Below are positions 1 to 64,000 of a stretch of DNA of 64,000 nucleotides, piece by piece. This DNA is from Escherichia phage KarlGJung. Positions within the stretch are counted from its first letter, which is position 1. Each line of letters begins with the position of its first letter. The stretch lies in sequence record MZ501089; one strand, written 5' to 3'. A model generated the notes under the pieces. The model had not been told where the DNA came from. It saw nothing but the letters and a program-made list of their open reading frames with translations, and did no database searches. The position numbers were made by a program, and so were the translations under genes.

Positions 1-349
1 CACCGCATTCAAGGTCTCGCATCATCACCCGACGCAAAACTTCAACATCATCTTTTTTACCGTCAGTAATATATCCAGTTAATTCCTCAATTGCCGCATT
101 TCCAGTCAATTTCCGAGTAGCTAACGTGAATTCAATGAAGTCGAGCATATCTGTAAGAGTCAACATTCCAAAACTCTGGGTAGCAATACCAGGTTTAGGC
201 CATTTCTTGATATAATACTGTAACCCACGAGAATAAGTCAGACGATATACTCGTTTAAGCAATTCATTATCTTTATTCTTTTCAAGAATTGCTTGCTTCT
301 GCTTAGTTGAACCAATAGATGCTATTTCGTTCAGAATTTTAAGAATCAT
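1..349 (-). CDS. 30: DNA ligase, N-terminal part (gene runs off the window start)
   Basis: Minus-strand ORF starting at ATG 347-349 and continuing past position 1; my translation begins MILKILNEIASIGSTKQKQAILEKNKDNELLKRVY..., which matches the T4 DNA ligase N-terminus as I recall it. Not in the ORF track because truncated. Confidence 0.8.
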   Translation of the reverse strand, partial: MILKILNEIASIGSTKQKQAILEKNKDNELLKRVYRLTYSRGLQYYIKKWPKPGIATQSFGMLTLTDMLDFIEFTLATRKLTGNAAIEELTGYITDGKKDDVEVLRRVMMRDLECG

Positions 350-615
350 TGTTCATCCTTTAGAGTTTGGTTTACAGCTCTATTATAAATCAATTCATCA
401 TTAAGCTCAGTCAAAGACCTGTGGTACGTGGTTCTAACTTTATTTCCTTGCATCCAGTGCTTGACGTAAATGAAACCTTGCTCTACACATTTTTTAAAAA
501 TTCGTTCGTCTTTTTGAGCTCGGAATTCTGGATTGCATCTAAAAAATTGATTTACGTGACCGTAATCACGTGTAGTATTACCTTCATTTTCATAAATAGT
601 GTGAACGACAAACAT
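346..615 (-). CDS. hypothetical protein (89 aa)
   Basis: ORF track; ATG start; stop overlaps the ligase start. Sits where the T4 30.x small genes lie. Confidence 0.45.
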   Translation of the reverse strand: MFVVHTIYENEGNTTRDYGHVNQFFRCNPEFRAQKDERIFKKCVEQGFIYVKHWMQGNKVRTTYHRSLTELNDELIYNRAVNQTLKDEQ

Positions 616-1451
616 TAGAATGCTCCTTGGAAAATATTATCACCACTAGTAGGTCTATTATACAAATACTCTATGCCACCAGGTTTAATATAGTTCCATG
701 TCTGAAACGGATGTGTCTGATATGGATGATATGGATTATAAGGATTAAATCCAGGAGTTCTCCAGGTAGTGTTCCAACGAAAAGAATCATTTTTAATCAT
801 CTTTTCAATTACATCTTTTATAGCTTTTTCACTATCAAAACTTTCTTTATTTTCCTTTGGTGAAAAAAGCTTATTCTCTACATCGTTCCATGTATAAACT
901 CGCTGAGCGGTTTTTGGAATACTGTCACGTTCCCCTCGAGCCATCCAATACACAGGAACACGTAATATTTCACTCGCATGATCGCAGTGGTGAGCGAGAT
1001 CGTCAATATAACAAATTACGTTATATTTCTCTTTTGCCTTTTTGAACAACTCTTCTTTTGAAGAATCATGACCACACATCATTACTTCTGAGAAGGCACC
1101 AGGAAAAAGAGCATTCAAATTAAATTGACGATTCAGCAGAGCGTCAATAGAATCACCCAATGCTGTAACAGCTACAAAATTATAATCTTCTTTTAATTTG
1201 TTAATTACACACAGGGCATCTTTATATGGAGACAAGTAACGAATAAAATCTGAACGATTGTATTTTTCAATTAGCTTAACGCCAAGCTCTTCATCGCAAT
1301 TAAATAGTTTACCTGGAGAGATAAATTTCTCATCTTGGATCATTTTTAAAATATGTTCCAACGGAAGATTATATTTCTGAGCAAAATAAGGAAGACCTGA
1401 TTGCCAGCTTAAACATACTCCATCAATATCAGTTAAAATAGTAGGCTTCAT
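615..1451 (-). CDS. HAD-like hydrolase-fold protein (278 aa)
   Basis: ORF track; N-terminal DIDGV motif typical of HAD phosphatases; ATGA overlap with the upstream gene. Confidence 0.5.
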   Translation of the reverse strand: MKPTILTDIDGVCLSWQSGLPYFAQKYNLPLEHILKMIQDEKFISPGKLFNCDEELGVKLIEKYNRSDFIRYLSPYKDALCVINKLKEDYNFVAVTALGDSIDALLNRQFNLNALFPGAFSEVMMCGHDSSKEELFKKAKEKYNVICYIDDLAHHCDHASEILRVPVYWMARGERDSIPKTAQRVYTWNDVENKLFSPKENKESFDSEKAIKDVIEKMIKNDSFRWNTTWRTPGFNPYNPYHPYQTHPFQTWNYIKPGGIEYLYNRPTSGDNIFQGAF

Positions 1452-1906
1452 AGAGAGTCTCTTAATAGGTTTAACACATCAATAAATTCAGCTTCGGTTA
1501 GTATTGTATCATCTTTTGTTAGACCACTAGCCATGCTGTGCTTCAAAACTTTTCCTTTCGAGGCTTGTAATGCATCACGAAAGCCCTTGTTTTGGATCGC
1601 TGCTTCAAAATATGCATTTGTGTATAATTCTTTCCACGCCGGGGAGTATCTTGAAAACGGAACTCCAAGCCAGAAGAGGGTCCCACGGTCCTGAGCTCTA
1701 GCATAAGACCTTCCAGCTTGTTGGGCGGCAAGCCCGGATAACCCAAATATACGACGTTGTTGTTCAACATTTTTCACCTTACACCCTTGGAGGAATCCTT
1801 CAAGACCTCCAAATTGAATACCATCCATAACGAAAGGCCATTGGGCGAAATTACTTAATGCACATGATGGCCACCTAAAATTACTTCTAATCTCTAACTC
1901 AGACAT
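1448..1906 (-). CDS. NADAR (YbiA-like) domain protein
   Basis: ORF track frame, start trimmed to first ATG (track start is TTG). N-terminal segment LSNFAQWPFVMDGIQF resembles the FSNFAAWPIKVDGKTW signature of E. coli YbiA as I recall it. Confidence 0.5.
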   Translation of the reverse strand: MSELEIRSNFRWPSCALSNFAQWPFVMDGIQFGGLEGFLQGCKVKNVEQQRRIFGLSGLAAQQAGRSYARAQDRGTLFWLGVPFSRYSPAWKELYTNAYFEAAIQNKGFRDALQASKGKVLKHSMASGLTKDDTILTEAEFIDVLNLLRDSL

Positions 1907-2105
1907 TTTCAATGCTTATAATTTCAACATCAGCCCAATGACCATAGCAAGGAAGACGAAATTCAACTGGCCAGTTAGGGTCCTTTTCTAATATAATAGA
2001 CTTAACTTGTGGTTCTTCGTGTTCATCAGTATACGGATTTTTATCTGTTACTTTATATGTGACCTTAATGTACTGAATTCCAAAAATCTTATTAATTATA
2101 TTCAT
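1899..2105 (-). CDS. hypothetical protein (68 aa)
   Basis: ORF track; ATG start; tightly packed in a minus-strand operon. Confidence 0.4.
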   Translation of the reverse strand: MNIINKIFGIQYIKVTYKVTDKNPYTDEHEEPQVKSIILEKDPNWPVEFRLPCYGHWADVEIISIENV

Positions 2106-2299
2106 ACTAATTCCTTTAATCCGTAGATAGGAGATAATTCATCACCCATACGAAGGTCTTCATTTCCATCTACCCAGGAAACAATATAAGCCTCTTTTAT
2201 TTGAATACCACTCCATTTAAATGGAGGTAGAACCTTAGAAATTAATCCAGGTATACCAACTCCCTTTAATTCAACGGTTTGACCTAAAAAGAATTTCAT
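2102..2299 (-). CDS. hypothetical protein (65 aa)
   Basis: ORF track; ATG start; ATGA overlap with the upstream gene. Confidence 0.4.
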   Translation of the reverse strand: MKFFLGQTVELKGVGIPGLISKVLPPFKWSGIQIKEAYIVSWVDGNEDLRMGDELSPIYGLKELV

Positions 2300-2586
2300 T
2301 AAAACCTCATCTGAAAACCATGCGATTTAACGTTACCACCGCCAATATCAGAAATATTAATTTCACGCGCAATTGAAGGGTCAATGTCAATTTCACGATT
2401 GAGTTTAGTGATAGCTAAAGTATCGCGCCCATTTACAGTACGGAACTCTAAAGGACAAACCACATCAACGTAGTTTTTAATCGATTCACTAGTAGGCTGC
2501 AAATGAGCAGGAAGGTCTTTAGGCGCCTTTGAGAAAACCACTTCACAGAAATTTTTGCGGGTATCAAAATAAGTAGTCATAAACAT
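2299..2586 (-). CDS. hypothetical protein (95 aa)
   Basis: ORF track; ATG start preceded by GAGG and an upstream UUCG hairpin. Confidence 0.45.
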   Translation of the reverse strand: MFMTTYFDTRKNFCEVVFSKAPKDLPAHLQPTSESIKNYVDVVCPLEFRTVNGRDTLAITKLNREIDIDPSIAREINISDIGGGNVKSHGFQMRF

Positions 2587-2605
2587 AATATTTTCCTCAG
2601 TAAGG

Positions 2606-2622
2606 GGCCGAAGCCCCTCATT
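2606..2622 (-). other. intercistronic UUCG-tetraloop hairpin just 5' of a ribosome-binding site
   Basis: Minus-sense GAGGGGC-UUCG-GCCCCUU, then GAGG Shine-Dalgarno and ATG at 2586. Confidence 0.5.
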
Positions 2623-2628
2623 TTATTT

Positions 2629-2994
2629 TTAAATATCAAATTCGTTAAGAACTACATCAAAGATTGCTTCCAAGTGCTCAGGTTTAGCTTTGTTACTCAG
2701 AATATGACGAATCCAAGTTTTAACTAAGAGTTTACGATTAGCACCATTCCAGCAAGGATGAGTCCCTAAATCGCGTTGGCGGAAATCATCATCCAGAGCG
2801 ATTTTGAAGTTGGAACCTTTCATCGTGATTGAAACCGTGATACCGTTTTCAAATCGCATATAAACGTAGTTAGGAGTCATATACTGTTCAATTTCGCATA
2901 CTGATCCGTTTTGATGTTTCCAGAGGCAAATAGTATCAATAGAACCTGCAATACCATTAGAAACATATTTACGTTCAAAGTTGATGTAGTTCAT
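2629..2994 (-). CDS. hypothetical protein (about 121 aa)
   Basis: ORF track frame; trimmed to ATG (MNYINF...) with GGAG Shine-Dalgarno; track start is TTG. Confidence 0.45.
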   Translation of the reverse strand: MNYINFERKYVSNGIAGSIDTICLWKHQNGSVCEIEQYMTPNYVYMRFENGITVSITMKGSNFKIALDDDFRQRDLGTHPCWNGANRKLLVKTWIRHILSNKAKPEHLEAIFDVVLNEFDI

Positions 2995-3061
2995 TTTATT
3001 CTCCAAGATGTTTAATTGCGGTACAGGTATATAATATCATATCCTGTACCAAAGTAAACAA

Positions 3062-3394
3062 TTATTTTACTACTTTCCAATGCTGCATGTCAAGTTTACC
3101 AACTTTTTTCATCTTCTCAATTAAGCGTTCTGCACGTTGGCGAGCTGTAACATAATGCCATTCGCCTAATTCATTTTGTTCAATTTTTCCAACGATTACT
3201 GTATTCAATTCATAAATCCAACCAGTAAAGAAATTATGAACTTGAATTGTAAAGGTGAAATCTGTTCCCATACCTTCTGTTGTTTCTACTTCAATAATAT
3301 CACCTTCAACTGCCATTAAGAACCACATAGTTTCATTATATTTACCATTGAAGCATTTAGTTTTAACTGCAGCGTTCAGATTAATCGTTTTCAT
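3062..3394 (-). CDS. hypothetical protein (110 aa)
   Basis: ORF track; ATG start with AAGGAG Shine-Dalgarno; early-type promoter directly upstream. Confidence 0.5.
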   Translation of the reverse strand: MKTINLNAAVKTKCFNGKYNETMWFLMAVEGDIIEVETTEGMGTDFTFTIQVHNFFTGWIYELNTVIVGKIEQNELGEWHYVTARQRAERLIEKMKKVGKLDMQHWKVVK

Positions 3395-3418
3395 TTTATT
3401 CTCCTTTGTTTGTGTAAG

Positions 3419-3452
3419 ATAATACTATCACAAAGGAACTATACTGTAAACA
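3419..3452 (-). promoter_or_regulatory. early (sigma-70-type) promoter
   Basis: Minus-sense GTTTAC, 18-nt spacer, TAGTAT(TAT); about 25 nt upstream of the ATG at 3394. Confidence 0.55.
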
Positions 3453-3470
3453 ACTTTATGCAATCTTTGG

Positions 3471-3499
3471 AAAATAAAAAAGGACTCCCGAAGGAGTCC
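3471..3499 (-). terminator. Rho-independent terminator (UUCG hairpin plus U-run)
   Basis: Minus-sense GGACUCC-UUCG-GGAGUCC followed by UUUUUUAUUUU. Confidence 0.65.
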
Positions 3500-3504
3500 T
3501 CAAC

Positions 3505-3681
3505 TTATGCTTTCTGCTTACCAAAACGAGAAGCATCATCTCGAAGAACCGCACGTGCTCGGCGCATGATCTTCTCAACAGTTTGATTGATACGAGAGTT
3601 CGACCCACGCTTGTAACCAGCGCGTTTAGAATCACCAACTTTCTTTTCAACTGCTTTCTTTGCTTTAACTTGTTTTGCCAT
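3505..3681 (-). CDS. small basic protein (about 58 aa)
   Basis: ORF track frame trimmed to MAKQVKAKKAVEKK...; lysine/arginine-rich; followed by a UUCG terminator hairpin. Start choice uncertain. Confidence 0.4.
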   Translation of the reverse strand: MAKQVKAKKAVEKKVGDSKRAGYKRGSNSRINQTVEKIMRRARAVLRDDASRFGKQKA

Positions 3682-3970
3682 TATAAATTCTCTTTTAAAT
3701 GAAAATGCAGGACTTATTGGCATTGCCTGCGCAAGCCCTCAAAGGGGTACTTAGGTTTTGAATATTTACCGACAGGATAACCATAAACCTCGTCATCATA
3801 CCACCAAGACTTACACAGATAACACTTTTCTGACGCATGATAGTAACATTCAAGAGGTACACCATAAAACTGCCGGGGTCTTAAAACTATAATGATTCGC
3901 AAATCATTAATCAGACAGTTCGATGGCTCCTCGATTTTAGCTCACACTAAGGCAGTGAATCTCCAATAAA

Positions 3971-4219
3971 TTACTTCAATGTTACCACAAAGTGACGAAC
4001 TGCTTTTCGTGCAGCAGAAGCCAGAGGCTTAGCATACTTAAGTTCATCTTTTTCCTGAAGCTCAGCAGCTAATGCAGTTTGAGCAGGATTCAGATGTTTG
4101 AAATAACGCAGGATTTCAAGAGCTTCGGCTTCAACATCAATAGATGCGCCATAGTTTTCGTGACCATTATTCCATGCGTTTCGTTGCAGTTCAAGAGCGT
4201 GTTGTAATTGTTTAATCAT
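3971..4219 (-). CDS. rIII: rIII lysis-inhibition accessory protein (82 aa)
   Basis: 82-aa ORF immediately upstream of gene 31, matching T4 rIII size and position; ATG start. Confidence 0.6.
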   Translation of the reverse strand: MIKQLQHALELQRNAWNNGHENYGASIDVEAEALEILRYFKHLNPAQTALAAELQEKDELKYAKPLASAARKAVRHFVVTLK

Positions 4220-4345
4220 TTAAAAATTCTCGTTAGAGATTAAAACTCGGTAGTCACGTTCTTCTGAATTTCATCTTCTTTCGACAGATCTCTCAGTTGT
4301 AGACTACCACATAGAATTGAAACTCAATTCATATTATTATTTATA

Positions 4346-4681
4346 TCACTTATAAAGACACGGAATAGCTTTATAGTGACAAGTAACGAATTTTTGTTTA
4401 ATTTCTTTTGGCTGCTTAAGACCCAGAGCTACAAAAGGATGCGGAACATTTCGAATTTGACCAACTGGAAGAGAAGTCAAATCGCCAACTTCGCAGAAAC
4501 CTTCAGGAACATCAGGACCAACAGAGTGAACTACACACAGTTCAGGAACTTCACCTTGAACACGTTTACCGATAATAAGTCCTGATTCTGTAACTTCTTC
4601 ATCACCGGCTTGTGCAGGTTCAGAAACTAAAATAACATATTCACCGACAGCACGAATTGGTAGCTGTTGTACTTCAGACAT
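4346..4681 (-). CDS. 31: gp31 co-chaperonin (GroES-like)
   Basis: 111-aa ORF starting [30 protein letters not shown]..., matching T4 gp31 in length and sequence as I recall it. Confidence 0.88.
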
Positions 4682-4737
4682 CGTTTTTCCTTTTTGTTAA
4701 CAGATGAATTAATAATAACAAATAATTCTTAAAGCAT

Positions 4738-5046
4738 TTATTTACCAATAAATTGAAGCAAATGCTCAACTTTCATACCATTAACAGAAATCAATTTGTC
4801 AATAGAAAAACCTCGCCATGCACCAAGCTCAACATCAAACACTGGAATCATGTCAGTAGATTCTTTCCGAGTAGATTCAGTCAATTTACCAGTTTGCATG
4901 GTTGGCATAAAGTCTGCATCACGAGTACCTTTCATAGTACGAATAGTACCATCAGACTTTTCAAAAACTACGTTTGAAACACCCATGGACAATTTAGTTT
5001 TCAAAATTTCACGAATTGCTACTTTCTGCTCAGTTGTCAGTTTCAT
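4738..5046 (-). CDS. hypothetical protein (102 aa)
   Basis: ORF track; ATG start; between gene 31 and cd. Confidence 0.45.
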   Translation of the reverse strand: MKLTTEQKVAIREILKTKLSMGVSNVVFEKSDGTIRTMKGTRDADFMPTMQTGKLTESTRKESTDMIPVFDVELGAWRGFSIDKLISVNGMKVEHLLQFIGK

Positions 5047-5283
5047 TTATTTACCTATTACAGTTTTAATATGAGTTGTTCCACGTTCTTTAAGGGTGGA
5101 AAGTAATTTTTGGCATTTTTCTAAATCAGATTTCCAACTATATGGTCTATCAATACTAGTCCAATCAGTTTTATAATACTGTTTCCATTTAGAGAAAAAA
5201 TATTTCTTATACTCTACAGCAAATGAGATGTTCTCGTTAGAATAAGAACTAATTGCTGTGAGCTTTACCAAACGAAATTTCAT
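5047..5283 (-). CDS. hypothetical protein (78 aa)
   Basis: ORF track; ATG start. Confidence 0.4.
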   Translation of the reverse strand: MKFRLVKLTAISSYSNENISFAVEYKKYFFSKWKQYYKTDWTSIDRPYSWKSDLEKCQKLLSTLKERGTTHIKTVIGK

Positions 5284-5864
5284 TATTCACCACAGAATTC
5301 GTTGATATTTTCCCAGTTTAACTTATTCAAGTTTTTCTTGGGAACATTAAACACTTCAATACCTGCATTTCGCAGAATATCATCCCAGCCAGGTTTATTT
5401 TTATCATATGTTTCGCAATAAACCAGCTTTTTAATACCAGATTGAGCTATCGCTTTTGCGCAATCTGGACAAGGAGAAAGTGTTACATACATAGTAGCAC
5501 CTTCAATAGAAGAACCATTTCGTGCAGCAAACAAAATTGCATTTAGTTCAGCATGAATTTCATTTTTAGACGACCATTCAGAGTGAGCGCTACGGTGTTC
5601 TTTCGCCAAGACAAAGCGATCAGTTGAACCAAATGATACGCATTCAGGCTTATGGCCTTGGATGATAGTATGTTTAGGTTTATTCAGCAACCAACCTTGC
5701 TCAGCGGCATAATCACAACAGTTCACACCTCCTGCGGGTGAACCGTTATACCCAGTAGAAATAATACGTCCATTCTTTTCAATTACTGCTCCTACCTTCC
5801 AGGAGCAACATTTTGATTCTTGTGATACTAAATATGCAATTTGAAGTACTGTACTCGCTTTCAT
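5283..5864 (-). CDS. cd: dCMP deaminase
   Basis: 193-aa ORF with the zinc-binding deaminase signature HAELNAI ... SPCPDCAKAI; matches T4 Cd length. Confidence 0.9.
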   Translation of the reverse strand: MKASTVLQIAYLVSQESKCCSWKVGAVIEKNGRIISTGYNGSPAGGVNCCDYAAEQGWLLNKPKHTIIQGHKPECVSFGSTDRFVLAKEHRSAHSEWSSKNEIHAELNAILFAARNGSSIEGATMYVTLSPCPDCAKAIAQSGIKKLVYCETYDKNKPGWDDILRNAGIEVFNVPKKNLNKLNWENINEFCGE

Positions 5865-6199
5865 TTCATAATCACCAGATAAGCAGATTTAGCAGTTTCA
5901 ACACGATAAATTTCATGACGAAGTTTAGTTATACTTTTAATAACAGAACTAATTATATTCTGTCCGTCTTTAAAGCGGTTTTTCTTATCAATAAAAATTG
6001 CGCCAACCATCTTTTTGTGAAGCTCAACTGGATACTTCGTCACAATAATAGCATCATATACAGAAGGATGAATACTATTTACTAGAGTGTCATTCATTAA
6101 AGTTATTCTAATGAACTGTGCTGTTTCAGAGTCAAGCGCTCTATGATCGCCAGTATCATTTTCAAGACAATTATCAATTATATCAGTTAAATTCATCAT
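5861..6199 (-). CDS. hypothetical protein (112 aa)
   Basis: ORF track; ATG start; overlaps the cd start (translational coupling). Confidence 0.45.
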   Translation of the reverse strand: MMNLTDIIDNCLENDTGDHRALDSETAQFIRITLMNDTLVNSIHPSVYDAIIVTKYPVELHKKMVGAIFIDKKNRFKDGQNIISSVIKSITKLRHEIYRVETAKSAYLVIMK

Positions 6200-6435
6200 A
6201 GTACGCCATACACCCTTTGTGCTTCAACTAATCCATCAAAATCCAGTTTAAGATGCGATATTTGATCGCCATCACCTGGATTCACAATTACTAATACTGA
6301 ACGAGGAGTTTCGGTAATAACACGAACCGATGTTTCAGGAAATCGTTCAGAAACCTTATTTACCAATTCCTGAGCAAATAGTTTAACTTTTTCTTGGAAT
6401 TCTTTAACAGTAATTGGTTTTTCACTTAGCAGCAT
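6196..6435 (-). CDS. hypothetical protein (about 79 aa)
   Basis: ORF track frame trimmed to the ATG (MLLSEKP...) with GAGGA Shine-Dalgarno, because an early promoter lies inside the track's extended N-terminus. Confidence 0.4.
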   Translation of the reverse strand: MLLSEKPITVKEFQEKVKLFAQELVNKVSERFPETSVRVITETPRSVLVIVNPGDGDQISHLKLDFDGLVEAQRVYGVL

Positions 6436-6461
6436 TTTGTTTTCCTCATTTGTTTGGTAGA

Positions 6462-6495
6462 GCCATAATATCACAACTCTACCGTAAAGTAAACT
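6462..6495 (-). promoter_or_regulatory. early promoter
   Basis: Minus-sense (A)GTTTAC, 18 nt, TATTAT. Confidence 0.5.
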
Positions 6496-6496
6496 A

Positions 6497-6772
6497 TTAA
6501 ATCGCTTTGAATTCCGCAGTTTGAGATTCAAAGCGAATGTCGCCTTTGATAACTAACTCAGCATCAAGACCGAATACGACAATGATATGCGCGGAACCTG
6601 GATACAGCGTAATGGCAACAGAATCCACCTGGTCTGGAAGCAAAGTGTTTAATACATGAGTCACTTGAGCATGGATTCGAAGCTCGGCTGCGTTATCAAG
6701 CTTTTCAAACATATTATTAGCGATAATTTGACTAAACACTACTTCTACGATTTTAGAATAAGTCGGAAACAT
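6497..6772 (-). CDS. hypothetical protein (91 aa)
   Basis: ORF track; ATG start. Confidence 0.45.
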   Translation of the reverse strand: MFPTYSKIVEVVFSQIIANNMFEKLDNAAELRIHAQVTHVLNTLLPDQVDSVAITLYPGSAHIIVVFGLDAELVIKGDIRFESQTAEFKAI

Positions 6773-6774
6773 AT

Positions 6775-6975
6775 TTACCTCACATAATTTTCTTCAAGCC
6801 AATCAATAACATCCAAAGCGTTATCAAAAGTTGAACCATCTACTTTGTCTTCTGTTTCATAATCAAGAACATCTAAGCCTACTCTTCCGTCAACAATAGG
6901 CCATAAACAAAATAGATATTTCTTTTCTTTTTCAATTTTATCACAAAGACGATAAATCTTTTCTATGTTATTCAT
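6775..6975 (-). CDS. hypothetical protein (66 aa)
   Basis: ORF track; ATG start. Confidence 0.4.
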   Translation of the reverse strand: MNNIEKIYRLCDKIEKEKKYLFCLWPIVDGRVGLDVLDYETEDKVDGSTFDNALDVIDWLEENYVR

Positions 6976-7164
6976 AAGTTTTCCATGGTAAAGGCAGTTT
7001 AGTTTTCTTTACTGTTAGTTCAACATCAGGATTCTTTTCTCTCAATTTAAGACATTCCTCCCAAGCTCTGATTTCACTAGTGAATACACAAAATTGCCCA
7101 TTACTAGTACCGACTAAACCACTATTTACAATAATAATAGCCCAAGTTTCATGATGCCACGCCA

Positions 7165-7165
<1 letters not shown>
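6968..7165 (-). CDS. hypothetical protein (65 aa)
   Basis: ORF track; ATG start. Confidence 0.4.
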
Positions 7166-8377
<1,212 letters not shown>

Positions 8378-8381
<4 letters not shown>

Positions 8382-8608
8382 TTATTTTTCTCAACTAATG
8401 ATTGAATATAATCATGCAGATCTTTAGATGCCTTACCCCACTTATTTTGATATTCATTTTTAAGATTAGCACGTGATTGAGCTAATAAAACATCATTAGT
8501 TGGAGGTAAAGATTCTAACCGCTGAATTTGGCGTCCATAAATCATTGCAGCCATCTCGGATTCATAAATCAATCCTTTGAGATGTTCAAATTGATGCCAT
8601 GAAATCAT
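8378..8608 (-). CDS. hypothetical protein (76 aa)
   Basis: ORF track; ATG start. Confidence 0.4.
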
Positions 8609-8904
8609 TTACATTTATCCTCTTTTAACTCTTGACGATAATAACATATCATAGTTTTCTGGTCATGTACATATCGTTTTACATCATTAAGCCAAATACG
8701 AAATTCCTGAGAATCTTCAAATGGCATACCTACCCAAGCTTTACCATCAATAACTTTAACTTGCCAAGATAGTTTAGCTTCGTCATATGACTTTATTTGC
8801 ACAGGCCAATTAGGATGAACTGTTTCTTTCTTTACTTCTAGAGGCTTTGTCGAACAACCAACTAGAAGACCAATAGATAATATTACTGCTGATAGTTTAA
8901 TCAT
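8605..8904 (-). CDS. outer-membrane lipoprotein, candidate o-spanin
   Basis: Signal peptide ending in the lipobox LLVGC|S; 99 aa; immediately downstream of the candidate i-spanin; position matches T4 pseT.2. Confidence 0.5.
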   Translation of the reverse strand: MIKLSAVILSIGLLVGCSTKPLEVKKETVHPNWPVQIKSYDEAKLSWQVKVIDGKAWVGMPFEDSQEFRIWLNDVKRYVHDQKTMICYYRQELKEDKCK

Positions 8905-9254
8905 TTAGAAAGGTCCTGGATGTCTTCTGCGAACTTGTTGAAGGAGTTGTTGATTTGTTTTTCAACCAATCCTGGCTTATGAGCCACCACATCCGCCTTC
9001 TTTGCGTCTTTGCGCAGTTTTTCATTTTCACGCTCAATAGCAGCAATTGCCTCACGATTTTTATTATTCATCGCATCAATATAATTATACTGAATTCGCA
9101 AATTATTTAATGCTAAGGCGTTTTCATTGGCCGTTTTTGTAATTTCAGTAACCGATGTTTCTAATCTTTCTACCTTATTTTTTAAAATAATAGATGTTCC
9201 ACCAAATACTATTACAAGTAATAGCAAACCTGCTGTCGTATTACTTAATTGCAT
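8901..9254 (-). CDS. candidate i-spanin (N-terminal TM helix plus coiled coil)
   Basis: N-terminal hydrophobic helix (AGLLLLVIVFGGTSIIL) followed by a charged, helical-looking region; position matches T4 pseT.3. Confidence 0.5.
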   Translation of the reverse strand: MQLSNTTAGLLLLVIVFGGTSIILKNKVERLETSVTEITKTANENALALNNLRIQYNYIDAMNNKNREAIAAIERENEKLRKDAKKADVVAHKPGLVEKQINNSFNKFAEDIQDLSK

Positions 9255-9751
9255 AAAGTTTTAATAACCTCTATAATATCGTCTTGAGAAAGACCGTTAA
9301 TTAAAATATGATGTTCCGCCGGAGATTTAGAAATTTTAAAGCATGCCGCAACATCTTCTGCCATATCCGATGCGCTACGATTTGGATTACTAATTCCAAG
9401 ACGATGTTTTCCCGTTAAAGGATTAACGATAATATAGCATTTACAGCTATTGATATGAACATTAGGTTGAGTCTGATTAATGAACACTTCACAATCATAC
9501 TTAGCGAGTTGATTTTCTAAAAAGACTTTCATCTCTTCAACCGCATCAGGAAGCATATCACGGGCTTGCTCAAGACGACGATTTCGATATTCTTTAATGG
9601 TCGTTTTCCGCTTGACTTGCTTAGCTAAATCTTTCTTAAGATCGGTGATATATCCAACTCGACGATTTCCTTTAAATACAGAAATCCCATCTGTAGTATC
9701 ACCGTATGCTTCAACGACCATTTCAGTAGTAATAAGTTGTAAATCCATCAT
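9245..9751 (-). CDS. alc: Alc, inhibitor of host transcription on cytosine DNA
   Basis: 167/168-aa ORF directly downstream of rnlA, as in T4; two adjacent ATG starts (true start may be 9748). Confidence 0.65.
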   Translation of the reverse strand: MMDLQLITTEMVVEAYGDTTDGISVFKGNRRVGYITDLKKDLAKQVKRKTTIKEYRNRRLEQARDMLPDAVEEMKVFLENQLAKYDCEVFINQTQPNVHINSCKCYIIVNPLTGKHRLGISNPNRSASDMAEDVAACFKISKSPAEHHILINGLSQDDIIEVIKTLCN

Positions 9752-9812
9752 AAAGTCCTCATGTTATGTCAGTAAGACTACTGTAACACAACACGAGGGA
9801 CTTGTAAACAGC

Positions 9813-11400
<1,588 letters not shown>

Positions 11401-11408
11401 AATAAAAT

Positions 11409-11422
11409 GGGCCTTGCGGCCC
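11409..11422 (-). other. GNRA-tetraloop hairpin between the Shine-Dalgarno and start codon of denA
   Basis: Minus-sense UAAGGAG-U-GGGCC-GCAA-GGCCC-AUUUUAUU-AUG. Confidence 0.5.
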
Positions 11423-11427
11423 ACTCC

Positions 11428-12606
11428 TTAAAAGTATTTTTTAAAACTCATCATAACTTTATCATCAACATCATTATCAATCTGTGCAACAAGATAAGAT
11501 GACAGTTCTACTTCTTGTGGCGCTGATTGAACATTATCAGAATTAAGATATTCACGAATCCAAGGATATGGATGTTTAACCGGAGCATCGGTAATTGGGC
11601 ATGGAAGACCGCACTGTTTCATACGAGATACAGTTAAGTAATCAATAAAGCTCCACATGCTATTTGTATTTAATCCAGGAACATCGCCATCTTTAAATAA
11701 ATGAACTGCCCAATCTTTTTCTTGACGGTTAACTTCCATGAAAATATCAACTGCTTCTTGTTCACACTCTTGAGCAATTTTAACCCATTCATCACCATCC
11801 GTGCCAAGTTGAAGTTGACGAATAATATATTGTGTACCTTTAAGATGAAGCTGCTCATCACGTGCAATGAACTTCATAATCTTGGCATTACCTTCCATGA
11901 TTTCCATGTTCTTATGGAAGTTAAAGGTACATGCGAAAGATACATAAAAACGAATAGCTTCTAATGCATTAATAACGTGCAAACAGAGGTAAAGAGATTT
12001 CATTAGCTCACGCTTCCAATATGTCTCATGCTCAATAGCATCTTCAATAACGTCTTCGTCTGCATTAATTTCTTTTTGGTATTCGATATCAGCTTTAGCG
12101 TTTTCCCAATAACGAGTTTTAATCAGAACATCATCATAATAACGTCCAATGGATTCAGCACGTTTCATAATAGCTTCATCTAATACAATTTCATCAAATA
12201 CCTTCGATGGATCAGTATAAAGATTTCGCATGATATGTGTATATGAACGGCTGTGAATAGTTTCACTAAAAGTCCATGTAGCAACCCATGTATCAAGGCT
12301 TGGGTCTGAAATTAATGACATAAGTACAGCAGACGGTGCACGACCCTGAATGCTATCCAAAAGTGATTGATACTTCAGGTTGTTAGTAAAAATATTTTGC
12401 TGATACTGAGGAAGCTTATTAAACTGTGCAGCATCCATCATTAAGTTTACTTCTTCAGGACGCCAAAAAAATGATAAAGATTTCTCAATAAGTTCTTCAA
12501 ATACTCTATGTCGTTGAATATCATATCGAGCTAAACCCAATCCAGAACCAAAAAACATCGGCTCAGTCAAAATATTAACAGGGGATGTATTAAAAACTGT
12601 ACTCAT
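11428..12606 (-). CDS. nrdB: ribonucleotide reductase beta subunit (class Ia)
   Basis: 392-aa continuous ORF, ferritin-like RNR small subunit; T4-like N-terminus MSTVFNT...; no intron interruption. Confidence 0.92.
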   Translation of the reverse strand: MSTVFNTSPVNILTEPMFFGSGLGLARYDIQRHRVFEELIEKSLSFFWRPEEVNLMMDAAQFNKLPQYQQNIFTNNLKYQSLLDSIQGRAPSAVLMSLISDPSLDTWVATWTFSETIHSRSYTHIMRNLYTDPSKVFDEIVLDEAIMKRAESIGRYYDDVLIKTRYWENAKADIEYQKEINADEDVIEDAIEHETYWKRELMKSLYLCLHVINALEAIRFYVSFACTFNFHKNMEIMEGNAKIMKFIARDEQLHLKGTQYIIRQLQLGTDGDEWVKIAQECEQEAVDIFMEVNRQEKDWAVHLFKDGDVPGLNTNSMWSFIDYLTVSRMKQCGLPCPITDAPVKHPYPWIREYLNSDNVQSAPQEVELSSYLVAQIDNDVDDKVMMSFKKYF

Positions 12607-13244
12607 TTAGAATCCTTAAATTTACATTTATCATAATGCCATCTTAAAGCATTGCCTTTATTAACTTTCTTGCCACAATGTGGACAAGGCGGATACTCTG
12701 TACCTTGCTTAGTTCTCAAAGAAATCAAATCACGGGTTTCTTTAGTATGAGGAACATCTCTTGTCGGAGAGATTGTACCATACATCGGATTAAGCACGCC
12801 GACTTTAGCAGCAGCTATATTCTTTTTAGCTTCTTCGGTTTTAGGTTTTCTCATGCGAGCTAAATGCTCTTTGGTAAATTTCCTTCCTTTAAGGGCTCTA
12901 CTTATCTTTTCTCTGGTTTCCATAGAAACTTCACGTCCTGTAGCAGCTTCAGATAAACGTCGTCTACCTAATTCGTACAGTTGAGAAGAAATTTTATATG
13001 AGCGATTTTTACCAGTCAAGCACATTAAACCAAAAGCTTTCTTTAATCCTGGGGTGTCATATATTTTACATAAAAGCCAATGAGCTATAAAATGCTCTCT
13101 ACCTGTTAATTCAACTAAATTTTCTTTATCATCAGAACCTCCCATACATCTAGGGATTATATGATGAGTCTCTTTATATCCTAATAAAGGTTCCCGAGCC
13201 TGAGCTCGGGAAATTAGGTCGTTATAGATTTTTTGATAATTCAT
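12603..13244 (-). CDS. mobE: free-standing HNH homing endonuclease (mobE-like)
   Basis: HNH motif HHIIPRCMGGSDDKENLVELTGREHFIAH; repeated NUMOD-like DNA-binding modules (TREKISRALKGRK, TKEHLARMRKPKT, TEEAKKNIAAAKVG); C-terminal Cys/His cluster; lies between nrdA and nrdB like T4 mobE. Confidence 0.7.
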   Translation of the reverse strand: MNYQKIYNDLISRAQAREPLLGYKETHHIIPRCMGGSDDKENLVELTGREHFIAHWLLCKIYDTPGLKKAFGLMCLTGKNRSYKISSQLYELGRRRLSEAATGREVSMETREKISRALKGRKFTKEHLARMRKPKTEEAKKNIAAAKVGVLNPMYGTISPTRDVPHTKETRDLISLRTKQGTEYPPCPHCGKKVNKGNALRWHYDKCKFKDSK

Positions 13245-15508
13245 TACAATTTACAGGATGAACAATCTTCAGCTTTTGGAGTTTCTATTTCATAATCATC
13301 AGTACCAGAACCATCACGGGTATTATGATAATAGAAATTTTTTCCGCCAAAATACCAAAAATACAAAAGGTCATCAATCATTATTGACATTGGAACCTTT
13401 CCTTTTGGAAAAATCTGTGGGTCATAATATGTATTCGCTGAAGCTGATTGACATACCCATTTCAGCATAATAGCTACCTGCGTAAGATAAGGTTTATTAC
13501 CTTTCTTAGCTAATTTCCATGTATAATCATAGAGGTCTATGTTATGCTCAATATTGGGCACGACTTGATTAAAGGAGCCCTCTTTTGATTCTTTAACAGA
13601 GACTGGTCCACGTGGAGGCTCGATACCGTTTGTACTGTTAGAAACTTGGGAAGATGACTCACATGGCATAAGTGCTGATAATGTGCTATTACGGATGCCA
13701 AAGAGCTTAAGGTCTTCCCGCAGCGACGACCAGTCACAAACGTATTTTGGAGCTGCGATTTGGTCAATCTTTTTATTGTACCAGTCGATAGGTAATTCGC
13801 CTCGAGACCAACGAGTGTCTGAATAATATTCACAAGGTCCTTTTTCTTTGGCGAGCTTAATGGATGCTTTAATGAGTCCATACTGTAATCTCTCAAATAG
13901 TTCATGTGTTAAATCGTTAGCATCTTCATAAGAAGCAAAGTTACTTGCCAGCCAAGCTGCATAGTTAGTAACACCTACACCGAGGTTACGACGCTTTTTA
14001 GCTTTTTCTGCTTCAGGAACTGGATATCCTTGGTAATCCAAAAGATTATCAAGAGCACGAACTTGGACTTCTGCCAATTCATTAATTTTATCTTGGTCTT
14101 GCCAGTCAAAATTATCTAGTACGAATGCAGAGAGAGTACACAATCCAATTTCAGCATCAGGACTATTCACATCATTTGTTGGAATAGCAATTTCACAGCA
14201 CAAGTTACTCTGACGAATAGGCGCCTTTTCACGAATAAACGGAGTATAGTTATTCGTATTATCAATGAACTGTACATAAATCCTTGCTGTTCCTGAACGT
14301 TCAGTCATGAGCAATTCAAATAGTTCACGGGCTTTAATACGCTTTTTACGAATATTAGGGTCTTTTTCTGCTGCTTCGTATAATTCACGGAAACGGTTTT
14401 GGTCTTTAAAATAAGAATAATAAAGCTCGCCACCCATTTCATGCGGACTGAACAAAGTAATGTAATCGTTCTTTCCGAATCGTTCCATCATCAAATCATT
14501 CAGCTGAACACCATAATCCATATGACGAATGCGGTTTTCTTCTACGCCTTTGTTATTTTTCAAAACGAGAAGATTTTCAACTTCCAAATGCCAAATAGGA
14601 TAATAAGCAGTAGCAGCGCCGCCACGAATTCCACCCTGTGAGCATGATTTAACTGCAGTCTGAAAATGTTTCCAAAAAGGAATAACACCAGTATGGCGTA
14701 CTTCACCCATGCCAATCTTAGAACCTTCAGCACGAATCATACCAACGTTAATACCAATTCCAGCGCGTTTAGAGATATATTCAACAATTGAAGCGGAAGC
14801 CTTGTTGATAGACTTTAATGAATCACCTGCCTCAATAACAACACATGAACTAAACTGTCGAGTCGGAGTACGACAACCAGCCATAATAGGAGTTGGTAAT
14901 GAAATCTGTCGAGTAGATACTGCTTCATAAAAACGAATAACATGTTTTAATCTATCAACAGGTTCATCTTGATGCAATGCCATTCCAATAGTCATAAATG
15001 CAAACTGAGGAGTTTCATAAATTTGACCAGTGGTTTTATCTTTAACTAAATATTTTTCTTTTAATTGCATCGCCCCGGAATAAGTAAATTCCATATCCCG
15101 CTCGTGCTTAATTTTTGATTCTAAAAATGTAATTTCTTCTGCTGAATATTTTGACAATAATTCAGGGTCATATTTACCTTCATTTACACAGTAAGAAATA
15201 TGGTCAATAAATGAACGCGGTTCATACTGCCCATAAACATGCTTACGAAGAGCGAACATTAGACAACGTGCAGCTACATATTGATAATCAGGCTCTTCAA
15301 CCGAAATAGAATTCGCAGCAGCCTTAATGACAATAGTCTGAATATCATCAGTTGTCATTCCATCACGGAGATAAGATTTAATATTTTCATATAATTCATA
15401 AGGATCTACTGATGTTCCCTCAGCTGCCCAAGATAAAACTTTAATAATTTTTTGTGGGTCAAAGCTCTGAGAAACACCACTACTTTTGATAACATTAATT
15501 AATTGCAT
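13244..15508 (-). CDS. nrdA: ribonucleotide reductase alpha subunit (class Ia)
   Basis: 754 aa; ATP-cone N-terminus, active-site NLCCEI, C-terminal redox cysteines (CSSCKL); T4 NrdA-like start MQLINVIKSSGVSQSF. Confidence 0.95.
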   Translation of the reverse strand: MQLINVIKSSGVSQSFDPQKIIKVLSWAAEGTSVDPYELYENIKSYLRDGMTTDDIQTIVIKAAANSISVEEPDYQYVAARCLMFALRKHVYGQYEPRSFIDHISYCVNEGKYDPELLSKYSAEEITFLESKIKHERDMEFTYSGAMQLKEKYLVKDKTTGQIYETPQFAFMTIGMALHQDEPVDRLKHVIRFYEAVSTRQISLPTPIMAGCRTPTRQFSSCVVIEAGDSLKSINKASASIVEYISKRAGIGINVGMIRAEGSKIGMGEVRHTGVIPFWKHFQTAVKSCSQGGIRGGAATAYYPIWHLEVENLLVLKNNKGVEENRIRHMDYGVQLNDLMMERFGKNDYITLFSPHEMGGELYYSYFKDQNRFRELYEAAEKDPNIRKKRIKARELFELLMTERSGTARIYVQFIDNTNNYTPFIREKAPIRQSNLCCEIAIPTNDVNSPDAEIGLCTLSAFVLDNFDWQDQDKINELAEVQVRALDNLLDYQGYPVPEAEKAKKRRNLGVGVTNYAAWLASNFASYEDANDLTHELFERLQYGLIKASIKLAKEKGPCEYYSDTRWSRGELPIDWYNKKIDQIAAPKYVCDWSSLREDLKLFGIRNSTLSALMPCESSSQVSNSTNGIEPPRGPVSVKESKEGSFNQVVPNIEHNIDLYDYTWKLAKKGNKPYLTQVAIMLKWVCQSASANTYYDPQIFPKGKVPMSIMIDDLLYFWYFGGKNFYYHNTRDGSGTDDYEIETPKAEDCSSCKL

Positions 15509-15747
15509 AAGTCCTCAACTTGAAAATCGTCTTTAAACAGTCGGTTAACTATATGAGCTATTATATCACCATGACACGGCTTTGGTTTACATGTGCATCC
15601 TAGCCTCATTCCACGTAAAGGCTCTAAATGTGCTTTAGTTATTTCTCCGGATTTAATTCGACGTATAAAATCTTTTTTGAATAATTCAATGGCAGCCTCC
15701 CGGCTGCCAGCATCTTTACCGACGTAATTTCCCCAAAAATGTACCAC
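15499..15747 (-). CDS. hypothetical protein (82 aa, GTG start)
   Basis: ORF track only; start codon is GTG with no clear Shine-Dalgarno. Confidence 0.35.
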   Translation of the reverse strand: MVHFWGNYVGKDAGSREAAIELFKKDFIRRIKSGEITKAHLEPLRGMRLGCTCKPKPCHGDIIAHIVNRLFKDDFQVEDLCN

Positions 15748-15779
15748 GGTGAATATTCACATCAAAGTCGGATTTGTAT

Positions 15780-16043
15780 TTATTCACTACCCGACATAGA
15801 CGGCCCGCGCGGTGATAATTCGGCATATTGTTTTTCCGTTAAAACAGTAATATCATAGTAACAATCAGAAGAAGTTTTAACTGTAGAAATTTTATTATCA
15901 AAATACTCACGAGTCATTTTATGAGTATAATATTTTTTGCCATAAATGATAATAGGCTGATTTGGTCCTGGAACTTCTAACTCACTTGGGTTAGGAAGTG
16001 TAAAAAGAACTACACCAGAAGTATCTTTAAATCGTAAAATCAT
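15780..16043 (-). CDS. hypothetical protein (87 aa)
   Basis: ORF track; ATG start with GAGGA Shine-Dalgarno. Confidence 0.5.
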
Positions 16044-16066
16044 AAATCCTCACAATTAAATTAAAA

Positions 16067-16378
16067 TTACACCGCCATTTTTCCTTTCAAGACGCCGTGG
16101 GACTGATAATCTTTGAGAACGAAATCTTTAGGCCTGAGTTTAAGAATGTATTCCAATTGTTCTTTAGTAGAAAGATAGCGGAATTTATAAGGCAATCCGC
16201 CTATTACCAGTTCACAAAGCTCTTTAGGTTCACGACGCAAAATTTCTTTACATTGTTCTACGTGATTCATATAGATATGAGTATTACCACCGGAAAATAT
16301 CAAATCTCCCGGAATAAGATTACACATCTTAGCTACAATATGAACTAACGTAGCATATGATGCAATATTAAATGGAAG
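16067..16378 (-). CDS. td: thymidylate synthase, exon 2 (spliced to exon 1 at 17395..17943)
   Basis: Exon 2 begins LPFNIASYATLVH (ThyA core). The ORF-track Met at 16379-16381 is the last three intron nucleotides (..AUG). Exon 1 + exon 2 = 286 aa. Confidence 0.92.
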   Translation of the reverse strand, partial: LPFNIASYATLVHIVAKMCNLIPGDLIFSGGNTHIYMNHVEQCKEILRREPKELCELVIGGLPYKFRYLSTKEQLEYILKLRPKDFVLKDYQSHGVLKGKMAV

Positions 16379-17394
16379 CATTATGTTCAGATAAGGTCGT
16401 TAATCTTACCCCGGAATTATATCCAGCTGCATGTCACCATGCAGATCAGACTATATCTCCAACTTGTTAAAGCAAGTTGTCTATCGTTTCGAGTCACTTG
16501 ACCCTACTCCCCAAAGGGATAGTCGTTAGGCATTTATGTAGAACCAATTCCATTTATCAGATTTTACACGATAAGTAACTAATCCAGACGAAATTTTAAA
16601 ATGTCTAGCTGCATCTGCTGCACAATCAAAAATAACCCCATCACATGAAATCTTTTTAATATTACTAGGCTTTTTACCTTTCATCTTTTCTGATATTTTA
16701 GATTTAGTTATGTCTGAATGCTTATGATTAAAGAATGAATTATTTTCACCTGAACGATTTCTGCATTTACTACAAGTATAAGCAGAAGTTTGTATGCGAA
16801 CACCGCACTTACAAAACTTATGGGTTTCTGGATTCCAACGCCCGTTTTTACTTCCGGGTTTACTGTAAAGAGCTTTCCGACCATCAGGTCCAAGTTTAAG
16901 CATCTTAGCTTTAACAGTTTCAGAACGTTTCTTAATAATTTCTTCTTTTAATGGATGCGTAGAACATGTATCACCAAACGTTGCATCAGCAATATTGTAT
17001 CCATTAATTTTAGAATTAAGCTCTTTAATCCAAAAATTTTCTCGTTCAATAATCAAATCTTTCTCATATGGAATTTCTTCCAAAATAGAACATTCAAACA
17101 CATTACCATGTTTGTTAAAAGACCTCTGAAGCTTTATAGAAGAATGGCATCCTTTTTCTAAATCTTTAAAATGCCTCTTCCATCTCTTTTCAAAATCTTT
17201 AGCACTTCCTACATATACTTTATTGTTTAAAGTATTTTTAATCTGATAAATTCCGCTTTTCATAAATACCTCTTTAAATATAGAAGTATTTATTAAAGGG
17301 CAGTCCTACAATTTAGCACGGGATTGTCTACTAGAGAGGTTCCCCGTTTAGATAGATTACAAGTATAAGTCACCTTATACTCAGGCCTCAATTA
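16379..17394 (-). mobile_element. group I self-splicing intron in td, carrying the I-TevI gene (1016 nt)
   Basis: Exon 1 ends ...FLG (last nt U), then in-frame TAA and the sequence UAAUUGAGGCCUGAGUAUAAGGUGACUUAUACUUGUAAUCUAUCUAAACGGGG...; intron ends ...AUAAUG (terminal G) before CUUCCAUUUAAU. Length and ends match the T4 td intron as I recall it. Confidence 0.9.
16526..17263 (-). CDS. I-TevI: GIY-YIG homing endonuclease I-TevI (intron-encoded)
   Basis: 245 aa; N-terminal GIY-YIG domain (MKSGIYQIKNTLNNKVYVGSAKDFEKRWKRH); zinc finger CKCGVRIQTSAYTCSKC; C-terminal DNA-binding domain; lies inside the td intron. Confidence 0.95.
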   Translation of the reverse strand: MKSGIYQIKNTLNNKVYVGSAKDFEKRWKRHFKDLEKGCHSSIKLQRSFNKHGNVFECSILEEIPYEKDLIIERENFWIKELNSKINGYNIADATFGDTCSTHPLKEEIIKKRSETVKAKMLKLGPDGRKALYSKPGSKNGRWNPETHKFCKCGVRIQTSAYTCSKCRNRSGENNSFFNHKHSDITKSKISEKMKGKKPSNIKKISCDGVIFDCAADAARHFKISSGLVTYRVKSDKWNWFYINA

Positions 17395-17943
17395 ACCCAA
17401 GAAAACATCTACTGATCGTTGATACCACTGAAGGTCAAGGTATCCATTACGCACATTAAACTGATAGAACATATGACAAGGCGGTAATGCCATATATTTA
17501 AGTTCAGCTGGATTCCATGCTGAAACAATTTGACGCCTATCATTTGGCAGTTTTTTAATACGATCAATAGTTTCAACTAATTGATCCACACCGCCGAAAT
17601 CACGCCATTGTTTACCGTATATAGGACCAAGTTCACCACTATGATATCCTAGGTCTTTAGCCTGGTTTTCATAGTTATCGTCCCAAATAGTTTTACCTTG
17701 AATAAGACTACCATGTGTGCGAAGACGTAAATCATTAACATTGGTAGAACCGGAAATAAACCATAGAAGCTCAGCAATGCATGCATTCCACGCAAGCTTC
17801 TTAGTTGTTACCGCAGGAAAACCTTTAGTTAAATCCCAACGTAATTTAGTACCGAACAAAGCAATTGTTCCTGTGCCTGTTCGGTCATCGGTTTCATAGC
17901 CATTTTCAAAAATGTCTTTAATTAAATCTTGGTATTGTTTCAT
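17395..17943 (-). CDS. td: thymidylate synthase, exon 1
   Basis: 183 codons, MKQYQDLIKDIFENGYETDDRTGTGT... through catalytic ...LPPCHMFYQF... to ...VDVFLG, followed by intron-borne TAA. Confidence 0.92.
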
Positions 17944-17988
17944 TTAGTACCTTATATAAATTATAATACATTTTATGAAGCTAAATAA

Positions 17989-18336
17989 TCAATACGGTTT
18001 AGCATCAAATTTTCTCTCAATTTCAGGCGTGAAATATAATTCTTTACCGCGTTTGGAAAAGCGACCAATAATATGATAATTATTCTCATCAAACGTGATA
18101 TTACCAATATCCATAGCTTTCAACCAAATATCGATATTTCTATCCAGCTTTATGTCAAAATTCCAATACGGAGAACTATTACCGAAAATACTGCAAGCGG
18201 ATTCAGTGAAACAACTGCTATAAATCTTGTCTTTAGGAACTACTAATTGATAGACACCTTTAATAAACTGAGGACCCTGCCACTTTGGCTGTTTCGTGTC
18301 TTTTTCTAATAGAATAGGGTAATAATTAAAATTCAT
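17989..18336 (-). CDS. hypothetical protein (115 aa)
   Basis: ORF track; ATG start; between frd and td. Confidence 0.45.
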   Translation of the reverse strand: MNFNYYPILLEKDTKQPKWQGPQFIKGVYQLVVPKDKIYSSCFTESACSIFGNSSPYWNFDIKLDRNIDIWLKAMDIGNITFDENNYHIIGRFSKRGKELYFTPEIERKFDAKPY

Positions 18337-18355
18337 ATTTCCGCCACGCGTTATT

Positions 18356-19178
<823 letters not shown>

Positions 19179-19182
<4 letters not shown>

Positions 19183-19538
19183 ATTACCTCCCACTGAAAG
19201 GGGCCAGAAGCAAATCCGCTATCTTTAATCATTTTAACTAAAGTTACCATTCCTCTGTTAACTGCTTGTGCGATTTCATCAAAAACTTCATCACTATCAT
19301 CGTAAAGGTCATTAAAAAGTTCTAATACGTTCTTCTGAACTTTTAATTTACAGCCAACAAATTCGCCTACAGTAAATTCGTTTCCGCCAAATCCAGCGTA
19401 AAATGTAATTACACCTGTTAACTGTCTTTCACTAGAACATAGGTCGTGTGATAAATTAATATAAGCCGTCCCAGGTGCAGTTTTAAGTTGGCAACGAATA
19501 CTTACTCGAGCAATTCCAGCTACACGAATGTCAGACAT
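19179..19538 (-). CDS. hypothetical protein (119 aa)
   Basis: ORF track; ATG start with AAGGAAA Shine-Dalgarno. Confidence 0.45.
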
Positions 19539-19548
19539 ATTATTTTCC

Positions 19549-19791
19549 TTAAACAGACTTTTTCACAATTTTCCAATCAGCTTTAAACTGCTCGACGTCA
19601 GAATGGTAAATCCAAAATCCTGCGCTTTCTCCATCCTCATAAAGAGGGCATCCATCACATTCATCTTCCCATCCCATGTCACGTAAAAGATGTTCAGCTT
19701 TTTCAACAAGTTCAGAATCTTTACCGATGATATTAAAATACCATTTACCTCTAACTTCCGAATCTTTAATGCTCTGACGTTGTAATCTCAT
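19549..19791 (-). CDS. hypothetical protein (80 aa)
   Basis: ORF track; ATG start. Confidence 0.45.
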   Translation of the reverse strand: MRLQRQSIKDSEVRGKWYFNIIGKDSELVEKAEHLLRDMGWEDECDGCPLYEDGESAGFWIYHSDVEQFKADWKIVKKSV

Positions 19792-19897
19792 TTTATTCTC
19801 CTTAGCAAGCTTTAATCAAAAGATATAAACAAACCAACATAACTGCTGCCATAATATAAGGTGCTAACATTTTCTTTTCTCCATTAGTTTTGATAGG

Positions 19898-19931
19898 GTA
19901 ATAGTATCACAACTAAAACCCTATGTAAACT
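19898..19931 (-). promoter_or_regulatory. early promoter
   Basis: Minus-sense (A)GTTTAC, 18 nt, TACTAT; -35 overlaps the stop of the upstream ORF. Confidence 0.5.
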
Positions 19932-20316
19932 ACTTTTTGAAAGTTTTTCGCAAAAGTTCAATGATTTCATCTACATTGTTTTCGTCAACAATGCAGTGAA
20001 TTTTTGTTACGCCAGAAACCTTGTCTTTGACTTCATCTTCTTCAGAAGTCGGTTCTTTATATTCGCGGAAACAATAAAACTCTTCTTCACTAAGTTCAAA
20101 ATAATCATCACCCATACCATCATCATTATAGATTTCACCATTAGCACAAATGATTTCGGTTACATAATCAAAGCCATCTAAACTTGATATTGATTTAACT
20201 TCAAACCAACCACCATTTTCTTGAATGATGCCGACCATATTAGCATTTGATGAACTAATATCAATGAAAGATTTAATACGGTGTGGATTTAACTCGTATT
20301 TTTTGCCGATTTCCAT
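19930..20316 (-). CDS. hypothetical protein (about 128 aa)
   Basis: ORF track frame trimmed to second ATG (MEIGKKYEL...), which has a GAGGAAAA Shine-Dalgarno. Confidence 0.45.
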   Translation of the reverse strand: MEIGKKYELNPHRIKSFIDISSSNANMVGIIQENGGWFEVKSISSLDGFDYVTEIICANGEIYNDDGMGDDYFELSEEEFYCFREYKEPTSEEDEVKDKVSGVTKIHCIVDENNVDEIIELLRKTFKK

Positions 20317-20361
20317 TTTGATTTTCCTCATTTTAATAGGGGCTTAATAGCCCCTTGATAA

Positions 20362-20589
20362 TTATTGTTCAATCATTCCCATGTAAAATTCTGTGTCTTC
20401 AGCATCCATACCATCACAATATTCATTAGCCATAAAGCGGGTGAGGTCTTCAAGAGGACCTTCAATAACGATTTGAATACTCCAAAACTTAGAATCTTGC
20501 ACGCTTGTGATACTAAGTTCAGGATAACGATTACGAATAATCTCTTCAATATATTCAAAATCAACGATGTCAATATCAACTTTAGCCAT
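20362..20589 (-). CDS. hypothetical protein (about 75 aa)
   Basis: ORF track frame trimmed to ATG (MAKVDIDIV...) with GAGGAA Shine-Dalgarno; early promoter upstream. Confidence 0.4.
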
Positions 20590-20629
20590 ATTGTTTTCCT
20601 CTTTAATCATCAGCAGTATTGCCGATAGT

Positions 20630-20663
20630 TGTATAGTACCATGGAAGAACAAGGATGTAAACA
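20630..20663 (-). promoter_or_regulatory. early promoter downstream of the gene 32 terminator
   Basis: Minus-sense (T)GTTTAC, 18 nt, TACTAT. Confidence 0.55.
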
Positions 20664-20680
20664 GTTTTGTGAAAAATTTT

Positions 20681-20711
20681 TAAAATAAAAAAGGGGACCT
20701 CTAGGGTCCCC
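20681..20711 (-). terminator. Rho-independent terminator after gene 32
   Basis: Minus-sense GGGGACC-CUAGA-GGUCCCC followed by UUUUUUAUUUU. Confidence 0.7.
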
Positions 20712-20733
20712 AATTAATTAGTAATATAATCTA

Positions 20734-21642
20734 TTAAAGGTCATTCAAAAGGTCATCCAGGTCCGTGTCATCAGCACTAGATGAACTGCCAGAGCTTGAG
20801 CTCATAAAATCATCTTCAGTTTTTGTATTGAAGTCATCAACATTGAATGCATCCAAATCATCAGCAACTTTATCAGCTTTCTTAGCAGCAGTTGCAGCGG
20901 CACCGCCCATCACAGCAGTTCCCATAACTTGACCGAATTTAGTGCTCAGTTCTTCAAACGATTTGAATTTATCTTTAGAAGTCATTTCAGAAAGGTCAAC
21001 CATTTGTTCGAACAGTTCTTTCTGGAAAGATTCATCGTCAATGTTTGGAATCGCAGATTGATTCAGGAATTTAGATTCGTCGTAGTTACTAAATCCAGAA
21101 ACCTGTTTAACTTTCAGTACAAAGTTAGCACCTTCCCATGGACAAGTTACATCAACCGGAGTTTCACCCATTTCAACATCAACCGCAATCATCGCGTTGA
21201 TTTTATCCCAGATTTTCTTACCGAAACGATATTTAAATACTTTACCTTCATTTTCTGGAGCAGCTGGGTCTTTTACAACAAGAATATTAGCCCAGTAAGA
21301 AGTTTTACGTTTAACAAGACTGTACTCTTTATTGTCAGTGTTGTACAGATCATTTTTACTGATGTACTGACATACTGGACAAGAATCGTAATCACCGTGG
21401 GTAGATGAACAGTTTTCAATATACCATTTACCATTTTTCTTGAAACCGTGATTTACAAGAATTGCGAATGGTGCTTGTTCATCATTTTTAGACGGAAGAA
21501 AACGAATTACTGCTTGACCGTTACCCGCATTGTCGAGTTTCAGTTTCCACTCGCCTTTATCTTCAGAAGAAAAACCACCTTTATTTCCAGCCAGTTTAGC
21601 CATTTGTGCAGCGAGTTCAGCAGTAGATTTACGTTTAAACAT
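20734..21642 (-). CDS. 32: gp32 single-stranded DNA-binding protein
   Basis: [17 protein letters not shown]..., zinc site [16 protein letters not shown], acidic Ser/Asp-rich C-terminus; matches T4 gp32. Confidence 0.97.
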
Positions 21643-21712
21643 TTTTATTTCCTTTTTAATTTAATTAACAGTTGGTGCTATGACGATGTATGACCTCATA
21701 GCTGGTCAGTGA
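21643..21712 (-). promoter_or_regulatory. gene 32 translational operator (pseudoknot plus A/U-rich leader)
   Basis: Minus-sense leader ...ACUGACCAGCUAUGAGGUCAUACAUCGUCAUAGCACC... then AUUAAAUUAAAAAGGAAAUAAAA-AUG; matches the T4 gene 32 autoregulatory operator as I recall it. Confidence 0.65.
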
Positions 21713-21725
21713 GATAATTATAATC

Positions 21726-21733
21726 TATTTATA
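21726..21733 (-). promoter_or_regulatory. late promoter (TATAAATA) for gene 32
   Basis: Exact minus-sense TATAAATA between gene 59 and gene 32. Confidence 0.55.
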
Positions 21734-21741
21734 ATAAGCAA

Positions 21742-22395
21742 TTAATACTTGCAAGATTTCACAGTTTCAATGAAAACATTTTTAGCTTTCTGTGAATCAA
21801 TATTTAAAATTTTTCTATAAGCCTTTAACTTTATAGAATAATTATTCCAGACTAAATTATCAGTCTGTTCATCATGTTTATCAATTATATTTAAAAACGA
21901 ATCAAGCAAGATAAACGTTTCAAACGAAATTATATTCGATTGAAGTAGTTTAAAAATATAACTTGATTGAACTTTTGGATTATACTCAAAGATTTCTTTA
22001 AAAGCAGAAACTTCAACTTTCTTACTAAAATAATAAATGTTGCGAATATCTTCTTCAAACTTAAATTTAATTTGCTTTAAGCGTCCGATATATTCACGAT
22101 AAAACACAAGTGCATCAGCGTCAGAGATGTCGCCAATCCAAGCATCCTGGTTAGCAACAAGATTGCTTATAAAGATTAAAGCAAGTTCCTTTAATTTATA
22201 TTTTTCTGATAACTTCTGGAAAAAATACTTATCCCTTCGCTTTTGATAAGCGGCATCAGACACCCGCATGCACCAATTATACTTAATAACATCATACTTT
22301 CCATTCATATGTTGTTTTATCATTAAGTATAATTTATAAACTGATTTACCATCAATGTATCTTTCACCACCAGCAGGCATGCGGAGTTTAATCAT
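21742..22395 (-). CDS. 59: gp59 helicase loader
   Basis: 217-aa ORF between genes 33 and 32, matching T4 gp59 size and position. Confidence 0.85.
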   Translation of the reverse strand: MIKLRMPAGGERYIDGKSVYKLYLMIKQHMNGKYDVIKYNWCMRVSDAAYQKRRDKYFFQKLSEKYKLKELALIFISNLVANQDAWIGDISDADALVFYREYIGRLKQIKFKFEEDIRNIYYFSKKVEVSAFKEIFEYNPKVQSSYIFKLLQSNIISFETFILLDSFLNIIDKHDEQTDNLVWNNYSIKLKAYRKILNIDSQKAKNVFIETVKSCKY

Positions 22396-22730
22396 AGCAG
22401 AAAATCTAATGTATTAGTTTTTTCACAACGAACAACAGAAGGACGTAAAAGATTTTCGTCAATGGCTTCTGACTGAATTTTTTCAATTATACCCGAAGGA
22501 ATAAATTTAGCAAATTGAGTTTCAGGAATAGAGTTTTCTTCTAAGAATGCTGTTGTAGCTTCAAGATAACTCATTCCAAACTCTTCTACCATTTTTTCAA
22601 TAATAAATCCATTTTCTTGACGATCAAGAAGCTTTGCTATTTCATCCTTTTCTTTCTTGATTGAAAGTTCTTTTTCTGAAAGACCGGTCTCATCGACCGG
22701 ACGAATGTCATTTAGAGAAAACTGTGTCAT
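22392..22730 (-). CDS. 33: gp33 late-transcription co-activator
   Basis: 112 aa from the ATG (MTQFSLNDIRPVDETGL...); track start is 3 codons upstream; overlaps the dsbA 3' end. Confidence 0.8.
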   Translation of the reverse strand: MTQFSLNDIRPVDETGLSEKELSIKKEKDEIAKLLDRQENGFIIEKMVEEFGMSYLEATTAFLEENSIPETQFAKFIPSGIIEKIQSEAIDENLLRPSVVRCEKTNTLDFLL

Positions 22731-22977
22731 AAAGTTCAACTACCTCTTCAGTTTCAGCTTCAAACACATCACGGTTATCTTTATGATACAAAGCTAATAG
22801 ACGATTAAACATCTTACCATCAACGCCAAGTTCATCTTTGGCACGAATTCGAATATCTTTAATCAATTCATTATAACCGGAAATTTTCAGTTTATGATCA
22901 GATGCTTCTTTAATAAATTTAGCCAAGTCTTCGCCATGGATAGCTTCATCAAATTCAACCATTTCTTTTTTAGCCAT
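22708..22977 (-). CDS. dsbA: DsbA double-stranded DNA-binding protein
   Basis: 89-aa ORF (MAKKEMVEFDEAIHGEDLAKF...) between rnh and gene 33, as in T4. Confidence 0.8.
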   Translation of the reverse strand: MAKKEMVEFDEAIHGEDLAKFIKEASDHKLKISGYNELIKDIRIRAKDELGVDGKMFNRLLALYHKDNRDVFEAETEEVVELYDTVFSK

Positions 22978-22985
22978 TATTCACC

Positions 22986-23903
22986 TCAAAATTCATTAAT
23001 GCTATTAGTTAATTTAGAAAGACCCGCTTTTACAAAATATGAATAAATTTTGCCACGCGGTGGTAATTTATATGAATTATAGTAATTCACAATGTTTGAA
23101 GCAATATTATCAGGAATATAATCAAAATCAATTAGAACTAAATTTTCTTTATAACGATTATACTCAGATTCTGAGAGAAGCACCTTAGCTTGCTCACGGT
23201 CATTAGCAATAGCTTCAACGATTGAAGTTTTCATTGAAGGAGTTCGTTCACCTTCAACTCTGGTAAACCAAAAGTCAGATCGTACTTTAACTGAAGCAAC
23301 GTTATCCTTTTTGTCGCCTTTAAGGATTTTAGTCATACAGTCAATTTCAGCAGAACCACTTTTAATTTTAACCCATTTCTTATGCATCGGTGACCATTGC
23401 TTAACATTTGGATATTTGTGAAGCTGTGTAAAGTCACCATCCGACGAAATGATTAAAATCTTGTGTCCTTCTAAAGAGAACTTTTTAACAAGAACAGCAA
23501 TATGGTCATCTGCTTCATACTTATCAATATCCATAACAATGTATGGCATATAAGCTTTCAATTCATCTATAACTTTATGGCTGGATTCAAAATAACCTTC
23601 CCAGTCCCAAGTAGATTCTTCTCGTGCTTTTCCACGGTTTTTCTTATAATAATAAGCAAAATCACGACGCCAGTATCCAGATTTCGCGTTATCAATACAC
23701 AGCACAATTTTAGTGTATCCAAGCGTTTTTGCTTTTTTGACATTAAACTTAATTGAGTTCAATATCAAATGACGAACCATTGATAAATTAATTTTTTCTT
23801 TATCTGGGAAGTTTACCAGAGCAGTTGAAAGAGCAATTTGACTAAAGTCAATAAAGCAAATTCCTTCTTTGTAATCTTCATCCAGCATCATTTCTAAATC
23901 CAT
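22986..23903 (-). CDS. rnh: RNase H (FEN-type 5'-3' exonuclease)
   Basis: 305 aa from the ATG (MDLEMMLDEDYKEG...); FEN-like core; divergent from gene 34. Track start is TTG, 5 codons upstream. Confidence 0.9.
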   Translation of the reverse strand: MDLEMMLDEDYKEGICFIDFSQIALSTALVNFPDKEKINLSMVRHLILNSIKFNVKKAKTLGYTKIVLCIDNAKSGYWRRDFAYYYKKNRGKAREESTWDWEGYFESSHKVIDELKAYMPYIVMDIDKYEADDHIAVLVKKFSLEGHKILIISSDGDFTQLHKYPNVKQWSPMHKKWVKIKSGSAEIDCMTKILKGDKKDNVASVKVRSDFWFTRVEGERTPSMKTSIVEAIANDREQAKVLLSESEYNRYKENLVLIDFDYIPDNIASNIVNYYNSYKLPPRGKIYSYFVKAGLSKLTNSINEF

Positions 23904-23965
23904 ATGAACCTCGTTCAATTAGTGAGATTTCTATTATATACTATCTAAATCTTAAAGTAAACAGG

Positions 23966-23973
23966 TATAAATA
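23966..23973 (+). promoter_or_regulatory. late promoter (TATAAATA) for gene 34
   Basis: Exact TATAAATA about 35 nt upstream of the gene 34 ATG, followed by AGGAG Shine-Dalgarno. Confidence 0.65.
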
Positions 23974-24007
23974 CTTATTATTGAAAACACAATAGGAGCC
24001 CGGGAGA

Positions 24008-27000
24008 ATGGCCGAGATTAAAAGAAAGTTCAGAGCAGAAGATGGTCTGGACGCAGGTGGCGATAAAATAATCAACGTAGCTTTAGCTGATCGTACCGTA
24101 GGAACTGACGGTGTTAACGTTGATTACTTAATTCAAGAAAACACAGTTCAGCAATATGACCCAACTCGTGGATATTTAAAAGATTTTGTAATCATTTATA
24201 ATAATCGTTTTTGGGCAGCAACGGATAATATTCCAAAACCTGCTGGAAATTTTAATAGAATTCGTTGGAAAGCATTACGTACTGATGCCGTATATACAAC
24301 CGTATCATCTGGACCATATCAATTAAAATCCGGAGAAGCAATTTCAGTAGATACATCAGTTGGCAATGACATTGAGTTTACTTTACCACCTTCTCCGCTT
24401 GATGGAGAAACCGTAATAATTCAAGATATCGGTGGAAAACCTGGCATAAATCAGGTTAAAATAAATTCTTCAAATCAGAGTATTGTCAATTTTAGAGGTG
24501 AACAGGTACGTTCAGTTTTAATGACTCATCCAAAGTCACAGATGGTATTCATTTTTAATAATCGTTTGTGGCAAATGTATATTGCTGATTATAGCAGAGA
24601 AGCTGCGATTGTTACTCCATCGACTGCATATCAAGCACAATCTAATGATTTTATCGTACGTAGATTTACTTCTGCTGCACCAATTAATGTTAAACTTCCG
24701 AGATTTGCTAATCATGGCGATATTATTAATTTCGTTGATTTAGATAAACTGAATCCACTTTATCATACAATTGTTACTACATACGATGAAACGACTTCAG
24801 TACAAGAAGTTGGAACTCATTCCATTGAAGGCCGTACATCGATTGACGGTTTCTTGATGTTTGACGATAATGAGAAATTGTGGAGATTGTTTGACGGGGA
24901 TAGTAAAGCACGTTTACGCATTATAACAACTAATTCAAATATTCGTCCAAATGAAGAAGTCATGGTATTTGGCGCGAATAATGGAACAACCCAAACAATT
25001 GAACTTCAGCTTCCGACTGATATTTCTGTTGGTGATACTGTTAAAATTTCCATGAATTACATGAGAAAAGGACAAACAGTTAAAATCAAAGCTGCTGGTG
25101 AAGATAAAATTGCTTCTTCAGTTCAATTGCTGCAATTCCCAAAACGTTCAGAATATCCGCCTGAAGCTGAATGGGTAACAGTTCAAGAATTAGTTTTTAA
25201 CGGTGAAACTAATTATGTACCAGTTTTGCAACTTGCTTATATAGAAGATTCTGATGGAAAATACTGGGTTGTACAGCAAAACGTTCCAACAGTTGAAAGA
25301 GTCGATTCTTTAAATAATTCTACTAGAGCAAGATTAGGCGTAATTGCTTTAGCTACACAAGCTCAAGCAAATGCTGATTTAGAAAATTCTCCGCAAAAAG
25401 AATTGGCAATTACTCCAGAAACGTTAGCTAATCGTACTGCTACAGAAACTCGCAGAGGTATTGCAAGAATAGCAACTACTGCTCAAGTGAATCAGAACAC
25501 CACATTCTCTTTTGCAGATGACCTTATCATCACTCCTAAAAAGCTGAATGAAAGAACTGCTACAGAAACTCGCAGAGGTGTCGCTGAAATTGCTACGCAG
25601 CAGGAAACTAATACAGGTACTGATGATACTACAATCATCACTCCTAAAAAGCTTCAAGCTCGTCAAGGTTCTGAAACATTATCGGGTATTGTAACTTTTG
25701 TATCTACCGCAGGAGCTACTCCAGCTTCTAGTCGTGAATTAAATGGTACGAATGTTTATAATAAAAACACTAATAATTTAGTTGTTTCACCTAAAGCTTT
25801 GGATCAGTATAAAGCTACTCCAACGCAACAAGGCGCAGTAATTTTAGCAGTTGAAAGTGAAGTAATTGCTGGACAAAGCCAAGAAGGATGGGCAAATGCG
25901 GTTGTAACGCCAGAAACGTTACATAAAAAGACATCAACTGATGGAAGAATTGGTTTAATTGAAATTGCTACGCAAAGTGAAGTTAATACAGGAACTGACT
26001 ATACTCGTGCAGTCACTCCTAAAACTTTAAATGACCGTAGAGCAACTGAAAGTTTAAGTGGTATAGCTGAAATTGCTACACAGGTTGAATTCGACGCAGG
26101 CGTCGACGATACTCGTATCTCTACACCATTAAAAATTAAAACCAGATTTAATAGTACTGATCGTACTTCTGTTGTTGCTCTATCTGGATTAGTTGAATCA
26201 GGAACTCTCTGGGACCATTATACCCTTAATATTCTTGAAGCAAATGAGACACAGCGTGGTACACTTCGTGTAGCTACACAAGTTGAAGCTGCTGCAGGAA
26301 CATTAGATAATGTTTTAATAACTCCTAAAAAGCTTTTAGGTACTAAATCTACCGAATCGCAAGAAGGTGTTATTAAAGTTGCAACTCAGTCTGAAACTGT
26401 GACTGGAACGTCAGCAAATACTGCTGTATCTCCAAAAAATTTAAAATGGATTGTGCAGAGTGAACCAACTTGGGCAGCAACTACTCTGATAAGAGGGTTT
26501 GTTAAAACTTCTTCTGGTTCATTAACGTTTGTTGGTAATGATACGGTAGGTTCAACACAGCCATTAGAATCATATGAGAAAAATGGTTATGCAGTATCAC
26601 CATATGAATTAAATCGCGTATTAGCAAATTATTTGCCATTAAAAGCAAAAGCTGTAGATAGTAATTTATTAGATGGTCTAGATTCGCTCCAGTTCATTCG
26701 TAGGGACATTGCACAAACAGTTAATGGTTCACTAACCTTAACCCAACAAACGAATCTGAGTGCCCCTCTTGTATCATCTAGTACTGCTACATTCGGTGGA
26801 TCAGTTTCAGCAAATAGTACATTAACTATTTCTAATACTGGAACGGCAACTCGTCTGATTTTTGAGAAAGGACCTCAAACTGGAACAAACCCGGCTCAAA
26901 CGATGACAGTCAGAGTGTGGGGAAATCAATTTAGTGGGGAATCAGACACAACACGTTCTACCGTATTTGAAGTTAGTGATGAAACGTCTAGTCATTTTTA

Positions 27001-27877
27001 TTCTCAGCGTAATAAAGCTGGAAATATAACATTTAATATCAACGGTACAGTAACACCGATAAATGTTAATGCTTCAGGAACATTGAATGCGAATGGCGTT
27101 GCTACATTTGGTAATTCAGTCACTGCAACTGGTGAAATTATTTCTCGAAGCGCAAATGCTTTCCGTGCTATTAATGGAAATTATGGTTTCATTATTCGTA
27201 ATGACGGGTCAGTAACGAATTTTATGCTTACTGCATCGGGTGATCAAACTGGCGGATTTAATGGATTGCGTCCTTTAGCTATTAATAATGCATCTGGCCA
27301 AGTAACGATTGGTGAAAGCTTAATCATTGCAAAAGGTGCTACTATAAGTTCGGGTGGTTTGACTGTTAACTCGAGAATTCGTTCTCAGGGTACTAAAACC
27401 TCTGATTTATATACCCGTGCGCCAACATCTGATACAGTAGGATTCTGGTCAATCGATATTAATGATTCAGCCACTTATAACCAGTTCCCGGGTTATTTTA
27501 AAATGGTTGAAAAAACTAATGAAGTGACTGGACTTCCATACTTAGAACGTGGTGAAGAAGTTAAATCTCCTGGTACATTGACTCAGTTTGGTAACACACT
27601 TGATTCACTTTACCAAGATTGGATTACTTATCCAACGACCCCAGAAGCACGTACCACTCGCTGGACACGTACATGGCAGAAAACCAAAAACTCTTGGTCA
27701 AGTTTTGTTCAGGTATTTGACGGAGGTAACCCTCCTCAACCTTCAGATATAGGAGCGATCCCATCTGATAATGGAATAATAGGTAATCTTACTATTCGCG
27801 ATTTCTTGCGAATTGGTAATGTTCGCATTATTCCTGACCCGGTGAATAAAACTGTTAAATTTGAGTGGATTGAATAA
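24008..27877 (+). CDS. 34: gp34 long tail fiber proximal subunit
   Basis: 1289 aa; internal repeats of the type TPxxLxxRxATETRRG(I/V)AxIATxxE (six or more copies); late promoter upstream. Confidence 0.95.
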   Translation: MAEIKRKFRAEDGLDAGGDKIINVALADRTVGTDGVNVDYLIQENTVQQYDPTRGYLKDFVIIYNNRFWAATDNIPKPAGNFNRIRWKALRTDAVYTTVSSGPYQLKSGEAISVDTSVGNDIEFTLPPSPLDGETVIIQDIGGKPGINQVKINSSNQSIVNFRGEQVRSVLMTHPKSQMVFIFNNRLWQMYIADYSREAAIVTPSTAYQAQSNDFIVRRFTSAAPINVKLPRFANHGDIINFVDLDKLNPLYHTIVTTYDETTSVQEVGTHSIEGRTSIDGFLMFDDNEKLWRLFDGDSKARLRIITTNSNIRPNEEVMVFGANNGTTQTIELQLPTDISVGDTVKISMNYMRKGQTVKIKAAGEDKIASSVQLLQFPKRSEYPPEAEWVTVQELVFNGETNYVPVLQLAYIEDSDGKYWVVQQNVPTVERVDSLNNSTRARLGVIALATQAQANADLENSPQKELAITPETLANRTATETRRGIARIATTAQVNQNTTFSFADDLIITPKKLNERTATETRRGVAEIATQQETNTGTDDTTIITPKKLQARQGSETLSGIVTFVSTAGATPASSRELNGTNVYNKNTNNLVVSPKALDQYKATPTQQGAVILAVESEVIAGQSQEGWANAVVTPETLHKKTSTDGRIGLIEIATQSEVNTGTDYTRAVTPKTLNDRRATESLSGIAEIATQVEFDAGVDDTRISTPLKIKTRFNSTDRTSVVALSGLVESGTLWDHYTLNILEANETQRGTLRVATQVEAAAGTLDNVLITPKKLLGTKSTESQEGVIKVATQSETVTGTSANTAVSPKNLKWIVQSEPTWAATTLIRGFVKTSSGSLTFVGNDTVGSTQPLESYEKNGYAVSPYELNRVLANYLPLKAKAVDSNLLDGLDSLQFIRRDIAQTVNGSLTLTQQTNLSAPLVSSSTATFGGSVSANSTLTISNTGTATRLIFEKGPQTGTNPAQTMTVRVWGNQFSGESDTTRSTVFEVSDETSSHFYSQRNKAGNITFNINGTVTPINVNASGTLNANGVATFGNSVTATGEIISRSANAFRAINGNYGFIIRNDGSVTNFMLTASGDQTGGFNGLRPLAINNASGQVTIGESLIIAKGATISSGGLTVNSRIRSQGTKTSDLYTRAPTSDTVGFWSIDINDSATYNQFPGYFKMVEKTNEVTGLPYLERGEEVKSPGTLTQFGNTLDSLYQDWITYPTTPEARTTRWTRTWQKTKNSWSSFVQVFDGGNPPQPSDIGAIPSDNGIIGNLTIRDFLRIGNVRIIPDPVNKTVKFEWIE

Positions 27878-27885
27878 GAGGTATT

Positions 27886-29001
27886 ATGGAAAAATTTATG
27901 GCAGAGTTTGGACAAGGATATGTCCAAACGCCATTTTTATCGGAAAGCAATTCAGTAAGATATAAAATAAGCATAGCGGGTTCTTGCCCGCTTTCTACTG
28001 CGGGGCCATATGTTAAATTTCAGGATAATCCCGTTGGAAATCAAACATTTAGTGCAGGTCTTCATTTAAGAGTTTTTGACCCTTCTACGGGAGCATTAGT
28101 TGATAGCAAGTCATATGCTTTTTCTGCTTCAAACAATACAACATCTGCCGCTTTTGTCAGTTTCATGAATTCTTTGTCAAACAATAGACTTGTTGCTATA
28201 TTAACTAGCGGAAAGGTTAATTTTCCTCCTGAAGTGGTATCTTGGTTAAGGGGAGCAGGAACTTCAGTTTTTCCATCAGATTCAGTATTGTCAAGATTTG
28301 ACGTGTCATATGCTGCTTTTTATACTTCTTCTAAAAGAGCTATTGCATTAGAGCATGTTAAACTAAGTAATAGAAAAAGCACAGATGATTATCAAACTAT
28401 TTTAGATGTTGTATTTGATAGTTTAGAAGACGTCGGAGCTACAGGATTTCCTAAAAGAACATACGAAAGCGTTGAGCAATTTATGTCTGCGGTTGGAGGA
28501 ACTAATAATGAAATTGCGCGATTGCCAACTTCAGCTGCTATAAGTAAACTTTCTGACTACAATTTAATTCCTGGTGATGTTCTTTATCTTAAAGCACAAC
28601 TATATGCTGATGCTGATTTACTTGATCTTGGAACTACAAATATATCTATTCGTTTTTATGATGCATCAAATGGATATATTTCCTCGACCCAAGCTGAGTT
28701 TACTGGGCAAGCTGGGTCTTGGGAATTAAAAGAAGATTATGTAGTTGTTCCTGAAAATGCAGTAGGATTTACGATATATGCACAAAGAACTGCCCAAGCA
28801 GGTCAAGGCGGCATGAGAAATTTAAGTTTTTCTGAAGTATCAAGAAATGGCGGCATTTCAAAACCTGCCGAATTTGGCGTCAACGGTATTCGCGTTAATT
28901 ATGTCTGTGAATCGGCTTCACCTCCAGATATAATGGTACTTCCTACACAAGCCTCTTCTAAAACTGGCAAAGTGTTTGGGCAAGAATTTAGAGAAGTTTA
29001 A
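27886..29001 (+). CDS. 35: gp35 long tail fiber hinge connector
   Basis: 371-aa ORF immediately after gene 34; T4 gp35-like size and position. Confidence 0.85.
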   Translation: MEKFMAEFGQGYVQTPFLSESNSVRYKISIAGSCPLSTAGPYVKFQDNPVGNQTFSAGLHLRVFDPSTGALVDSKSYAFSASNNTTSAAFVSFMNSLSNNRLVAILTSGKVNFPPEVVSWLRGAGTSVFPSDSVLSRFDVSYAAFYTSSKRAIALEHVKLSNRKSTDDYQTILDVVFDSLEDVGATGFPKRTYESVEQFMSAVGGTNNEIARLPTSAAISKLSDYNLIPGDVLYLKAQLYADADLLDLGTTNISIRFYDASNGYISSTQAEFTGQAGSWELKEDYVVVPENAVGFTIYAQRTAQAGQGGMRNLSFSEVSRNGGISKPAEFGVNGIRVNYVCESASPPDIMVLPTQASSKTGKVFGQEFREV

Positions 29002-29004
29002 ACT

Positions 29005-29030
29005 GAGGGAGCCTTCGGGTTCCCTTTTTC
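29005..29030 (+). terminator. Rho-independent terminator after gene 35
   Basis: Plus-sense GGGAGCC-UUCG-GGUUCCC followed by UUUUUC. Confidence 0.55.
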
Positions 29031-29032
29031 TT

Positions 29033-29040
29033 TATAAATA
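29033..29040 (+). promoter_or_regulatory. late promoter (TATAAATA) for gene 36
   Basis: Exact TATAAATA 24 nt upstream of the gene 36 ATG, just after the gene 35 terminator hairpin. Confidence 0.65.
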
Positions 29041-29063
29041 ATATTAAAATAAAGGGGCATATA

Positions 29064-29714
29064 ATGGCTGATTTAAAAGTAGGTTCAACTGTAGGTGGAT
29101 CTGTCATTTGGCATCAAGGAAATTTTCCATTGAATTCAGCCGGTGACGATGTACTCTACAAATCATTTAAAATATATTCAGAATATAATAAACCACAGGC
29201 AGCTGATAACGATTTCGTTTCTAAAGCTAATGGTGGTACTTACACCGGTCCAATTACTATTAATTACGGGGTAAATAGTTATCTTCAATTAAGTAATAAT
29301 GAAACCCCCATTCGAATTCGTTCTGGTGGCGGTACCGGTAATACTCTTGTAGTTGGCGGCTCTTCCGGCGGTATTAGTTTTAGACCTGCAGGTAGTGAAA
29401 TCACTACTGGACAAATTACGATTACGCCAGAAGGTTTGACAACATTTACCAAAGCTGTAACGGCTCCATCTGTAACTGTTACATCTACTCCTTCCGCAGC
29501 ATCTGATGTTACTCGTAAAGATTATGTTGATGGAGCAATAAATACTGTTACAGCAAATGCAAACTCTAGGGTATTACGCTCTGGAGACACTATGACAGGA
29601 AATTTAACTGCGCCAAACCTTTTTTCACAGAATCCTGCATCTCAACCTTCACACGTTCCACGATTTGACCAAATCGTAATGAAGGATTCTGTTCAAGATT
29701 TCGGCTATTATTAA
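29064..29714 (+). CDS. 36: gp36 long tail fiber distal connector
   Basis: 216 aa, [24 protein letters not shown]...; late promoter TATAAATA upstream. Confidence 0.85.
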
Positions 29715-29722
29715 GAGGACTT

Positions 29723-32692
29723 ATGGCTACTTTAAAACAAATACAATTTAAAAGAAGCAAAACCGCAGGTCAACGTCCTGCTGCTTCAGTATTAGCCGAA
29801 GGTGAATTGGCTATAAACTTAAAAGATAAAACAATTTTCACAAAAGATGACTCAGGTAGTGTTATAGAATTAGGTTTAAAATATGGAGGAACTATAAATG
29901 GGTCTTTAGAGGTTACAGAAAATATAACTGGAACTTTAATTGGAAATTCTAGCACAGCTACTAAATTGCAAACACCTAGGAAAATTAATGGTATATCTTT
30001 TGATGGGTCAAAAGATATCACGCTAACTCCATCTGACATAAATGTCAATAGCACAACATTTATAAAAAATAATGGCGAATTACCTACTGATGCTAATTTA
30101 GATACGTATGGGCCCATTGAAGAATATCTTGGTGTTTGGTCGAAATCTACTTCAACAAATGCGCAACCAGCAAATAAATTCCCAGAAGAAAATGCCGTAG
30201 GTGTACTAGAAGTATTTGTGGCCGGCCAATTTGCTGGCACTCAGCGTTATACTGTAAGATCTGGTAACGTCTATATTCGTTCCTTATCTGCTAAATGGAA
30301 TGGCGTCGATGGTCCATGGGGTGTGTGGCGTAATGTTCAAGCGTCAACTCGTCCACTTTCACAAACGATTGACCTTGATAGCTTGGGAGAATTAGAACAT
30401 TGTGGCTTATGGAGAAACAGTTCAAGCGCAATCGCATCATTTGATCGCCATTATCCAGAAGAAGGATCAGCCGCACAAGGATTTTTAGAAATATTTGAAG
30501 GTGGTTTATACGCAAGAACGCAGCGTTATACTACCCGCATGGGTATGGTTTATACTCGTTGTCTCGCTGCTGCATGGGATGCTAGTGCACCTAAGTGGGA
30601 GGAATGGAAGCAGGTTGGTCATGGCACACCAGCGACTTTCTATGATGGAGATCTGAATGATTTTAAAACTCCTGGGTTATATAACATTTTAGGCACTGAT
30701 GCCGTTATTAACTGTCCTACTGGTGAAGGTTTACCAGCCGTTATTGTTGGTTTGCTGGAAGTTAAACAGCGTGCTTCTGGTGGTGCTATTTTCCAAAAAT
30801 TTACTACTGCCGGAACGGGTGCAACTACTCGCGATCGTATTTTTGAGCGTGCATATACTGGTGGTGCGTGGGGCGCATGGAACGAAGTATATACATCTTA
30901 TTCTCTTCCAATTACTTTGGGTATGGGTGGTATTAAAGCTCAATTAGCGGAGTTAGATTGGCAAACCTTTGATTTTGTTCCTGGTAGTATGTTTAGCGTT
31001 CCTTTGAACAAAATAAAGAACATGCCAGCAAATATGGATTGGGGGACGATTGACGGAAACTTGGTTATGTTTTCCGTTGGTCCTAGCGAACACACTGGCA
31101 CAGGGCGTACTGTTCAAGTGTGGCGCGGTACTGTATCTCAGGCGAACTATCGTTATTTCGTTGTTCGTATCGCTGGTAATCCAGGAAGTAGGACTAATAC
31201 TTGTCGTCGTGTTGTTGTGGAAGATGGTCGCCACACATGGACAGCACAGCAAGATTTTAATGGTGCTGTCAACTTTGGTGGTTCGACAACTTTTAAGTCC
31301 ACTACAACTTTTAACACAGAAGTTAAATTCCGTTCATCCAATGCATTTAAAATGTATGGCGGTAATTTTGGCACAATTTTCCGTAATGATGGTGAAAGTC
31401 TTTATATTCTTTCCACCGACGAAAATGATCAAGATGGAAACTTTAATACAAATAGACCTTTCCGCTATCAATTAAAAACTGGCGATGTTACTTTGGGTGG
31501 CACTAGCGGTGCTAACGCTTTAGTATTAAAAGGCGGTTCTCTTGCTGCTACCTTTAGCGGTGATGTTAATTTAAGTAAAGGTACGCTGACGTTTGAAGCG
31601 GGTGGTAAGCAATCACGCGATTATTTCCGGTTTAATCATTGGGGTGATAGCAATAACGCTCGTGATAACATTATTCAGTTAGAAGATAGTAAAGGCGCTC
31701 ATTTTTCCACTGAACGTACTTTAGCGACGGGTGCAATTAAAACTAAGTTCTTTGGTGAAGTTGAATCCGATGGTCGATTGACTATTAAACGTCCTGGTGA
31801 TTCTATTGTATTATCAACAACTGCTGGTAATGCTTTGCATATTCGTGGTGACATAGACGGGACTGGTAACTGGTATATTGGTAAGGGTGGTGCTGATAAT
31901 TCGCTAGCATTTTATAGCTATGCTTCTCAGGCGGCAGTACATATCACAAACAATGGTGAGATTGCGTTAAACCCGCAAAATACCGCAATGGTTAACGTTA
32001 ACCGTGACCGTGTACGCATTAACGGTTCTGGATGGATTGCTAGACAACCGGGTGATTGGGGCAACCAATGGCGAGTAGAAGCTCCATTATTCGTTGATCA
32101 TGGTTATGTTTCACAGGATTGTTATTATCCTATTCTTAAAGCAAGAAGCGTTATAACCAATCAAGGATATAGCACCGCTGTTGACTTTGGTATGCGTCGT
32201 ATTCCATCACAGTGGGGGCAAGCAATCATTCGTGTCGGATCCACGGAGGCTTCTCCTGATGCTGGACACCCACAAGCTGTGTTTGAATTCCATCATGATG
32301 GATTCTTTTATACACCAGGAAATGGTAGCTTTAGCGATGTGTATATTCGTTCTGACTCCCGTCTCAAGATTAATAAAGAAGAATTAGAATATGGAGCGGT
32401 CGAAAAAGTTTGCCGACTGAAAGTTTATATTTACGATAAAGTTAAGTCTATTAAAGACCGTAGTGTTATTAAACGTGAAGTTGGTATTATTGCTCAGGAC
32501 CTTGAAAAGGAATTACCGGAAGCTGTATCTAAAGTTGAAGTTGATGGATCTGATGTTCTGACAATTTCTAACTCTGCTGTGAATGCTCTTTTAATTAAGG
32601 CTATTCAGGAAATGAGTGAAGAAATTAAAGAATTGAAAACGCCTCTCTTTACTAAAATTGCTCGCAAAATTAGTAAATATTTTAAATTCTAA
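29723..32692 (+). CDS. 37: gp37 long tail fiber distal subunit with C-terminal chaperone-like domain
   Basis: 989 aa; N-terminal region similar to gp36/gp34 N-termini; C-terminal roughly 115 aa begins at an SDSRLK motif followed by predicted helical segments. Confidence 0.9.
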
Positions 32693-32728
32693 CAACAAGG
32701 GGGAAATGCCCCCTTTGGAGTATAAATT

Positions 32729-33511
32729 ATGGCAGTAGTTGGTGTTCCTGGTTGGATTGGAAGTTCAGCCGCAAATGAAACAGGACAGCGCTGGATGAGT
32801 CAAGCGGCTGGTCAATTAAGATTGGGTGTTCCTTGCTGGATGAGTCAATTTGCAGGTCGCTCACGAGAAATTATTCACACGCTTGGAGCAGACCATAACT
32901 TCAATGGTCAATGGTTCCGAGATAGATGTTTTGAGGCAGGTAGTGCACCTATAGTGTTTAATATTACGGGTGATTTAGTATCATATTCTAAAGATGTTCC
33001 TTTATTCTTCATGTACGGAGATACACCAAATGAATATGTTCAGTTAAATATACATGGCGTAACGATGTATGGACGTGGCGGTAATGGTGGTAGCAATAGT
33101 CCTGGCTCAGCTGGAGGTCATTGTATTCAAAACGATATTGGTGGGAGACTAAGAATTAATAATGGTGGAGCTATTGCTGGCGGCGGTGGCGGCGGTGGCG
33201 GCGGATATTATTCTCCTTTTTCACAAATGAGATTAACCTTTGGCGGTGGTGGTGGGCGTCCGTTTGGTGCACCTGGCGGATCTATTGATATGCAATCAGG
33301 CGCAACTGCTGGTACTATTTCTGCACCTGGCTCAGGATCCGTGAATGGTATCTATAATGGTGGAAACGGTGGTGAAGTAGGTTCCGCGGGAGGTAGATGC
33401 AATATTCGCGGTCAAGGATCTGAATATAATGGCGGCGCTGCTGGTTATGCTGTCATAGGGTCTGCTCCAACGTGGCAAAATGTTGGAGCAATATATGGTC
33501 CAAGAGTATAA
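32729..33511 (+). CDS. 38: gp38 receptor-binding adhesin, glycine-rich (T2/T6-type)
   Basis: 260 aa with several glycine-rich motifs ([50 protein letters not shown]) separated by short variable segments; directly follows gene 37. Confidence 0.85.
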
Positions 33512-33541
33512 TGTGAATAAATACCCTTAAAAGGAGGGTCT

Positions 33542-34198
33542 ATGGCAGCACCTAGAATATCATTTTCGCCCTCTGATATTCTGTTTGGTGTTCTAGATCG
33601 CTTGTTCAAAGATAACGCTACCGGGAAAGTTCTTGCTTCCCGGGTAGCTGTCGTAATTCTTTTATTTATGATGGCGATTGTTTGGTATAGGGGAGATAGT
33701 TTCTTTGAGTACTATAAGCAATCAAAGTATGAAACATACAGTGAAATTATTGAAAAGGAAAGAAATGCACGCTTTGAATCTGTCGCCCTGGAACAACTCC
33801 AGATAGTTCACATATCATCTGAGGCAGACTTTAGTGCGGTGTATTCTTTCCGCCCTAAAAACTTAAACTATTTTGTTGATATTATAGCATACGAAGGAAG
33901 ATTACCTTCAACAATAACTGAAAAATCACTTGGAGGATATCCTGTTGATAAAACTATGGATGAATATACAGTTCATTTAAATGGACGTCATTATTATTCC
34001 AACTCAAAATTTGCTTTTTTACCAACTAAAAAGCCTACTCCCGAAATAAACTACATGTACAGTTGTCCATATTTTAATTTGGATAATATCTATGCTGGAA
34101 CGATAACCATGTACTGGTATAGAAATGATCATATAAGTAATGACCGCCTTGAATCAATATGTGCTCAGGCGGCCAGAATATTAGGAAGGGCTAAATAA
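33542..34198 (+). CDS. t: holin T
   Basis: 218 aa; one N-proximal TM helix (VAVVILLFMMAIVWY) and a large C-terminal domain; matches T4 T holin size and position after gene 38. Confidence 0.9.
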   Translation: MAAPRISFSPSDILFGVLDRLFKDNATGKVLASRVAVVILLFMMAIVWYRGDSFFEYYKQSKYETYSEIIEKERNARFESVALEQLQIVHISSEADFSAVYSFRPKNLNYFVDIIAYEGRLPSTITEKSLGGYPVDKTMDEYTVHLNGRHYYSNSKFAFLPTKKPTPEINYMYSCPYFNLDNIYAGTITMYWYRNDHISNDRLESICAQAARILGRAK

Positions 34199-34471
34199 TT
34201 ATTTGTTCGTATACATCTCTAGATATCGATATACACCCTCAAAACCCTCGTTGAATTCGTCGATGAGGGTTTTCTTATCTTCTTGAGTTAATTCAGAAAC
34301 AATTTTACGGAATGAATTCTGATTTAATTTTCTACCTTCATGCGTTACTCCAATCTCATTCAGAAATGCAATAAAATTAGCACGATTCTCAACAATATCT
34401 TCTCTGGAAAATTTAATCAAAATAGACGCAACAGTAATAATTTCACGAACTGTATCAATGTTTTTATTCAT
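34199..34471 (-). CDS. asiA: AsiA anti-sigma-70 factor
   Basis: 90-aa ORF MNKNIDTVREIITVASILIKFSREDIVENRANFIAF...; T4 AsiA-like; convergent with t. Confidence 0.9.
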   Translation of the reverse strand: MNKNIDTVREIITVASILIKFSREDIVENRANFIAFLNEIGVTHEGRKLNQNSFRKIVSELTQEDKKTLIDEFNEGFEGVYRYLEMYTNK

Positions 34472-34483
34472 TAACTATACCAC

Positions 34484-34636
34484 TCAATTAGTTGACTTTG
34501 TTATAATATCATCAGACGTTTGATTTGTAAACTGGTCTGTGCTATTTTCTTCAAAAATTTTTTCTACGAATTCCTTGAACGACTTACGTTCCTGAGCTAC
34601 ATTATGCTCGATTACTTTTTCAAGATTATGACTCAT
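34484..34636 (-). CDS. small hypothetical protein (about 50 aa)
   Basis: Hand-translated ORF MSHNLEKVIEHNVAQERKSFKEF...; ATGA overlap with the arn stop. Not in the ORF track (<60 aa). Confidence 0.3.
   Translation of the reverse strand: MSHNLEKVIEHNVAQERKSFKEFVEKIFEENSTDQFTNQTSDDIITKSTN
34500..34533 (-). promoter_or_regulatory. early promoter upstream of asiA
   Basis: Minus-sense (A)GTTTAC, about 18 nt, TATTAT/TATAAC. Confidence 0.45.
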
Positions 34637-34911
34637 TCGAAATAATCTTCAATTTCATAATCATGGACATAAATCATTATAGTTTTTAATACATCATCAA
34701 TACTTTTTCCTGGAGCTGGAATTACGTAAAAATATCCTGCTTTTGAGAGGTCTTTATAAGTTCCAATCAAGAAATCATTATTCTCAAGATGTAACTCTTC
34801 AACTAATTCATTGACAATTGAATGGTATAGGTTTGGTAGAAACTTATATAGCTTTTCTAGAATATCAATTTTGATTGTGTATTGAACCACGGACTGAGAA
34901 TCAATAATCAT
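34633..34911 (-). CDS. arn: Arn anti-restriction nuclease (anti-McrBC)
   Basis: 92-aa ORF next to asiA, as in T4; acidic. Confidence 0.75.
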   Translation of the reverse strand: MIIDSQSVVQYTIKIDILEKLYKFLPNLYHSIVNELVEELHLENNDFLIGTYKDLSKAGYFYVIPAPGKSIDDVLKTIMIYVHDYEIEDYFE

Positions 34912-34988
34912 AGACCTTCCCCTTATGTTTCTGTTTGCGATTAGATTCTTTAAACGCTTTCTTCTTATCCTTATGGACAGAAGCTTTA

Positions 34989-35213
34989 TTAAAATTGTGT
35001 TTTGCGACTAAATTGTTCATAGTGCTGAATTACCTCTCTCAAACACTTGCATGTGAATGAAAACTTTTTAGCTACACCACATTCAAATATATGTTCTCTT
35101 AAATCACGTGTGTCAGTATATCCCATCTCAACAATAAAATGTCTTATTAGATTTTTATCTTTATCATTGAGAGAATTAAAATAATCGGATTTTGAATTAA
35201 TTTCCCTGGCCAA
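34989..35213 (-). CDS. hypothetical protein (74 aa, TTG start)
   Basis: ORF track; start is TTG with GGTGA upstream; an alternative 39-aa ATG-initiated ORF overlaps in another frame. Confidence 0.3.
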   Translation of the reverse strand: MAREINSKSDYFNSLNDKDKNLIRHFIVEMGYTDTRDLREHIFECGVAKKFSFTCKCLREVIQHYEQFSRKTQF

Positions 35214-35493
35214 ATTGAATCACCTTCAGTTGACGTTTTAGTTCTTTTATCATTTCTTCGTTCATCGCAATATAAAGATCGCGTAAAGCAGGTTTTAACA
35301 TTCCATTTACTGGAGAACTAAATGGACATACATAATCTTTTCCTACGAGCTTTTTGGTGAATTCCATATCACAGAACTGAAATGCCGGTTCATTGGCATA
35401 AATTCCCCAATTAGTTGACATCATTTTATTGGCATATTCCAACGCCTGGATTTGATTCTTAATTCCATCAATTTGAAACTTTTTAATATTCAT
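35197..35493 (-). CDS. hypothetical protein (98 aa)
   Basis: ORF track; ATG start. Confidence 0.45.
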   Translation of the reverse strand: MNIKKFQIDGIKNQIQALEYANKMMSTNWGIYANEPAFQFCDMEFTKKLVGKDYVCPFSSPVNGMLKPALRDLYIAMNEEMIKELKRQLKVIQFGQGN

Positions 35494-35954
35494 TAGTAAA
35501 GGTCCTCAGAGTAAAGTTCTTTTTCACTACCACCGCGTTCAATACGTACTTGTCCGGCGTAAGTTGCAATAATCATTGCTTCTTCACGTGTCCAGTAATT
35601 GCTATACTGATCAATAAACCCTTGGTCATCATCACAAACTTGCTGAGTAACTAATTGGGGTTTAACTACATCTAAAACTTCTGCCATATCTTTAGAATAA
35701 TGACGAGCACCTGGAATAACAAGAGTTCGTCCATCTTTTAATTTAAAACGGTTGGCGGCACAAACAATTCGTCGTTGATACTTTTGGTTTTCATCCCAGT
35801 ATGCGGTCTGCCAACAGATTTCAGGAACTTCTTTTAGAATATCTTCTTCTGTGCATTTATAACCATGCGCTTTAAATTTTTCAACAAGACTTTCTGGAGT
35901 TTCACGACATAAAGGAACATTCAGCATTTTTAAACGATTAATAAATGGGTTCAT
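35493..35954 (-). CDS. hypothetical protein (153 aa)
   Basis: ORF track; ATG start. Confidence 0.45.
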
Positions 35955-36280
35955 TTAAACCATCCTTTAATACGTTGCCATAAAGTTTTCTGTTGAGCTT
36001 TGTTAACACCAATTGAACGAATAACTGGTTGAGATTCCTGAAATTCTTTATAATCAGCAAGGTAAATTTCGTAAGCTGCATCCGTAAATGAACTTATCGC
36101 TGCCATAAAATTATTGCGAATACCTACTGGAGCATCTTTACTTTCACGAATAATCATGTATTTACCAGTCTTAATCTTTACGATAGTTCCAAGATAAGCT
36201 CCATGGTACCAGATGTCCCAACCCTCTTGAGTAGGTTCTACACAACGACGAAGTTCATTGACAATTTCTAACTTGTTCAT
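35951..36280 (-). CDS. hypothetical protein (109 aa)
   Basis: ORF track; ATG start; immediately downstream of motA. Confidence 0.45.
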
Positions 36281-36290
36281 TATTTATTCC

Positions 36291-36926
36291 TCACAGTTCA
36301 GATGCTACAGTGATTACAGCTTCAATGTTTTCTGCCGAGCGTTTAATGTCAAGATACACATTACCGTTTTTAGCGATTTTACATGACATTCCGATATCAG
36401 TAAATTTCTGAATATGATGTTCCATCATTTTGTATCCAAAAATTCGCATATTTCCATTATTGTTAATTTCAAAATTACGAATTCCGTGAGTGCGTTTTTC
36501 TAAAATGGCAAGATAATTACTACGATAAGTTTCAACCTTTTTAAGAACAAATCCATTTTCATCTAAAAGTTTTAACATGAGGTCTTTATCTTCTTCCATA
36601 TCAGAAGTAATCTCACGAGCTTTACGAGTTGCTCGTTTTTTCAGTAGTTCCGGAGCATTTTCCTGCGCGTATAAAGTTGCTGCGTTTGAAATAATATCTT
36701 GAGCTTCACCTGTAATGATTAATCCATCACCAGATTTCTCCACCAGGCCTTTTTTAATCAATACCCCAATATTACTATTAACTACTGCGTTACCTAAATC
36801 TGGATGCACCTCACGAACTTCTGCAGCTGTAATGAAATCTTTCTTAGCAATGGTAATTAAAATCGCAGCAGTTTTTTCATTCAGAACATCGTTAGAAGCT
36901 TTGATGATGTAAGTTACTTTAGACAT
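36291..36926 (-). CDS. motA: MotA middle-transcription activator
   Basis: 211 aa, MSKVTYIIKASNDVLNEKTAAILITIAKKDF...; matches T4 MotA. Confidence 0.92.
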   Translation of the reverse strand: MSKVTYIIKASNDVLNEKTAAILITIAKKDFITAAEVREVHPDLGNAVVNSNIGVLIKKGLVEKSGDGLIITGEAQDIISNAATLYAQENAPELLKKRATRKAREITSDMEEDKDLMLKLLDENGFVLKKVETYRSNYLAILEKRTHGIRNFEINNNGNMRIFGYKMMEHHIQKFTDIGMSCKIAKNGNVYLDIKRSAENIEAVITVASEL

Positions 36927-36960
36927 TTTAATCTCCGTTTCAGTTCATTTATTTGATAGG

Positions 36961-36993
36961 TCTATAGTATCATGTTTAAAGCAGAAGTAAACA
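36961..36993 (-). promoter_or_regulatory. early promoter upstream of motA
   Basis: Minus-sense (T)GTTTAC, 17 nt, TACTAT. Confidence 0.5.
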
Positions 36994-37031
36994 CTTTTTT
37001 GCACTCTTTTTCAAGAGCTCTAATAAAGTAC

Positions 37032-37259
37032 TTACTTAATGTTCAGATTACGAACTTCGATTTCGTCTTCATGGGCAAAATCAAACTGTTTGAATTCTGT
37101 GTCACCTTTAAATTTAAAAATCATTGTGAAGAAAGTCAGAACACCAGGTTTTTCTTCACGAACTCCACAGATATCATATTCAATACCATCTACAACCAGT
37201 TTGTTAGCAGTCAGAGCATTTTTAGCTTTAACGATTTCGTTTTCGATTTTAAATTTCAT
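37032..37259 (-). CDS. hypothetical protein (75 aa)
   Basis: ORF track; ATG start; early promoter upstream. Confidence 0.45.
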   Translation of the reverse strand: MKFKIENEIVKAKNALTANKLVVDGIEYDICGVREEKPGVLTFFTMIFKFKGDTEFKQFDFAHEDEIEVRNLNIK

Positions 37260-37305
37260 TTTTTGTATCTCCGGGTTGTTTGTTTCAGTTCATTTATTTG
37301 ATAGT

Positions 37306-37339
37306 TGTATAGTACCACAGTATGCTTTGGTTGTAAACC
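37306..37339 (-). promoter_or_regulatory. early promoter
   Basis: Minus-sense GGTTTAC, 18 nt, TACTAT; immediately downstream of the terminator after gene 52. Confidence 0.55.
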
Positions 37340-37360
37340 GTTTTGTGAAAAAATTTTTGA

Positions 37361-37389
37361 AATAAAAAAGGGAGAGCCGAGGCTCTCCC
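37361..37389 (-). terminator. Rho-independent terminator after gene 52
   Basis: Minus-sense GGGAGAGCC-UCGG-CUCUCCC followed by UUUUUUAUUU. Confidence 0.65.
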
Positions 37390-37394
37390 TAAAA

Positions 37395-37544
37395 TTACTG
37401 CATGACTGTGATAACTGTCATGATAACACGTTGAATTCCGAACGCAAGAAGACCTCCTGCTACGGCAGGAACAACACCTAAACCCGCCAGTAAAATGCCA
37501 CCAGATACTAATGCAGCGCTTGTGATACCAATGAATGGACTCAT
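37395..37544 (-). CDS. small hydrophobic membrane peptide (about 49 aa)
   Basis: Hand-translated ORF MSPFIGITSAALVSGGILLAGLGVVPAVAGGLLAFGIQRVIM...; ATGA overlap with the gene 52 stop; followed by a terminator hairpin. Confidence 0.3.
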   Translation of the reverse strand: MSPFIGITSAALVSGGILLAGLGVVPAVAGGLLAFGIQRVIMTVITVMQ

Positions 37545-38869
37545 TTGATTTCCTCTAAATCTTTGGTGTATTCTGTAACTACATCAGTAGTTTTCCAATA
37601 TTCGTTTTCTTCTTTTTTGGCTTTAGCTTCTTCAGCAAGTTTCTTTGCTTCGTCGGAAGTCATATGAAAAATGTTCATTCCAACTAGTTTATCAACATAA
37701 GAAGAATACATATCAATTTTAGAAAGTTCTTCGGTCAGTTCTTTGCGAGTTTTACCTTGTACAACAATTTCACCTGAAATTACTTTCTTAATGAAATGTG
37801 CCTTGGCAAAAGCTAAACGAAATGCTGATTCAGTTTCTTTGATTTTGTTATCAATTCGTTTTTGGACATAAGTTTTACGAACTTCAACGAAGTCTTTGAT
37901 TAAATCAACTACATTATCGTAAACTTGCAGCTTTCCTTTCTCATTAATGACGGTAATATTCTGGGAACGACGCTCAATCAACCCGAAGTCTTTCATAATT
38001 TTTGCATGGCGTTCTTCTTCATTATCGCTCAAAGAGTATTCTTTTCGGAATTTAACTTTGAAGCCAAAGCCATGCTCACCACAAGCATCATCCCATGTAA
38101 TGAAGCCTTTATCTTCAAGCGGGTCTAAGATTTTACTCACATAAGTTTCACGATCATACTTATATGGAATCTCAGTGATATGCATTTGAGTTCGTGAAGT
38201 AAACTTATATGTTCCACGAATTTCATATTGCCCATCAATTTCAACGACTTCACCACGAAATTCTGGGAATTCTACCTTCGGTTTAGTTACTTTCTTTCCT
38301 TGAAGAGCTTGCAGTACAGCTTTCTTGACAGAAGAAACACTATGAGGAAGAATGTAAGTTGCATAACCAGTTGCAATACCGGAAACGCCATTAAGAAGAA
38401 CAGTAGGAATAATAGGCAAATAGAAAGCAGGCGGAATGTGTTCTTTATCTTGATGTACTGGAGCATATTCAGTATCTTTATATACGTTATAGAAATTTTT
38501 ACTTACACGAGCAAAAATATAACGACTTGCTGCTGCCTTTTGGACAGTACGAGAACCAAAGTTTCCTTGACCGTCTAACAGAGGAAAGTTATTATTCCAA
38601 GTGTTAGCCATCAAAGCACCTGCGTCTTGCGCAGAGTTTTCACCATGATGATATCCAAGGTCCGCTACACCGCCTGCGATAGAAGCGAGTTTGTGAAACT
38701 TATCTTTATTTCCTCGTGCCAAATCAAGAGCTCGAGCAATAACAAATCGTTGAACTGGCTTAAATCCGTCAATCATATTTGGAATGGCACGATTTTCAAC
38801 CGTGTACATAGCATAAGCCAATGCTTCATTATCAATGATACTTTTTAAATCACGATTATTCAGTTGCAT
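37541..38869 (-). CDS. 52: gp52 DNA topoisomerase II medium subunit (GyrA-like)
   Basis: 442 aa, MQLNNRDLKSIIDNEALAYAMYTVENRAIPNMIDGFKPVQR...; type IIA topoisomerase breakage-reunion domain. Confidence 0.95.
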   Translation of the reverse strand: MQLNNRDLKSIIDNEALAYAMYTVENRAIPNMIDGFKPVQRFVIARALDLARGNKDKFHKLASIAGGVADLGYHHGENSAQDAGALMANTWNNNFPLLDGQGNFGSRTVQKAAASRYIFARVSKNFYNVYKDTEYAPVHQDKEHIPPAFYLPIIPTVLLNGVSGIATGYATYILPHSVSSVKKAVLQALQGKKVTKPKVEFPEFRGEVVEIDGQYEIRGTYKFTSRTQMHITEIPYKYDRETYVSKILDPLEDKGFITWDDACGEHGFGFKVKFRKEYSLSDNEEERHAKIMKDFGLIERRSQNITVINEKGKLQVYDNVVDLIKDFVEVRKTYVQKRIDNKIKETESAFRLAFAKAHFIKKVISGEIVVQGKTRKELTEELSKIDMYSSYVDKLVGMNIFHMTSDEAKKLAEEAKAKKEENEYWKTTDVVTEYTKDLEEIK

Positions 38870-38873
38870 AAAT

Positions 38874-39014
38874 TTACCATACTAGTGAATGTAGTGCCAT
38901 AATAACATCAGAAATGAAAAGCACGACTTGAATTAATCCGAACATTATTCCGTAATATAATGCTATCAATAAAATAGCAAGGGCTAATGAATAGCCCAAG
39001 ATTTTCTTAATCAT
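38874..39014 (-). CDS. small membrane peptide (about 46 aa)
   Basis: Hand-translated ORF MIKKILGYSLALAILLIALYYGIMFGLIQVVLFISDVIMALHSLVW; not in the ORF track. Confidence 0.3.
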   Translation of the reverse strand: MIKKILGYSLALAILLIALYYGIMFGLIQVVLFISDVIMALHSLVW

Positions 39015-39165
39015 TAGTAGATAACAACACAAATGTTAAATATGCACACATACCCTGAGCTAAAGCTTGCGAAAACACACTGCTGGCATCAATACAGATA
39101 GTTAAAACACATGCTACTATCCAACAAATAAATGAAATAACTCCTAATAATTTTGCGATATTCAT
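39007..39165 (-). CDS. small membrane peptide (about 52 aa), ac-like by size and position
   Basis: Hand-translated ORF MNIAKLLGVISFICWIVACVLTICIDASSVF...; lies between stp and gene 52 where T4 ac sits. Confidence 0.3.
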   Translation of the reverse strand: MNIAKLLGVISFICWIVACVLTICIDASSVFSQALAQGMCAYLTFVLLSTND

Positions 39166-39172
39166 ATTTTCC

Positions 39173-39253
39173 TCACTGGCGTCCGAAGACGCCTTTAGTT
39201 TTAAGATTATTACGATAGAACTGCATCACGTGTTCGTTGTGGAAATTACTCAT
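39173..39253 (-). CDS. stp: Stp peptide (26 aa)
   Basis: Hand-translated [26 protein letters not shown], matching the T4 Stp peptide as I recall it; start overlaps the ndd stop (TAATG). Confidence 0.75.
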
Positions 39254-39711
39254 TAATACGCCTGCAAAACGAATTTAAAATTATCAGCCAACATACGGTT
39301 CATTTCTTCAAGTGTTTGATACTCAGAATGATGATTACGAGTAAACGCTAAAGCTAACTGTCCTTTTCCAAATCCCGTCGTCAGAGGTTTCATCTTAGAA
39401 GCAGGCAGATAAAATACTGTGTATACCATATTGTTATTTGCAATAGTACATGCAAGCTGAGACCGACGTTGACGAATATGACTTAGAACTGCACTGAATC
39501 CTTGCTTAGAACGCTGATTACCTACATAAAATCGTGCAGACACACATGGATTACTAAATGGACGACCATCTAATTTACTTACTAAAAAATAAAATCCAGG
39601 TTTAGATAAAATATCTTTATGCGGAGTTCCCAAAAACCACTCACCACCCTTGATTGTACCAATAACAGTAGCGCCTGCATTATTCAGATCAGTAACAGTC
39701 ATGTATTTCAT
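39253..39711 (-). CDS. ndd: Ndd nucleoid disruption protein
   Basis: 151 aa from the ATG ([18 protein letters not shown]...); track start is GTG, 16 codons upstream. Confidence 0.8.
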
Positions 39712-39771
39712 ATTAATTTCCTCTAAATTATTTTCTACTCCAAGGCCGCATGAATACACGCGGCCATTAAA

Positions 39772-39987
39772 TTAATCGTCGCAGTCGACGCTCAATTCCC
39801 AAAACTCTTCTACGGTATAAGTTTCAGTATCATTTTCAATACAGAAACGTTCATTACTGTTATTTGCTAAAGTAGCATTAACTGTCATTTTTTCGCTAGT
39901 GCTCTTAAGAGGTGAAATACGAATTAACTGATCACCGTTATCTAAACAAAAAATTTCACCAACTTTTACATCTTTAAAACTTTTCAT
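39772..39987 (-). CDS. hypothetical protein (71 aa)
   Basis: ORF track; ATG start. Confidence 0.45.
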   Translation of the reverse strand: MKSFKDVKVGEIFCLDNGDQLIRISPLKSTSEKMTVNATLANNSNERFCIENDTETYTVEEFWELSVDCDD

Positions 39988-40102
39988 AATTCACCTCAAG
40001 GAGTATAAAATCCAAACGCAGTTGTTGACCATCCCATCCAATATGGAAAATTTGCACCAATGTAAAACATAAGAATATAAAACCAACCGCTCAGCAAATT
40101 CA

Positions 40103-40300
40103 TCATTTTACACCATTCCAAATTGTTTCAACCACGGATTTTAAACCATTTTGATGAATATCAATTCCGACTACTGTCATCAAATAGATTCCAACTACAA
40201 CTGAACCTAAGGCAAAAATCAGCATGAAAATGAATAAAGCCGGAAAAATATTATCGAAAAACCATTCAATAAATGTAAAAGCACTGCGTTTACGCTTCAT
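40103..40300 (-). CDS. small membrane protein (about 65 aa)
   Basis: ORF track frame trimmed to ATG (MKRKRSAF...) with GAGGAAAA Shine-Dalgarno; one hydrophobic helix. Confidence 0.4.
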   Translation of the reverse strand: MKRKRSAFTFIEWFFDNIFPALFIFMLIFALGSVVVGIYLMTVVGIDIHQNGLKSVVETIWNGVK

Positions 40301-40307
40301 ATTTTCC

Positions 40308-40421
40308 TCACATAAATCCAAAGTAAGCGTTTAATACATCAATCATTAAAACGATTGGGAATATACTCAAAACTACTAGTATTATAACTACATTCCATAT
40401 AGCTTTAACAATCTTTTTCAT
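40308..40421 (-). CDS. small membrane peptide (about 37 aa)
   Basis: ORF track frame trimmed to ATG (MKKIVKAIWNVVIILVVLSIFPIVLM...) with GGAGG Shine-Dalgarno; an early promoter occupies the track's extended N-terminus. Confidence 0.35.
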   Translation of the reverse strand: MKKIVKAIWNVVIILVVLSIFPIVLMIDVLNAYFGFM

Positions 40422-40446
40422 TTTCTGTTCCTCCGTAGTTGATAGG

Positions 40447-40480
40447 GTAATAGTACCACGGAAGAACAGTCTTGTAAACA
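40447..40480 (-). promoter_or_regulatory. early promoter
   Basis: Minus-sense (T)GTTTAC, 18 nt, TACTAT. Confidence 0.5.
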
Positions 40481-40664
40481 ACTTTTTTAAAAATATTCGT
40501 AATAAATGTGAATACCAACTACTACCGCTGAAACCTGTGCAACCAACCACGCACAAGCAATAAGTACAGAATTCAAAATTTTCATAATAACCTCATTACA
40601 AAAGTAAATGTTAAACAAATTAATGGAATACTAATTAACCAAACAAAACACCACCATAATGAAC

Positions 40665-40928
40665 TCATAGTTCAATCTCAGCGATTTTCATTTCATTATT
40701 GTTAATAGCATTTTTAAGACTATCCGAAAGAATTACATTCCAGTGGTCATTCATATGACCATTAACTAAGCGTGTAATTTCTTCGGGAGTTGAAAAATAA
40801 GGCGTATCAGACTCCCAATGCGATAATCCTAAGCGAGTATAAATCATGCCTTCATCATCGCTAGAATATTCAACTGACACAAACTCATCAGTTATTTTAT
40901 GTTTAACGTAAAAGAACTTAAATTTCAT
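40665..40928 (-). CDS. hypothetical protein (87 aa)
   Basis: ORF track; ATG start with GGAGG Shine-Dalgarno; strong early promoter upstream. Confidence 0.5.
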   Translation of the reverse strand: MKFKFFYVKHKITDEFVSVEYSSDDEGMIYTRLGLSHWESDTPYFSTPEEITRLVNGHMNDHWNVILSDSLKNAINNNEMKIAEIEL

Positions 40929-40953
40929 TTTCTGTTCCTCCGTAGTTGATAGT

Positions 40954-40987
40954 TGTATAGTACCACGGTCCTTGTGGTATGTAAACT
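40954..40987 (-). promoter_or_regulatory. early promoter
   Basis: Minus-sense (A)GTTTAC, 18 nt, TACTAT, with an A/T-rich upstream tract; drives ORF 40665..40928. Confidence 0.55.
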
Positions 40988-41003
40988 GTTTTATGAAAAT
41001 TTT

Positions 41004-41561
41004 TTAAATGGAAAGATACCATCCGCTGTAGTTGCTTTTTCTTACAACTTTACGAAGGTCTTCTCTGTCACCGATGAACTTCGGAGTGTACTGGATGACA
41101 CCTGGATGAATTTCTTTAGTGTTGAATATAATTATACAGTCGGCGACTTGATGATTTAGAATGGGCCCTAGATTTATTCCAGAACCATATTGATACTCTC
41201 CGCTGCATCCCGTTGTTACCGAAATCCAACGCGAGTCAGTTTGATGTGTCTTAACTTCTACGCGAAGCCCACAGTATTTTGGATGTGCTAAAACATCCCA
41301 TGCATATGTGTACGGATCATCGACATCTTCTTGGCCTTTATTGACATATCCGCTTAGCCAATCTGCCACGAAAAACTCGGCGTACACAGCGATACGGCAT
41401 CTTTCGATAACTTCTGCCTTATCCTGATTTGGGTTTTGTTTTAAAGAGTATCTTGCAGTATCAGCAATTTTGACCTTCATTTCACTAGTCAAGTCACTGT
41501 TCGATAGGGTAAATGACGGAATCTGAAATAGTCTCTGCAAACCCGGATTCGTTTTCTGCAT
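41004..41561 (-). CDS. denB: endonuclease IV
   Basis: 185-aa ORF MQKTNPGLQRLFQIPSF...; matches T4 DenB size and position between ndd and rIIB. Confidence 0.85.
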   Translation of the reverse strand: MQKTNPGLQRLFQIPSFTLSNSDLTSEMKVKIADTARYSLKQNPNQDKAEVIERCRIAVYAEFFVADWLSGYVNKGQEDVDDPYTYAWDVLAHPKYCGLRVEVKTHQTDSRWISVTTGCSGEYQYGSGINLGPILNHQVADCIIIFNTKEIHPGVIQYTPKFIGDREDLRKVVRKSNYSGWYLSI

Positions 41562-41647
41562 TTAAACTTTCCTTTTATGTCTGAATCACTGGTATTCATA
41601 TAATAAATCATAATTTCTCTTAAAACAAAAGGGCCGAAGCCCTTATT

Positions 41648-41842
41648 TTATTTGAATTGTGCAATTCTTTTCTCTAGACATTCAGCATAAGATTTCATTG
41701 AGATGAACTGTGAAAGTAGCAGTTCTTGCTCAACTGCACTAACTGTTAGAAACTTTGCGCTTTCTAAAAATTTACTCAGTGCATTAATTTTGAGCATTAA
41801 TTGATCGTATTCTTCTTTTACTCGTGCTTGATAACCTAACAT
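41648..41842 (-). CDS. hypothetical protein (64 aa)
   Basis: ORF track; ATG start; flanked by UUCG hairpins. Confidence 0.45.
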   Translation of the reverse strand: MLGYQARVKEEYDQLMLKINALSKFLESAKFLTVSAVEQELLLSQFISMKSYAECLEKRIAQFK

Positions 41843-41861
41843 AATTTTCCTTAGTTAAGGG

Positions 41862-41873
41862 CCGAAGCCCTTA
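41862..41873 (-). other. intercistronic UUCG hairpin immediately after the rIIB stop
   Basis: Minus-sense GGGC-UUCG-GCCC followed by UUAACUAAGGAAAAUUAUG; a similar hairpin lies at 41631..41642 upstream of denB. Confidence 0.5.
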
Positions 41874-42809
41874 TTTAAATTGTTCAGTAACGTCTTCAAC
41901 TACTTCGTATTGGCAGGTACGCATTTTAGCATCGTTGTAATCAATCGGAATTGATACTACATCACGCGGATGTACTTTAACTTTTACGACTAGGCTGGTT
42001 GAACTGCCAAAGTGACGAATATAAGATTTAGAACACACATGCAGACCACGAGAACAAGTTTGTGTATCATCGTCATTCACACGAGTACGTGGCATTTTAA
42101 CTACTTTACCCGGACTGTTATCAAAGGTGTTTGAGTGACAGTCAAAGTAATTGCTGCGAACTACTTTCCAAGCATAGAAGTAACCATCTTCTGTAATTTC
42201 AATATCGTTTGCTACCAAGAAATCAAAGAGTCGAGATACCGCTTTTTGGCTTGGGTTTTCCAGCAGATTTTCCAAGAACGGAAAATAAAATTCAAAGTTT
42301 TCGCCTTTTTCCATCGAGTCAAGAATACGATCAACCAAACCAGACCGCAATTCGATATTTTGATAGAACAAGCTTCCACCTTCAATTCGAACATCGCCGG
42401 AAATATATTTTTCAACAGCACGGCGAACATTAATTTTTTGTGCAGCTTCTTCCAGCTTATCCGCTACAAGCAGATTAAGAATTTCCTGGAAGTTTGAATG
42501 AGTATTAGGAGTTGCGTTATAAGTTACACCGTCAACAGTAATTGAAATGAATTTTTTAGATGCATTCCAAATAATGTCAGATTTAGCAACTGGAGCAATA
42601 ACTGCATCGCTATTAACTTTAACTGTAATATCACCGCTAATAGTAACTTTAGGGCGTTTAGCTTCTTCAGCATTTTTCAAAACACGACGGATTGTGTCAA
42701 CCGATACATCCTTCCAATAAGCTAATTCCTGTTGGGTATAATTACCACTTGAATACAGTTTAACAATTTCAGCTTGTTCGTTTTTGGTCAGGCATTTAAT
42801 ATTGTACAT
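41871..42809 (-). CDS. rIIB: rIIB protein
   Basis: 312-aa ORF immediately downstream of rIIA; matches T4 rIIB size. Confidence 0.9.
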   Translation of the reverse strand: MYNIKCLTKNEQAEIVKLYSSGNYTQQELAYWKDVSVDTIRRVLKNAEEAKRPKVTISGDITVKVNSDAVIAPVAKSDIIWNASKKFISITVDGVTYNATPNTHSNFQEILNLLVADKLEEAAQKINVRRAVEKYISGDVRIEGGSLFYQNIELRSGLVDRILDSMEKGENFEFYFPFLENLLENPSQKAVSRLFDFLVANDIEITEDGYFYAWKVVRSNYFDCHSNTFDNSPGKVVKMPRTRVNDDDTQTCSRGLHVCSKSYIRHFGSSTSLVVKVKVHPRDVVSIPIDYNDAKMRTCQYEVVEDVTEQFK

Positions 42810-42820
42810 AATTTTCCTTA

Positions 42821-44998
42821 TTAGGCCGCAAGGGCCTTCATAGTTTTAGCGATTTGGGAAACTTCATCATCACTTAAAGAGTTGCGATAACCGATGAAGT
42901 CGGAAACAATACGGAATTTCTTGGTAAACTCAGCAACCATTTTATCACTATTTTTTGAAGCATTACGTGATAATTCATCAAAAAGATTAGTTACCGTCCA
43001 GATGTCATGACCGATGGTATCTTTTCCACCATTAAAATATACACCGCGCAATGAACTAACTATATTAGCGAGTCGTGTATATTCTTCAGAAACTTCATCT
43101 GTACTGAAGTACTTCATCATAAAATCTAGTTCAGGATGCTTGATAATTTTATCAATATATCGTTGAGCTGAACTTGAATAACCTACATACTTATCATAAT
43201 CTACATCATCAAAAGCATCTACATATAAATCACGCAAAGCTTCAAAAATACATTGGCACTGACCGAGCTCTTTTACCTTTTTCTGCAAAAGCGGACGAAT
43301 AACATAAAATTCATTAATGCCAATAAGATTAGCCATACGAATCAAAATATTCATAGATGGATGACAAAGCGATGTAGTACCATCCATAGAGAAAATATCA
43401 GAACGATGCATATACGCTACATAACCAGTAATTTCATCTGCTTCTGACGTAAGTGTAAATAGTTCCTCTTTTTCCCAGCGCCCGTCTTTAATTTCAAACT
43501 TAAATGCTGTAGCAGCTTTAGGACGAGGAGCTTTACTTTTAACTACCTTTGGAATATAACTTTTTACTAAAGCTTCAATTTCTGACAAATAGTGAATGTT
43601 AACTTCATCACTTTCAAACATCGCCATAATATCAGGGAGTAAATCAATCTGCGATTCTACTTCCGGATTAATAAACAGAAGACGCTCATTGTGATGAATA
43701 TTTAAAGTGTTATTAAATTCACTATCATCTAACGCATGTGCTAATCCACGGACAATATTAACACGATTTTTAATATTATCAATAACGATATTAATTTTTG
43801 TTGTATTAATACCAAACAGACGATAACTTGATGCAACGGCTGAAGTTTCATGACTTTGCTTAATACGCTTCAGTCGAGGGTCAAGATTTACTTCATACAC
43901 AACCCCTGCATTGCATAGCTTACTGTCAGGTTCAAACATGCTCTGCATTTTCTTATATGACAGATTTTTAGTCGTGAATTTGACTGAATTACTAATCATA
44001 TAATCTCGAGCAGAATACCCCATCTTCATCAATTCACGATATGTATGACGAGGAGATGTAGATTCTTTAAATCGTTTTACATCTTCATTAAATGCTTTCT
44101 CACTAAGCTCTTTAACTCGTTCAATAATATTTTTACGAGTACGATCATCCAATGAAAGAGCTTCACGTGATGGAGCAATATCAAGTGAACCCATTGGAAA
44201 CTTAATGTAATTTACTTCATTGCGAATGCTTAGCCAGTTACGGTCTCTAATAACACCATCGATAGGATAAACAATACCGCCATAGATAGCATATAATCCA
44301 CCACGATCTGGCCAGTATCTTTCTGGATTTACACCGTAATAGTCATCAAAATCCGGAAAATAATCAATTTCGCGGTCAAGACCATTAATGATAGCCAAAT
44401 CTTTGAACGGTCGCATGATATAAGAAACTTCATAAGCAAAGTTTCTAAAGTCTTTTTCTTCAACTGGAACTACGATTTCAATACCAGTTTTATCATCTGG
44501 ACCCATTTCTTTCACGAATGTAGGTTTAATTTGTGGACCATCGCCATCCATGTAAGCTACATAACCACGAATTTCACCTTTATGATACGAAGTAATACTA
44601 AATGTATCAGTATAACTAAACGGAGATTTAGAACCTAAACCAAATCCGCCAATGAAATCGTTAGATTCAGCCTTAGATGAACTGAAGTATGAATTATACA
44701 AACCAGGAGAATTATCATCACCCTGAATATCAAAATCACTCATACCCGGACCAAAATCTCGACAAACAAATCGCGGATCTAATCGTCCTGGAACTTGTAT
44801 GATAAATTTTTCAGGATTTCCATTAAGTGCATGGGCATCAATCATATTAGTAATTAATTCACGGACTACTGCACGAATCTTGTTTGTATACAAATCAGAT
44901 GACAGAATTTTAAATACTTTAGGAGATGCTGTGATGCTAAATGCTTTTGATTTAGAACCATTGCCAAGAATTGTTTCTTTTTCAGTGGTGATAATCAT
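42821..44998 (-). CDS. rIIA: rIIA protein
   Basis: 725-aa ORF ([20 protein letters not shown]...); matches T4 rIIA size and order. Confidence 0.93.
42824..42837 (-). other. intercistronic hairpin between rIIA and rIIB
   Basis: Minus-sense GGCCC-UUG-CGGCC-like stem-loop directly after the rIIA stop and before the rIIB Shine-Dalgarno. Confidence 0.4.
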
Positions 44999-45008
44999 AA
45001 TTTCCTCA

Positions 45009-45212
45009 TTAATTCATATTACGCTTAATAACTTCAGCAACTTCTAGTAATTCATCTTTAGTTGCAGTGTCGGATTGAATTTTATCTCTAATATCTTTAA
45101 AGCGGTTTTTAAATTCTTCGGCTTCTCCCATATCGAAAAAGCGTTGAATGATTCTATATTCTCGATGAACTGCTTTATCAAAAAGTTCTAAATTTACTTT
45201 ATATGATTTCAT
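45009..45212 (-). CDS. hypothetical protein (67 aa)
   Basis: ORF track; ATG start; early promoter upstream; position of T4 rIIA.1. Confidence 0.5.
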
Positions 45213-45234
45213 TTCAATATCCTCATTTGCCCAA

Positions 45235-45268
45235 TTAATTATACCACATCCTTGTGGTAAAGTAAACT
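45235..45268 (-). promoter_or_regulatory. early promoter upstream of the rIIA operon
   Basis: Minus-sense (A)GTTTAC, 18 nt, TATAAT. Confidence 0.55.
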
Positions 45269-47084
45269 ACTGGCTCATCCATTCTTTACGAAGGTCAGCA
45301 TTATCTCCCATGAGCATTTCAAAAAGCTCTTTCCAGTTCTCAGGAAGTTTAACAACATCATATACTGGATTTTGAATCATCTCACGATATTCAGATTTTT
45401 CCAAAGAGCCAAGTCCTTTAATATAACGGATGCTATGTTTAGGTAGAGCATCTTTAGCACTCTCATATTCAGCGACTGTATAAAACCATTCTTGTTTTTT
45501 ACCGACCTGAGCGATGATTACAGGAGTTTTGACAAAACGAATTCTTCCTTGCTCAAACAGTTCTGGCCAATTACTAAAAAACCCGAGCAGAGAAGGATAA
45601 ATGCTTCCTAGACCATCATGGTCAGCATCAGTCATAATAGCAATATTATGATAATTCAAGTTTTCAGCTTTTTCACCGAGAACTAATCCAGTGATTGCGC
45701 AAATATCAAATAGTTCTTTGTTTTTAAGCATATCTGCATAAGACATACCCCAACTGTTGAGAACTTTACCGCGCAATGGATAACCACCGTGAAGTTCTTT
45801 ATCACGAACATCAATAAGATATCCGATAGCCGAATCACCCTCAGTCAAGAAAAGAGTAGTGTCAGCATCTTTACCACAAAGATTCGCTTTGATATGTTTA
45901 TGAACCTTAGCTTTAGAAGCCTTTTTAGCTGCTTTAGTTTCTGCTGCTTTTTCTGCCGCCAATTTACGAGCCAAAGCAGCTTCAATAATCGGCATTAGAA
46001 TTGCTTCATTATTTAGAATAGCGCGTGAAATCTTTTTAGCATCAAGTTGAATATGACTACGAATTTCGCCAAATGGAGAAGTCAAACGCTCTTTAGTTTG
46101 AGAATCAAATCGCATGTTTTTCATATCACGAACAAACATAACGATAGTCAAACATTCTTTAACACGCGCTTTAGTTACATCAATTTTGAACTTACGTTTG
46201 ATTTGTGGAATAAGGTCTTCACAAATATCATCCATAACACAGTCAATGTGATGGCCACCATTCTTAGTGTGAATGTTATTGACGTATGTTAATTGACGAA
46301 AACCATCCGGTGAACGACCAACCGCAATAGAACAATTTTCTTGTTCTTGAACAATAGCATGCTCATCATATTGGCGTGCATATTTCTTAAAATTGCCCTG
46401 AACCTTTTTACCATTAAAGGTAAATTGAATATCAGGATAAACTACTGCAAGTGTCTGGAGACGATCTAGTGTAATGTCAAGATAAACTTGGGACAGCTCA
46501 TTAGTTTCAAATGACATAAAATCAGGAATGAAAGTAACACGAGTTCCTTTCCATTTTCCAGGAATAGTTTCCCATGATTTATTTTCCATGCCATTTGAAC
46601 AACGAACTACAATATTATTTTGACCATCACCAGTTTCACCGACAAACATCACAGAAAAAATGTTTGTCAAACTAGAACCAACACCATTCATACCGCCAGT
46701 GACGCGTTCTTTATCATCACCGAAGTTACCACCTGCTTTTGGAATAGTCCATGCAGCAACAGGACCAGGAATTTCTTCACCGGTAGGTGTTTTAACCATC
46801 GCCTGCGGAATACCACGACCGTTATCTTCAACTGTTACTTGATTGTTTTTAATAGTAACATTAATTTTATTTGCGAATTTAAACTTAGTACGAATACCTT
46901 CATCTACTGAGTTATCGATAATTTCATCAATAAGCTTAACAAGACCAGGTACATACTGAACACTTTCCCATTTACCAAACAGAAAGCGCTCATGCATTTC
47001 ATTAGCAGAAGAGCCAATATACATGCCGCTACGCTTTTTGATATGTTCAATATCGCTCAGAATTTTAATTTCATTCTTAATCAT
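45267..47084 (-). CDS. 39: gp39 DNA topoisomerase II large subunit (GyrB-like), unsplit
   Basis: 605/606-aa continuous ORF with GHKL ATPase region and TOPRIM-like region; C-terminal part corresponds to what is the separate gene 60 product in T4. Confidence 0.92.
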   Translation of the reverse strand: MIKNEIKILSDIEHIKKRSGMYIGSSANEMHERFLFGKWESVQYVPGLVKLIDEIIDNSVDEGIRTKFKFANKINVTIKNNQVTVEDNGRGIPQAMVKTPTGEEIPGPVAAWTIPKAGGNFGDDKERVTGGMNGVGSSLTNIFSVMFVGETGDGQNNIVVRCSNGMENKSWETIPGKWKGTRVTFIPDFMSFETNELSQVYLDITLDRLQTLAVVYPDIQFTFNGKKVQGNFKKYARQYDEHAIVQEQENCSIAVGRSPDGFRQLTYVNNIHTKNGGHHIDCVMDDICEDLIPQIKRKFKIDVTKARVKECLTIVMFVRDMKNMRFDSQTKERLTSPFGEIRSHIQLDAKKISRAILNNEAILMPIIEAALARKLAAEKAAETKAAKKASKAKVHKHIKANLCGKDADTTLFLTEGDSAIGYLIDVRDKELHGGYPLRGKVLNSWGMSYADMLKNKELFDICAITGLVLGEKAENLNYHNIAIMTDADHDGLGSIYPSLLGFFSNWPELFEQGRIRFVKTPVIIAQVGKKQEWFYTVAEYESAKDALPKHSIRYIKGLGSLEKSEYREMIQNPVYDVVKLPENWKELFEMLMGDNADLRKEWMSQ

Positions 47085-47107
47085 CACTTATCCTCGTTTG
47101 GTTTCGG

Positions 47108-47140
47108 GAATATTATACTCCAGTAATCATAAAGCTAAAG
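47108..47140 (-). promoter_or_regulatory. possible MotA-dependent middle promoter for gene 39
   Basis: Minus-sense TTAGCTTTA (MotA-box-like), 12 nt, TATAAT, about 25 nt upstream of the gene 39 ATG. Imperfect box. Confidence 0.35.
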
Positions 47141-47154
47141 GCCCGAAGGCCTTT

Positions 47155-47415
47155 TTATTTAAAACGAATAGTTGAATCCTTAAAGAACAGCCCAGAACAT
47201 ACTGTTCCTTCTACTTTCTGCCCGGTAGGTCCAACAGCACGAAATCCAGTATGTTGGAAATCATTTTCAGAGCAACCAAACCAGTTATATCCAGTGATTT
47301 CAATATTCGTAAAACCACTTGATGATAAAATTTTAGTTGCATTATCAGCATCAGTACATCCTACTAAAGATACTGCTAATACTAATGCTGCGATAGAACG
47401 ATTAACATATTTCAT
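47155..47415 (-). CDS. small lipoprotein (about 86 aa)
   Basis: ORF track frame trimmed to ATG (MKYVNRSIAALVLAVSLVGC...); lipobox SLVGC. Confidence 0.45.
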   Translation of the reverse strand: MKYVNRSIAALVLAVSLVGCTDADNATKILSSSGFTNIEITGYNWFGCSENDFQHTGFRAVGPTGQKVEGTVCSGLFFKDSTIRFK

Positions 47416-47420
47416 AATTT

Positions 47421-47792
47421 TCACTTAAATTTAATGGCTTGAAGGAGACTAATAATTCTTAAACGGCTTCTTTCATCTTTAACTGTAAAAGAAAGAGGAT
47501 CGCCAGATTTCATAGTGATAGTGCATTCAAAATCAAAATCTTCGGAAACTTCTTTGAAGAAGTCAAATTCTTCATCATAAATTAGAACATTACTCTGACA
47601 ACTATGAAGAATTTTTCCATCATTTCCAGATGCTGTACTAATCATTGTAACATTATGACCTTTCATATCTTCAACGATAAATTCACTAGTCAATATTACA
47701 GCATTAATAGAACTATTCCTATTACTAGCAGAAAGTAGATATTTCTGTTCTTCACCTTCACGAATGCAATATTTCTTACCGATTTTAAACAT
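47421..47792 (-). CDS. hypothetical protein (123 aa)
   Basis: ORF track; ATG start. Confidence 0.45.
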   Translation of the reverse strand: MFKIGKKYCIREGEEQKYLLSASNRNSSINAVILTSEFIVEDMKGHNVTMISTASGNDGKILHSCQSNVLIYDEEFDFFKEVSEDFDFECTITMKSGDPLSFTVKDERSRLRIISLLQAIKFK

Positions 47793-47794
47793 AA

Positions 47795-47971
47795 TTACCC
47801 TTTAAGTAAGTCGTAAAATCCACCATTCACATGCTTAGGAGCAGAAGGCCGACGAGTAGACAAACGATGACATTTAGGGCAAACATCATTTTCTCGTTCA
47901 GAAATCTTTTTAATTTTTTCATATTCATGCCCGCAATCTTCGGATTGGCATTTATAATCATACATTGGCAT
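47795..47971 (-). CDS. small zinc-ribbon protein (about 58 aa)
   Basis: Hand-translated MPMYDYKCQSEDCGHEYEKIKKISERENDVCPKCHRLSTRRP...; CxxC...CPKC arrangement; not in the ORF track. Confidence 0.4.
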   Translation of the reverse strand: MPMYDYKCQSEDCGHEYEKIKKISERENDVCPKCHRLSTRRPSAPKHVNGGFYDLLKG

Positions 47972-47973
47972 AA

Positions 47974-48393
47974 TTATTCCTTAAAGTGTGCTTTCAGCAT
48001 TTGATACAAGGACCATGCCTGTTCATTATTTTCAATAGTAACTTTCATGACAGGAAATTCTGTGAAATCTTCTATTTGTTCTTGCTCTTCCTGCTCTTGT
48101 TCTTCAGCTGCCTGGTATGGATTTTCCACTTCATCAAAGAATTCAGCTTCGCTAGTAGAAAGCCAAATAAAATCTTCATCCAAAATATCTTTACCGGAGG
48201 ATAATGCCAATCTTCCAGTAGATGTCACAATTTTAGTAGGACGACCAAGATAGTCAATATCTATAACTTTAAAAGGTTCCATACCTAAACGTCGTGCATA
48301 AATTCCGTTTTCAGTATGGTCTTTAATAAAAGCTTCTTGAGCTTGTTTATTTTTAAATTGATACCATTTATTAACTTCAAATTTAATAGCCAT
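47974..48393 (-). CDS. hypothetical acidic protein (139 aa)
   Basis: ORF track; ATG start; contains an [10 protein letters not shown] acidic run. Confidence 0.45.
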
Positions 48394-48608
48394 TAATAAA
48401 TTTCCTTCCAGTAAGTTGTTCCATCTTCAGTAATTTCACGAAATACACCATAAATTGGTTGTTTATCACCAACCTTTTCATACACATAAACCGAAGTCAA
48501 GTGAGTAAACTTGATGGTGTGTTCCTTTTGAACTACTACCAAATCTGGATTGAATAATACATCTTCAAATTCGTCATTAGTGCAGTTCTGAACAATTTTA
48601 CGTTTCAT
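48393..48608 (-). CDS. hypothetical protein (71 aa)
   Basis: ORF track; ATG start; size and position comparable to T4 cef (uncertain). Confidence 0.4.
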
Positions 48609-48621
48609 TACAATTTCCTCA

Positions 48622-48891
48622 TTAATTGAACAGTGGAGCGATGCGTTTCAGAAGAGTAGCAGCACCTTTGGCAAATTTTACATCATGAAAAACAGTTTCT
48701 TCTTCCGTTACAACACGAGCTTTAATGTTTTCACAATCCCAATTTTTGCGAACAATCTTCAAAAGCTGCAGTAAATCTTTACATTCAGCAATATCGATAA
48801 CACATCCACGAGAATCTTCCATTATCGCACGATAACCGTAAGCCATACCATAATCATTAAAAGATTGCTCGATGATAATTAAGTTTTCCAT
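48622..48891 (-). CDS. hypothetical protein (about 89 aa)
   Basis: ORF track frame trimmed to ATG (MENLIIIEQ...) with GGAGAA Shine-Dalgarno. Confidence 0.45.
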   Translation of the reverse strand: MENLIIIEQSFNDYGMAYGYRAIMEDSRGCVIDIAECKDLLQLLKIVRKNWDCENIKARVVTEEETVFHDVKFAKGAATLLKRIAPLFN

Positions 48892-48988
48892 TTTATTCTC
48901 CAAGTTATTTTCTGTATCAGTAGTTGATATTGATATAGTACCATAATCAACTACTGATGTATATAGTTTTATGAAAAAATTTTAAACT

Positions 48989-49480
48989 TTATGCATAGCG
49001 AGCTTTGCTGTAGTGTTTAATCCAACTTTCAGGAATGACTTTGTATGTTCCTAAAAATACCGCGTTGTATAACTTAACGCCATCTTCTACCCATTGATCG
49101 GTAATGTATGCACACATAGCGCGAGTACGGTTAACAACACCTTCCTCACCTTCAGTAAATTCAAACTCATAAGGAGCAACGAACTTGATAGCTTGACCGA
49201 GTTTCCACTTAAAGTCTACACCTACATGCGAAGTATCAATCGTTTCAATTCCTTTAGCGGGAACAGCTTTCAAAAACGCAGGCTCAAGAAATTTCCATCG
49301 AACATAACCAAACTGAGGTTTAGACATTCCATCTTTAGGAATGATACGCACTTTTACTTCAGAATCTTCATCTTTAACACCATGTTTAAGCTGAATGCTT
49401 ACGACTTCAACCAATTTTCCTGCTGCCTTAGAACGGGATTTATCAGATACACGAGCAATTTCACCGATATTAATATTCAT
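48989..49480 (-). CDS. hypothetical protein (163 aa), paralog of the next ORF
   Basis: C-terminal ITDQWVEDGVKLYNAVFLGTYKVIPESW closely matches the C-terminus of ORF 49554..50054; size and position comparable to T4 motB (uncertain). Confidence 0.5.
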   Translation of the reverse strand: MNINIGEIARVSDKSRSKAAGKLVEVVSIQLKHGVKDEDSEVKVRIIPKDGMSKPQFGYVRWKFLEPAFLKAVPAKGIETIDTSHVGVDFKWKLGQAIKFVAPYEFEFTEGEEGVVNRTRAMCAYITDQWVEDGVKLYNAVFLGTYKVIPESWIKHYSKARYA

Positions 49481-49553
49481 AATTATCTCTCACTTGTTAA
49501 AAAGATTTTATACTCCGCAGGACCATTATACTCTGGTCCCAAGAGTTTGTAAA

Positions 49554-50054
49554 CTAGCTTACACGAACATTAATCACTGCGCTGCGAGGAACTACAGAGT
49601 ACTCTCCAGCATGAACTACATTAAGAAGTTCAACGCCATCTTCAACCCACTGGTCAGTTACCCAACCGCCAACCGGATTCGCGAATGGACGACGAATATA
49701 AACTGCCTTACACAACAAATCAGTCGGGTCTTCAATTTTTTCAACTGGTGTTACATACATAGAAACTAAATCCATATCAATATGGGATTTTTCTTGTTCT
49801 TCTTTTTCAATTTCTGTCAATAAATTGAAATCTTCTTCATAGATGATGAATGATGATACCCTTCCATAATAGTTTCTAATTTCCATGTACACTGTACCAA
49901 TGAGAATTCCGCTATTAACACTAATAACAGTAAAAGGATATCCGCCAGTTGTACCAAGAAGTTCCCAAAACTTGCTATCAGTCGTATTCGACATTGTCTG
50001 GAAATCAATTTCAGATGGTTTTTTCATTTGATACGTAGTATTAATTTTAATCAT
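49554..50054 (-). CDS. hypothetical protein (166 aa), paralog of the previous ORF
   Basis: C-terminal VTDQWVEDGVELLNVVHAGEYSVVPRSA matches ORF 48989..49480. Confidence 0.5.
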   Translation of the reverse strand: MIKINTTYQMKKPSEIDFQTMSNTTDSKFWELLGTTGGYPFTVISVNSGILIGTVYMEIRNYYGRVSSFIIYEEDFNLLTEIEKEEQEKSHIDMDLVSMYVTPVEKIEDPTDLLCKAVYIRRPFANPVGGWVTDQWVEDGVELLNVVHAGEYSVVPRSAVINVRVS

Positions 50055-50064
50055 AATTTTCTCT

Positions 50065-50568
50065 TTAGTCTAAGGTAATAAAGCCTTTTAGTTCGGCATG
50101 AGATTTGCGGAACATTACTTGATGCCCGCCAACGATAACTTGGTCATCTGGTACTTCGTATACAGCGAGATAAAATCCTTTAGAAGATAATTCTTCCCGC
50201 TCTTCTCGTGTGAACCATCTCATCATATCATATTCGCTAGCGAAAGCAAAATGATAAAGAGCTATAAACCATCCGGGAATATAATGATCTACGCCTACAT
50301 ATTCTTCTTTCTCAAAGTTAGTATTAATTGCTATATTAGCATTTTTAACTAATAATTTGTCTTCGCGCGGAAGAGGAATTCTTTTATTATCATTACTATG
50401 ATGCATAAAATTAGGTCTGTCATAACCTACACGTAATAACCACTCTTCACTCCATGAATCTATTATACTTCTATATGGCGTTATTTGAACACAAAGATCT
50501 CGACGTATTGTTATAGCATCTTCATAATTAAGAATACTAAATGATGATTCAACACGATAAATTTTCAT
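50065..50568 (-). CDS. hypothetical protein (about 167 aa)
   Basis: ORF track frame trimmed to ATG (MKIYRVESS...) with GAGGA Shine-Dalgarno, downstream of an early promoter. Confidence 0.45.
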   Translation of the reverse strand: MKIYRVESSFSILNYEDAITIRRDLCVQITPYRSIIDSWSEEWLLRVGYDRPNFMHHSNDNKRIPLPREDKLLVKNANIAINTNFEKEEYVGVDHYIPGWFIALYHFAFASEYDMMRWFTREEREELSSKGFYLAVYEVPDDQVIVGGHQVMFRKSHAELKGFITLD

Positions 50569-50592
50569 TTTATTATCCTCAGTAGCTATGGT

Positions 50593-50626
50593 GTTATAAT
50601 ACCACAACTAACCGAGGAAGTAAACA
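50593..50626 (-). promoter_or_regulatory. early promoter
   Basis: Minus-sense GTTTAC, 18 nt, TATTAT. Confidence 0.5.
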
Positions 50627-50631
50627 ACTTT

Positions 50632-51315
50632 TTATCGTTTTGTTGGAAGAGATAGAGGATCGCACTCTTCCTCTGACGGAGCATCTTCAAGACCCATAGC
50701 ATAGCGCAAAGCATACTTCATCATCAGGATGTCTTTCGCACAGTCATGAATAGAATCATGCGCAACGAATCCATCTAAAGTTCCTTTTGGAAGAGGACAC
50801 GTGGTCATATCACGAACAAGGAGAAGTGCTTCAATTCTGGTACGAATATCACGCTGATTCCAAAATTTACAAGGTTCTAACTTAAATGTATCAAGCTCAT
50901 TCTCGGAAACGCCGTTAAGACGTTGAATATCGCGAATGAGATCGACTAAAATTGGAAAATCAAACGACATTCCACGGCACCAGCCTTGAGATTTCCAAGG
51001 ATCGATATTATGCGCATTGATGTAATCATTAAATTTTGCAATACCATCGATAGTGCTTACATCTTCATCTGATGGCGCAATATTTTTTCGAGCTTCAGGA
51101 GATTGATTCTTCCACCATTCGATAGTGCTTTTAGTAAAAAGACGATGTCCTTTTTGGCTTTTTAAATCAAATTTGATTTTAATGCCACGTGAAACTAATT
51201 CATCAAATGTTTCAACGACTTCTGGATTAGGGTCAAAAGCAATTACAGCCAAATCAATAACAGCTGCTTTTTCACCGCTTCCCATTGTTTCAAAATCTAT
51301 AATAAAATCAAACAT
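50632..51315 (-). CDS. dexA: exonuclease A (DEDD-type 3'-5' exonuclease)
   Basis: 227-aa ORF MFDFIIDFETMGSGEKAAVIDLAVIAF... (Exo I motif DFETMG); T4 DexA size. Confidence 0.85.
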   Translation of the reverse strand: MFDFIIDFETMGSGEKAAVIDLAVIAFDPNPEVVETFDELVSRGIKIKFDLKSQKGHRLFTKSTIEWWKNQSPEARKNIAPSDEDVSTIDGIAKFNDYINAHNIDPWKSQGWCRGMSFDFPILVDLIRDIQRLNGVSENELDTFKLEPCKFWNQRDIRTRIEALLLVRDMTTCPLPKGTLDGFVAHDSIHDCAKDILMMKYALRYAMGLEDAPSEEECDPLSLPTKR

Positions 51316-51590
51316 TAAATTTTCCTTGCTAAATCGCGAATTTGACCTACAGTATAATCTTGGATATAAACTTTATTAATAGGCTCATCAATAAATTTTG
51401 CCATAGATTCAATATCTTTTTGTATCTCTTCAAGACTGTATACTATCTTTAAAGCTTTTTCGCGAATAGTAATATTTTCAGGACTAGAATTTTCCTCAAT
51501 GACAGCTTTAACATTTGTCATAAGAGATTTAAACTGATGCAAACTTAATTCAATCATTAATAACCGCCTTATAAAGATGGCTAATTTCAC
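51315..51590 (-). CDS. hypothetical protein (91 aa)
   Basis: ORF track; ATG start. Confidence 0.45.
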   Translation of the reverse strand: MKLAIFIRRLLMIELSLHQFKSLMTNVKAVIEENSSPENITIREKALKIVYSLEEIQKDIESMAKFIDEPINKVYIQDYTVGQIRDLARKI

Positions 51591-51810
51591 CTAAAGCATA
51601 ATCACTGATTGTGACAGTTTTCACTTCACCACAAAAGAATTCTAACGCAATCAAATCTCGTTCAATTTCTTCCAATTGAAGCATTAACTTACCAGATTCA
51701 ATTTTTACATTTCTACGATTTTTACTATAAGCTATTTCATAAATTTCGCTCACTTTATCTTGAAGAAGATAAAACTGATCTTTAGTTATTTCCACGAATA
51801 GCTTCCTCAA
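51550..51810 (-). CDS. hypothetical protein (86 aa)
   Basis: ORF track; overlaps the downstream ORF by about 40 nt; start uncertain. Confidence 0.35.
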   Translation of the reverse strand: MRKLFVEITKDQFYLLQDKVSEIYEIAYSKNRRNVKIESGKLMLQLEEIERDLIALEFFCGEVKTVTISDYALGEISHLYKAVIND

Positions 51811-52042
51811 ATTTAATTAGTAATTTACAGACACTTTCATCTAATGTAATTACTGTATCTGTATTACTATGATATGATTGTTTTTCAATTCGTTTAATTG
51901 CTAATATAGTATCACTTATAAGATAAAGCTTATGAAGGAGCTCAGCTCCTGTTACCATAACATTAAGATTATCTTGCTTATTAGTATGCTTCCTTATACC
52001 ATCTATTAGACGATTTAAATATTTTGAATTGATGTTAATCAT
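51782..52042 (-). CDS. hypothetical protein (86 aa)
   Basis: ORF track; directly downstream of dda. Confidence 0.4.
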   Translation of the reverse strand: MININSKYLNRLIDGIRKHTNKQDNLNVMVTGAELLHKLYLISDTILAIKRIEKQSYHSNTDTVITLDESVCKLLIKFEEAIRGNN

Positions 52043-52048
52043 ATATCC

Positions 52049-53368
52049 TCACACATAAAATACGTCATAACGACCACGGGTAACACCAACATAAAGAAGT
52101 TGTTGAGCTAATTCAGCATCTGCATAATGAATGCAAGGCGTATAAATGAAAGCACGGTCTACAGACATACCCTGAGCTTTATGGAATGTTGATGCAGGAA
52201 GTGCTTTCACTTTACTAAACTGTGATTTAGCATCCCAAAAATCACTCCATGGAGCTTTTCCGCCTTTGTTCCAATTTTTATAAGTTTCTGCCGTTTTACC
52301 TAAAAATAGGTTAAACTTATACAGTTCTTCATCAGATGAAATTATTTTAATCTTTTCACGATAATATTCATCATCGCCATAAGTTTCTACTGTTAAATCC
52401 CAATGACGAATTAGATATTCTCCAGGAACACCACGAGCTTTAACAAACGTCGATGTATACTCTGCTTCTATAATACGAACTAATTGTCCGTTATTAAAAA
52501 TAATTTCTGACACAGGCTTTCCATCAATTTTATATGTTTTAATTAATGGTTCCTGCATTACAATAATTTCACCGACAATAAAATCTTTATCAGTTTCAAA
52601 AATCTTTTTACGAATAATGCTATTTAACTTGTCAACAGATTTATTCGTAAATGCCATTACGCGATTTTCAAACAAATCATCTAGTGATTTGACGATTGAA
52701 AAATAATTTACCATAAAATCGCGTAAAGCGGTATCACCAGTAAATCCACGTACTCCATGACCGTCAACAACTTTATCATAAATCCACTTACCGTTGCGAA
52801 CATCAGTAGCTACATCAATAATAGGAGCATTACTGCGTTTAACTTCAGTAAGTTCACACTGATAAAAATCTTTGTGTGTAAAGAATGGACTGATATAAGC
52901 AGTATTTTCTCCTGGATCAACAGGTCTAATTTGCTTATTATCACCTATTCCAATTATAGTACACCAAGGTGGAATAGTTGAAAGCAGAATTTTAAATAGC
53001 TTTCTATCATACATTGACACTTCGTCGCAGATTAATACCCTGCATTTAGCTAAATCTGGTACTTCCTTCTGTTCAAAAAGAACGTTTTCTTCATACGTAA
53101 CTGGGTTAATTTTAAGAATACTATGAATAGTACTTGCTTCTTTCCCTGATAGTTTTGAAAGAATCTTTTTAGCTGCATGAGTAGGAGCTGCTAAAATAAT
53201 ACCAGTTTCACCCGTAGATATTAAAGCTTCAATGATGAACTTAGTAAGAGTAGTCTTACCGGTACCGGCAGGTCCATTAATAGTTACATGGTGTTTCTTT
53301 TCTTTAATAGCCTTCATAACAGTGTTAAAGGCATTTTTCTGGCCTTCGGTCAAATCATCAAATGTCAT
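52049..53368 (-). CDS. dda: Dda DNA helicase (SF1)
   Basis: 439 aa; Walker A GPAGTGKTT; T4 Dda-like N-terminus MTFDDLTEGQKNAFN. Confidence 0.92.
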   Translation of the reverse strand: MTFDDLTEGQKNAFNTVMKAIKEKKHHVTINGPAGTGKTTLTKFIIEALISTGETGIILAAPTHAAKKILSKLSGKEASTIHSILKINPVTYEENVLFEQKEVPDLAKCRVLICDEVSMYDRKLFKILLSTIPPWCTIIGIGDNKQIRPVDPGENTAYISPFFTHKDFYQCELTEVKRSNAPIIDVATDVRNGKWIYDKVVDGHGVRGFTGDTALRDFMVNYFSIVKSLDDLFENRVMAFTNKSVDKLNSIIRKKIFETDKDFIVGEIIVMQEPLIKTYKIDGKPVSEIIFNNGQLVRIIEAEYTSTFVKARGVPGEYLIRHWDLTVETYGDDEYYREKIKIISSDEELYKFNLFLGKTAETYKNWNKGGKAPWSDFWDAKSQFSKVKALPASTFHKAQGMSVDRAFIYTPCIHYADAELAQQLLYVGVTRGRYDVFYV

Positions 53369-53676
53369 CGTAAATTCCCTGCAATTGGTATACTAACAAT
53401 ACGCCCAGTATCTAAAATTCGCTGATATAATCTTTGCGTGTCTACGTCAGGCTTAACATGTTTAACTTCTATTTTATTAAACCAAAATTTACGTGGAGTC
53501 TCAACTAATCTTGGAATTCCCTTACCTAAAGCTAGTCGATACTGCTCTTTAAGAGTAGTAAATACTTTATCAGCAATATTCCATTCAAAAAATACAGCAG
53601 GACGATGTTCATCAAGCGGAACTGGCGCCGTAAATCCGTCTTTGTCTCGGTAAACTATCGCGTATACATAAACCAT
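53365..53676 (-). CDS. hypothetical protein (103 aa)
   Basis: ORF track; ATG start; ATGA overlap with dda. Confidence 0.45.
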   Translation of the reverse strand: MVYVYAIVYRDKDGFTAPVPLDEHRPAVFFEWNIADKVFTTLKEQYRLALGKGIPRLVETPRKFWFNKIEVKHVKPDVDTQRLYQRILDTGRIVSIPIAGNLR

Positions 53677-53677
53677 A

Positions 53678-54424
53678 TTATCCTCGGATAAGTTTAAAAA
53701 TTGAACAATTTAGCGGGTATCCTCTTTTCAGTTTAAGTTTATCAATAAAAGACAAGTTTTGATACCGCTCTACACCTTGAATAATTTTATCACACATATC
53801 ATATTGCATTTCTGCTTCTGACAACTTTTTCACAATTTTCCAATCCGAGCCTTTAAGAAGAACGTTCAATTTAACAACTTCAGCACCTTCTGCTATGCGA
53901 GAACCATCAATACGAGCTTTGAGTGCTATAATCCTTAGCTTAATGTCAGATGTCTGTTTTGATTTAGAAAGCTGAGAAATGTGTTCAATTCGGTTTTCAC
54001 GTTTTTTCTGTATAGCTTTAATTTGATTATAAGTCTTTTTGATTTTAGCCCATTTCTTTTCATCTAAATTTAGTTTATGAACTTTTTTCGCAGATGAATG
54101 ACCAATTCGCAAAGCAAATAAATCACGCTTTTCAATCAACTCTTCTAAAGTATAATCAGAACGAAATGTATTATACTTTTTCTTTACTGCAATAACATTC
54201 CCTTTAATGTATCCAACGTTATTATCAAAACGTTCTAATGATAATTTCTCTCCTTCAATACGATTATCAAAAGGTTCTCCCGAGTAAGCACAAACTTTTT
54301 GATCTAAAATGTTCTTAATGTAATTGAAGTCTAAGTTAAAATCTTTAGAACGTCTTTTTGCAGATGCCTGAGTATGCTCTAGACGACGTTTAATTTTACG
54401 AATTTGGTTATTAGACAGCTTCAT
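53678..54424 (-). CDS. basic, lysine-rich protein (248 aa), Srd-like by position and size
   Basis: ORF track; ATG start; early promoter upstream; lies between dda and modA. Confidence 0.5.
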   Translation of the reverse strand: MKLSNNQIRKIKRRLEHTQASAKRRSKDFNLDFNYIKNILDQKVCAYSGEPFDNRIEGEKLSLERFDNNVGYIKGNVIAVKKKYNTFRSDYTLEELIEKRDLFALRIGHSSAKKVHKLNLDEKKWAKIKKTYNQIKAIQKKRENRIEHISQLSKSKQTSDIKLRIIALKARIDGSRIAEGAEVVKLNVLLKGSDWKIVKKLSEAEMQYDMCDKIIQGVERYQNLSFIDKLKLKRGYPLNCSIFKLIRG

Positions 54425-54457
54425 ATTTTTCTCACATCTTACGGACGGTTAACTACT

Positions 54458-54491
54458 TATACTATAACATTTTTACCTTAACTTGTAAACA
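54458..54491 (-). promoter_or_regulatory. early promoter upstream of the srd-like gene
   Basis: Minus-sense (T)GTTTAC, 18 nt, TATAGT. Confidence 0.55.
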
Positions 54492-54502
54492 ACTTTATGA
54501 AA

Positions 54503-54529
54503 AATGCTTTAAAACTTTCATGGTATAAT
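54503..54529 (+). promoter_or_regulatory. candidate MotA-type middle promoter on the plus strand (antisense to modA)
   Basis: Plus-strand AAATGCTTTA (MotA-box-like), 12-nt spacer, TATAAT; would transcribe into the modA/modB antisense strand. Confidence 0.3.
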
Positions 54530-54546
54530 GAATCTAAGTCCTTCCA

Positions 54547-55149
54547 TTATAGATTAAATCCTTCAAAATCAAGAGTATAGATAGTGTATGTTGAATACTT
54601 TTTATACTCGTATCTATCCGCAATTCTAAATACACTTCCAGCTGGTATCATTACTTCTTGTTCATCTGAAACTAATTCCATATTACGATAGCGATGGCTA
54701 TCCGGAAACTTAAAACTCGGACTATATTCTTTACAACGTAGAGCTTTTATAGCATACTCCTGGAAATTGAATACCATAGGAGCTTTGAATTCAAAAATAA
54801 CTTGTGTGTTATACTCTAAACCGGAAGCAAAATGTAGAGCTATATTTTTATCATATGAAGCTGATACGACTTTATCAAATGTAATAATATCAATTCCTTG
54901 ATTTAATACTTGCTTAGTCTCAGCTGGAACACCTCTCCAAAGAGGTTTATCGTTTGGTTCCAAACGAGATTTGATTATTTCATTTAACCAAGTATGGTCA
55001 TCTGGTTTATTAGTAATACAATGAATTAAAAGTTCAATTTCAGATAAATTAAACCCTTCAGAAAGTAATTCTTCACGAATAGAAGCACGCACCGATGCAT
55101 CCATTGATTTGATTTTAAAATCTTTTAATTGCATTGCTGAATATTTCAT
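54547..55149 (-). CDS. modA: ADP-ribosyltransferase ModA
   Basis: 200 aa; ART-like elements (LWRGVP arginine, ...EQEVMIPAG glutamate); adjacent paralog ModB. Confidence 0.8.
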   Translation of the reverse strand: MKYSAMQLKDFKIKSMDASVRASIREELLSEGFNLSEIELLIHCITNKPDDHTWLNEIIKSRLEPNDKPLWRGVPAETKQVLNQGIDIITFDKVVSASYDKNIALHFASGLEYNTQVIFEFKAPMVFNFQEYAIKALRCKEYSPSFKFPDSHRYRNMELVSDEQEVMIPAGSVFRIADRYEYKKYSTYTIYTLDFEGFNL

Positions 55150-55769
55150 TCAACTACCTCAATATCATACACTTTAAATGTTCCAAATGAATCGTGTAAT
55201 TTTTCTTTTGAAATAGAAGTTATTCTATACTTTCCAATTGGAATCATCCATTCTTGTTCACGCACAATCATCATTAAGTTATCAGTACGCTCTGAATCTA
55301 ATCCATCAGTATCTTCATATGTATACTTAAATTCAGTATTAGGAGAAGAAAGTATAATATCGCTGATATGGTCAGAATAATTAAAAGCTTTATCAGTTTT
55401 TAAGCGAAATATTATTTCAGTGAAATACTCAACATAAGAAAAACCACATGCTGTGTGCAAACTAGTAGTAAATGAATCTACTCTGTTCGTTGAAAACACT
55501 TCTCCGACTTGTAAATCTTTAATGAGTTCTTTTGTCGATTTTGATATACCACGATATAGCTGATAAGGCGATTTAGTTAAATGCTTTTTAACGATTTTAT
55601 TCAACTGCCGATGAAGAGCTTCATTCTTTTTGGCTTCCATACACTGCCAAAGAACTGACTGTTCAAAGTCAGTAAATTTTTCACAGACCTTTTTGTACAT
55701 ATCATATTGAAAATCAACACTTTCAGCTTTTATAGATAACTGTTCAACATCTGCGAGATTAATAATCAT
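55146..55769 (-). CDS. modB: ADP-ribosyltransferase ModB
   Basis: 207 aa from the ATG with GGAGG Shine-Dalgarno (MIINLADVEQ...); ART-like elements (LYRGIS, ...EQEWMIPIG). Confidence 0.8.
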   Translation of the reverse strand: MIINLADVEQLSIKAESVDFQYDMYKKVCEKFTDFEQSVLWQCMEAKKNEALHRQLNKIVKKHLTKSPYQLYRGISKSTKELIKDLQVGEVFSTNRVDSFTTSLHTACGFSYVEYFTEIIFRLKTDKAFNYSDHISDIILSSPNTEFKYTYEDTDGLDSERTDNLMMIVREQEWMIPIGKYRITSISKEKLHDSFGTFKVYDIEVVE

Positions 55770-55791
55770 GATAGCCTCCATATACTTCAGA

Positions 55792-55826
55792 AGCTATCAT
55801 ATCATTGTTAGGAAGGAAAGTAAACA
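55792..55826 (-). promoter_or_regulatory. early promoter upstream of modB
   Basis: Minus-sense (T)GTTTAC, 17 nt, weak -10 (ATATGAT). Confidence 0.4.
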
Positions 55827-55836
55827 ACTTTTTGAA

Positions 55837-56019
55837 TTATTTTGCCCAGGGAGCCCAAGGCGGAGGGTCAAGATGGTATGAAGCTAGTTCTTCTAGAAGA
55901 GCATCTGGGGCTTCAATTCCATAATTCTGTAATACTATACGGTACTCTTTCTTATAATCACTAGAATCATTCTGGATATTCGTAGAATGATTATCTTCTA
56001 ACATCTCAAATAAATCCAT
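55837..56019 (-). CDS. hypothetical protein (60 aa)
   Basis: ORF track. Confidence 0.4.
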   Translation of the reverse strand: MDLFEMLEDNHSTNIQNDSSDYKKEYRIVLQNYGIEAPDALLEELASYHLDPPPWAPWAK

Positions 56020-56027
56020 ATTAATTC

Positions 56028-56510
56028 CTAGCGATAAAAACCAAAATAACGATTAGCTTCAATAATCTTTCTTTCTTCTTCAGATATTCTCCAGCGTAGT
56101 CCAACATCAAAATGAGCCCAGACCATCTTAACAAATGCATTTATATCTTTAATATCTTCAATAATGAATGTTTTACTTTTAGAAGGTTGACCTGCTAAAT
56201 TAAGTGCTAATTTAACTTTATCGTCTTCAAACAGGGCAAAAAGACCATATTCATGAGCTCTTTTATAGCCTTTAATAGTTAAAGCTTCAGAAGAAGAAAA
56301 CGGTGAATCAGTATTCTGTAAAATATCTTCAGTATGCTTTATAATTAGAATAACATTTTCTGGATATTTTCTTTCTTTTATATCTTTAATTAAAAGATCC
56401 GGATTTTCTGCTAAAGGAATAATTAATGAGCATTTTTTATCAAGTGCATTTACTGATTTACCTTCTTTAGACATAAATTCTATTGAATAATGTTTTGCTA
56501 CTTCAATCAT
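56028..56510 (-). CDS. hypothetical protein (160 aa)
   Basis: ORF track; ATG start overlapping the upstream small ORF stop. Confidence 0.45.
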
Positions 56511-56667
56511 GTGATTTCCTTTTGCCTACTAATGGGCCGTCAGGAATTTTGTTTTCCTGGATATATTTCTCATTTTCTTCCATCATTTTACTGCCAATTT
56601 TAAGAAGCAAATCCAGTGCTTCATTTGCTTTAGCCTTGGCCTCTTCTAGCGTCATATCTCTGTTCAT
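56503..56667 (-). CDS. small hypothetical protein (about 54 aa)
   Basis: Hand-translated [42 protein letters not shown]...; ATGA overlaps at both ends; not in the ORF track. Confidence 0.3.
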
Positions 56668-56867
56668 GATTTATCCCCATAGATATCTCTCATCAATTTA
56701 AGCGCTGAGCGTTCTAATTTCTTTTCTTTCTCAGCACTAATCATTGATTTCATCCATTCTTCTGATTCGTTCTGCATTTCTTTATTTGCTTGTTCAACCC
56801 AACCATCATCAATATACATCGAGTTTGGTCTATTGAACCATTCAAGCATCTTCTTCAGAGCTTTCAT
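56664..56867 (-). CDS. hypothetical protein (67 aa)
   Basis: ORF track. Confidence 0.4.
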
Positions 56868-57339
56868 TTGTTTTACCTAAAACAACAGTAGGAGCATCAT
56901 CAAATTCATGAATTTTGAGCAAATTTGGATGTAAACTATTCCATACAGAAGAAATAAAGTATGATAAAGCATCTTCACTCGCAATTATAAATTTATTTCC
57001 TTTATCTATTTTCCAACTATATACTGAATCGTACGAATAAAAAGATAAAGGTTTATCATTATATTGTTCTGCGCTAACATTAATGTATTCTGATTTAGTA
57101 AATGCTTCAATTGCTCTAAACGGAATATTTGGTACAGTTTCAATAATACCAATCTTTTTAAGTTTTATTTCAGCATCTTCTGGAACTGGCATTGAAACGA
57201 AATTTTCTACGAGATACATTGGGTCACAATAACCCTTATCAATCATTACTGCTACAGTAATTGGAACATCTTTAGCAAATGACAAACTATTACTGCTAAT
57301 ATACATTTCAAACAAAATCGCTTCCATAATTTTCCTCAA
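56842..57339 (-). CDS. hypothetical protein (165 aa)
   Basis: ORF track; start uncertain. Confidence 0.4.
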
Positions 57340-57677
57340 TCACAAGATGTAGATGAACAACTAGAATCACAAGAACTTCCACATGAATCGCCCGTCCACA
57401 CATGAACAGGAACATTAGTATCATATGAATCAGAACTAGACTGTGTATTCTGCGTATTAGATGATGTAGTAGGTGTTGACCAGCGCCAAGGATTTTTATA
57501 ATATTCTTGGGCTTCTTCATAAGTCATAGTAACTGCTTCTACTGTTCCATCTCCCATATAAACATACTCAACTACAGTTAAAGGAAGGTAGTCATTTGAA
57601 ATAGGAACTACACCTTCTCCGGGAGTTGTAGAGAAAAAATCTGTAAAGAAACTTTTAAACCAATTAAAGATAAACAT
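57336..57677 (-). CDS. hypothetical protein with cysteine-rich C-terminus (113 aa)
   Basis: ORF track; ends ...[18 protein letters not shown], preceded by a Ser/Thr-rich stretch. Confidence 0.45.
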
Positions 57678-57883
57678 TACAAAAAGCCTTTCTTGAATTC
57701 GACTTGCTTCTCACCATAATCATATCGAATTTCTGCATTAAATTCGACAGAACCATCTGCGTACATCATAAATGAATGCACAACAACTTCTGTAGACCAT
57801 GGTTGTAGTTCATATTTCTTCATTACGTGTCGTGAAATGATAATATCTAAATCTTCATTCGGTTTAATCCAACGATTTAACAT
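57677..57883 (-). CDS. hypothetical protein (68 aa)
   Basis: ORF track; ATG start with GAGGAGAG Shine-Dalgarno; early promoter upstream. Confidence 0.45.
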   Translation of the reverse strand: MLNRWIKPNEDLDIIISRHVMKKYELQPWSTEVVVHSFMMYADGSVEFNAEIRYDYGEKQVEFKKGFL

Positions 57884-57906
57884 AGCGCTCTCCTCTATAA
57901 GATAAT

Positions 57907-57940
57907 TCTATTATACCATACTCATTTTGGAAAGTAAACC
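57907..57940 (-). promoter_or_regulatory. early promoter
   Basis: Minus-sense GGTTTAC, 18 nt, TATAAT; immediately downstream of the soc terminator. Confidence 0.6.
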
Positions 57941-57947
57941 ATTTAAA

Positions 57948-57973
57948 TGAAAAAAGGACTCCCGAAGGAGTCC
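57948..57973 (-). terminator. Rho-independent terminator after soc
   Basis: Minus-sense GGACUCC-UUCG-GGAGUCC followed by UUUUUUCAUUU. Confidence 0.65.
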
Positions 57974-57981
57974 TTGAATTA

Positions 57982-58227
57982 TTAACCACCAGTTACTTTC
58001 CACAAATCTTCGTTTGCAGCAATCCATTCAGTACGCTGATTTTCTTCATATACAGTAGTATATGCTGCTTTTTCTGAAGGGAACGTCTGGTAATGAGCAC
58101 CAGAAATTTTGTGAACGTCAGAATAAAGAGGGAAAGCTACTGAAATTTCCTTTCCTTCAATTTTCTTATTTCCATCTAATTTCTGCTCAAATGTTTTGAT
58201 ATTAACATAACCGCGAGTACTAGCCAT
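57982..58227 (-). CDS. soc: Soc small outer capsid protein
   Basis: 81-codon ORF MASTRGYVNIKTFEQKLDGNKKIEGKEISVAF...; late promoter upstream and terminator downstream. Confidence 0.9.
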   Translation of the reverse strand: MASTRGYVNIKTFEQKLDGNKKIEGKEISVAFPLYSDVHKISGAHYQTFPSEKAAYTTVYEENQRTEWIAANEDLWKVTGG

Positions 58228-58257
58228 GTAATTCTCCTTTTATTTAAATTACATGAT

Positions 58258-58265
58258 TATTTATA
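58258..58265 (-). promoter_or_regulatory. late promoter (TATAAATA) for soc
   Basis: Exact minus-sense TATAAATA about 30 nt upstream of the soc ATG. Confidence 0.6.
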
Positions 58266-58295
58266 ATAAATTCTCGCGGCTTTTAAGACGAGCTG

Positions 58296-58814
58296 TTAAT
58301 AACCTCGGTCTTGACGAACGAAATTTTCAGCATTTTTCAGATAATAAAGTTTAAAGATTTCTTCTGCTGTAAGACCAAGACCTTGAAACATGTTCAGAAC
58401 AAAATGGAGAATATCAATCATTTCGAATTTGATTTCTAACTGGTCCTGTGGAGACAAATCAGTAATCAGAGTTTCACGACGTTCACCATGCTGAGCTTTC
58501 CACGGCTTCCATACAGCAGATGCATCTTTTTCGCCATTGCTCATACCACCAAGAGAAGTCAGAAGTTCGCGGAATTCATCATCAATATAATCTTTCTGAT
58601 TACGCAGCCAATCAACAACTTCACCTGCAGTAGCCAAATCATCAGGATGACGGTTATATTCAGGTTTATCTTTAGCTAAACGAATCTGCAGAGATTTCTG
58701 CATGTCAAGCATTACCTGCAGCGGGTCTTTTTCATCACCGAGAATATCCCAATATTCATTTTGAGCTTTATCAGCGCCTTCGATCAGTTGACTACATTCG
58801 TTAAAGTAAGCCAT
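58296..58814 (-). CDS. 56: gp56 dCTPase/dUTPase (MazG-like)
   Basis: About 172 aa from the ATG (MAYFNECSQLIEGADKAQNEYWD...); track start is TTG, 5 codons upstream. Confidence 0.85.
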   Translation of the reverse strand: MAYFNECSQLIEGADKAQNEYWDILGDEKDPLQVMLDMQKSLQIRLAKDKPEYNRHPDDLATAGEVVDWLRNQKDYIDDEFRELLTSLGGMSNGEKDASAVWKPWKAQHGERRETLITDLSPQDQLEIKFEMIDILHFVLNMFQGLGLTAEEIFKLYYLKNAENFVRQDRGY

Positions 58815-58874
58815 TATTTTTCCTTTCAATTCATTAATAAGTTAAATAATTATATCATTTGAGTATGTAAGCAA

Positions 58875-59663
<789 letters not shown>

Positions 59664-59667
59664 TCAT

Positions 59668-59862
59668 TTATTGCAGCAAAAAAAATGAATTATACAATTC
59701 ATCATCATATGTATTTGATAGTAATACTAACACGTTTTGCGATTTAGCATATTCATTAAACCTCGCCTGAATAGTTGGATTATCAGTAAATGATTCTCTT
59801 TTTGTCCATTTATTACGTGGATAATATCCGCATGGTAAAAAATCTAATATCATCCTCAGCAA
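59668..59862 (-). CDS. hypothetical protein (64 aa, uncertain start)
   Basis: ORF track; first codon is TTG, and the internal ATG has almost no spacing to its GAGG; may be leaderless or not real. Confidence 0.3.
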   Translation of the reverse strand: MLRMILDFLPCGYYPRNKWTKRESFTDNPTIQARFNEYAKSQNVLVLLSNTYDDELYNSFFLLQ

Positions 59863-59867
59863 TTTAT

Positions 59868-59901
59868 TTTATAATACCATAACAAGCTGAAAAAGTAAAC
59901 A
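59868..59901 (-). promoter_or_regulatory. early promoter
   Basis: Minus-sense GTTTAC, 18 nt, TATTAT. Confidence 0.5.
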
Positions 59902-59944
59902 AATTTATGAAATTTGTGATAAATATTAATTTAAAGGAGGACAT

Positions 59945-60145
59945 ATGGTACAAAAATTAATGGCACTTGTTAATGCCATAAAAGGTAATAAAAAACGTAT
60001 AGCTTTTACTATTTCTGCTATGGTAGGAATTTTACTCTGGAATTTTGTTTTATCGCCAATTGCTATTGCTCACGGCGTTAATATTCCAGTAATTACTCTT
60101 GATACATTCGTAGATTTAGCATTTGCTTTGGTTGGGTTAATTTAA
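59945..60145 (+). CDS. small membrane protein (66 aa), opposite strand to its neighbours
   Basis: ORF track; ATG start with strong AAGGAGG Shine-Dalgarno; two predicted hydrophobic helices; 3' end overlaps the gene 61 stop. Confidence 0.5.
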   Translation: MVQKLMALVNAIKGNKKRIAFTISAMVGILLWNFVLSPIAIAHGVNIPVITLDTFVDLAFALVGLI

Positions 60146-61170
60146 ATCTTGGCATATTTAGATAGCCTCATTTTAGCCATCAACCCTTGGGCAATATTAT
60201 TTTTCATATATTCCATAATTTGTTCAGGGGTTGCACCTTCCTTTCTAATCATATCATTAACATCTTTTGATTTCCAGGGAGATTTATCCCAAAACATAAC
60301 CCTTTCTCCTGCATCAACTAATTTAGTCATTCGCTTAATTGTATCAGGGTGACGAGGTTCATTATCTAAGACCCACACTCGTCTATCTTTAAATGGAACA
60401 ATTTCTAGGTCTAATTGACCACCCGTAATAGCTATACCATTTTCAATAAAAAGTGAATCTATAGGTCCTTCTAGAACATATACATCGCCATCTTTAACTC
60501 GTTCGACTCCATAGATTTTTGTTGCCTCAGGATAAGCTTTGATGGTGATATATTTTTGAGGAGCATCTTTCTTTAATGCACGTCCTTGAAAAGACTCAGC
60601 TTTTCCATTAGCATTATAAATTGGAATAACAAGACGAGGCTCAGAAATTTCCTTTTTGTATGTTCCCGGTGCTATGCTATTAACTAATTTAGGCCATTCG
60701 GTTGTAAACCAAAGATATTTCCATTTATCCTTTGGAATACAACGAGCTTTTACATATTTTATAATTGGATGGTCTTCCGCCAGTTTATCTAATCTAACGC
60801 ATGACGGAAGAGATTTAATTATTTTCTTCTCAGGTTGTTTAGGAAGTTCTTTAGGTTTTTCTACTGGACGACTTTTACCTTTTTCTTTTCTTATTTCAAA
60901 GATATACTCACGATATAAATCAGGTTCAAACTCCTTTAAATATATTCCGATTGGTGCATGATAGTTACAGTTATAACAATGAATATTTCCTTCATTATTA
61001 TCGCCATAATACCATCCACGAGCTTTATTCTGGTCGGTTTTTGAATCTCCACAAACAGGGCATCTAAACCGTAATTTAAAAGTTGAACTATTATTTACTT
61101 GTGTGAATTTAGGTAAATGAGCTAATGCACGGTATGCAAACTCATTATCAATCCAAGGTATTGATGACAT
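60142..61170 (-). CDS. 61: gp61 DNA primase
   Basis: 342 aa; N-terminal zinc ribbon (CPVCGDSKTD ... CYNC) and TOPRIM-type core. Confidence 0.92.
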   Translation of the reverse strand: MSSIPWIDNEFAYRALAHLPKFTQVNNSSTFKLRFRCPVCGDSKTDQNKARGWYYGDNNEGNIHCYNCNYHAPIGIYLKEFEPDLYREYIFEIRKEKGKSRPVEKPKELPKQPEKKIIKSLPSCVRLDKLAEDHPIIKYVKARCIPKDKWKYLWFTTEWPKLVNSIAPGTYKKEISEPRLVIPIYNANGKAESFQGRALKKDAPQKYITIKAYPEATKIYGVERVKDGDVYVLEGPIDSLFIENGIAITGGQLDLEIVPFKDRRVWVLDNEPRHPDTIKRMTKLVDAGERVMFWDKSPWKSKDVNDMIRKEGATPEQIMEYMKNNIAQGLMAKMRLSKYAKI

Positions 61171-61172
61171 TT

Positions 61173-61337
61173 TTACTCTTCTTTTTCTTTAGATTCCTCT
61201 TTTTTCTTTTTAGGAATCTGTTCAGGACCTTTATTTACTACAGCGCCTGATGTTGTTCCAGTAGAGATATTTTCAGGATTACCACCTGAATCTCCAGCGA
61301 CCATATCTTCTTTGATAAATTCTTTATATGTTTTCAT
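61173..61337 (-). CDS. small hypothetical protein (about 54 aa)
   Basis: Hand-translated MKTYKEFIKEDMVAGDSGGNPENISTGTTSGAVVNKGPEQIPKKKKEESKEKEE; directly upstream of gene 61; not in the ORF track. Confidence 0.35.
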   Translation of the reverse strand: MKTYKEFIKEDMVAGDSGGNPENISTGTTSGAVVNKGPEQIPKKKKEESKEKEE

Positions 61338-61338
61338 A

Positions 61339-61695
61339 TTAACCTCTATTCATAAAAGCATTAAAAATTTGGTCATCAATAGATGGTGCAGTAATATTTT
61401 CTGCATCATTTAGCAAATCATTAATTTCATCAGATAGCATAACACATGTACCTTTATTTCCTGTAATTGTTACTGCGCAATTACGAACGTTTTCTTTATT
61501 AAATTTTAGGTTAATATTTTCGTAATGAAAATCCTTTAATGCCGAATATATCTTTAAAATGAAATTGTCTTTTACTACAATAAACCCAACCTCACTATTA
61601 AAACGTGGTTCATGGAAACTGTAATAAACCTTTTCATCTATAAAATCGTATGAAATTTTTTCCATTTTTAAATATGAAAATTCAGAACTATACAT
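61339..61695 (-). CDS. hypothetical protein (118 aa)
   Basis: ORF track; ATG start. Confidence 0.45.
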   Translation of the reverse strand: MYSSEFSYLKMEKISYDFIDEKVYYSFHEPRFNSEVGFIVVKDNFILKIYSALKDFHYENINLKFNKENVRNCAVTITGNKGTCVMLSDEINDLLNDAENITAPSIDDQIFNAFMNRG

Positions 61696-61707
61696 ACTAA
61701 CCTCTAA

Positions 61708-62001
61708 TTACTCACCTACCACTTCAGCGATGATATTTTTGTTATTAAAGTTTTTATCGCAATACAGAACATAATTATACTGCATTACACCACCAGACTT
61801 AAGCTGTTTTTGCACTTCGGCTTTCATTTCAGGACGATCGCGCTCAACGATATTCATAATATCTGCTTCAATTTGAGTTTCAACCTCAGTCTGATCCGCA
61901 GTCATAGACCATTCGCACAAATCTTTATCATAGCCTGCCATAGCAGGCTGAGCAGCACAAGAAGATAAAGCAAAAATTGTAGCAAAGATAAATTTTTTCA
62001 T
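61708..62001 (-). CDS. sp: secreted periplasmic protein, Spackle-like
   Basis: 97 aa with a signal peptide (MKKFIFATIFALSSCAAQPAMA); third ORF downstream of gene 41, where T4 sp (61.3) lies. Confidence 0.55.
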   Translation of the reverse strand: MKKFIFATIFALSSCAAQPAMAGYDKDLCEWSMTADQTEVETQIEADIMNIVERDRPEMKAEVQKQLKSGGVMQYNYVLYCDKNFNNKNIIAEVVGE

Positions 62002-62023
62002 GATAATCTCCTCAGTAGTTTAT

Positions 62024-62058
62024 GTTTATAGTATCTCAATTTCCAACAAAAGTAAACA
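62024..62058 (-). promoter_or_regulatory. early promoter upstream of the sp-like gene
   Basis: Minus-sense GTTTAC, 18 nt, TACTAT. Confidence 0.5.
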
Positions 62059-62059
62059 G

Positions 62060-62317
62060 TTATTTTAAAACTTCTGCATAATCACATGTTACAAACTGTT
62101 TCTCTAGCTTAACGATCTTACGAAAATACCTTTTACACTGACGAATCTGCCGCTTCGTAGGACGTACAGCAAACTTAATAAATTCCACTCGACCAGATGG
62201 AGGACTTTCTTCTGGTGGAATATCTAATACCAATTCCCACGTATCTGCAATAAGTGCTTTGAATTGTGTATTTTTCCTGACGTTATACGGAGTAGGTTTA
62301 AATAAAACAATATGCAT
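62060..62317 (-). CDS. hypothetical protein (85 aa)
   Basis: ORF track; ATG start. Confidence 0.45.
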   Translation of the reverse strand: MHIVLFKPTPYNVRKNTQFKALIADTWELVLDIPPEESPPSGRVEFIKFAVRPTKRQIRQCKRYFRKIVKLEKQFVTCDYAEVLK

Positions 62318-62318
62318 A

Positions 62319-62501
62319 TTATCCTCGGCAATCTACTTCACACACTTTCTTGTCATCAATGAAAGCTTTAACTAATGCTTTATTAACTTCAGCATACTGA
62401 GTAGTAGCCCATTGAACGTCATCTTTCATCATTGTGGTTTCTTTAGTAAACATGCTTTCATTCTTAAACCACCCCATAAAAACTACCTTTAGCAATTCCA
62501 T
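62319..62501 (-). CDS. dmd: Dmd-like antitoxin (60 aa)
   Basis: 60-aa ORF immediately downstream of gene 41, the position and size of T4 dmd (61.5); early promoter upstream. Confidence 0.5.
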   Translation of the reverse strand: MELLKVVFMGWFKNESMFTKETTMMKDDVQWATTQYAEVNKALVKAFIDDKKVCEVDCRG

Positions 62502-62529
62502 AACAATCTCCTCATTTAACCAACAAGAC

Positions 62530-62561
62530 TACTATACCATAGTCTTGTCAGCTTGTAAACT
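62530..62561 (-). promoter_or_regulatory. early promoter upstream of the dmd-like gene
   Basis: Minus-sense GTTTAC, 18 nt, TATAGT; -35 overlaps the gene 41 stop. Confidence 0.45.
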
Positions 62562-63987
62562 AAAATTTTAATTCATTTGCCAAAGCATCTAACTGAGCTC
62601 GAGTCGATTCGTTTCTTTGATAGCGATTCTGCTCAGCTTGTATCTGTTGTGAACCTGCTACCTCACTCACTTCAGTTGGAGTAGAATCTTGTTCAATTTC
62701 TACCCATTTCTGATTTCCTTTTTGAACACCCATCAAAAACTTATTCCATTTGTTCTTATCGCCATATCGTGATTTGATTTGCTTAATGAGTTGTTGTTCA
62801 GCAGCTGCTAGCTCCTCGGTTTCAATGACCGCAAGCATAAAATCAGCTGTTGCTGGAAGACCGGCAGATTCTGCAATATCGCTCATGTTAACATCAGAAG
62901 AATCCCAAGCTTGTTTACCAACCTGTGCTGCAGTCCAAAGAACAGTTTCGGTTTCAACAGCAAGAGCACGTAATTCCTCTGCAATGGCTTTAACAGTTGT
63001 GTAACTATTTTCTGAGTAAACTCTAATGCGGCAAGATTTACAAATACCCAGATAGTCGACAATAATGATTGTTGGAACAAAATTCTTCTTGAGCTTTAAT
63101 TCGTTTAAAAGCGATCGAAATGTATTAGCATCTGCTCCACCAGTAGGATACTGTTTAACTATTAAACGACCGAGAGTAGATTTCTCGCGCCATTTTTCCA
63201 TTTTTCCTTTATACTCAGCGTAAGAAATATGCCCGTCATCAATGTCATCAAGAGAAACATCAAGCATATTAGCATCAATACGCTTAGCACAGACTTCTTC
63301 TGCCATTTCCATGGAAATGTAAAGAACATTATGTCCGAGCTGCAAATAATCTGCTGCCAATGAACACAGACCTAATGACTTACCGACGTTAACACCAGCC
63401 ATTAAAACGTTCAGTGTTCCAGTTTCAGCTCCACCTTTAGTAATTTTATTTAGAATTTTGAGTCTAAATGGAACCTTACGAGCTTTATTCATATAAGATA
63501 GCCAACGTGCTTCGTAGTCATCCATCCAATCATGACCAACGTAACTATCAAATGAAATTGATAATGCTTGGCGCATGATGTCAGGAATAGCACCTACATC
63601 TGGCATTTTCTTATTTCGTTTTTCCGGAGGAAGCTCAGCATTAGTTTGAATTTCAATTATTTTAGACGTAGCATTAAACATCGCCCTTTGCTGAACATAT
63701 TTTTCTGTTTCTTTTACTAACCAGCTATGGTCTTCTGGAGAATCGGCTAGTTTCGAAATAAGTGTTTTTACACCAGAATATTCTGTTTCAGTAAATGAAC
63801 TATTTTCTAATGCAACATTTAACGCATTAATAGATGGAACGCTATGGTACTCATTAACATGAGATTTAATTAATTTGAACGTATTTTTAGCTGGACCACT
63901 TTCAAAATATTCTGAATCCATATATGGCCAAACTTTTGAAAAATAAGCTTGATCAAATATGAGATGAGAAAGAATAATTTCTACCAC
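62560..63987 (-). CDS. 41: gp41 replicative DNA helicase (DnaB-like)
   Basis: 475 aa, MVEIILSHLIFDQAYFSKVWPYMD...; Walker A MAGVNVGKSLGL; start codon appears to be GTG preceded by AAGGAG. Confidence 0.93.
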   Translation of the reverse strand: MVEIILSHLIFDQAYFSKVWPYMDSEYFESGPAKNTFKLIKSHVNEYHSVPSINALNVALENSSFTETEYSGVKTLISKLADSPEDHSWLVKETEKYVQQRAMFNATSKIIEIQTNAELPPEKRNKKMPDVGAIPDIMRQALSISFDSYVGHDWMDDYEARWLSYMNKARKVPFRLKILNKITKGGAETGTLNVLMAGVNVGKSLGLCSLAADYLQLGHNVLYISMEMAEEVCAKRIDANMLDVSLDDIDDGHISYAEYKGKMEKWREKSTLGRLIVKQYPTGGADANTFRSLLNELKLKKNFVPTIIIVDYLGICKSCRIRVYSENSYTTVKAIAEELRALAVETETVLWTAAQVGKQAWDSSDVNMSDIAESAGLPATADFMLAVIETEELAAAEQQLIKQIKSRYGDKNKWNKFLMGVQKGNQKWVEIEQDSTPTEVSEVAGSQQIQAEQNRYQRNESTRAQLDALANELKF

Positions 63988-64000
63988 ACTTACTCCTTAA

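Follow-up and report, generated by a model that had tools for sequence, protein, structure and literature searches.

A predicted self-removing folding domain at the C-terminus of the long tail fibre distal subunit gp37 of Escherichia phage KarlGJung

Intramolecular chaperones of fibre proteins and the KarlGJung fibre locus

The C-terminal chaperone domain of endoNF is the founding member of the Peptidase_S74 family. Cleavage by such domains was abolished when either residue of the serine–lysine pair was mutated, which is S911/K916 in endoNF and S587/K592 in MyRF, and in endoNF the upstream arginine R897 is also part of catalysis (PMC8326128). Proteins with C-terminal intramolecular chaperone (IMC) domains, which are removed by autoproteolysis, have been described for S16, T5, K1F and phi29 (PMC7289586). 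In the case of S16 gp37, the autocleavage of the last 113 residues is given in the work on Yersinia phage fPS-65, which refers to Dunne et al. 2018 (PMC7917993). By analogy with S16, the same work predicted that Gp246, the gp37 homologue of fPS-65, undergoes autocleavage after DVYIR, which would expose the docking tip for gp38 (PMC7917993). For T2 gp37, C-terminal proteolytic processing followed by capping with gp38 was reported, the title of that study naming the processing in general terms (Drexler, Riede & Henning 1986). The gp37 of T4, on the other hand, has its own receptor-binding tip and folds with the help of two separate chaperones, gp38 and gp57A, of which gp38 is absent from the T4 virion (PMC3157838).

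The DNA analyzed here, referred to as the window, is a 64,000-nt stretch of Escherichia phage KarlGJung (MZ501089), a Tequatrovirus with a fibre locus of the T2 type. The open reading frames of the window follow the order g34-g35-g36-g37-g38-t, and the same gene order is annotated in fPS-65 and T2. The genes of the locus are the following:

24008-27877: gp34, open reading frame, 1289 aa
27886-29001: gp35, open reading frame
29064-29714: gp36, open reading frame
29723..32692, + strand: g37, long tail fibre distal subunit precursor, 2970-nt open reading frame, 989 aa, about 108.3 kDa
32729..33511, + strand: g38, tail fibre adhesin of the T2/S16 type, 260 aa, Pfam GP38 and Gp38_N
33542-34198: t, holin, open reading frame

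The gp37 protein was assigned to the PHROG family phrog_1699, 'long tail fiber protein distal subunit', with an E-value of 3.6e-226, and among the trimerisation-domain families of Pfam it matched Gp34_trimer with an E-value of 1.1e-12, and gp37_trimer weakly, below the cut-off. The gp38 protein matched Pfam Gp38_N in residues 1-42 (E 6.1e-20) and GP38 in residues 47-260 (E 3e-72), as well as the PHROG family phrog_2056, 'host specificity' (E 7.5e-113). It is an adhesin of the type composed of an N-terminal attachment domain and a glycine-rich receptor-binding domain. Several Tequatrovirus genomes, among them LF73P1, a48, JK23 and fPS-65, share 99.4-99.7% DNA identity with the region 31800-33600.

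A domain of about 90 aa is repeated in tandem in the N-terminal third of gp37 (window 30050-30640, residues about 110-306). Two of the copies, located at residues about 120-205 and at about 212-300, share 41% identity (E 3e-21), and residues about 310-390 form an apparent third, more diverged copy, possibly reaching to about 30900. This repeat-bearing part matched the PHROG 'tail collar fiber protein' family phrog_4618 with an E-value of 2.2e-39. When compared to fPS-65 Gp246, gp37 has five fewer residues and only three substitutions in its N-terminal 480 residues. Nearly all of the differences cluster in the central shaft, at residues about 480-720 (window 31150-31900), where scattered substitutions occur together with a deletion of 6 residues close to residue 527, and none of the differences is located in the C-terminal region discussed below. 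This patch is a local mosaic typical of tail-fibre recombination. The stop codon of g37 (32690-32692) is separated from the start of g38 (32729) by 36 nt, and this gap contains a hairpin with the sequence G5-AAATG-C5 at 32697-32715, with a predicted stability of -14.8 kcal/mol and a z-score of only -1.75. A pattern scan classified it as terminator-like on the minus strand only, and a minus-strand terminator is annotated at the same place in the fPS-65 record. In the late transcript of the plus strand, the hairpin might conceivably affect RNA stability or couple g37 to g38.

A Peptidase_S74 domain at the C-terminus of gp37

A preliminary description of this DNA had placed an SDSRLK motif near the end of gp37, and proposed that about 115 C-terminal residues, beginning with this motif at 32348, serve as an intramolecular chaperone. 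The motif and its sequence were found as described; SDSRLK occurs once, directly after ...GSFSDVYIR, and its first residue is number 877 (nt 32351). The boundaries were shifted slightly, as 32348 is the start of the R876 codon and the predicted nucleophile S877 is one residue further on, and the region from S877 to the C-terminus is 113 residues long. The parts of this region are listed below, where A1 denotes the alignment described in the next paragraph but one:

32351..32689, + strand: C-terminal IMC domain, residues 877-989, 113 aa, about 12.9 kDa, identified by Pfam, phmmer, profile and Foldseek searches, with predicted release once the trimer has folded
32351..32527, + strand: core Peptidase_S74 match, residues 877-935, profile positions 1-57 of 58, 39.6 bits
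32570..32626, + strand: long C-terminal helix, residues 950-968, DSSP assignment on an AF2 model (fragment 106-124) of low confidence
32639..32689, + strand: proline-interrupted basic tail, residues 973-989 (17 aa), in A1 restricted to this window and fPS-65, and lacking in T2

To identify the domain, gp37 was compared with the Pfam family PF13884 Peptidase_S74 ("Chaperone of endosialidase"), for which the curated gathering cut-off is 22 bits. The data showed that residues 877-935 of whole gp37 matched this family with 39.6 bits (E 6.3e-10), which is about twice the cut-off, and that the C-terminal fragment matched it with 44.1 bits (E 2.5e-11), so that the HMM search named in the preliminary description as a check gave a positive result. 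No NCBIfam model matched gp37 or the domain, but that library does not contain a model of this kind, and hence this result is not evidence against the assignment.

A single-sequence phmmer search showed a match of the C-terminal 150 residues of gp37 to S16 gp37 in the PDB entry 6F45 ('Long tail fiber distal subunit') with an E-value of 5e-4. In the alignment the SDSRLK motif of gp37 is placed against SDRRIK of S16, and the aligned region covers the sequence between the S16 site, ...NVSSDRRIKK, and the last residues of the helix. For the profile searches we used the alignment A1 of 12 sequences, consisting of this window, fPS-65, T2 gp37, the S16 fragment, the T5-type L-shaped fibre protein pb1, pneumococcal-phage PblB, and six metagenomic or prophage proteins. 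The A1 profile matched 6F45 with an E-value of 4.6e-40, but this match is circular and was discounted because the S16 fragment sat in the query alignment, and the independent evidence regarding 6F45 is the single-sequence phmmer match. Other PDB entries matched by the A1 profile were 8JOV, a tail fibre (E 1e-10), the MyRF ICA 7DC3 (E 6e-10), and the neck-appendage autochaperone 3GUD (E 5e-3). The endoNF entry 3GW6 was not found by the sequence search, and was only detected by the fold search.

The distribution of the domain region was analyzed using tblastn, which gave matches in 1473 phage records, ranging from phages of Escherichia, Klebsiella, Salmonella, Vibrio and Aeromonas to those of Streptococcus and Synechococcus. 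Additionally, 29 PHROG tail-fibre families matched the C-terminal fragment. A homologous-protein search with a 131-aa fragment returned 18 matches, mostly partial prophage or contig fragments, which were used for alignments only. Taken together, gp37 residues 877-989 are a Peptidase_S74 IMC domain located at the extreme C-terminus (877-989 of 989) of a fibre protein. The proposal that the C-terminus of gp37 is an intramolecular chaperone is well borne out by the PF13884 match, the phmmer match to 6F45, the profile matches to 7DC3 and 3GUD, and the conserved S877 and K882 residues.

An AF2 monomer model of gp37 residues 845-989 was calculated from a shallow alignment of 15 sequences, and had a mean pLDDT of 52.4 and a pTM of 0.34. 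The poor quality of the model is not surprising, because the domain exists only as an intertwined trimer and because the alignment was shallow. In this low-confidence model a short helix (892-897) comes first, the strands lie in the region from about 902 to 948, and two helices follow, the long one at 950-968 and a second one at 974-986. The 27-residue stretch at about 887-913, which had been called coiled-coil-like in the preliminary description, is modelled instead as the short helix followed by β-strands, while the candidate coiled coil is located further toward the C-terminus. The candidate for a trimeric coiled coil of the IMC domain is the long helix 950-968, and trimerisation of MyRF is driven by the corresponding C-terminal coiled coil (PMC8326128). 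The best PDB matches of the model in Foldseek were all IMC domains, including 7DC3 (E 1e-4), 3GUD and 3GW6, although with TM scores of only 0.35-0.45, as obtained with this poor model, and the T5 pb1 entry 4UW8 was found further down the list. The 6F45 entry was absent among the Foldseek matches of the low-confidence model, and the cleaved IMC domain may not be part of the coordinates deposited for it. These fold matches could be regarded as weak corroboration of the IMC identity.

Catalytic residues, the cleavage site and gp38 docking

To define the putative cleavage site, the beginning of the domain was compared among the sequences of A1 and with the catalytic residues of endoNF and MyRF. 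The features which are important for the proposed processing are the following:

29723..32350, + strand: predicted mature gp37, residues 1-876, about 95.4 kDa, ending with ...SDVYIR, as deduced from the site given for fPS-65 (PMC7917993)
32351..32353, + strand: Ser877, predicted nucleophile, with the scissile bond R876/S877; nearly invariant in A1
32366..32368, + strand: Lys882, predicted general base of the Ser–Lys dyad; invariant in 12/12 of A1
32729-32854, + strand: gp38 attachment domain, residues 1-42, Gp38_N; docking on the cleaved gp37 tip according to PMC7917993, which cites Dunne et al. 2018

The data showed that the Ser-x4-Lys dyad is intact in gp37. The A1 sequences are nearly invariant at D878 and R880, and also at S877, which is missing only from a fragment that starts later. 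The spacing of S877 and K882, with the lysine at position +5 from the serine, is the same as that of S911/K916 in endoNF and S587/K592 in MyRF. The dyad of gp37 is aligned to position 587 and K592 of MyRF in 7DC3; the protein crystallised there was the S587A mutant, with the sequence ADLRAK at this site. The strand of the tip directly before the site is DVYIR in gp37, in fPS-65 and in the metagenomic relatives, while in T2 it is NVYIR. Moreover, gp37 and fPS-65 Gp246 share 95% identity over the whole protein and 100% over the last 215 residues, and gp37 of the E. coli phage KEP10 was 100% identical over the 131-aa query used in tblastn.

These observations suggest how the domain would work in KarlGJung. 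Three gp37 chains would associate via their IMC domains, with the C-terminal helices forming a trimeric bundle, and the IMC trimer would nucleate the folding of the fibre trimer upstream of it and set its register. After correct folding of the trimer, Lys882 would activate Ser877 for its attack on the R876–S877 bond. Each chain would then release a fragment of 113 residues and about 12.9 kDa, leaving a mature chain of about 95.4 kDa that ends with ...DVYIR, and gp38 would dock on the newly exposed tip of gp37. For the cleavage itself, its dependence on trimerisation, and the docking of gp38 on the new tip we rely on T2, S16, endoNF and MyRF, and the two homologues among them for which cleavage of gp37 was described, S16 and T2, are only 33-42% identical to gp37 within the domain. 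Nevertheless, it is very probable that the C-terminus of gp37 is a self-removing folding domain, which is cleaved at R876/S877 and thereby exposes the docking tip for gp38. The preliminary description had suggested self-cleavage near residue 876 as the origin of the tip exposed to gp38, and precisely this is stated for fPS-65 (PMC7917993), which has the identical last 215 residues; for KarlGJung it is supported by this close homology.

The C-terminal 40 residues of gp37 are charge-rich and predicted to be helical by AF2, which could raise the concern that the helical, charged C-terminus gave a chance or compositional match, and that there is no chaperone domain in gp37. However, the Pfam match covers residues 877-935, an N-terminal part of the domain that is not coiled, with a score about twice the cut-off, and there are independent matches to several solved IMC proteins, in addition to those in the 29 PHROG families and the 1473 phage records, which makes the probability of a chance match practically negligible. 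The particular case of a coiled coil picked up by its composition was rejected because the half of the domain that gives the Pfam match is the N-terminal one, which is not helical.

It could also be considered that the Peptidase_S74 domain is a trimerisation or folding module, which in this lineage stays uncleaved and is kept on the mature fibre, while gp38 binds elsewhere or to the IMC domain itself. The additional basic tail (973-989) is unusual and T2 does not have it, which might be taken to favour this reading, but both catalytic residues and the surrounding S-D-x-R-L-K sequence are intact and conserved, and the VYIR strand of the tip is shared with T2, whose gp37 is reportedly processed. 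Moreover, gp38 has the conserved attachment domain, which in S16, as cited in the fPS-65 work, docks on the surface exposed by cleavage. Hence, the retention of the domain on the fibre seems improbable. The wording of the 1986 title on T2, which says only 'proteolytic processing' and names no protease, would also be compatible with trimming of gp37 at this site by a separate host or phage protease, in which case the domain would be only a chaperone. This is extremely unlikely in view of the fact that mutation of the serine or the lysine abolishes cleavage in endoNF and MyRF (PMC8326128), and that S16 gp37 is described as autocleaved in the accounts which cite the original study (PMC7917993, PMC7289586), with the dyad conserved here. 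Autocleavage at R876/S877 is the explanation that best agrees with these data.

The tail at residues 973-989 is strongly basic and amphipathic, while in the relatives from A1 without this tail the C-terminal helix either ends or continues as a coiled coil. This lineage-specific tail is the only mildly unusual detail of the domain. It is very unlikely that the released 12.9-kDa fragment or the tail has a second role beyond folding, for example in membrane association, in the timing of gp38 loading, or in the interaction with gp57A.

The proposed processing has practical consequences. In the annotation, the mature gp37 of KarlGJung would correspond to residues 1-876. When recombinant fibres or constructs with exchanged gp38 are designed, the IMC domain must stay for folding, and a loss of about 12.9 kDa should be expected, while tags placed at the C-terminus of gp37 would be removed together with the released fragment.

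Comparison with described systems

The fibre locus of KarlGJung is of the T2 type and not of the T4 type. The gp37 of T4 occupies the same position in the virion, which is the distal half-fibre, and it has a homologous N-terminal part, while its tip and its folding by separate chaperones are different than proposed here. The T2 gp37 has the same type of locus, and the same VYIR/SD.RLK junction, and is 42% identical across the domain, although its domain is shorter, with 99 residues after the site, and does not have the basic tail. Outside the domain, T2 gp37 is largely unrelated to gp37 of KarlGJung.

The S16 gp37 (6F45; Dunne et al. 2018, as cited in later work) resembles gp37 of KarlGJung in having an IMC domain of 113 residues, which begins with S-D-x-R-x-K and is autocleaved to expose the tip for gp38, and the S16 gp38 belongs to the same family of polyglycine-rich adhesins. 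On the other hand, the IMC domains of both phages are only about 33% identical, and the residues preceding the site are DLNVS/S in S16 and DVYIR/S here, so that the P1 residue is serine in S16 and arginine in KarlGJung. The upstream fibre sequence of S16 is unrelated (PMC7917993). More distant are the IMC domain of endoNF (3GW6) and the ICA domain of MyRF (7DC3), which belong to the same Pfam family, and have the same Ser-x4-Lys dyad. Their C-terminal helix forms a trimeric coiled coil, for which helix 950-968 is the candidate in gp37. Their identity to the gp37 domain in structural alignments is 8-21%, and their cargo is a tailspike sialidase and a membrane-bound transcription factor, respectively, instead of a fibre shaft.

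The closest system with a published prediction of the cleavage site is fPS-65, which also has the same g38 adhesin and holin neighbours as KarlGJung. The finding presented here is correct but ordinary, because the predicted cleavage site is already in print for a phage with an identical sequence in this region, and its value is in annotation and engineering, with little as a discovery. The domain family, the Ser–Lys mechanism, the presence of the domain in gp37 of the T2 type, and the exact predicted site in the identical sequence of fPS-65 have all been published before.

Follow-up and report, generated by a model that had tools for sequence, protein, structure and literature searches.

The protein encoded by gene 38 of Escherichia phage KarlGJung (record MZ501089) is very probably a T6-type monomeric receptor-binding adhesin with Tsx as its primary receptor, judging by its likeness to alleles of known phenotype. 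For the window, i.e., the whole stretch of 64,000 nucleotides that was analysed, the reading frame, the family membership, the fold, the architecture of the partner gp37, and the identity to characterised alleles are established here.

A tblastn search with gp38 against 50,697 phage records found a homologue in 837 of them. The protein is 100% identical in 12 records, including IP008, Shigella phage JK23, Yersinia phage fPS-65 (two records), Escherichia phage U115, ES19/ES21, and APTC-EC-2A, and the fibre locus of the window, which is of the Tequatrovirus kind, is ~96–97% identical to the best full-length records. In Enterobacteria phage IP008, the identical protein is encoded with 4 synonymous differences in 783 nt, whereas its gp37 has 854 residues versus 989 in the window (135 aa longer), at ~86% nucleotide identity over most of the gene; the synonymous sites and the longer, diverged gp37 led us to reject the idea that the window phage is IP008 itself. 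Bas36 (Paracelsus) is almost as close, since 259 of the 260 residues are identical, with 2 nucleotide mismatches and an identical specificity domain, and the one difference, S39I, lies in the N-terminal attachment domain. The gp38 proteins of CM8 and RB14 are 98.8% and 98.5% identical to that of the window, respectively. Alignment to T6 gp38, a check proposed in the original prediction, gave 244 of 260 identical residues (about 93%). Only 5 of the 17 differences fall in aa 116–260, all of them in the specificity domain, namely S165P, D187N, A194G, A199S, and N234D, and the loops are nearly identical; the layout of motifs and loops is the same, with one extra Gly at position 109 in T6. The window protein carries the T6 set of four hypervariable segments (HVSs), with those 5 substitutions. 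Nearly all Tsx-binding adhesins have one common set of four HVSs, and T6-like adhesins including RB14 were placed in the Tsx group by Trojet et al. (PMC3157838).

The receptor of this allele family is documented by genetic evidence in the literature. Published screens give Tsx as the primary and LPS heptose I as the secondary receptor for JK23, Bas36, CM8, and RB14. For Bas36, Tsx is listed as primary receptor and deep-core LPS as terminal receptor (Maffei 2021, supplementary table), and the four phages were assigned to Tsx/HepI by RB-TnSeq, with tsx among the top-scoring genes for JK23 and CM8 (bioRxiv 10.64898/2026.04.02.716166, supplements). Replacement of the CM8 gp38 by the EV240 allele switched the receptor completely to OmpA, and T2 acquires the host range of IP008 together with the IP008 fibre genes (Mahichi 2009, cited through PMC6509161). 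As Tsx dependence and swap phenotypes are taken from work on identical and near-identical alleles, we infer by analogy that the window phage behaves in the same way. The original prediction had claimed binding to an outer-membrane protein and a role in host range, which the published data on JK23, Bas36, CM8, RB14, and IP008 support. It had also named a swap phenotype as decisive, and such phenotypes, published for the allele family (CM8, IP008), speak for the interpretation; the receptor, which it had left open, would be Tsx as in the near-identical phenotyped alleles.

The practical result is a confident annotation as a T6-type, Tsx-primary adhesin, which rests on identity to phenotyped alleles. 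The gp38 family, its mechanism, and this exact allele were already characterised, and the Tsx receptor was already known. There is no new biology beyond annotation; the one item of modest novelty is that loop B occurs naturally as a perfect duplication, between the two poly-Gly runs, in Yersinia phage ZN18. In therapy and diagnostics, gp38 is the main lever for predicting or re-engineering the host range of T-even phages.

Gene 38, its predicted fold, and its partner gp37

The coordinates of all features are collected in Table 1. According to the list of open reading frames of the window, gene 38 runs from an ATG start to a TAA stop on the + strand and encodes 260 aa, exactly where a 260-aa frame after gp37 had been predicted. 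Its start lies 36 nt past the gp37 stop and its end 30 nt ahead of the holin gene t, within the gene order g36-g37-g38-t deduced from reading frames and Pfam matches.

Table 1. Features of the fibre-tip locus in the window. Loop limits were taken from a HMMER alignment to 9V85 combined with the PP01 loop definitions (PMC12892980), and all of them are approximate.
Feature	Residues (aa)	Position (nt)	Strand	Basis or remark
Gene 37, distal long-tail-fibre subunit	989 aa	29723..32692	+	ORF; Pfam Gp34_trimer and Peptidase_S74
gp37 C-terminal intramolecular chaperone (113 aa)	877–989	32351..32689	+	Peptidase_S74 at aa 877–935
Intergenic g37-g38 stem-loop with the GGAG that follows		32697..32720	+	Sequence and fold; core GGGGG-AAATG-CCCCC (32699–32713)
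Shine-Dalgarno GGAG		32717–32720	+	8 nt upstream of the gene 38 ATG
Gene 38, long-tail-fibre tip adhesin, T6 type	260 aa	32729..33511 (including stop)	+	ORF; PF21721 and PF05268; identical alleles
N-terminal attachment domain	1–46	32729..32866	+	Pfam Gp38_N; conserved Trp W9, W22, W37
Beta-helix segment	47–115	32867..33073	+	Strands with pLDDT >90 in the model; superposes on PP01 and S16 gp38
Specificity domain	116–244	33074..33460	+	Gly statistics; invariant Gly columns; 9V85 alignment; fold match
Loop A	~121–125			GSNSP
Gly9 coding run	151–159	33179..33205	+	Two overlapping copies of GGCGGTGGCGGCGG
HVS2/loop B segment (12 residues)	160–171	33206..33241	+	Segment duplicated in Yersinia phage ZN18
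Loop B	~161–170			(letters withheld)
Gly5 coding run	172–176	33242..33256	+	Third direct-repeat copy, 12/14 bases, 51 nt from the 33191 copy
Loop C	~184–189			GSIDMQ
Loop D	~205–209			VNGIY
Loop E	~225–232			NIRGQGSE
Conserved C-terminal motif (16 residues)	245–260	33461..33508	+	Near-invariant columns P247, W249, G253, I255, Y256, G257
Holin gene t		33542..34198		Pfam Phage_holin_T, 1e-116

Glycine makes up 62 of the 260 residues of gp38 (23.8%) and 46 of the 135 residues between aa 116 and 250 (34%). This enrichment is far beyond chance, because gp38 ranks first among the 70 reading frames of the window that encode 100 aa or more, whose median glycine share is 5.2% and whose runner-up reaches 11.1%. 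Twelve runs of at least two Gly were counted, as well as seven segments in which Gly occupies 3 or more of 5 residues (aa 114–122, 126–130, 149–161, 170–178, 180–184, 210–222, and 235–239), so that the predicted figure of at least four glycine-rich motifs was correct and conservative. The GC content is ~50% across 33075–33450 versus ~30–40% in the flanks.

The hairpin between g37 and g38 has a folding energy of −14.8 kcal/mol and a z-score of −1.75, which is only weakly better than shuffled sequences. A scan of the + strand found no g38-specific sigma-70 promoter or intrinsic terminator, with a tool that excludes T4 late promoters. In the window, positions 32697–32728 read as the stem-loop, then GGAG, then TATAAATT adjoining the ATG of gene 38. 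The latter is similar to the consensus of T4 late promoters, TATAAATA; it is too near the start codon to serve g38 as a promoter.

Profile, solved-structure homologues, and predicted fold agree in placing gp38 among the T2/T6/S16-type tail-fibre adhesins, an assignment made from sequence and model. Pfam Gp38_N (PF21721) covers aa 1–42 (E 6e-20, 71.4 bits) and the GP38 adhesin family (PF05268) covers aa 47–260 (E 3e-72, 243.4 bits) over profile positions 1–218 of 218, both far above the curated cutoff of 25 bits that applies to either family. The PDB sequence search returned the receptor-binding domain of PP01 gp38 (9V85, E 5.5e-79) and S16 gp38 in the gp37-gp38 tip complex (6F45 chain D, E 1.2e-49). 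An AlphaFold2 model built on 56 homologues reached a mean pLDDT of 87.4, with values >90 over nearly all of aa 51–260 and lower ones in the N-domain. When this model was compared to the PDB by Foldseek, it matched 9V85 with a TM-score of 0.88 on the target and an rmsd of 2.3 Å over 222 columns, and no entry other than 9V85 and 6F45_D was found below E = 1. According to these predictions, gp38 has the three-part fold described for such adhesins (PMC12892980): an attachment domain, a beta-helix, and a polyglycine-II sandwich with distal loops. The T2/T6-type tip architecture put forward in the original prediction is supported, also by the structure prediction that it had proposed as a check, the model matching only the PP01 and S16 adhesins.

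The specificity domain is modelled as glycine motifs forming a polyglycine-II lattice that is interrupted by variable receptor loops. Among the 56 homologues, 22 Gly columns are invariant in the C-terminal half of gp38 and the segments between them have no majority residue; alternation of glycine-rich motifs with hypervariable segments is the pattern described by Trojet et al. (PMC3157838). W9 and W22 of the attachment domain are also invariant among these homologues. The coding region of this domain contains two pairs of imperfect direct repeats, 32790–32813 with 32835–32858 (GCTGGATGAGTCAA..., encoding RWMSQ and CWMSQ) and 32741–32757 with 32825–32841 (GGTGTTCC.GG.TGGAT, encoding GVPGW and GVPCW), which amount to an internal repeat of a Trp-containing "prong" motif.

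The partner subunit fits this picture. The N-terminal 64 aa of the window gp37 are 75% identical to T4 gp37, and a Pfam gp37_trimer match stays below its cutoff. At aa 872–883 there is a candidate autocleavage motif, DVYIR(876)/SDSRLKI, of the kind described for the fPS phages and aligned to the S16 site DLNVS^SDRRIKK (PMC7917993). By analogy with S16 and the fPS phages, gp37 is predicted to be autocleaved after DVYIR876, exposing the docking surface for gp38, and the fragment released would have 113 aa, the size in S16. Since gp37 ends in an S74 chaperone with an upstream cleavage motif, the fibre locus has the complete T2/T6/S16 architecture.

One gp38 allele is found on gp37 proteins of 989 aa (window), 854 aa (IP008), and 982 aa (Paracelsus), whose central parts are strongly mosaic, whereas ~60 residues at the N-terminus and, at the C-terminus, the tip and the chaperone are conserved. 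Such a combination of one adhesin allele with varied shafts is what one would expect if the adhesin is a module and its docking tip is conserved. Three contigs from IMG/VR, with lengths of 177 kb (L056:1201–1725), 31 kb (L070:1186–1707), and 36 kb (L069:1192–1698), encode proteins of 168–174 aa with a Gp38_N domain (Pfam E 1e-15 to 6e-22) and C-terminal parts that are unrelated, not glycine-rich, and without a Pfam match. In L056 and L070 these genes directly follow fibre genes ending in ND[VT]YIRSD, and the fibre of L070 is collagen-like with an S74 chaperone domain according to Pfam. Socket (the cleaved tip) and plug (gp38_N) thus seem to move as a pair, on which different adhesin heads are placed, also outside T4-like phages.

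Rearrangement at the glycine-coding runs

Besides its role in the protein, the glycine-rich part of gene 38 is of interest at the DNA level. Three copies of a 14-nt direct repeat lie in the poly-Gly coding runs: GGCGGTGGCGGCGG is found at 33182 and again at 33191, and the variant GGCGGTGGTGGTGG at 33242, the last two copies being 51 nt apart. The motif cited in the original prediction, GGCGGTGGCGG, is present at two places and no more (33182 and 33191), and the sequence of the second run is GGCGGTGGTGGTGGG. The gp38 of Yersinia phage vB_YepM_ZN18 (MN716856), to which an IMG/VR locus is identical, has 277 aa and contains a perfect duplication of 17 residues, comprising loop B and Gly5 (L020:1662–1778, equivalent to window 33191–33256). 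Tandem Repeats Finder (TRF) gave it a period of 51, 2.3 copies, and 100% matches. Both junctions fall within the poly-Gly runs, and the period is the same as the distance between the repeats in the window. Among the matches listed, one unbroken alignment of 834 nt was obtained only with the two ZN18 records; the others aligned in two pieces over 783 nt, without the duplication. The host of ZN18 is Y. pseudotuberculosis. It is possible that the duplication is an assembly artefact; in the searchable literature, incidental citations of the phage and no description of the duplication were found.

The other length variants among alleles at least 98% identical are those of PYps32T, with 3 extra codons in the Gly9 run, and D5505, with one Gly codon fewer in the Gly5 run. 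More widely, in ~160 homologues, the longest stretch of Gly has between 4 and 10 residues. The duplication in ZN18 and the small run indels of these two phages give concrete sequence-level support to the view that glycine motifs mediate rearrangement, which is a long-standing idea (Tetart 1998, cited after PMC3157838). A published cross between CM8 and EV240 bears on the same point, given that "only the distal half from HVS2 onwards" was exchanged despite 250-bp flanks outside the gene, which places the crossover in or just before the Gly9 run.

Recombination was also followed at synonymous sites, by counting mismatches at third positions of codons with identical residues in a codon alignment of ~40 gp38 alleles and evaluating them with 500 permutations. 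Relative to the window, T6 has 36/67 mismatches inside the interval delimited by codons ~39 and 118 vs 23/165 outside (0/500 permutations). The pattern is similar for locus L027, with 37/65 mismatches inside the interval between codons ~108 and 239 vs 19/97 outside (0/500). Single breakpoints were obtained for L022 at codon ~90 (13/82 before vs 58/96 after, 0/500), for L019 at codon 115 (1/105 before vs 19/139 after, 13/500), and at codons ~47–49 for L021, in which a different N-terminal domain has been exchanged as a unit (11/22 before vs 36/200 after, 7/500). The signal for PST against the window was not significant (106/500 permutations). Several of the breakpoints coincide with glycine motifs (115–121 and near 235–239). 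All-site scans of the diverged loci L023 and L027 gave breakpoints at codons 158–159, which are weak evidence for a hotspot because the hypervariable region begins there too.

An alternative reading is that the poly-Gly runs have no raised recombination rate: glycine would be kept for the polyglycine-II helices, breakpoints would fall there as the sole remaining homology, and a breakpoint could not be resolved within an invariant stretch. The synonymous scan lends it some weight, as significant breakpoints were found outside the glycine motifs, at codons ~39–49 (the domain linker) and ~90 (the beta-helix), by which the proposition that breakpoints occur only at glycine motifs was rejected; moreover, the sample of ~40 alleles is small and localisation to conserved blocks is an inherent bias. 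Several findings speak against this reading: three of three indels in near-identical alleles lie inside the two poly-Gly runs, the ZN18 junctions and period follow the repeats of the window, the longest run varies among homologues, and the crossover of the CM8 × EV240 cross fell at HVS2. We consider it a real possibility, yet a somewhat doubtful one.

In the alleles compared, the stretch 33180–33260 is demonstrably liable to slippage and to unequal exchange, and a crossover at this site is plausible. The recombination hotspot that had been predicted there stands in so far as all three close-allele indels lie inside this stretch, one of them being a perfect duplication. Breakpoints were also placed outside the glycine motifs, however, and in quantitative terms the label "hotspot" is unproven, since the localisation of breakpoints favours conserved blocks. 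One could go further and regard the repeats bracketing loop B (33191–33204 and 33242–33255) as a built-in cassette for unequal crossover, generating variants of loop copy number, such as the 17-residue duplication of ZN18, as an adaptive route to hosts without Tsx. Its closest analogy is the host-range-expanding duplications reported for the T4 fibre adhesin, and we regard this idea as quite unlikely.

Two further observations concern the mosaic structure of the gene. Over window positions 32843–33082, in the beta-helix segment, the DNA of T6 is ~74% identical to the window, as compared to ~95% across most of gp38, and changes at synonymous sites approach saturation; here PST and ZN18 resemble the window. 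Accordingly, either the T6 or the window lineage would have acquired an internal segment that does not bind the receptor (codons ~39–118) from a diverged donor. In eight IMG/VR loci (L030, L032–L035, L037, L039, and L040), the specificity domain is ~70% identical to the window at the amino acid level and the beta-helix ~41%, the reverse of the usual conservation, which points to a distant backbone carrying a T6-like specificity domain.

Receptors outside E. coli

The host range of phages with this allele raises the question of whether Tsx is the relevant receptor, or the only one. The adhesin might instead act through OmpA, another beta-barrel protein, or LPS, or it might be polyspecific like the adhesin of PST. 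Phage fPS-65, whose gp38 is identical, infects 33 strains of Y. pseudotuberculosis and also Y. pestis; its receptor in Yersinia is heat-stable and resistant mutants were found only in hldD and hldE, i.e., in heptose synthesis (PMC7917993). Y. pseudotuberculosis is without a Tsx homologue, and a few changes in HVS2 and HVS3 of a T6-like adhesin add recognition of OmpA and Yersinia (Trojet et al., PMC3157838). IP008, again with an identical gp38, is described as a broad-host-range phage in PMC6509161.

Nonetheless, in E. coli K-12 tsx is required by JK23, Bas36, CM8, and RB14, whose gp38 is identical to that of the window or at least 98.5% so, and the heptose mutants are accounted for by HepI as secondary receptor, which the gp12 short tail fibres read. 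The residues of PST implicated in Yersinia/OmpA recognition (R, I, I) are missing from the window allele, where the T6 residues Q166, M167, and G207 are found instead, and on this account a PST-like, Yersinia/OmpA-adapted variant was rejected. A primary receptor other than Tsx, or additional to it, is therefore rather improbable in our opinion, and Tsx remains the preferred assignment. In hosts other than E. coli, the window-type adhesin must bind something else or be dispensable, because fPS-65 infects the Tsx-less Y. pseudotuberculosis with an identical gp38.

Proposed mechanism and comparison with known systems

In the mechanism that we propose, the gp37 trimer would fold first and its 113-residue C-terminal intramolecular chaperone would then cleave itself off after DVYIR876. 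One gp38 molecule would plug its N-terminal domain (aa 1–46), with the conserved tryptophans, into the exposed fibre tip, while the remainder would fold into a short beta-helix and, from the conserved glycine motifs, polyglycine-II helices packed as a lattice. Five variable loops would be held at the distal end of the lattice. In E. coli their partner would be Tsx, the nucleoside channel, at its extracellular loops, and adsorption at this primary stage would be reversible, after which the short tail fibres (gp12, encoded elsewhere) would bind inner-core heptose of the LPS. If the loops bind Tsx in this way, their sequences would determine the primary receptor and much of the host range with it. 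In the DNA, the glycine motifs would serve as short, near-identical GGY repeats, at which diverged alleles can recombine by homology and a single allele can change by slippage or unequal crossover.

The T4-type reading, in which gp38 is a non-structural assembly chaperone of gp37 that is absent from the virion and gp37 itself carries the receptor-binding tip, has one positional support, the location downstream of g37, and an echo in the T6 record, which still labels T6 gp38 "distal long tail fiber assembly catalyst", but it is practically out of the question, being refuted by BLASTP against the 183-aa T4 gp38 (NC_000866; E = 1.6 and a best alignment of 5/12 residues, i.e., no similarity, in line with the original prediction, which had set gp38 apart from the T4-type chaperone), by the Pfam comparison (the GP38 domain is missing from T4 gp38, and T4 gp37 has Collar and Phage_fiber tip domains where the window gp37 has neither and ends in Peptidase_S74), and by the match of the predicted fold to virion-bound adhesins crystallised on the gp37 tip.

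What gp38 of T4 and of the window have in common is the gene name and the position between g37 and t. Their sequences are unrelated, T4 gp38 is not glycine-rich, and the annotation of the T4 record does not count it as a virion component. The resemblance to the OmpC-binding adhesins is of the opposite kind, with a common fold and different loop sequences. S16 gp38 (6F45_D) matches the window protein with a Foldseek E of 5e-22 at 43% identity, and Salmonella phage S16 uses OmpC as receptor. PP01 gp38 (9V85) is closer (Foldseek E 7e-27, 66% identity), and it binds OmpC of E. coli O157, whereas the window allele belongs to the Tsx group.

Follow-up and report, generated by a model that had tools for sequence, protein, structure and literature searches.

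A Tequatrovirus block of small hydrophobic early genes between gene 52 and denB in Escherichia phage KarlGJung

The cluster of small genes between gene 52 and denB is already known from the map of phage T4, where it has stood for decades, and from curated families. The products of ndd.1-ndd.6 are given as 'unknown' in Kutter 2018 (PMC6071114) and in the CRISPRi-ART annotation table, in agreement with an earlier note on this DNA that called such peptides largely uncharacterised. T4 transcripts of all genes of the block are classed as 'early' (PMC9697503, Table S2), and the T4 ndd.1 protein has been seen early by proteomics. The T4 deletion saΔ9, which runs from 52.1 to denB, removes the stimulation of phosphatidylglycerol (PG) synthesis (PMC6071114); this phenotype maps to a deletion of 11-12 genes and not to a single peptide. 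Expression of Ac makes E. coli sensitive to acriflavine and ampicillin, for which a mechanism through AcrAB-TolC has been proposed (10.1101/2025.06.30.662393), and the substitution G38R in T4 Ac leads to resistance. Promoter-early stem-loop (PeSL) cassettes are likewise known in T4-type phages (Arbiol et al. 2010, PMC2839356; Comeau et al. 2014, PMC4122927).

The KarlGJung locus and its T4 counterpart

The window, a 64,000-nucleotide stretch of the KarlGJung record MZ501089, is Tequatrovirus DNA with 96-98% identity to T4, RB14 and G9062. The minus strand carries every gene of the interval studied here (Table 1). Within 38874-40668 lie seven ORFs that encode hydrophobic products and measure 28-65 codons (52.1, ac, ndd.2, ndd.2a, ndd.4, ndd.5 and ndd.6), and with them stp, ndd and ndd.1, which are hydrophilic. 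The earlier note had counted at least six such ORFs between gene 52 and denB; its cluster boundaries coincide with the 52.1 stop and the ndd.6 start, and six of the seven do fall below the ORF-track cut-off at its default of 60 aa.

A profile search found a PHROG family for every ORF, and 52.1, stp and ndd.2a also have Pfam matches above cut-off, while NCBIfam returned no match for the ten small proteins. The match of Ac to its PHROG covers residues 1-51 (E 3.7e-25). The position between gene 52 and denB and the single coding strand match the ORF maps of annotated relatives, and the products of 52.1, ac, stp, ndd.2, ndd.4, ndd.5 and ndd.6 align end to end with their T4/RB14 namesakes at 92-100% amino acid identity. 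We consider it highly probable that this interval is orthologous to a non-essential block of T4 early genes, 52.1-ac-stp-ndd-ndd.1-ndd.2-ndd.2a(+ndd.3)-ndd.4-ndd.5-ndd.6, a judgement made jointly with the steps of expression and action proposed below. In the T4 reference (NC_000866, 165209-166996), order, strand and neighbours (gene 52, denB) are all as here, the genes are annotated one for one, and an early promoter likewise precedes ndd.4. The cluster therefore carries no weight as the discovery that the earlier note had suggested; it poses a compact question, seven conserved early membrane micro-proteins in the best-studied phage.

Several differences from T4 are evident. Ac is identical to T4 Ac except for one additional Thr close to the C terminus. 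T4 carries a frameshifted ndd.3 and ndd.2a, whereas KarlGJung has a single ndd.2a that matches both T4 fragments as well as the 65-aa RB14 protein, a length kept in 15 of 16 relatives. The split in the T4 reference follows from a 1-nt deletion in codon 2 of ndd.2a, and the 'ndd.3' of T4 seems to be an artefact of a frameshift. An 87-aa gene (orf87), annotated in RB14 and RB69, lies between denB and ndd.6 in KarlGJung but is missing from T4, which retains its last 33 nt only. Several records mislabel genes of the block as 'naphthalene dioxygenase'. Among the hydrophilic genes, Stp is predicted by its family to activate the host PrrC anticodon nuclease and is identical to T4 Stp at 26/26 residues; ndd has a pN/pS of 0.09.

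Table 1. Features of the block and its flanks in KarlGJung (window coordinates)
Feature	Coordinates	Strand	Description
gene 52 (topoisomerase)	37541-38869	-	one flank of the block
52.1	38874..39014	-	46 aa; PHROG 3595 (E 8e-25); Pfam DUF7396, 78 bits (cut-off 27)
ac (acridine sensitivity/resistance locus)	39007..39165	-	52-aa membrane peptide; PHROG 2501
stp	39173..39253	-	26 aa, hydrophilic; Pfam PF08133, 75.3 bits (cut-off 25), residues 1-26
ndd	39253..39711	-	soluble nucleoid disruption protein of 152 aa; orthologues annotated in T4 and RB14, among others
stem-loop GGCCGCGUG-UAUU-CAUGCGGCC	39744..39765	-	intergenic, ndd.1/ndd
ndd.1	39772..39987	-	71 aa, acidic, soluble, non-hydrophobic; PHROG 2183
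ndd.2	39996..40106	-	36 aa, aromatic-rich, hydrophobic; PHROG 4135
ndd.2a	40103..40300	-	65 aa; PHROG 2401; Pfam DUF7248
ndd.4	40308..40421	-	37 aa, single hydrophobic helix; PHROG 3098
ndd.4 cassette, PeSL type	40419..40479	-	early promoter, stem, SD, ATG
ndd.5	40487..40585	-	32 aa, hydrophobic; PHROG 5011
ndd.6	40582..40668	-	28 aa, hydrophobic; PHROG 8851; no SD
orf87 (RB14ncORF269c / RB69ORF270c family)	40665..40928	-	87 aa, soluble; PHROG 2390
orf87 cassette	40926..40986	-	second early-promoter cassette; promoter 40986-40957
denB (endonuclease IV)	41004-41561	-	other flank of the block

Coding status of the small frames

The small ORFs might be chance frames in T-rich DNA without functional peptides, as T makes up 37% of the coding strand and codons rich in T specify Phe, Leu and Ile. 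However, composition does not reproduce the cluster. GRAVY is positive in all seven small ORFs (0.62-1.80), and six contain a 19-residue window with a mean Kyte-Doolittle hydropathy of 2.3-3.05. These six pass the hydropathy threshold, whereas 500 dinucleotide shuffles give on average 0.39 such ORFs and at most 3, none of them reaching six, and coding coverage on one strand is 92% compared with 28% in the shuffles. The whole window has nine ORFs of this kind, of which six are concentrated in this 1.8 kb.

The frames are also conserved, in line with the check that the earlier note proposed. They remain intact across 16 relatives taken from GenBank phage records (an IMG/VR scan with Ndd gave only five loci), with two frameshifts only in about 110 gene copies; 52.1, ndd.2, ndd.4 and ndd.5 are intact in 16/16 loci and ndd.6 in 15/16. 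The variable sites are distributed 20/9/64 over the three codon positions and the pooled pN/pS is 0.117; the third-position bias and the low ratio both count against chance frames. In six of the seven small genes pN/pS lies between 0.02 and 0.23, including ac (0.017), ndd.5 (0.055, the third position accounting for 10 of its 12 variable sites), ndd.2a (0.07) and ndd.2 (0.16). In 4 relatives ATA stands in place of the first ndd.2 ATG, which makes the second Met a possible start.

Four of the peptides reach other genera: 52.1, ac, ndd.4 and ndd.6 are kept in RB69 (Mosigvirus) and/or IME08 (Dhakavirus) at 34-89% amino acid identity, although nucleotide identity to these phages is 70-85%. The identities are 89% (IME08) and 72% (RB69) for 52.1, 34% (RB69) for Ac, 56% (IME08) for ndd.4, and 54% (RB69) and 40% (IME08) for ndd.6, whereas ndd.2, ndd.2a and ndd.5 were found within Tequatrovirus only. 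The motif SVFxQAxxQG, which includes Gly38, is common to Ac, its RB69 homologue and the 'ac2' paralogues; an all-against-all comparison of the peptides found no paralogy outside this ac family. By tblastn, 52.1 is present in 709 phage records. Some of the RB69/IME08 homologues lack annotation there, namely ndd.4 in IME08 and ndd.6 in both phages.

The chance reading retains some points in its favour. Several of the small genes are omitted in many GenBank records, and ndd.4 alone lacks a synonymous excess, its four variable sites all being conservative replacements (pN/pS >1). The case for ndd.4 as a coding gene depends on its cross-genus conservation: of 595 phage records that carry it, about 100 are from other genera at 55-80% identity. 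An RNA element overlapping ndd.4 was considered for the lack of synonymous change there and the low diversity of 40620-40230, and was set aside with the promoter-cassette stem as its sole support; a recent recombinational sweep is equally likely. In a time-resolved T4 proteome the products of 52.1, ac, stp and ndd.2-ndd.6 are all missing (Class_P = NA), as chance frames would predict, but such a miss is expected for short hydrophobic peptides, and translation of the frames stands as a prediction; a literature search found no T4 ribosome-profiling data. Shuffles, codon-position bias and cross-genus conservation nevertheless refute chance frames in large part, and we regard them as extremely improbable. 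The sequence comparisons support the small ORFs as real genes for hydrophobic helical peptides under purifying selection.

Promoters, stem-loops and a proposed coupling of translation

Shine-Dalgarno (SD) sequences of the form GAGG/GGAGGA lie 4-7 nt upstream of ac (GAGGA), ndd.2a, ndd.4 (GGAGGA) and ndd.5 (GAGG), and are strong in all four. The earlier note had given every ORF its own SD, which is borne out for these four; ndd.2 is preceded by a weak GGTG only, and 52.1 and ndd.6 have none. The genes that lack an SD start inside the stop or end of the gene before: 52.1 begins with an 8-nt overlap with the end of ac, and the ndd.6 ATG overlaps the orf87 stop (ATGA). Their peptides would be translated through termination-reinitiation coupling. 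The same ATGA overlap joins ndd.2 to ndd.2a and ndd.5 to ndd.6, and stp starts in a TAATG overlap with the ndd stop, so that the small genes form tightly packed translation units. The ndd.6 homologue of RB69 begins within the stop of its orf87 counterpart, and that of IME08 comes immediately after its own.

With neighbouring genes overlapping at start and stop or lying 4-8 nt apart all along the block, translation itself could be what matters, the small genes being spacer cistrons that shield early RNA (Rho, RegB, RNase E) and feed ribosomes to gene 52, ndd and ndd.1. Gene 52 has no obvious SD and lies 4 nt after 52.1, and CRISPRi knock-down of the small genes in T4 has no fitness effect, both as this explanation would have it. 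However, spacers require only open frames, whereas here the amino acid sequences are conserved, as the pN/pS of six of the seven genes and the cross-genus identities indicate. Moreover, the point mutation G38R in Ac has a phenotype, and transposon insertions in T4 52.1 (16/16 sites tolerated) leave the essential gene 52 unimpaired. Spacer cistrons are accordingly very unlikely, and we favour functional peptides.

Scanning for the early-promoter pattern GTTTAC-N16-18-TANNAT located one promoter inside the interval, at 40479-40450 (GTTTAC…TACTAT) preceding ndd.4, and a second of the same form just outside, preceding orf87. The suggestion that several of the ORFs have their own early promoter is correct for ndd.4 and otherwise overstated. 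The window holds 18 promoters of the type TTTACW-N17-TAYWAT where 0.74 would be expected, and every one is on the minus strand. The ndd.4 cassette, labelled a T4 early promoter in ASO78A, contains a 15-bp stem in which 40469-40455 pairs with 40439-40425, covering the -10 box and pairing with the SD (-22.9 kcal/mol, z -4.1). Relatives show only G-C to G-U changes in this stem; the exception is RB14, IMGVR1 and IMGVR3, where the end pair is lost to a G-to-C change of the terminal base. In the orf87 cassette, the 5′UTR with SD and ATG (40952-40926) repeats the ndd.4 5′UTR exactly over 27 nt, a copy unique to KarlGJung among 17 aligned genomes, and the stem has 7 bp only (z -1.1).

Further downstream, the ndd.1/ndd stem-loop is annotated as a terminator in ASO78A; the fold of 39730-39790 has -25.4 kcal/mol (z -4.2), and the stem is kept in relatives through C-G to U-G changes and one two-sided change (ASO78A). 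The 3′ end of stp carries a GGCGTC-UUCG-GACGCC hairpin in a region that folds with z -3.5. An Rfam scan of the whole window found no family at threshold. In the resulting order, the cassette at 40986 precedes orf87-ndd.6-ndd.5, a promoter-proximal unit with orf87 as its first gene, and the cassette at 40479 precedes ndd.4-ndd.2a-ndd.2-ndd.1, after which come the stem-loop and ndd-stp-ac-52.1-gene 52.

Possible roles at the host membrane and known systems

AlphaFold2 (AF2) single-sequence models, made without a membrane, give confident lone helices for 52.1 (residues 2-45, pLDDT 94) and ndd.2a (residues 5-64, pLDDT 90). These long single helices speak against helical hairpins for both, though as weak evidence. 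The ndd.2a peptide combines a basic N terminus (MKRKRS), a hydrophobic core of about 26 residues and an amphipathic tail. We propose that the peptides would insert into the host inner membrane in the first minutes of infection, where each would attach to a host target, either a membrane protein or a step of lipid synthesis, and tune its activity. Ac would be the worked example, making infected cells acridine-sensitive, as proposed through a block of AcrAB-TolC efflux, and the PG stimulation lost in saΔ9 may be due to one or several genes of the block. The small genes, non-essential by transposon sequencing of T4, would be accessory, of benefit on certain natural hosts or under certain conditions and not needed on laboratory E. 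coli.

Early expression and the membrane phenotypes of the nearby rII and ac loci would also suit envelope-directed exclusion or lysis-timing factors (Imm, Sp, RI-like), or small lipoproteins or outer-membrane proteins. The T4 annotation 'predicted outer membrane/periplasmic' for ndd.2, ndd.5 and ndd.6 points in this direction, as does a lipobox-like LIAC at residues 8-11 of ndd.5. However, ndd.2 has no Cys, ndd.6 has no [AGS]-C, and the ndd.5 Cys, at residue 11, is too near the N terminus for the lipoprotein signal peptide rule (PROSITE PS51257). A beta-barrel is also out of reach for chains of 28-37 residues that consist of one hydrophobic helix. On both counts, the lipoprotein or outer-membrane identity of ndd.2, ndd.5 and ndd.6 (28-36 aa) was rejected. 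Searches of PHROGs, Pfam and NCBIfam found no match to exclusion, holin, antiholin or defence families (Imm, Sp and others), and the accessible part of the HIDEN-SEQ comparison gives no conditional phenotype (q = 1). We therefore find envelope or lysis factors very improbable. The earlier note's view of the peptides as host-takeover or exclusion factors goes beyond the evidence: a phenotype is on record for Ac only, and the others are non-essential in T4.

In a more specific form of the inner-membrane proposal, the block would be a toolbox of plug-in peptides, independent single helices directed each at its own host inner-membrane machine (Ac at AcrB; one of 52.1/ndd.2-ndd.6 at phospholipid synthesis, which would explain the PG effect of saΔ9) and swapped by way of the flanking promoter cassettes. 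We offer this tentatively, as a possibility that is somewhat doubtful. Positional replacement at ac supports peptide exchange between phages: IME08 has a non-homologous 53-aa hydrophobic ORF at the ac position, and Aplg8 and pSs-1 carry a tandem ac paralogue. Beside the block stand a lipid phenotype mapped to the region as a whole and a single lead towards an efflux pump. The comparative priorities are 52.1 and ndd.4, which are conserved across genera, and ndd.6, which is coupled to orf87 in every case.

AcrZ is a small inner-membrane regulator of E. coli (49 aa) that binds AcrB. The block peptides resemble it in size and in their single hydrophobic helix and, for Ac, in the proposed action on the same efflux pump; they differ in that AcrZ assists the pump, whereas Ac is proposed to inhibit it. 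A pairwise comparison of Ac with AcrZ gave no match. Homology of 52.1 to AcrZ was rejected as a compositional match over 20 residues, obtained with composition correction off.

The cassettes resemble PeSLs in the TTTACW-N17-TAYWAT promoter, in the stem-loop over the -10 box (ndd.4 cassette), in the 3′ SD and ATG, and in adjoining genes gained or lost among close relatives. This turnover includes the absence of orf87 from T4, an extra gene in the orf87 5′UTR in RB14 and Kelasse, and the converted 5′UTR in KarlGJung. In the PeSL papers the stems are described as terminators or attenuators (PMC2839356, PMC4122927). In contrast, the 3′ arm of the ndd.4 stem is the SD itself, so the ndd.4 ribosome site would be paired in read-through RNA and unpaired in RNA from its own promoter.

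Gene order and coding status of the block

We compiled the genes from gene 52 to denB from listed ORFs together with the reverse-strand sequence. A megablast search with 38700-41700 matches 575 GenBank phage records, nearly all Tequatrovirus, led by vB_EcoM_G9062 (98%), RB14 (96.7%) and T4 (~96%). The order annotated in RB14, G9062 and T4 (52, 52.1, ac, stp, ndd, ndd.1, ndd.2, ndd.2a(/ndd.3), ndd.4, ndd.5, ndd.6, extra ORFs, denB) is reproduced exactly, on a single strand throughout. The interval is the T4 gene block itself, and the finding is therefore already known. The earlier note's count of six or more ORFs here, each 28-65 codons long, is correct, as seven hydrophobic ORFs of 28-65 aa are present, and its coordinates agree with the outermost gene boundaries. 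Directly across gene 52 and outside that interval, motA.1 encodes another small membrane-type peptide, overlapping the gene 52 stop.

Genes of the block and other features located in this phage and its relatives
Feature	Coordinates	Strand	Remarks
52.1	38874-39014	minus	46 aa, hydrophobic
ac	39007-39165	minus	52 aa, hydrophobic
stp	39173-39253	minus	26 aa, hydrophilic
ndd	39253-39711	minus	152 aa, hydrophilic
ndd.1	39772-39987	minus	71 aa, hydrophilic
ndd.2	39996-40106	minus	36 aa, hydrophobic
ndd.2a	40103-40300	minus	65 aa, hydrophobic
ndd.4	40308-40421	minus	37 aa, hydrophobic
ndd.5	40487-40585	minus	32 aa, hydrophobic
ndd.6	40582-40668	minus	28 aa, hydrophobic
87-aa ORF	40665-40928	minus	soluble
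denB	41004-41561	minus	185 aa, flank
motA.1	37395-37544	minus	49 aa, Gly/Ala-rich, hydrophobic
Early-promoter sites, examples	3451-3422, 6494-6465, 19930-19901, 40479-40450, 49554-49525, 50625-50596	minus	of 18 sites
ac2 paralogue	777-932 in Aplg8; 777-932 in pSs-1		
IME08 (NC_014260) small genes	3509-3348, 4824-4702, 4961-4887, 3597-3517		unannotated
RB69 ndd.6-like gene	4966-4880		unannotated

GRAVY values of the seven hydrophobic peptides span 0.62-1.80, and six of them reach a 19-residue window hydropathy of 2.3-3.05. That such ORFs arose by chance is refuted by shuffle and selection tests alike. In 500 dinucleotide-preserving shuffles, small hydrophobic ORFs average 0.39 with a maximum of 3, against 6 observed in the interval, and ORFs cover on average 28% of one strand, against 92%. 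The whole 64-kb window holds nine ORFs meeting the same criteria, six of them in this interval. In homologous regions from 16 Tequatrovirus genomes (11 from GenBank, 5 from IMG/VR), codon positions 1, 2 and 3 of the seven ORFs hold 20, 9 and 64 variable sites, and pN/pS is 0.117 pooled, ranging from 0.017 (ac) to 0.23 (52.1). The exception is ndd.4, which has just four variable sites, every one a conservative replacement. Synonymous change is nearly absent from ndd.4, and the tract 40620-40230 (ndd.6, ndd.5, ndd.4 and the 5′ half of ndd.2a) is unusually uniform among 17 genomes (pi 0.01-0.02 versus 0.03-0.08 nearby), which could reflect a recent sweep or additional constraint.

Conservation of the frames across T-even phages, a check suggested in the earlier note, is borne out within Tequatrovirus: the seven ORFs are unbroken and of equal length in all 16 loci, apart from a 2-nt insertion at the ndd.6 end in one IMG/VR contig and a one-base deletion in codon 2 of T4 ndd.2a (ATGAAGCGT to ATGAACGT). 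Because of this deletion, the T4 reference (NC_000866; 2433-2629 of the extracted locus) splits the gene into 'ndd.3' and 'ndd.2a'. The unsplit 65-aa form is found in this phage, 15 other Tequatroviruses and T4 'wild' (KJ477684); T4 ndd.3 is a PHROG singleton and probably a frameshift artefact or lab-strain mutation.

Outside the genus, 52.1 (present in 709 records) is 89% identical in IME08, a Dhakavirus, and 72% in RB69, a Mosigvirus. The ndd.4 protein retains 56% identity in IME08, with ~100 records at 55-80% from Dhakavirus and Enterobacter or Edwardsiella phages; ac is 34% identical to its RB69 counterpart. ndd.6 (54% in RB69, 40% in IME08) is unannotated in both and always immediately follows the 87-aa ORF homologue. 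Homologues of ndd.2a, ndd.5 and ndd.2 were found in Tequatrovirus only. All ten small proteins match PHROG families end to end, and for 52.1 (DUF7396), stp (PF08133) and ndd.2a (DUF7248) the Pfam cut-offs are exceeded as well; NCBIfam gives zero matches for the ten.

At the ac position, IME08 has an unannotated 53-aa ORF, hydrophobic and non-homologous, preceded by a strong Shine-Dalgarno (SD) sequence, and its ndd.4-like, ndd.6-like and stp genes are also unannotated. In several GenBank records (NC_054927 (Ozark), MW749001 (Kelasse), NC_054905, NC_054922, OP137232) the 37-aa ndd.4 or 71-aa ndd.1 bears the name 'naphthalene 1,2-dioxygenase', an evident propagated error.

Translation signals and promoter cassettes

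Strong SD sequences precede ac, ndd.2a, ndd.4 and ndd.5, and likewise ndd, ndd.1 and the 87-aa ORF; that of ndd.2 is weak, and 52.1, stp and ndd.6 have none. These last three overlap the upstream gene end, 52.1 by 8 nt, stp in TAATG and ndd.6 in ATGA; the ndd.5 and ndd.2 starts are ATGA overlaps too. The T4 early-promoter pattern GTTTAC-N16-18-TANNAT has 18 occurrences in the window, versus 0.74 expected, and every one is on the minus strand. The interval itself contains just one site, preceding ndd.4 (40479-40450), and another falls immediately beyond it, preceding the 87-aa ORF (40986-40957); both are marked as early promoters in the ASO78A annotation. The claim that each ORF has its own SD is therefore overstated, with a strong SD before four of the seven and a weak one before ndd.2, as is that of several early promoters, one of the two lying outside. 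The architecture is two strings, probably coupled in translation, each led by a promoter. Between ndd.1 and ndd lies a stable stem-loop (39765-39744).

At the ndd.4 promoter, a 15-bp stem (40469-40455 paired with 40439-40425; -22.9 kcal/mol, z -4.1) covers the -10 box, with the ndd.4 SD as its 3′ arm. The element is a 'promoter-early stem-loop' (PeSL) cassette, a type whose promoter in the T4/PST pair reads TTTACW-N17-TAYWAT (Arbiol et al., PMC2839356; Comeau et al., PMC4122927). The ndd.4 SD would be paired in read-through RNA from upstream and unpaired in RNA from its own promoter. Several other early promoters in the window have a like layout, and many carry a hairpin whose 5′ arm lies in the -35/-10 spacer and whose 3′ arm falls within the transcribed leader, where it covers the SD at some sites.

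The 87-aa ORF and ndd.4 share one 27-nt sequence, repeated exactly, as their 5′UTR, SD and ATG: CTATCAACTACGGAGGAACAGAAAATG (40926-40952 and 40419-40445, minus strand). Among 17 aligned genomes, this one alone has the ndd.4-type sequence before the 87-aa ORF, a pattern suggestive of conversion involving the two promoter cassettes. The denB-ndd.6 space differs among relatives, consistent with PeSL-mediated shuffling: T4 lacks the 87-aa ORF, and RB14 and Kelasse have an additional gene within its 5′UTR. This insertion, the 68-aa RB32ORF266c (2732-2938 and 2297-2602 of the respective loci), sits between two SD-like copies and marks the junction as a hot spot of gene gain and loss.

Proposed function and comparison with T4

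The hydrophobic peptide genes of the block are real and conserved, lie downstream of early promoters and have a coupled, operon-like layout; their early transcription is taken from the T4 literature. In T4 time-resolved omics, 52.1, ac, stp and ndd.2-ndd.6 transcripts are 'early' and their proteins undetected; Ndd and Ndd.1 are detected (PMC9697503, Table S2). HIDEN-SEQ transposon sequencing scores 52.1 and ndd.1-ndd.6 as non-essential (insertions tolerated at 16/16 sites in 52.1 and 18/18 in ndd.4), and CRISPRi-ART lists 52.1, ac, stp and ndd-ndd.6 as 'Not Fit', with function 'Unknown' in its annotation table.

We propose that the peptides would insert into the inner membrane and act by binding host membrane proteins. 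Single-sequence AF2 models of 52.1 (residues 2-45, pLDDT 94) and ndd.2a (residues 5-64, pLDDT 90) are each one unbroken helix, and for this reason a single membrane pass flanked by juxtamembrane extensions seems somewhat likelier than a hairpin. The sole worked case of the proposed action is Ac on AcrAB-TolC. According to a 2025 preprint (10.1101/2025.06.30.662393), expressing Ac makes E. coli sensitive to acriflavine and to ampicillin, Δac phage are resistant, G38R also confers resistance, and Ac is proposed to enter the membrane and obstruct AcrAB-TolC, a reading restated in a 2026 PNAS paper. The preprint describes Ac as two short helices hinged at D26-A27. Gly38 lies in a segment, SVFxQAxxQG, common to T4-type Ac, RB69 Ac and the tandem 'ac2' of Aplg8 and pSs-1. 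That the ORFs are spacer cistrons, in which translation alone matters, is contradicted by this point mutant and by amino-acid conservation. Old T4 annotation suggests envelope proteins or lipoproteins; against these, and against exclusion proteins, stand the lack of a match to any such family in PHROGs, Pfam or NCBIfam and chains that are too short, and a proper lipobox is absent. One member of the block would account for the lipid phenotype of saΔ9, in which deletion of 52.1 through denB abolishes T4-induced stimulation of phosphatidylglycerol synthesis (Kutter et al. 2018, PMC6071114); the same authors call the ndd.1-ndd.6 products unknown.

Some Tequatroviruses carry ac2, an RB69-type paralogue, between ac and stp. 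Most of this paralogue is deleted in ASO78A and YUEEL01 (about 809-863 of the loci), where the stp 3′ end is joined to the remnant, altering the Stp C terminus.

Compared with the T4 reference, the differences of this phage are minor: an unsplit ndd.2a, one additional Thr in Ac, the additional 87-aa gene and the converted 5′UTR.

What the first reader, a model, noticed from the sequence alone, without database searches (positions are those of the whole stretch)
41631..42837. Stable tetraloop hairpins placed between stop codons and the next ribosome-binding site
Several intergenic spacers of only 20-40 nt contain a perfect short GC stem with a UUCG or GNRA loop and no following U-run (2606..2622, 41631..41642, 41862..41873, 42824..42837; also 20338..20355 and 47131..47144). 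Without a U-tract they are unlikely to be terminators. More likely they are RNA stability or processing barriers, or they modulate translation initiation of the next gene.
Basis: inference. Interest (0 to 1): 0.4.

Follow-up and report, generated by a model that had tools for sequence, protein, structure and literature searches.

The report
T4-type UUCG hairpins between phage genes
These are the very stable C(UUCG)G RNA hairpins long known from the gene junctions of phage T4: some are ordinary terminators, and those without a U-run most likely protect or separate segments of multi-gene mRNAs, so the finding is real but not new.

Summary
The window is a T4-like coliphage (Tequatrovirus); 41631-42837 spans the rIIA / rIIB / denB.1 / denB junctions, all on the - strand. 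The hairpins are real and non-random: 18 GC-stem tetraloop sites against 2.4 in shuffles, and 7 UUCG loops against 0.01. Read on the sense strand, the description needs correcting:
- 41629-41644 is followed by UUUUGUUUU and is an annotated terminator.
- 42823-42837 lies inside the last rIIA codons and has a 5-nt CUUGC loop.
- 20338-20355 has an AUUA loop.
- None of the six has a GNRA loop.
- Two coordinate pairs are off by 3-10 nt.

Two classes emerge. Class A is hairpin plus U-run, usually followed by a promoter. Class B has no U-run and sits 0-8 nt before the next Shine-Dalgarno, capping the upstream ORF.

Class B is under RNA-level selection. UUCG is on the sense strand in 23 of 24 cases across three genera. 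Stems covary across ten lineages. Rare codons build the stems inside rIIA and stp. JS98 and RB69 keep class B at the same junctions.

The phenomenon was described for T4 in 1988 (Tuerk et al.). The likeliest role of class B is as a nuclease barrier or decay-domain boundary; leaky attenuation is the main rival. Already known; low interest.

The parts
41856..41873 (-). Class B hairpin UAAGGGC-UUCG-GCCCUUA at the rIIB 3' end. The rIIB stop UAA is the first 3 nt of the stem. It is followed by ACU-AAGGAAAAUUAUG (Shine-Dalgarno and start of denB.1). No U-run (1 U in the next 8).
   Evidence: -10.9 kcal/mol; orthologous hairpins with other stems in ten further lineages, 11 of 14 sampled
42823..42837 (-). 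Class B hairpin AGGCC-CUUGC-GGCCU built from the last rIIA codons (AAG GCC CUU GCG GCC) plus the U of the stop codon. It is followed by AA-UAAGGAAAAUUAUG (rIIB).
   Evidence: rare-codon test 0 of 5000 synonymous resamples as stable; identical in T4; hairpins at the same junction in Mosigvirus, Kanagawavirus, Tulanevirus and Biquartavirus
41620..41644 (-). Class A intrinsic terminator after denB.1: AAGGGC-UUCG-GCCCUU (41629-41644) plus the U-run UUGUUUUAA (41620-41628).
   Evidence: annotated as a terminator in Aplg8 and G9062
2601..2620 (-). Class B hairpin UGAGGGGC-UUCG-GCCCCUUA between 30.7 and 30.6, followed by CU-GAGGAAAAUAUUAUG.
   Evidence: -14.1 kcal/mol; retained without a U-run and with different stems in JS98 and RB69
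20338..20355 (-). Class B hairpin AGGGGCU-AUUA-AGCCCCU between frd.3-like and frd.2-like ORFs. Shine-Dalgarno GAGGAAAA lies 8 nt downstream.
   Evidence: not seen at the corresponding RB69 junction
39178..39193 (-). Class B hairpin GGCGUC-UUCG-GACGCC inside the 26-codon stp gene (encodes ...GVFGRQ). The stop UGA overlaps the Shine-Dalgarno of ac (AGUGAGGAAAAUAUG).
   Evidence: codon test 3 of 5000; retained in JS98 with a G-U change
32697..32715 (+). Class B hairpin in the late-gene block, between genes 37 and 38: AAGGGGG-AAAUG-CCCCCUU, then U-GGAG-UAUAAAUUAUG.
   Evidence: JS98 and RB69 keep a hairpin abutting GGAGG
47137..47154 (-). Hairpin AAAGGCC-UUCG-GGCCUUU directly after the 39.1-like stop, followed by a MotA-box-like middle promoter (AGCUUUA, 12 nt, UAUAAU) for gene 39. 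Intermediate U content (4 of 8).
3480..3501 (-). Class A terminator (UUCG loop, UUUUUAUUUU) followed by an early-type promoter: a PeSL-type cassette.
   Evidence: annotated as a terminator in Aplg8
20693..20711 (-). Class A terminator after gene 32 (GGGGACC-CUAGA-GGUCCCC then UUUUUUAUUUU), followed by an early-type promoter.
   Evidence: orthologues with UUCG loops in JS98 and RB69
29005..29026 (+). Class A terminator between genes 35 and 36. The UUCG loop is on the + strand, which is the sense strand of this late block. Followed by the late promoter TATAAATA.
37369..37390 (-). Class A terminator (CUCG loop) after motA.1, followed by an early-type promoter.
   Evidence: annotated as a terminator in Aplg8
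57954..57975 (-). Class A terminator (UUCG loop) followed by an early-type promoter. Identical over 25 nt to the one at 3480.

Best explanation
The features are the extra-stable C(UUCG)G-type RNA hairpins characteristic of T4 and its relatives. They act in the sense transcript.

In this window they fall into two classes. Class A is hairpin plus U-run: intrinsic terminators, usually followed by an early, middle or late promoter. 41629-41644 belongs here.

Class B has no U-run. The base of the stem lies 0-8 nt before the next gene's Shine-Dalgarno. The upstream stop codon lies before, inside or at most about 5 nt after the stem. Members are 2601, 20338, 39178, 41856, 42823 and 32697(+).

My best reading of class B (inferred, not shown) is that it marks off segments of the polycistronic mRNA as nuclease barriers. 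After an endonucleolytic cut downstream (RNase E/G, RegB), the 3'-to-5' exonucleases PNPase and RNase II would stall at the hairpin, so the complete upstream ORF with its stop codon survives. A cut in the A/U-rich stretch just 5' of the hairpin would leave the downstream cistron with a 5' stem-loop that slows 5'-end-dependent RNase E attack. Adjacent cistrons could then accumulate and decay independently.
For: Shown here:
- Identity. The window is Tequatrovirus and T4 carries the same hairpins.
- Non-randomness.
- Sense-strand RNA selection. UUCG reads on the sense strand in 8 of 8 window hairpins, including the one in the + strand late block. Across window + JS98 + RB69 the count is 23 UUCG to 1 CGAA, binomial p = 3e-6. 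The Gold laboratory reports the same for T4 (PMC7165471).
- Structure is maintained while sequence drifts. At the rIIB 3' end, 5 of 6 stem pairs change on both sides across ten lineages, 98% of cells are paired, and 0 of 500 shuffles match.
- Stems inside coding sequence are built from rare codons: 0 of 5000 (rIIA) and 3 of 5000 (stp) synonymous resamples are as stable.
- U content after the stem is bimodal, 6-7 against 1-3 of 8.
- Class B stays class B at 30.7/30.6, 37/38 and stp/ac in other genera.
- In all window class B cases the hairpin caps a complete ORF.

From the literature:
- T4 early mRNA is degraded by RegB, RNase E/G and 3' exonucleases, which enter at new 3' ends (PMC3014915).
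- E. coli operons use conserved 3' protective hairpins (malE-malF type) and RNase E-generated 5' protective hairpins. The latter often lie inside the upstream gene's coding region and carry wobble-position constraint (PMC5927463).
- In T4 the transcript class changes from early (rIIB) to middle (denB.1, denB) across the 41856-type hairpin. No promoter motif explains this.
Against: - No transcript ends, half-lives or cleavage sites were examined; the mechanism is inference.
- The temporal-class change is seen at only one of five hairpin junctions checked. It fits attenuation equally well.
- The KPV15 rIIA-end hairpin lies about 30 nt before the stop codon. There a 3' cap would leave a non-stop mRNA.
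- Some lineages manage without a hairpin at the rIIB 3' end (FL37, Vibrio F91, L009-L011).
- The rIIA-end hairpin is weak (-8 kcal/mol, z = -0.8).
- The covariation alignment was assembled by structure, so the percentage paired is partly built in.
Confidence: 0.5

Rival explanations
1. Class B hairpins are leaky or conditional transcription terminators, attenuators or pause sites. They may be relics of intrinsic terminators whose U-run was displaced by the adjacent Shine-Dalgarno. On this view they lower or delay read-through into the next gene.
For: - The orthologous rIIB 3' hairpin is followed by a U-run in Mosigvirus, Jiaodavirus, Gelderlandvirus and Karamvirus, so classes A and B interconvert at one site.
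- The G9062 record annotates the 41856 equivalent as a putative terminator.
- In T4, rIIB RNA is classed early while denB.1 and denB are classed middle. No promoter motif lies between them.
- A PeSL stem-loop reduced lacZ read-through in RB49 (PMC2839356).
Against: - Only 1-3 U in the 8 nt after the stem. From established knowledge, intrinsic termination by E. coli RNA polymerase needs the U-tract.
- Class B is kept without a U-run at 30.7/30.6 and 37/38 in three genera. This argues for a stable class rather than decay of terminators.
- Genes on both sides are 'early' at 30.7/30.6, stp/ac and 39.1/39.
Confidence: 0.25
2. Class B hairpins tune translation initiation of the downstream gene. They might insulate the Shine-Dalgarno from upstream structure, stack on the SD-antiSD helix, or stop a terminating 30S subunit from sliding back and so favour re-initiation.
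For: - The gap between stem base and Shine-Dalgarno is tight: 0-4 nt in 5 of 6 window sites and in the JS98 and RB69 orthologues.
- The hairpin intrudes into the upstream coding sequence rather than moving away from the Shine-Dalgarno.
- T4 is known to use hairpins in initiation regions: genes 25 and 38 (enhancing) and e, soc and 49 (inhibitory) (PMC3014915).
Against: - Predicted unpaired probability of the SD-AUG region is not raised by the hairpin. Wild type is equal to or lower than the arm mutants at 4 of 6 sites.
- Alternative 3'-arm:SD pairings are weak, -1.6 to -4.4 kcal/mol.
- Tight spacing is also what genome compaction alone would give.
- The known T4 initiation-region hairpins either contain the SD/AUG or lie between them. 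These do neither.
Confidence: 0.15
3. The hairpins are mainly DNA-level linkers for recombination that shuffles small gene cassettes (PeSL-like). RNA effects would be secondary.
For: - denB.1 is flanked by identical ATAAGGGCTTCGGCCCTT copies. Identical 25-nt terminators lie at 3480 and 57954.
- The gene after the rIIB hairpin differs between genera: denB.1 against an ORF272-type gene.
- PeSL-mediated shuffling is documented, including for the T4/PST ndd.4/.5 region (PMC2839356, PMC4122927).
Against: - The strong sense-strand bias of the UUCG loop is not expected for a DNA-level signal.
- Class B sites have no room for the promoter that defines a PeSL.
- A synthetic denB.1-deletion junction found no single-piece match among the best-ranked records. 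All spanned the extra 227 nt.
Confidence: 0.05
4. They terminate antisense (+ strand) transcription running into the early genes.
For: On the + strand several class B hairpins are followed by T-rich tails, and the simple scanner flags them as terminator-like (39178, 41856, 42823, 47137).
Against: - On that strand the loop is CGAA, not a stabilising tetraloop. Selection keeps UUCG on the sense strand 23:1.
- The T-rich tail is the complement of the A-rich stop-codon context.
Confidence: 0.03

Closest known systems
C(UUCG)G hairpins of T4 intercistronic regions (Tuerk et al. 1988, PNAS 85:1364; cited from the reference list of PMC7165471; the paper itself could not be read here)
   Same: Same phage group and same positions; T4 has these hairpins. 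Same C(UUCG)G loop on a short G+C stem, with the same restriction to the sense strand (PMC7165471).
   Different: The split into U-run and no-U-run classes, and the retention of the no-U-run class across genera, come from this analysis. I cannot say whether they were spelled out in 1988.
Intrinsic (Rho-independent) terminators
   Same: G+C-rich hairpin placed at a gene end. 41629, 3480, 20693, 29005, 37369 and 57954 fit fully.
   Different: 2601, 20338, 39178, 41856, 42823 and 32697 lack the U-tract and abut a Shine-Dalgarno instead.
PeSL promoter-early stem-loop cassettes of T4-like phages (Arbiol et al. 2010; Comeau et al. 2014)
   Same: Intergenic stem-loop, then regulatory signals, then Shine-Dalgarno and start codon. 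3480, 20693, 37369 and 57954 match this (stem-loop + GTTTAC...TAnnAT). 47137 resembles the middle-promoter version (PmSL).
   Different: Class B has only 0-8 nt between stem and Shine-Dalgarno, so no promoter fits. No indel was found at the denB.1 pair.
Protective intercistronic RNA structures in E. coli operons (malE-malF 3' stem-loop; papBA 5' stem-loop; Dar and Sorek 2018, PMC5927463)
   Same: Stable structure at the boundary of two cistrons, conserved in relatives, sometimes embedded in the upstream coding region with synonymous-site constraint.
   Different: Those have measured differential decay and mapped RNase E sites; here there are none. The phage hairpins are much shorter (5-8 bp) and rely on special tetraloops.
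Split Shine-Dalgarno/AUG hairpins of T4 genes 25 and 38
   Same: A short stable hairpin that is part of a translation initiation region.
   Different: In those the hairpin lies between SD and AUG. In class B it lies upstream of the SD. Only the nrdB/denA site (11404-11427) has the split arrangement.

Membership tests
T4-type C(UUCG)G hairpin | UUCG tetraloop closed by a C-G pair | tested here: met
Not met at 20338 (AUUA) or 42823 (CUUGC).
T4-type C(UUCG)G hairpin | Occurs in the sense (mRNA) strand with flanking self-complementarity; antisense occurrences are not in stems | tested here: met
   8 of 12 sense against 1 of 15 antisense CUUCGG in stems. 23:1 sense UUCG to CGAA across three genera.
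T4-type C(UUCG)G hairpin | Unusually high thermal stability of the RNA | not testable with these tools
   Only predicted energies are available, -8 to -14.7 kcal/mol for 5-8 bp stems. No melting data.
Intrinsic terminator | G+C-rich stem-loop | tested here: met
   All sites.
Intrinsic terminator | U-tract directly 3' of the stem on the transcribed strand | tested here: not met
   U in the next 8 nt: 2603 = 2, 20338 = 3, 41856 = 1, 42823 = 1, 39178 = 1, 32697 = 3. Met only at 41629 (6). 47137 is borderline (4).
Intrinsic terminator | Transcript 3' ends formed at the site | not testable with these tools
   No 3'-end data found. Only gene-level temporal classes for T4.
PeSL cassette | Stem-loop combined with an early sigma-70-like promoter (TTTACW N17 TAYWAT) before the Shine-Dalgarno | tested here: not met
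   Class B has 0-8 nt between stem and SD. No promoter motif in 41560-42400. The feature is met at 3480, 20693, 37369 and 57954.
PeSL cassette | Association with insertion, deletion or replacement of the flanked ORF | tested here: inconclusive
   No denB.1 deletion among the best-ranked Tequatrovirus records. The gene after the rIIB hairpin does differ between genera.
Protective intercistronic structure (differential operon decay) | Stable structure at the cistron boundary, conserved in related genomes | tested here: met
Protective intercistronic structure (differential operon decay) | Extra constraint on synonymous positions where the structure overlaps coding sequence | tested here: met
   Rare-codon and resampling test for the rIIA and stp tails.
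Protective intercistronic structure (differential operon decay) | Different stability or abundance of the flanking cistrons, with processed ends at the structure | not testable with these tools
   One indirect hint only: T4 rIIB is early while denB.1 and denB are middle.
Split SD-AUG initiation hairpin (genes 25/38 type) | Hairpin lies between Shine-Dalgarno and start codon and restores functional spacing | tested here: not met
   In all six reported sites the hairpin is 5' of the SD. Only 11404-11427 (nrdB/denA) has this layout.

The most novel reading that the evidence does not exclude
The hairpins without a U-run may form a distinct, conserved 'hairpin-then-Shine-Dalgarno' module of T4-like phages. 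Its position relative to the SD (0-4 nt) would be the selected feature. It might act on the ribosome, for example by stacking on the SD-antiSD helix or by blocking back-sliding of a terminating 30S subunit to promote re-initiation. Or it might be the actual boundary that sets early against delayed expression without a canonical terminator, as the rIIB to denB.1 class change hints.
Probability: 0.12. Interest if true: 0.5.

Novelty: already known. Interest (0 to 1): 0.2.

Why it matters
It matters little as a discovery. UUCG hairpins at T4 gene junctions were the original observation behind the 'extra-stable tetraloop' concept, and this window is about 97% identical to sequenced T4-like phages.

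The useful residue is practical:
1. Annotation pipelines label hairpins without a U-run as terminators (G9062), or place terminators on the wrong strand (Aplg8).
2. The subset without a U-run is a conserved class whose function has apparently never been measured. It offers a cheap test case for how a compact phage genome uncouples the fate of neighbouring cistrons.

Tried and rejected
- **Rfam gathering scan of the window:** no family.
- **Papers not held:** Tuerk 1988 (PMC279771) and Miller 2003 (PMC150520). No T4 3'-end or cappable-seq study turned up in the searchable library.
- **IMG/VR search with RIIB:** only 8 loci, so the annotated phage collection was used instead.
- **5'-terminal cap on a primary transcript:** rejected for rIIB. 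The only MotA-type promoter match (42939-42962) would start about 95 nt upstream of the hairpin.
- **A hidden promoter to explain denB.1/denB being 'middle':** none found.
- **Insulator model:** SD accessibility is not improved by the hairpin.
- **Ribosome-dependent switch (3' arm masks the SD):** alternative helices are too weak.
- **Recombination between the identical hairpins flanking denB.1:** no deletion variant among the best-ranked records.
- **RegB involvement:** class B Shine-Dalgarno sequences are GAGG or AAGG, not the GGAG that RegB cuts. The exceptions are 37/38 (a late gene) and the GGAG after 39744.
- **RNase E RN|WUU motifs upstream of the hairpins:** considered, but not scored. 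In a 65% A+T genome such matches are uninformative.
Full report
**What the region is.** A 4-kb query around the finding matches Tequatrovirus (T4-like) coliphages at about 97% identity. The genes lie on the - strand in T4 order:

| Gene | Window coordinates |
|---|---|
| rIIA | 42821-44998 |
| rIIB | 41871-42809 |
| denB.1 | 41648-41842 |
| denB | 41004-41561 |

. The whole window is - strand early/middle genes, except for the late tail-fibre block 24008-34199 on the + strand. Every hairpin therefore has to be read on the reverse complement of the displayed sequence.

**Corrections to the description**.
- Two coordinate pairs are off: the true positions are 2603-2618 and 47137-47154.
- On the sense strand four of the six loops are UUCG. 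20338 is AUUA and 42823 is a 5-nt CUUGC. None is GNRA.
- 41629-41644 is followed by UUGUUUUAAG, so together with the UU that closes its stem it has a U-run. The simple scanner and the Aplg8 and G9062 records call it a terminator.
- 42823-42837 is not in a spacer. It is made of the last rIIA codons AAG GCC CUU GCG GCC plus the U of the stop codon.
- At 41856-41873 the rIIB stop codon is the first three bases of the stem.
- 47137-47154 is followed by a MotA-box-like middle promoter (AGCUUUA, 12 nt, UAUAAU) ahead of gene 39.

**Two classes.** Counting U in the 8 nt after the stem gives a bimodal picture.

| Class | U in next 8 nt | Sites | What follows |
|---|---|---|---|
| A | 6-7 | 3480, 11408, 20693, 29005(+), 37369, 41629, 57954 | Usually a promoter: early-type after 3480, 20693, 37369 and 57954; late TATAAATA after 29005 |
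| B | 1-3 | 2601, 20338, 39178, 41856, 42823, 32697(+) | Purine-rich Shine-Dalgarno 1-8 nt away (1-4 nt at five of the six) |

The class A sites followed by early promoters match the published PeSL cassettes (PMC2839356, PMC4122927). 39744, after ndd.1, also has only 3 U of 8, but the ndd Shine-Dalgarno lies about 20 nt away and I did not class it.

In class B the upstream stop codon lies before, inside or just after the stem.

**Evidence that class B is selected as RNA structure.**
1. **Strand.** Over the window plus 45 kb each of JS98 and RB69, sense-strand loops are UUCG 23 times and CGAA once (p = 3e-6; orthologous sites are not fully independent).
2. **Covariation.** At the rIIB 3' end, 11 of the 14 lineages sampled (the window's own plus ten others) carry a hairpin just after the stop codon. 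The stems differ: AAGGGC, GGAGGC, GGGGAC, GGGGC, GGAGCC, GCCCUC, AGGGAC, AGGGCC and others. The loop is UUCG (UUUG in some Tequatrovirus), or GNRA in two lineages. In the ten-sequence alignment, 5 of 6 pairs change on both sides, 98% of cells pair, and 0 of 500 shuffles match. The alignment was made by structure, so this is partly built in.
3. **Codon choice.** The rIIA and stp tails use rare G/C-ending codons. Synonymous resampling gives a stem as stable in 0 of 5000 and 3 of 5000 trials.
4. **Class persistence.** JS98 and RB69 keep hairpins with no U-run and an adjacent Shine-Dalgarno at 30.7/30.6 and 37/38, each with a different stem. JS98 also keeps the one inside stp.
5. **The rIIA/rIIB junction.** It holds a hairpin in five genera although the sequence is unrelated. 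The rIIA stop codon sits after the stem, or in the loop (Kosakonia phage 305, IME13, AhFM11).

**How it most likely works.** T4 early mRNAs are polycistronic. They are degraded by RegB, RNase E/G and the host 3' exonucleases, which enter at newly made 3' ends (PMC3014915). The host uses conserved stem-loops between cistrons in two ways:
- as 3' barriers to PNPase and RNase II (malE-malF type);
- as 5' protective structures left by RNase E cleavage (papBA type). These often lie inside the upstream gene and carry wobble-site constraint (PMC5927463).

Class B has exactly this anatomy. I therefore read class B hairpins as nuclease barriers that split the transcript into separately decaying domains.

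One indirect observation fits a boundary. In a T4 time course, rIIA and rIIB RNA are classed early, but denB.1 and denB are classed middle (PMC9697503 Table S2). I find no early, middle or late promoter motif between them. This fits leaky attenuation equally well. The other four junctions checked show no class change. The mechanism is inference; nothing here measures RNA ends or decay.

**Rivals.**
- **Attenuation.** This is the main rival, because the same rIIB 3' hairpin carries a U-run in Mosigvirus, Jiaodavirus, Gelderlandvirus and Karamvirus. Against it stand the missing U-tract and the stable no-U-run state at other junctions.
- **A role in translation initiation.** The 0-4 nt spacing to the Shine-Dalgarno suggests it. 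However, predicted SD-AUG accessibility is not improved by the hairpin, and alternative pairings are weak. Genome compaction would give the same spacing.
- **A DNA-level recombination role.** The identical repeats flanking denB.1 suggest it. The strand bias contradicts it, as does the absence of a deletion variant among the best-ranked records.
- **Antisense termination.** The loop orientation contradicts it.

**Comparison with what is known, and novelty.** The frequent C(UUCG)G hairpins of T4 intercistronic regions were described by Tuerk et al. in 1988. That citation comes from PMC7165471; I could not read the paper itself.
- The Gold laboratory restated the sense-strand restriction in 2020.
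- Durand et al. 2006 mention intergenic stem-loops that often carry UUCG.
- T4 itself has these very hairpins.

The finding is therefore already known. My split into U-run and no-U-run classes, and the retention of the latter across genera, may or may not be explicit in the older literature. The function of the class without a U-run appears not to have been measured.

**Verdict.** Novelty: already known. Interest: 0.2.

Noticed in passing
window 11404-11427 (- strand): Between nrdB and denA the Shine-Dalgarno GGAG follows the nrdB stop directly. A GCAA-loop hairpin then separates it from the denA AUG: 23 nt apart, about 7 nt if the hairpin is folded out. This is the 'split' initiation-region layout known for T4 genes 25 and 38, or else a terminator whose U-run runs into the AUG. 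RB69 keeps the layout with a different stem and a UUCG loop; JS98 lacks it.
   Followed up: partly
window 3020-3050, 6456-6483, 19893-19924, 49514-49544, 50583-50610, 62520-62551 (- strand): Inverted repeats of 7-13 bp straddle the -10 element of early-type promoters (GTTTAC ... TAnnAT). The primary transcript would contain only the 3' arm, so the hairpin could form only in read-through RNA or in DNA. The PeSL paper mentions stem-loops overlapping the -10 box.
   Followed up: no
window 39173-39253 (- strand): The 26-codon stp gene ends with a UUCG hairpin built from rare codons (GGC GUC UUC GGA CGC C). The C-terminal residues GVFGR may therefore be shaped partly by RNA structure. JS98 keeps the hairpin although the peptide end changes (…GVFGRP).
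   Followed up: partly
window 41629-41644 and 41856-41873; 3480-3501 and 57954-57975: denB.1 is flanked by identical 18-nt copies of ATAAGGGCTTCGGCCCTT. Two terminators 54 kb apart share an identical 25-nt sequence, AGGACTCCTTCGGGAGTCCTTTTTT. No denB.1 deletion variant was seen among the best-ranked related phages.
   Followed up: partly
window about 16380-17400: The td gene is interrupted by an intron carrying the 245-aa I-TevI homing endonuclease ORF (16526-17263; ends ...DKWNWFYINA, recognised from memory). Even so, the Rfam gathering scan of the window reported no family at all, not even a group I intron.
   Followed up: no
T4 record, rIIB / denB.1 / denB (window 41004-42809): Published T4 time-course data class rIIA and rIIB RNA as early but denB.1 and denB as middle. 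The change falls at the hairpin without a U-run, not at the U-run terminator after denB.1. No promoter motif was found between them.
   Followed up: partly
window 45267-47084 and 32729-33511: Gene 39 is a single 605-codon ORF, so this phage lacks the T4 gene 39/60 split and the gene 60 translational bypass. gp38 is of the T2 adhesin type (MAVVGVPGW...).
   Followed up: no
L027 (RB69) 52-to-motA spacer; window 47939 (+ strand): Two exceptions to the sense-strand rule. An RB69 terminator has the loop CGAA on the sense strand. One antisense CUUCGG in the window has a 5-bp stem inside a coding region.
   Followed up: no
L001/L003 (Aplg8) and L024 (G9062): Public annotations are inconsistent. Aplg8 places some 'terminators' on the non-transcribed strand. 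G9062 labels the hairpin without a U-run at the rIIB 3' end as a terminator.
   Followed up: yes

Follow-up and report, generated by a model that had tools for sequence, protein, structure and literature searches.

The large subunit of the DNA topoisomerase II of Escherichia phage KarlGJung (MZ501089) is encoded by a single uninterrupted gene 39 in the 64,000-nt stretch of DNA analyzed here, referred to as the window. We consider it very probable that this is the normal gene 39 of a Tequatrovirus, of the T2/T6/RB14-like T-even form, in which the site that T4 fills with a mobA/bypass cassette is empty. The features of the locus, together with the gene for the partner subunit, are:

45267 to 47084, minus strand: gene 39 in uninterrupted form, GyrB-like large subunit of DNA topoisomerase II, 605 aa, from the ORF list, Pfam, BLASTP, and PDB comparison
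47091 to 47095, minus strand: well-spaced Shine-Dalgarno sequence GAGGA, read directly, with 6 nt between it and ATG 47084
45603 to 45666, minus strand: 64-nt 'empty site' segment, codons about 474 to 494, replaced by the mobA/bypass cassette in T4, from the homology breakpoints against T4
45009 to 45212, minus strand: rIIA.1, adjoining gene 39 downstream, Pfam T4_RIIA1, E = 1.4e-33
47112 to 47154, minus strand: 39.1/39 intergenic control region, from a hairpin scan and the sequence
37541 to 38869, minus strand: gene 52, GyrA-like DNA-cleavage subunit and partner of gp39, 442 aa, Pfam DNA_topoisoIV, E = 9e-77

Gene 39 runs on the minus strand from the ATG at 47084 through 605 codons and a stop codon, 1818 nt in all. 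An earlier sequence-only reading had proposed a single ORF of 605 or 606 aa without naming its strand, and both lengths were confirmed: the ATG gives 605 aa, while the ORF listing extends the frame to 45267..47087 (minus strand), giving 606 aa with a GTG start. We place the start at ATG 47084 because the characterized homologues all begin with MIKNEIK, which is the N-terminus of gp39 in T4, T2, T6, and RB14; the GAGGA motif lies only 3 nt from the alternative GTG. The chance of 605 open codons at the base composition of the window (~35% G+C) is p ~3e-21, and the minus-strand ORF is genuine.

Pfam searches of the gene 39 product returned HATPase_c (E = 1.9e-9), DNA_gyraseB, and TOPRIM_C in the expected order. 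The motifs of the GHKL ATPase are present as the N-box EIIDNSVDE (residues 54–62), DNGRGIP (87–93), and GGMNGVGSS (130–138), and they are followed by the transducer (DNA_gyraseB, residues 250–384, E = 1.5e-13) with QTKERL at 329–334, of which QTK occupies 329–331. The TOPRIM residues reside in the same polypeptide as the ATPase, in LTEGDSA (413–419, Glu-415) and MTDADHDG (484–491, Asp-486, Asp-488, and Asp-490), and the C-terminal TOPRIM-associated domain was detected by TOPRIM_C (E = 4e-7). The core Pfam Toprim model had no match in this product at E <= 0.001; the region is covered by the E...DxDxD residues and by end-to-end alignments with type IIA topoisomerases of known structure. In T6 gp39, Glu-415, Asp-486, and Asp-488 bind metal, and Asp-490 contacts DNA (Xin et al., Nat Commun 2024, PMC11461880). 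Judged by its sequence, the gene 39 product is a B-type (GyrB/ParE-like) subunit of a type IIA topoisomerase, in its T-even gp39 form.

The partner subunit is nearly invariant, with gp52 identical to that of T4 at 441 of 442 residues and N253D as the sole change. Two copies each of gp39 and gp52 would form an enzyme that uses ATP to move one DNA duplex across a temporary break made in a second, and this enzyme would likely relax and unknot phage DNA during replication. Gene 39 itself would be translated conventionally from one mRNA, without recoding.

Alignment of the protein with T4 gp39 and gp60 by BLASTP showed that it is co-linear with the two joined end to end. Residues 1–473 correspond to T4 gp39 1–473 (465/473 identical, 98%), and residues 472–605 correspond to T4 gp60 27–160 (128/134 identical, 96%), so that the C-terminus is that of gp60. 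T4 gp39 residues 474–516 and gp60 residues 1 to ~30 have no counterpart in KarlGJung. With gp60 taken from residue 32 (32–160), the T4 proteins are 96–98% identical to the matching portions of KarlGJung gp39, and the two phages have the same enzyme. At the DNA level, window positions 47417–45667 match T4 5661–3911 at 96.6%, and 45602–44990 match T4 2793–2181 at 98.4%. High-identity homology to T4 therefore stops at window 45667/T4 3911 and restarts at 45602/T4 2793; in between, 1117 bp of T4 (2794–3910) stand in place of the 64 nt at 45603–45666, and the only match is a 46-nt stretch (45658–45613) that is 76% identical to T4 2899–2854.

The T4 side of this comparison bears out the earlier account of that phage, namely that its gene is split by a mobA insertion and requires a 50-nt bypass. 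In T4 (NC_000866, 2458–5328), the 1117-bp element gives rise to a 43-aa tail on gp39 and a ~30-aa head on gp60, and it contains a mobA pseudogene, a diverged version of the segment it replaces, and the 50-nt gap that is bypassed from GGA to GGA. The mobA gene is a pseudogene in the T4 laboratory strain, whereas it is intact (273 aa) in RB55, and where relatives have an intact mobA the cassette measures 1106 bp. The published MobA element measures 1097–1106 nt and removes 64 nt on insertion; it contains a diverged 'homR' copy of 67–81% identity and in the T4 clade reaches 9 nt past the gap (Manning & Atkins, bioRxiv 10.1101/2022.08.31.505936). The DNA breakpoints found here reproduce these published boundaries.

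The content of the 64-nt segment agrees with an empty site. It is 100% identical to T2, as is the stretch from GGTGAAAAAGCT through CTGCTCGG, but only 76% identical to the copy borne by the T4 element. The point of the T4 50-nt gap falls after Gly-491 (GGT, 45614–45612), and the codons here read GAT GGT CTA GGA AGC (Asp-490, Gly-491, Leu-492, Gly-493, Ser-494). In T4, by comparison, GAT GGA is followed by the 50-nt gap (TAG...TTGGA) and then by TTA GGT TCT.

Searches for the parts of the cassette were negative. With intact RB55 MobA as the tblastn query, no match to mobA was obtained at the gene 39 locus, and the sole match in the window was a paralogue at 12963–13244. Neither the element-derived C-terminal extension of gp39 (CTE) nor the N-terminal extension of gp60 (NTE) had a significant tblastn match in any part of the window (lowest E = 0.3), and gp39 has the length of the parental RB14 protein. 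No match in the window was found to the T4 take-off hairpin with up to 3 mismatches, or to the 50-nt gap by blastn-short. There is no UAG after the take-off glycine, where the GGT of Gly-491 runs directly into CTA GGA AGC, and RNA folding around the would-be take-off site gave nothing exceptional (z = -1.2) under a procedure that recovered the 10-bp take-off hairpin of T4. The sequence-only reading was thus correct that insertion and bypass element are both missing: the would-be take-off codon is GGT in place of GGA, and it lacks the hairpin.

The undivided gene is widely shared. Several hundred Tequatrovirus records match the DNA of the locus at 95–99% identity, the closest being those of fFiEco06, fHoEco02, and JB75 (99.1% each). 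The locus matches 548 phage records, 500 of them at 90% identity or above, and a T4-type mobA cassette occurs in only 43; in about 90% of relatives the site is empty. The gp39 of JB75 (AXC33989) is identical to the KarlGJung protein, that of RB14 (NC_012638, gene name '60plus39') differs by 1 aa, and that of T2 (AP018813) by 2 aa. All three phages have the uninterrupted gene in the same order (rIIA, rIIA.1, 39, 39.1) and otherwise differ from KarlGJung at the locus by scattered synonymous changes only. Synteny extends to T4, where rIIA.1 comes after gene 60, in agreement between the T4 and RB14 annotations.

An empty site could also have arisen by secondary loss, if an ancestor that carried the mobA/bypass cassette regained the intact gene through gene conversion, by recombining with a co-infecting uninvaded relative. 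Such a history would be in keeping with the mosaic nature of T-even genomes, with the variable presence of other homing-endonuclease genes in the same window, with flanks of gene 39 that are about equally diverged from T4, T2, and RB14 (1–8 differences per 100 nt), and with the 'hit and run' loss described in Aeromonas phages (Manning & Atkins, bioRxiv 10.1101/2022.08.31.505936). However, the Aeromonas cases show CTE/NTE remnants, which KarlGJung lacks, and the 64-nt segment is of the parental type seen in T2, unlike the homR version of the element. The empty site is also the prevailing state among relatives, and the homing drive goes from empty to occupied. A search of the flanks for cassette-linked co-conversion tracts, in 100-nt bins against T4, RB55, T2, and RB14, gave an uninformative mosaic. 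Scarless conversion leaves no trace and is unfalsifiable from one sequence; on the evidence above we regard it as very improbable. Were KarlGJung a scarless revertant, it would be informative on how a homing element that is tolerated only through translational bypassing is gained and lost.

The remaining explanation, that a faulty assembly or consensus collapsed or dropped the insertion and left a single ORF, has no supporting point that we could find and can be dismissed almost entirely, since the same 1818-nt gene is uninterrupted at 98–99% identity in hundreds of independently sequenced phages (T2, RB14, and JB75 included) and the breakpoints coincide exactly with the published element boundaries.

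We therefore retain the reading of an uninterrupted gene 39 with an empty cassette site, which no result of the analysis contradicts. A scar-free 64 nt of parental type is the description given of uninvaded genomes (Manning & Atkins, bioRxiv 10.1101/2022.08.31.505936), and we infer that the site was never invaded. The sequence-only reading had called this a pre-invasion state. That term stands as far as the site is empty, parental in type, and free of scars; as a statement of history it goes further, and a site restored scarlessly by recombination would look the same.

Concerning the susceptibility of the site, nicking by MobA and co-transfer of the split together with the 50-nt insert were shown in T2 by Bonocora et al. 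2011, as related by Manning & Atkins, whose account of that work positions the nick ~20 nt upstream of where the gap is inserted. This reported nick region falls inside the 64-nt segment. With a target segment that matches T2 at every position, KarlGJung is presumably a MobA-sensitive, cassette-free recipient. In a mixed infection with a phage having intact mobA, the site would be nicked by MobA and the cassette acquired, as expected from the identity to T2.

The uninterrupted gene 39 has been described since 1985 and is the majority state, with the split, bypassing T4 form as the rare exception. The explanation by a mobile cassette goes back to Bonocora et al. 2011, with an extension by Manning & Atkins 2022 (bioRxiv 10.1101/2022.08.31.505936). 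The significance of the present locus is accordingly small beyond correct annotation. The proper label is DNA topoisomerase II large subunit (gp39, uninterrupted '60plus39' form), with no recoding annotation, and the state of the gene marks the phage as a member of Tequatrovirus that is free of the cassette and presumably open to MobA.

The enzyme can be compared with one of known structure. T6 gp39 (PDB 8ylu_C) also has 605 aa and is identical at 604 of them, Gln-526 in KarlGJung being His in T6. Cryo-EM structures of the T6 topoisomerase II are available as 8YLU, 8YO1, 8YO5, 8YO7, 8YOD, and 8YON; 8YLU represents the central domain with DNA, and relaxation activity is established for the T6 enzyme (Xin et al., Nat Commun 2024, PMC11461880). 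The same paper describes the T6 and T2 enzymes as gp39+gp52 and the T4 enzyme as gp39+gp60+gp52, and cites Huang, Wei & Casjens 1985 for the equivalence of T6/T2 gp39 to T4 gp39 plus gp60. The T6 enzyme is thus likewise of two subunits, and no functional difference is expected from the one residue. The 604/605 identity suggests that gp39 of KarlGJung likely supports ATP-dependent DNA relaxation and decatenation.

Similarity reaches the cellular type IIA topoisomerases: GyrB/ParE and the N-terminal half of eukaryotic Topo II also carry a GHKL ATPase, a transducer, and a TOPRIM domain in the same succession. Aligned over its full length against PDB, gp39 matched human Topo II alpha/beta with E = 1e-59 and ParE with E = 4e-48, and it also aligned end to end with yeast Topo II and GyrB. 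The phage enzyme is much smaller than its cellular relatives. The T4 and T6 topoisomerases II relax DNA without supercoiling it, and the KarlGJung enzyme may, by analogy, resemble both.

Upstream of gene 39, a GC-rich hairpin (AAAGGCCTTCGGGCCTTT, 47154–47137) follows the stop codon of 39.1 (47157–47155), and JB75 has a terminator annotated at this position. Downstream of the hairpin are AGCTTTA (47136–47130), a spacing of 12 nt, and TATAAT (47117–47112), an arrangement that resembles the T4 middle-promoter consensus and that we take to be a putative MotA-dependent middle promoter. Between 39.1 and 39.2, a 123-aa ORF (47421–47792, minus strand) is inserted relative to T4; it has no Pfam match and is common to RB14 (RB32ORF005c) and JB75.

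Within gene 39, a local difference from the T4 reference was observed just before the QTK loop. Around codons 326–328, T4 (NC_000866) reads CGA TTG ATT CGT CAA (R-L-I-R-Q), whereas the context of window positions 46101–46109 reads CGA TTT GAT TCT CAA (R-F-D-S-Q), and F-D-S is also found in T2, RB14, JB75, and T6. The T4 version reads as a -1/+1 compensated frameshift over three codons, which could be either a real peculiarity of T4 or an error of early sequencing retained in the reference.

Other homing endonucleases and insertions were recorded elsewhere in the window. A full-length HNH + NUMOD3 endonuclease ORF of the MobE type (213 aa, 12603–13244, minus strand) lies between nrdA (13244–15508, minus strand) and nrdB (11428–12606, minus strand); its first 90 residues share 54% identity with MobA. 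This interval is annotated with two ORFs in T4, mobE and nrdB.1, and is empty in JB75. The nrdB intron of T4 (~600 bp, with I-TevIII) is absent at window 11930/11933, leaving nrdB intron-less. The mobE gene has been linked in the literature to trans-homing of the nrdB intron, and a phage with mobE but without that intron may merit a look.

The td gene (16067–17943, minus strand) is split by a ~1-kb insert, as in T4, and the insert ORF (16526–17263) encodes a full-length I-TevI of 245 aa with GIY-YIG, zinc finger, and DNA-binding domain; JB75 is without this insert. An Rfam search of the whole window at gathering thresholds returned no matches, including none for the td group I intron, which is evidently present; presumably the large ORF interrupts the model. 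The segG gene (T4 147909–148541, between genes 32 and 59) is absent at window 21705–21741. The set in the window thus comprises mobE and I-TevI as present and mobA, segG, and I-TevIII as absent, a pattern that is typical T-even mosaic.

Further departures from T4 do not involve homing endonucleases. The distal tail-fibre genes 36/37/38 (29242–33517, plus strand) have almost no T4 match by megablast and mostly match JB75, with a gap at 31259–31798, which suggests a non-T4, possibly T2-like, receptor-binding module. Relative to T4, there is an insertion of ~326 bp at 36969–37295, between motA and motA.1/52, that contains a 75-aa ORF (37032–37259, minus strand), and another of ~240 bp at 40697–40939 in the ndd-denB region; both insertions are common to JB75.
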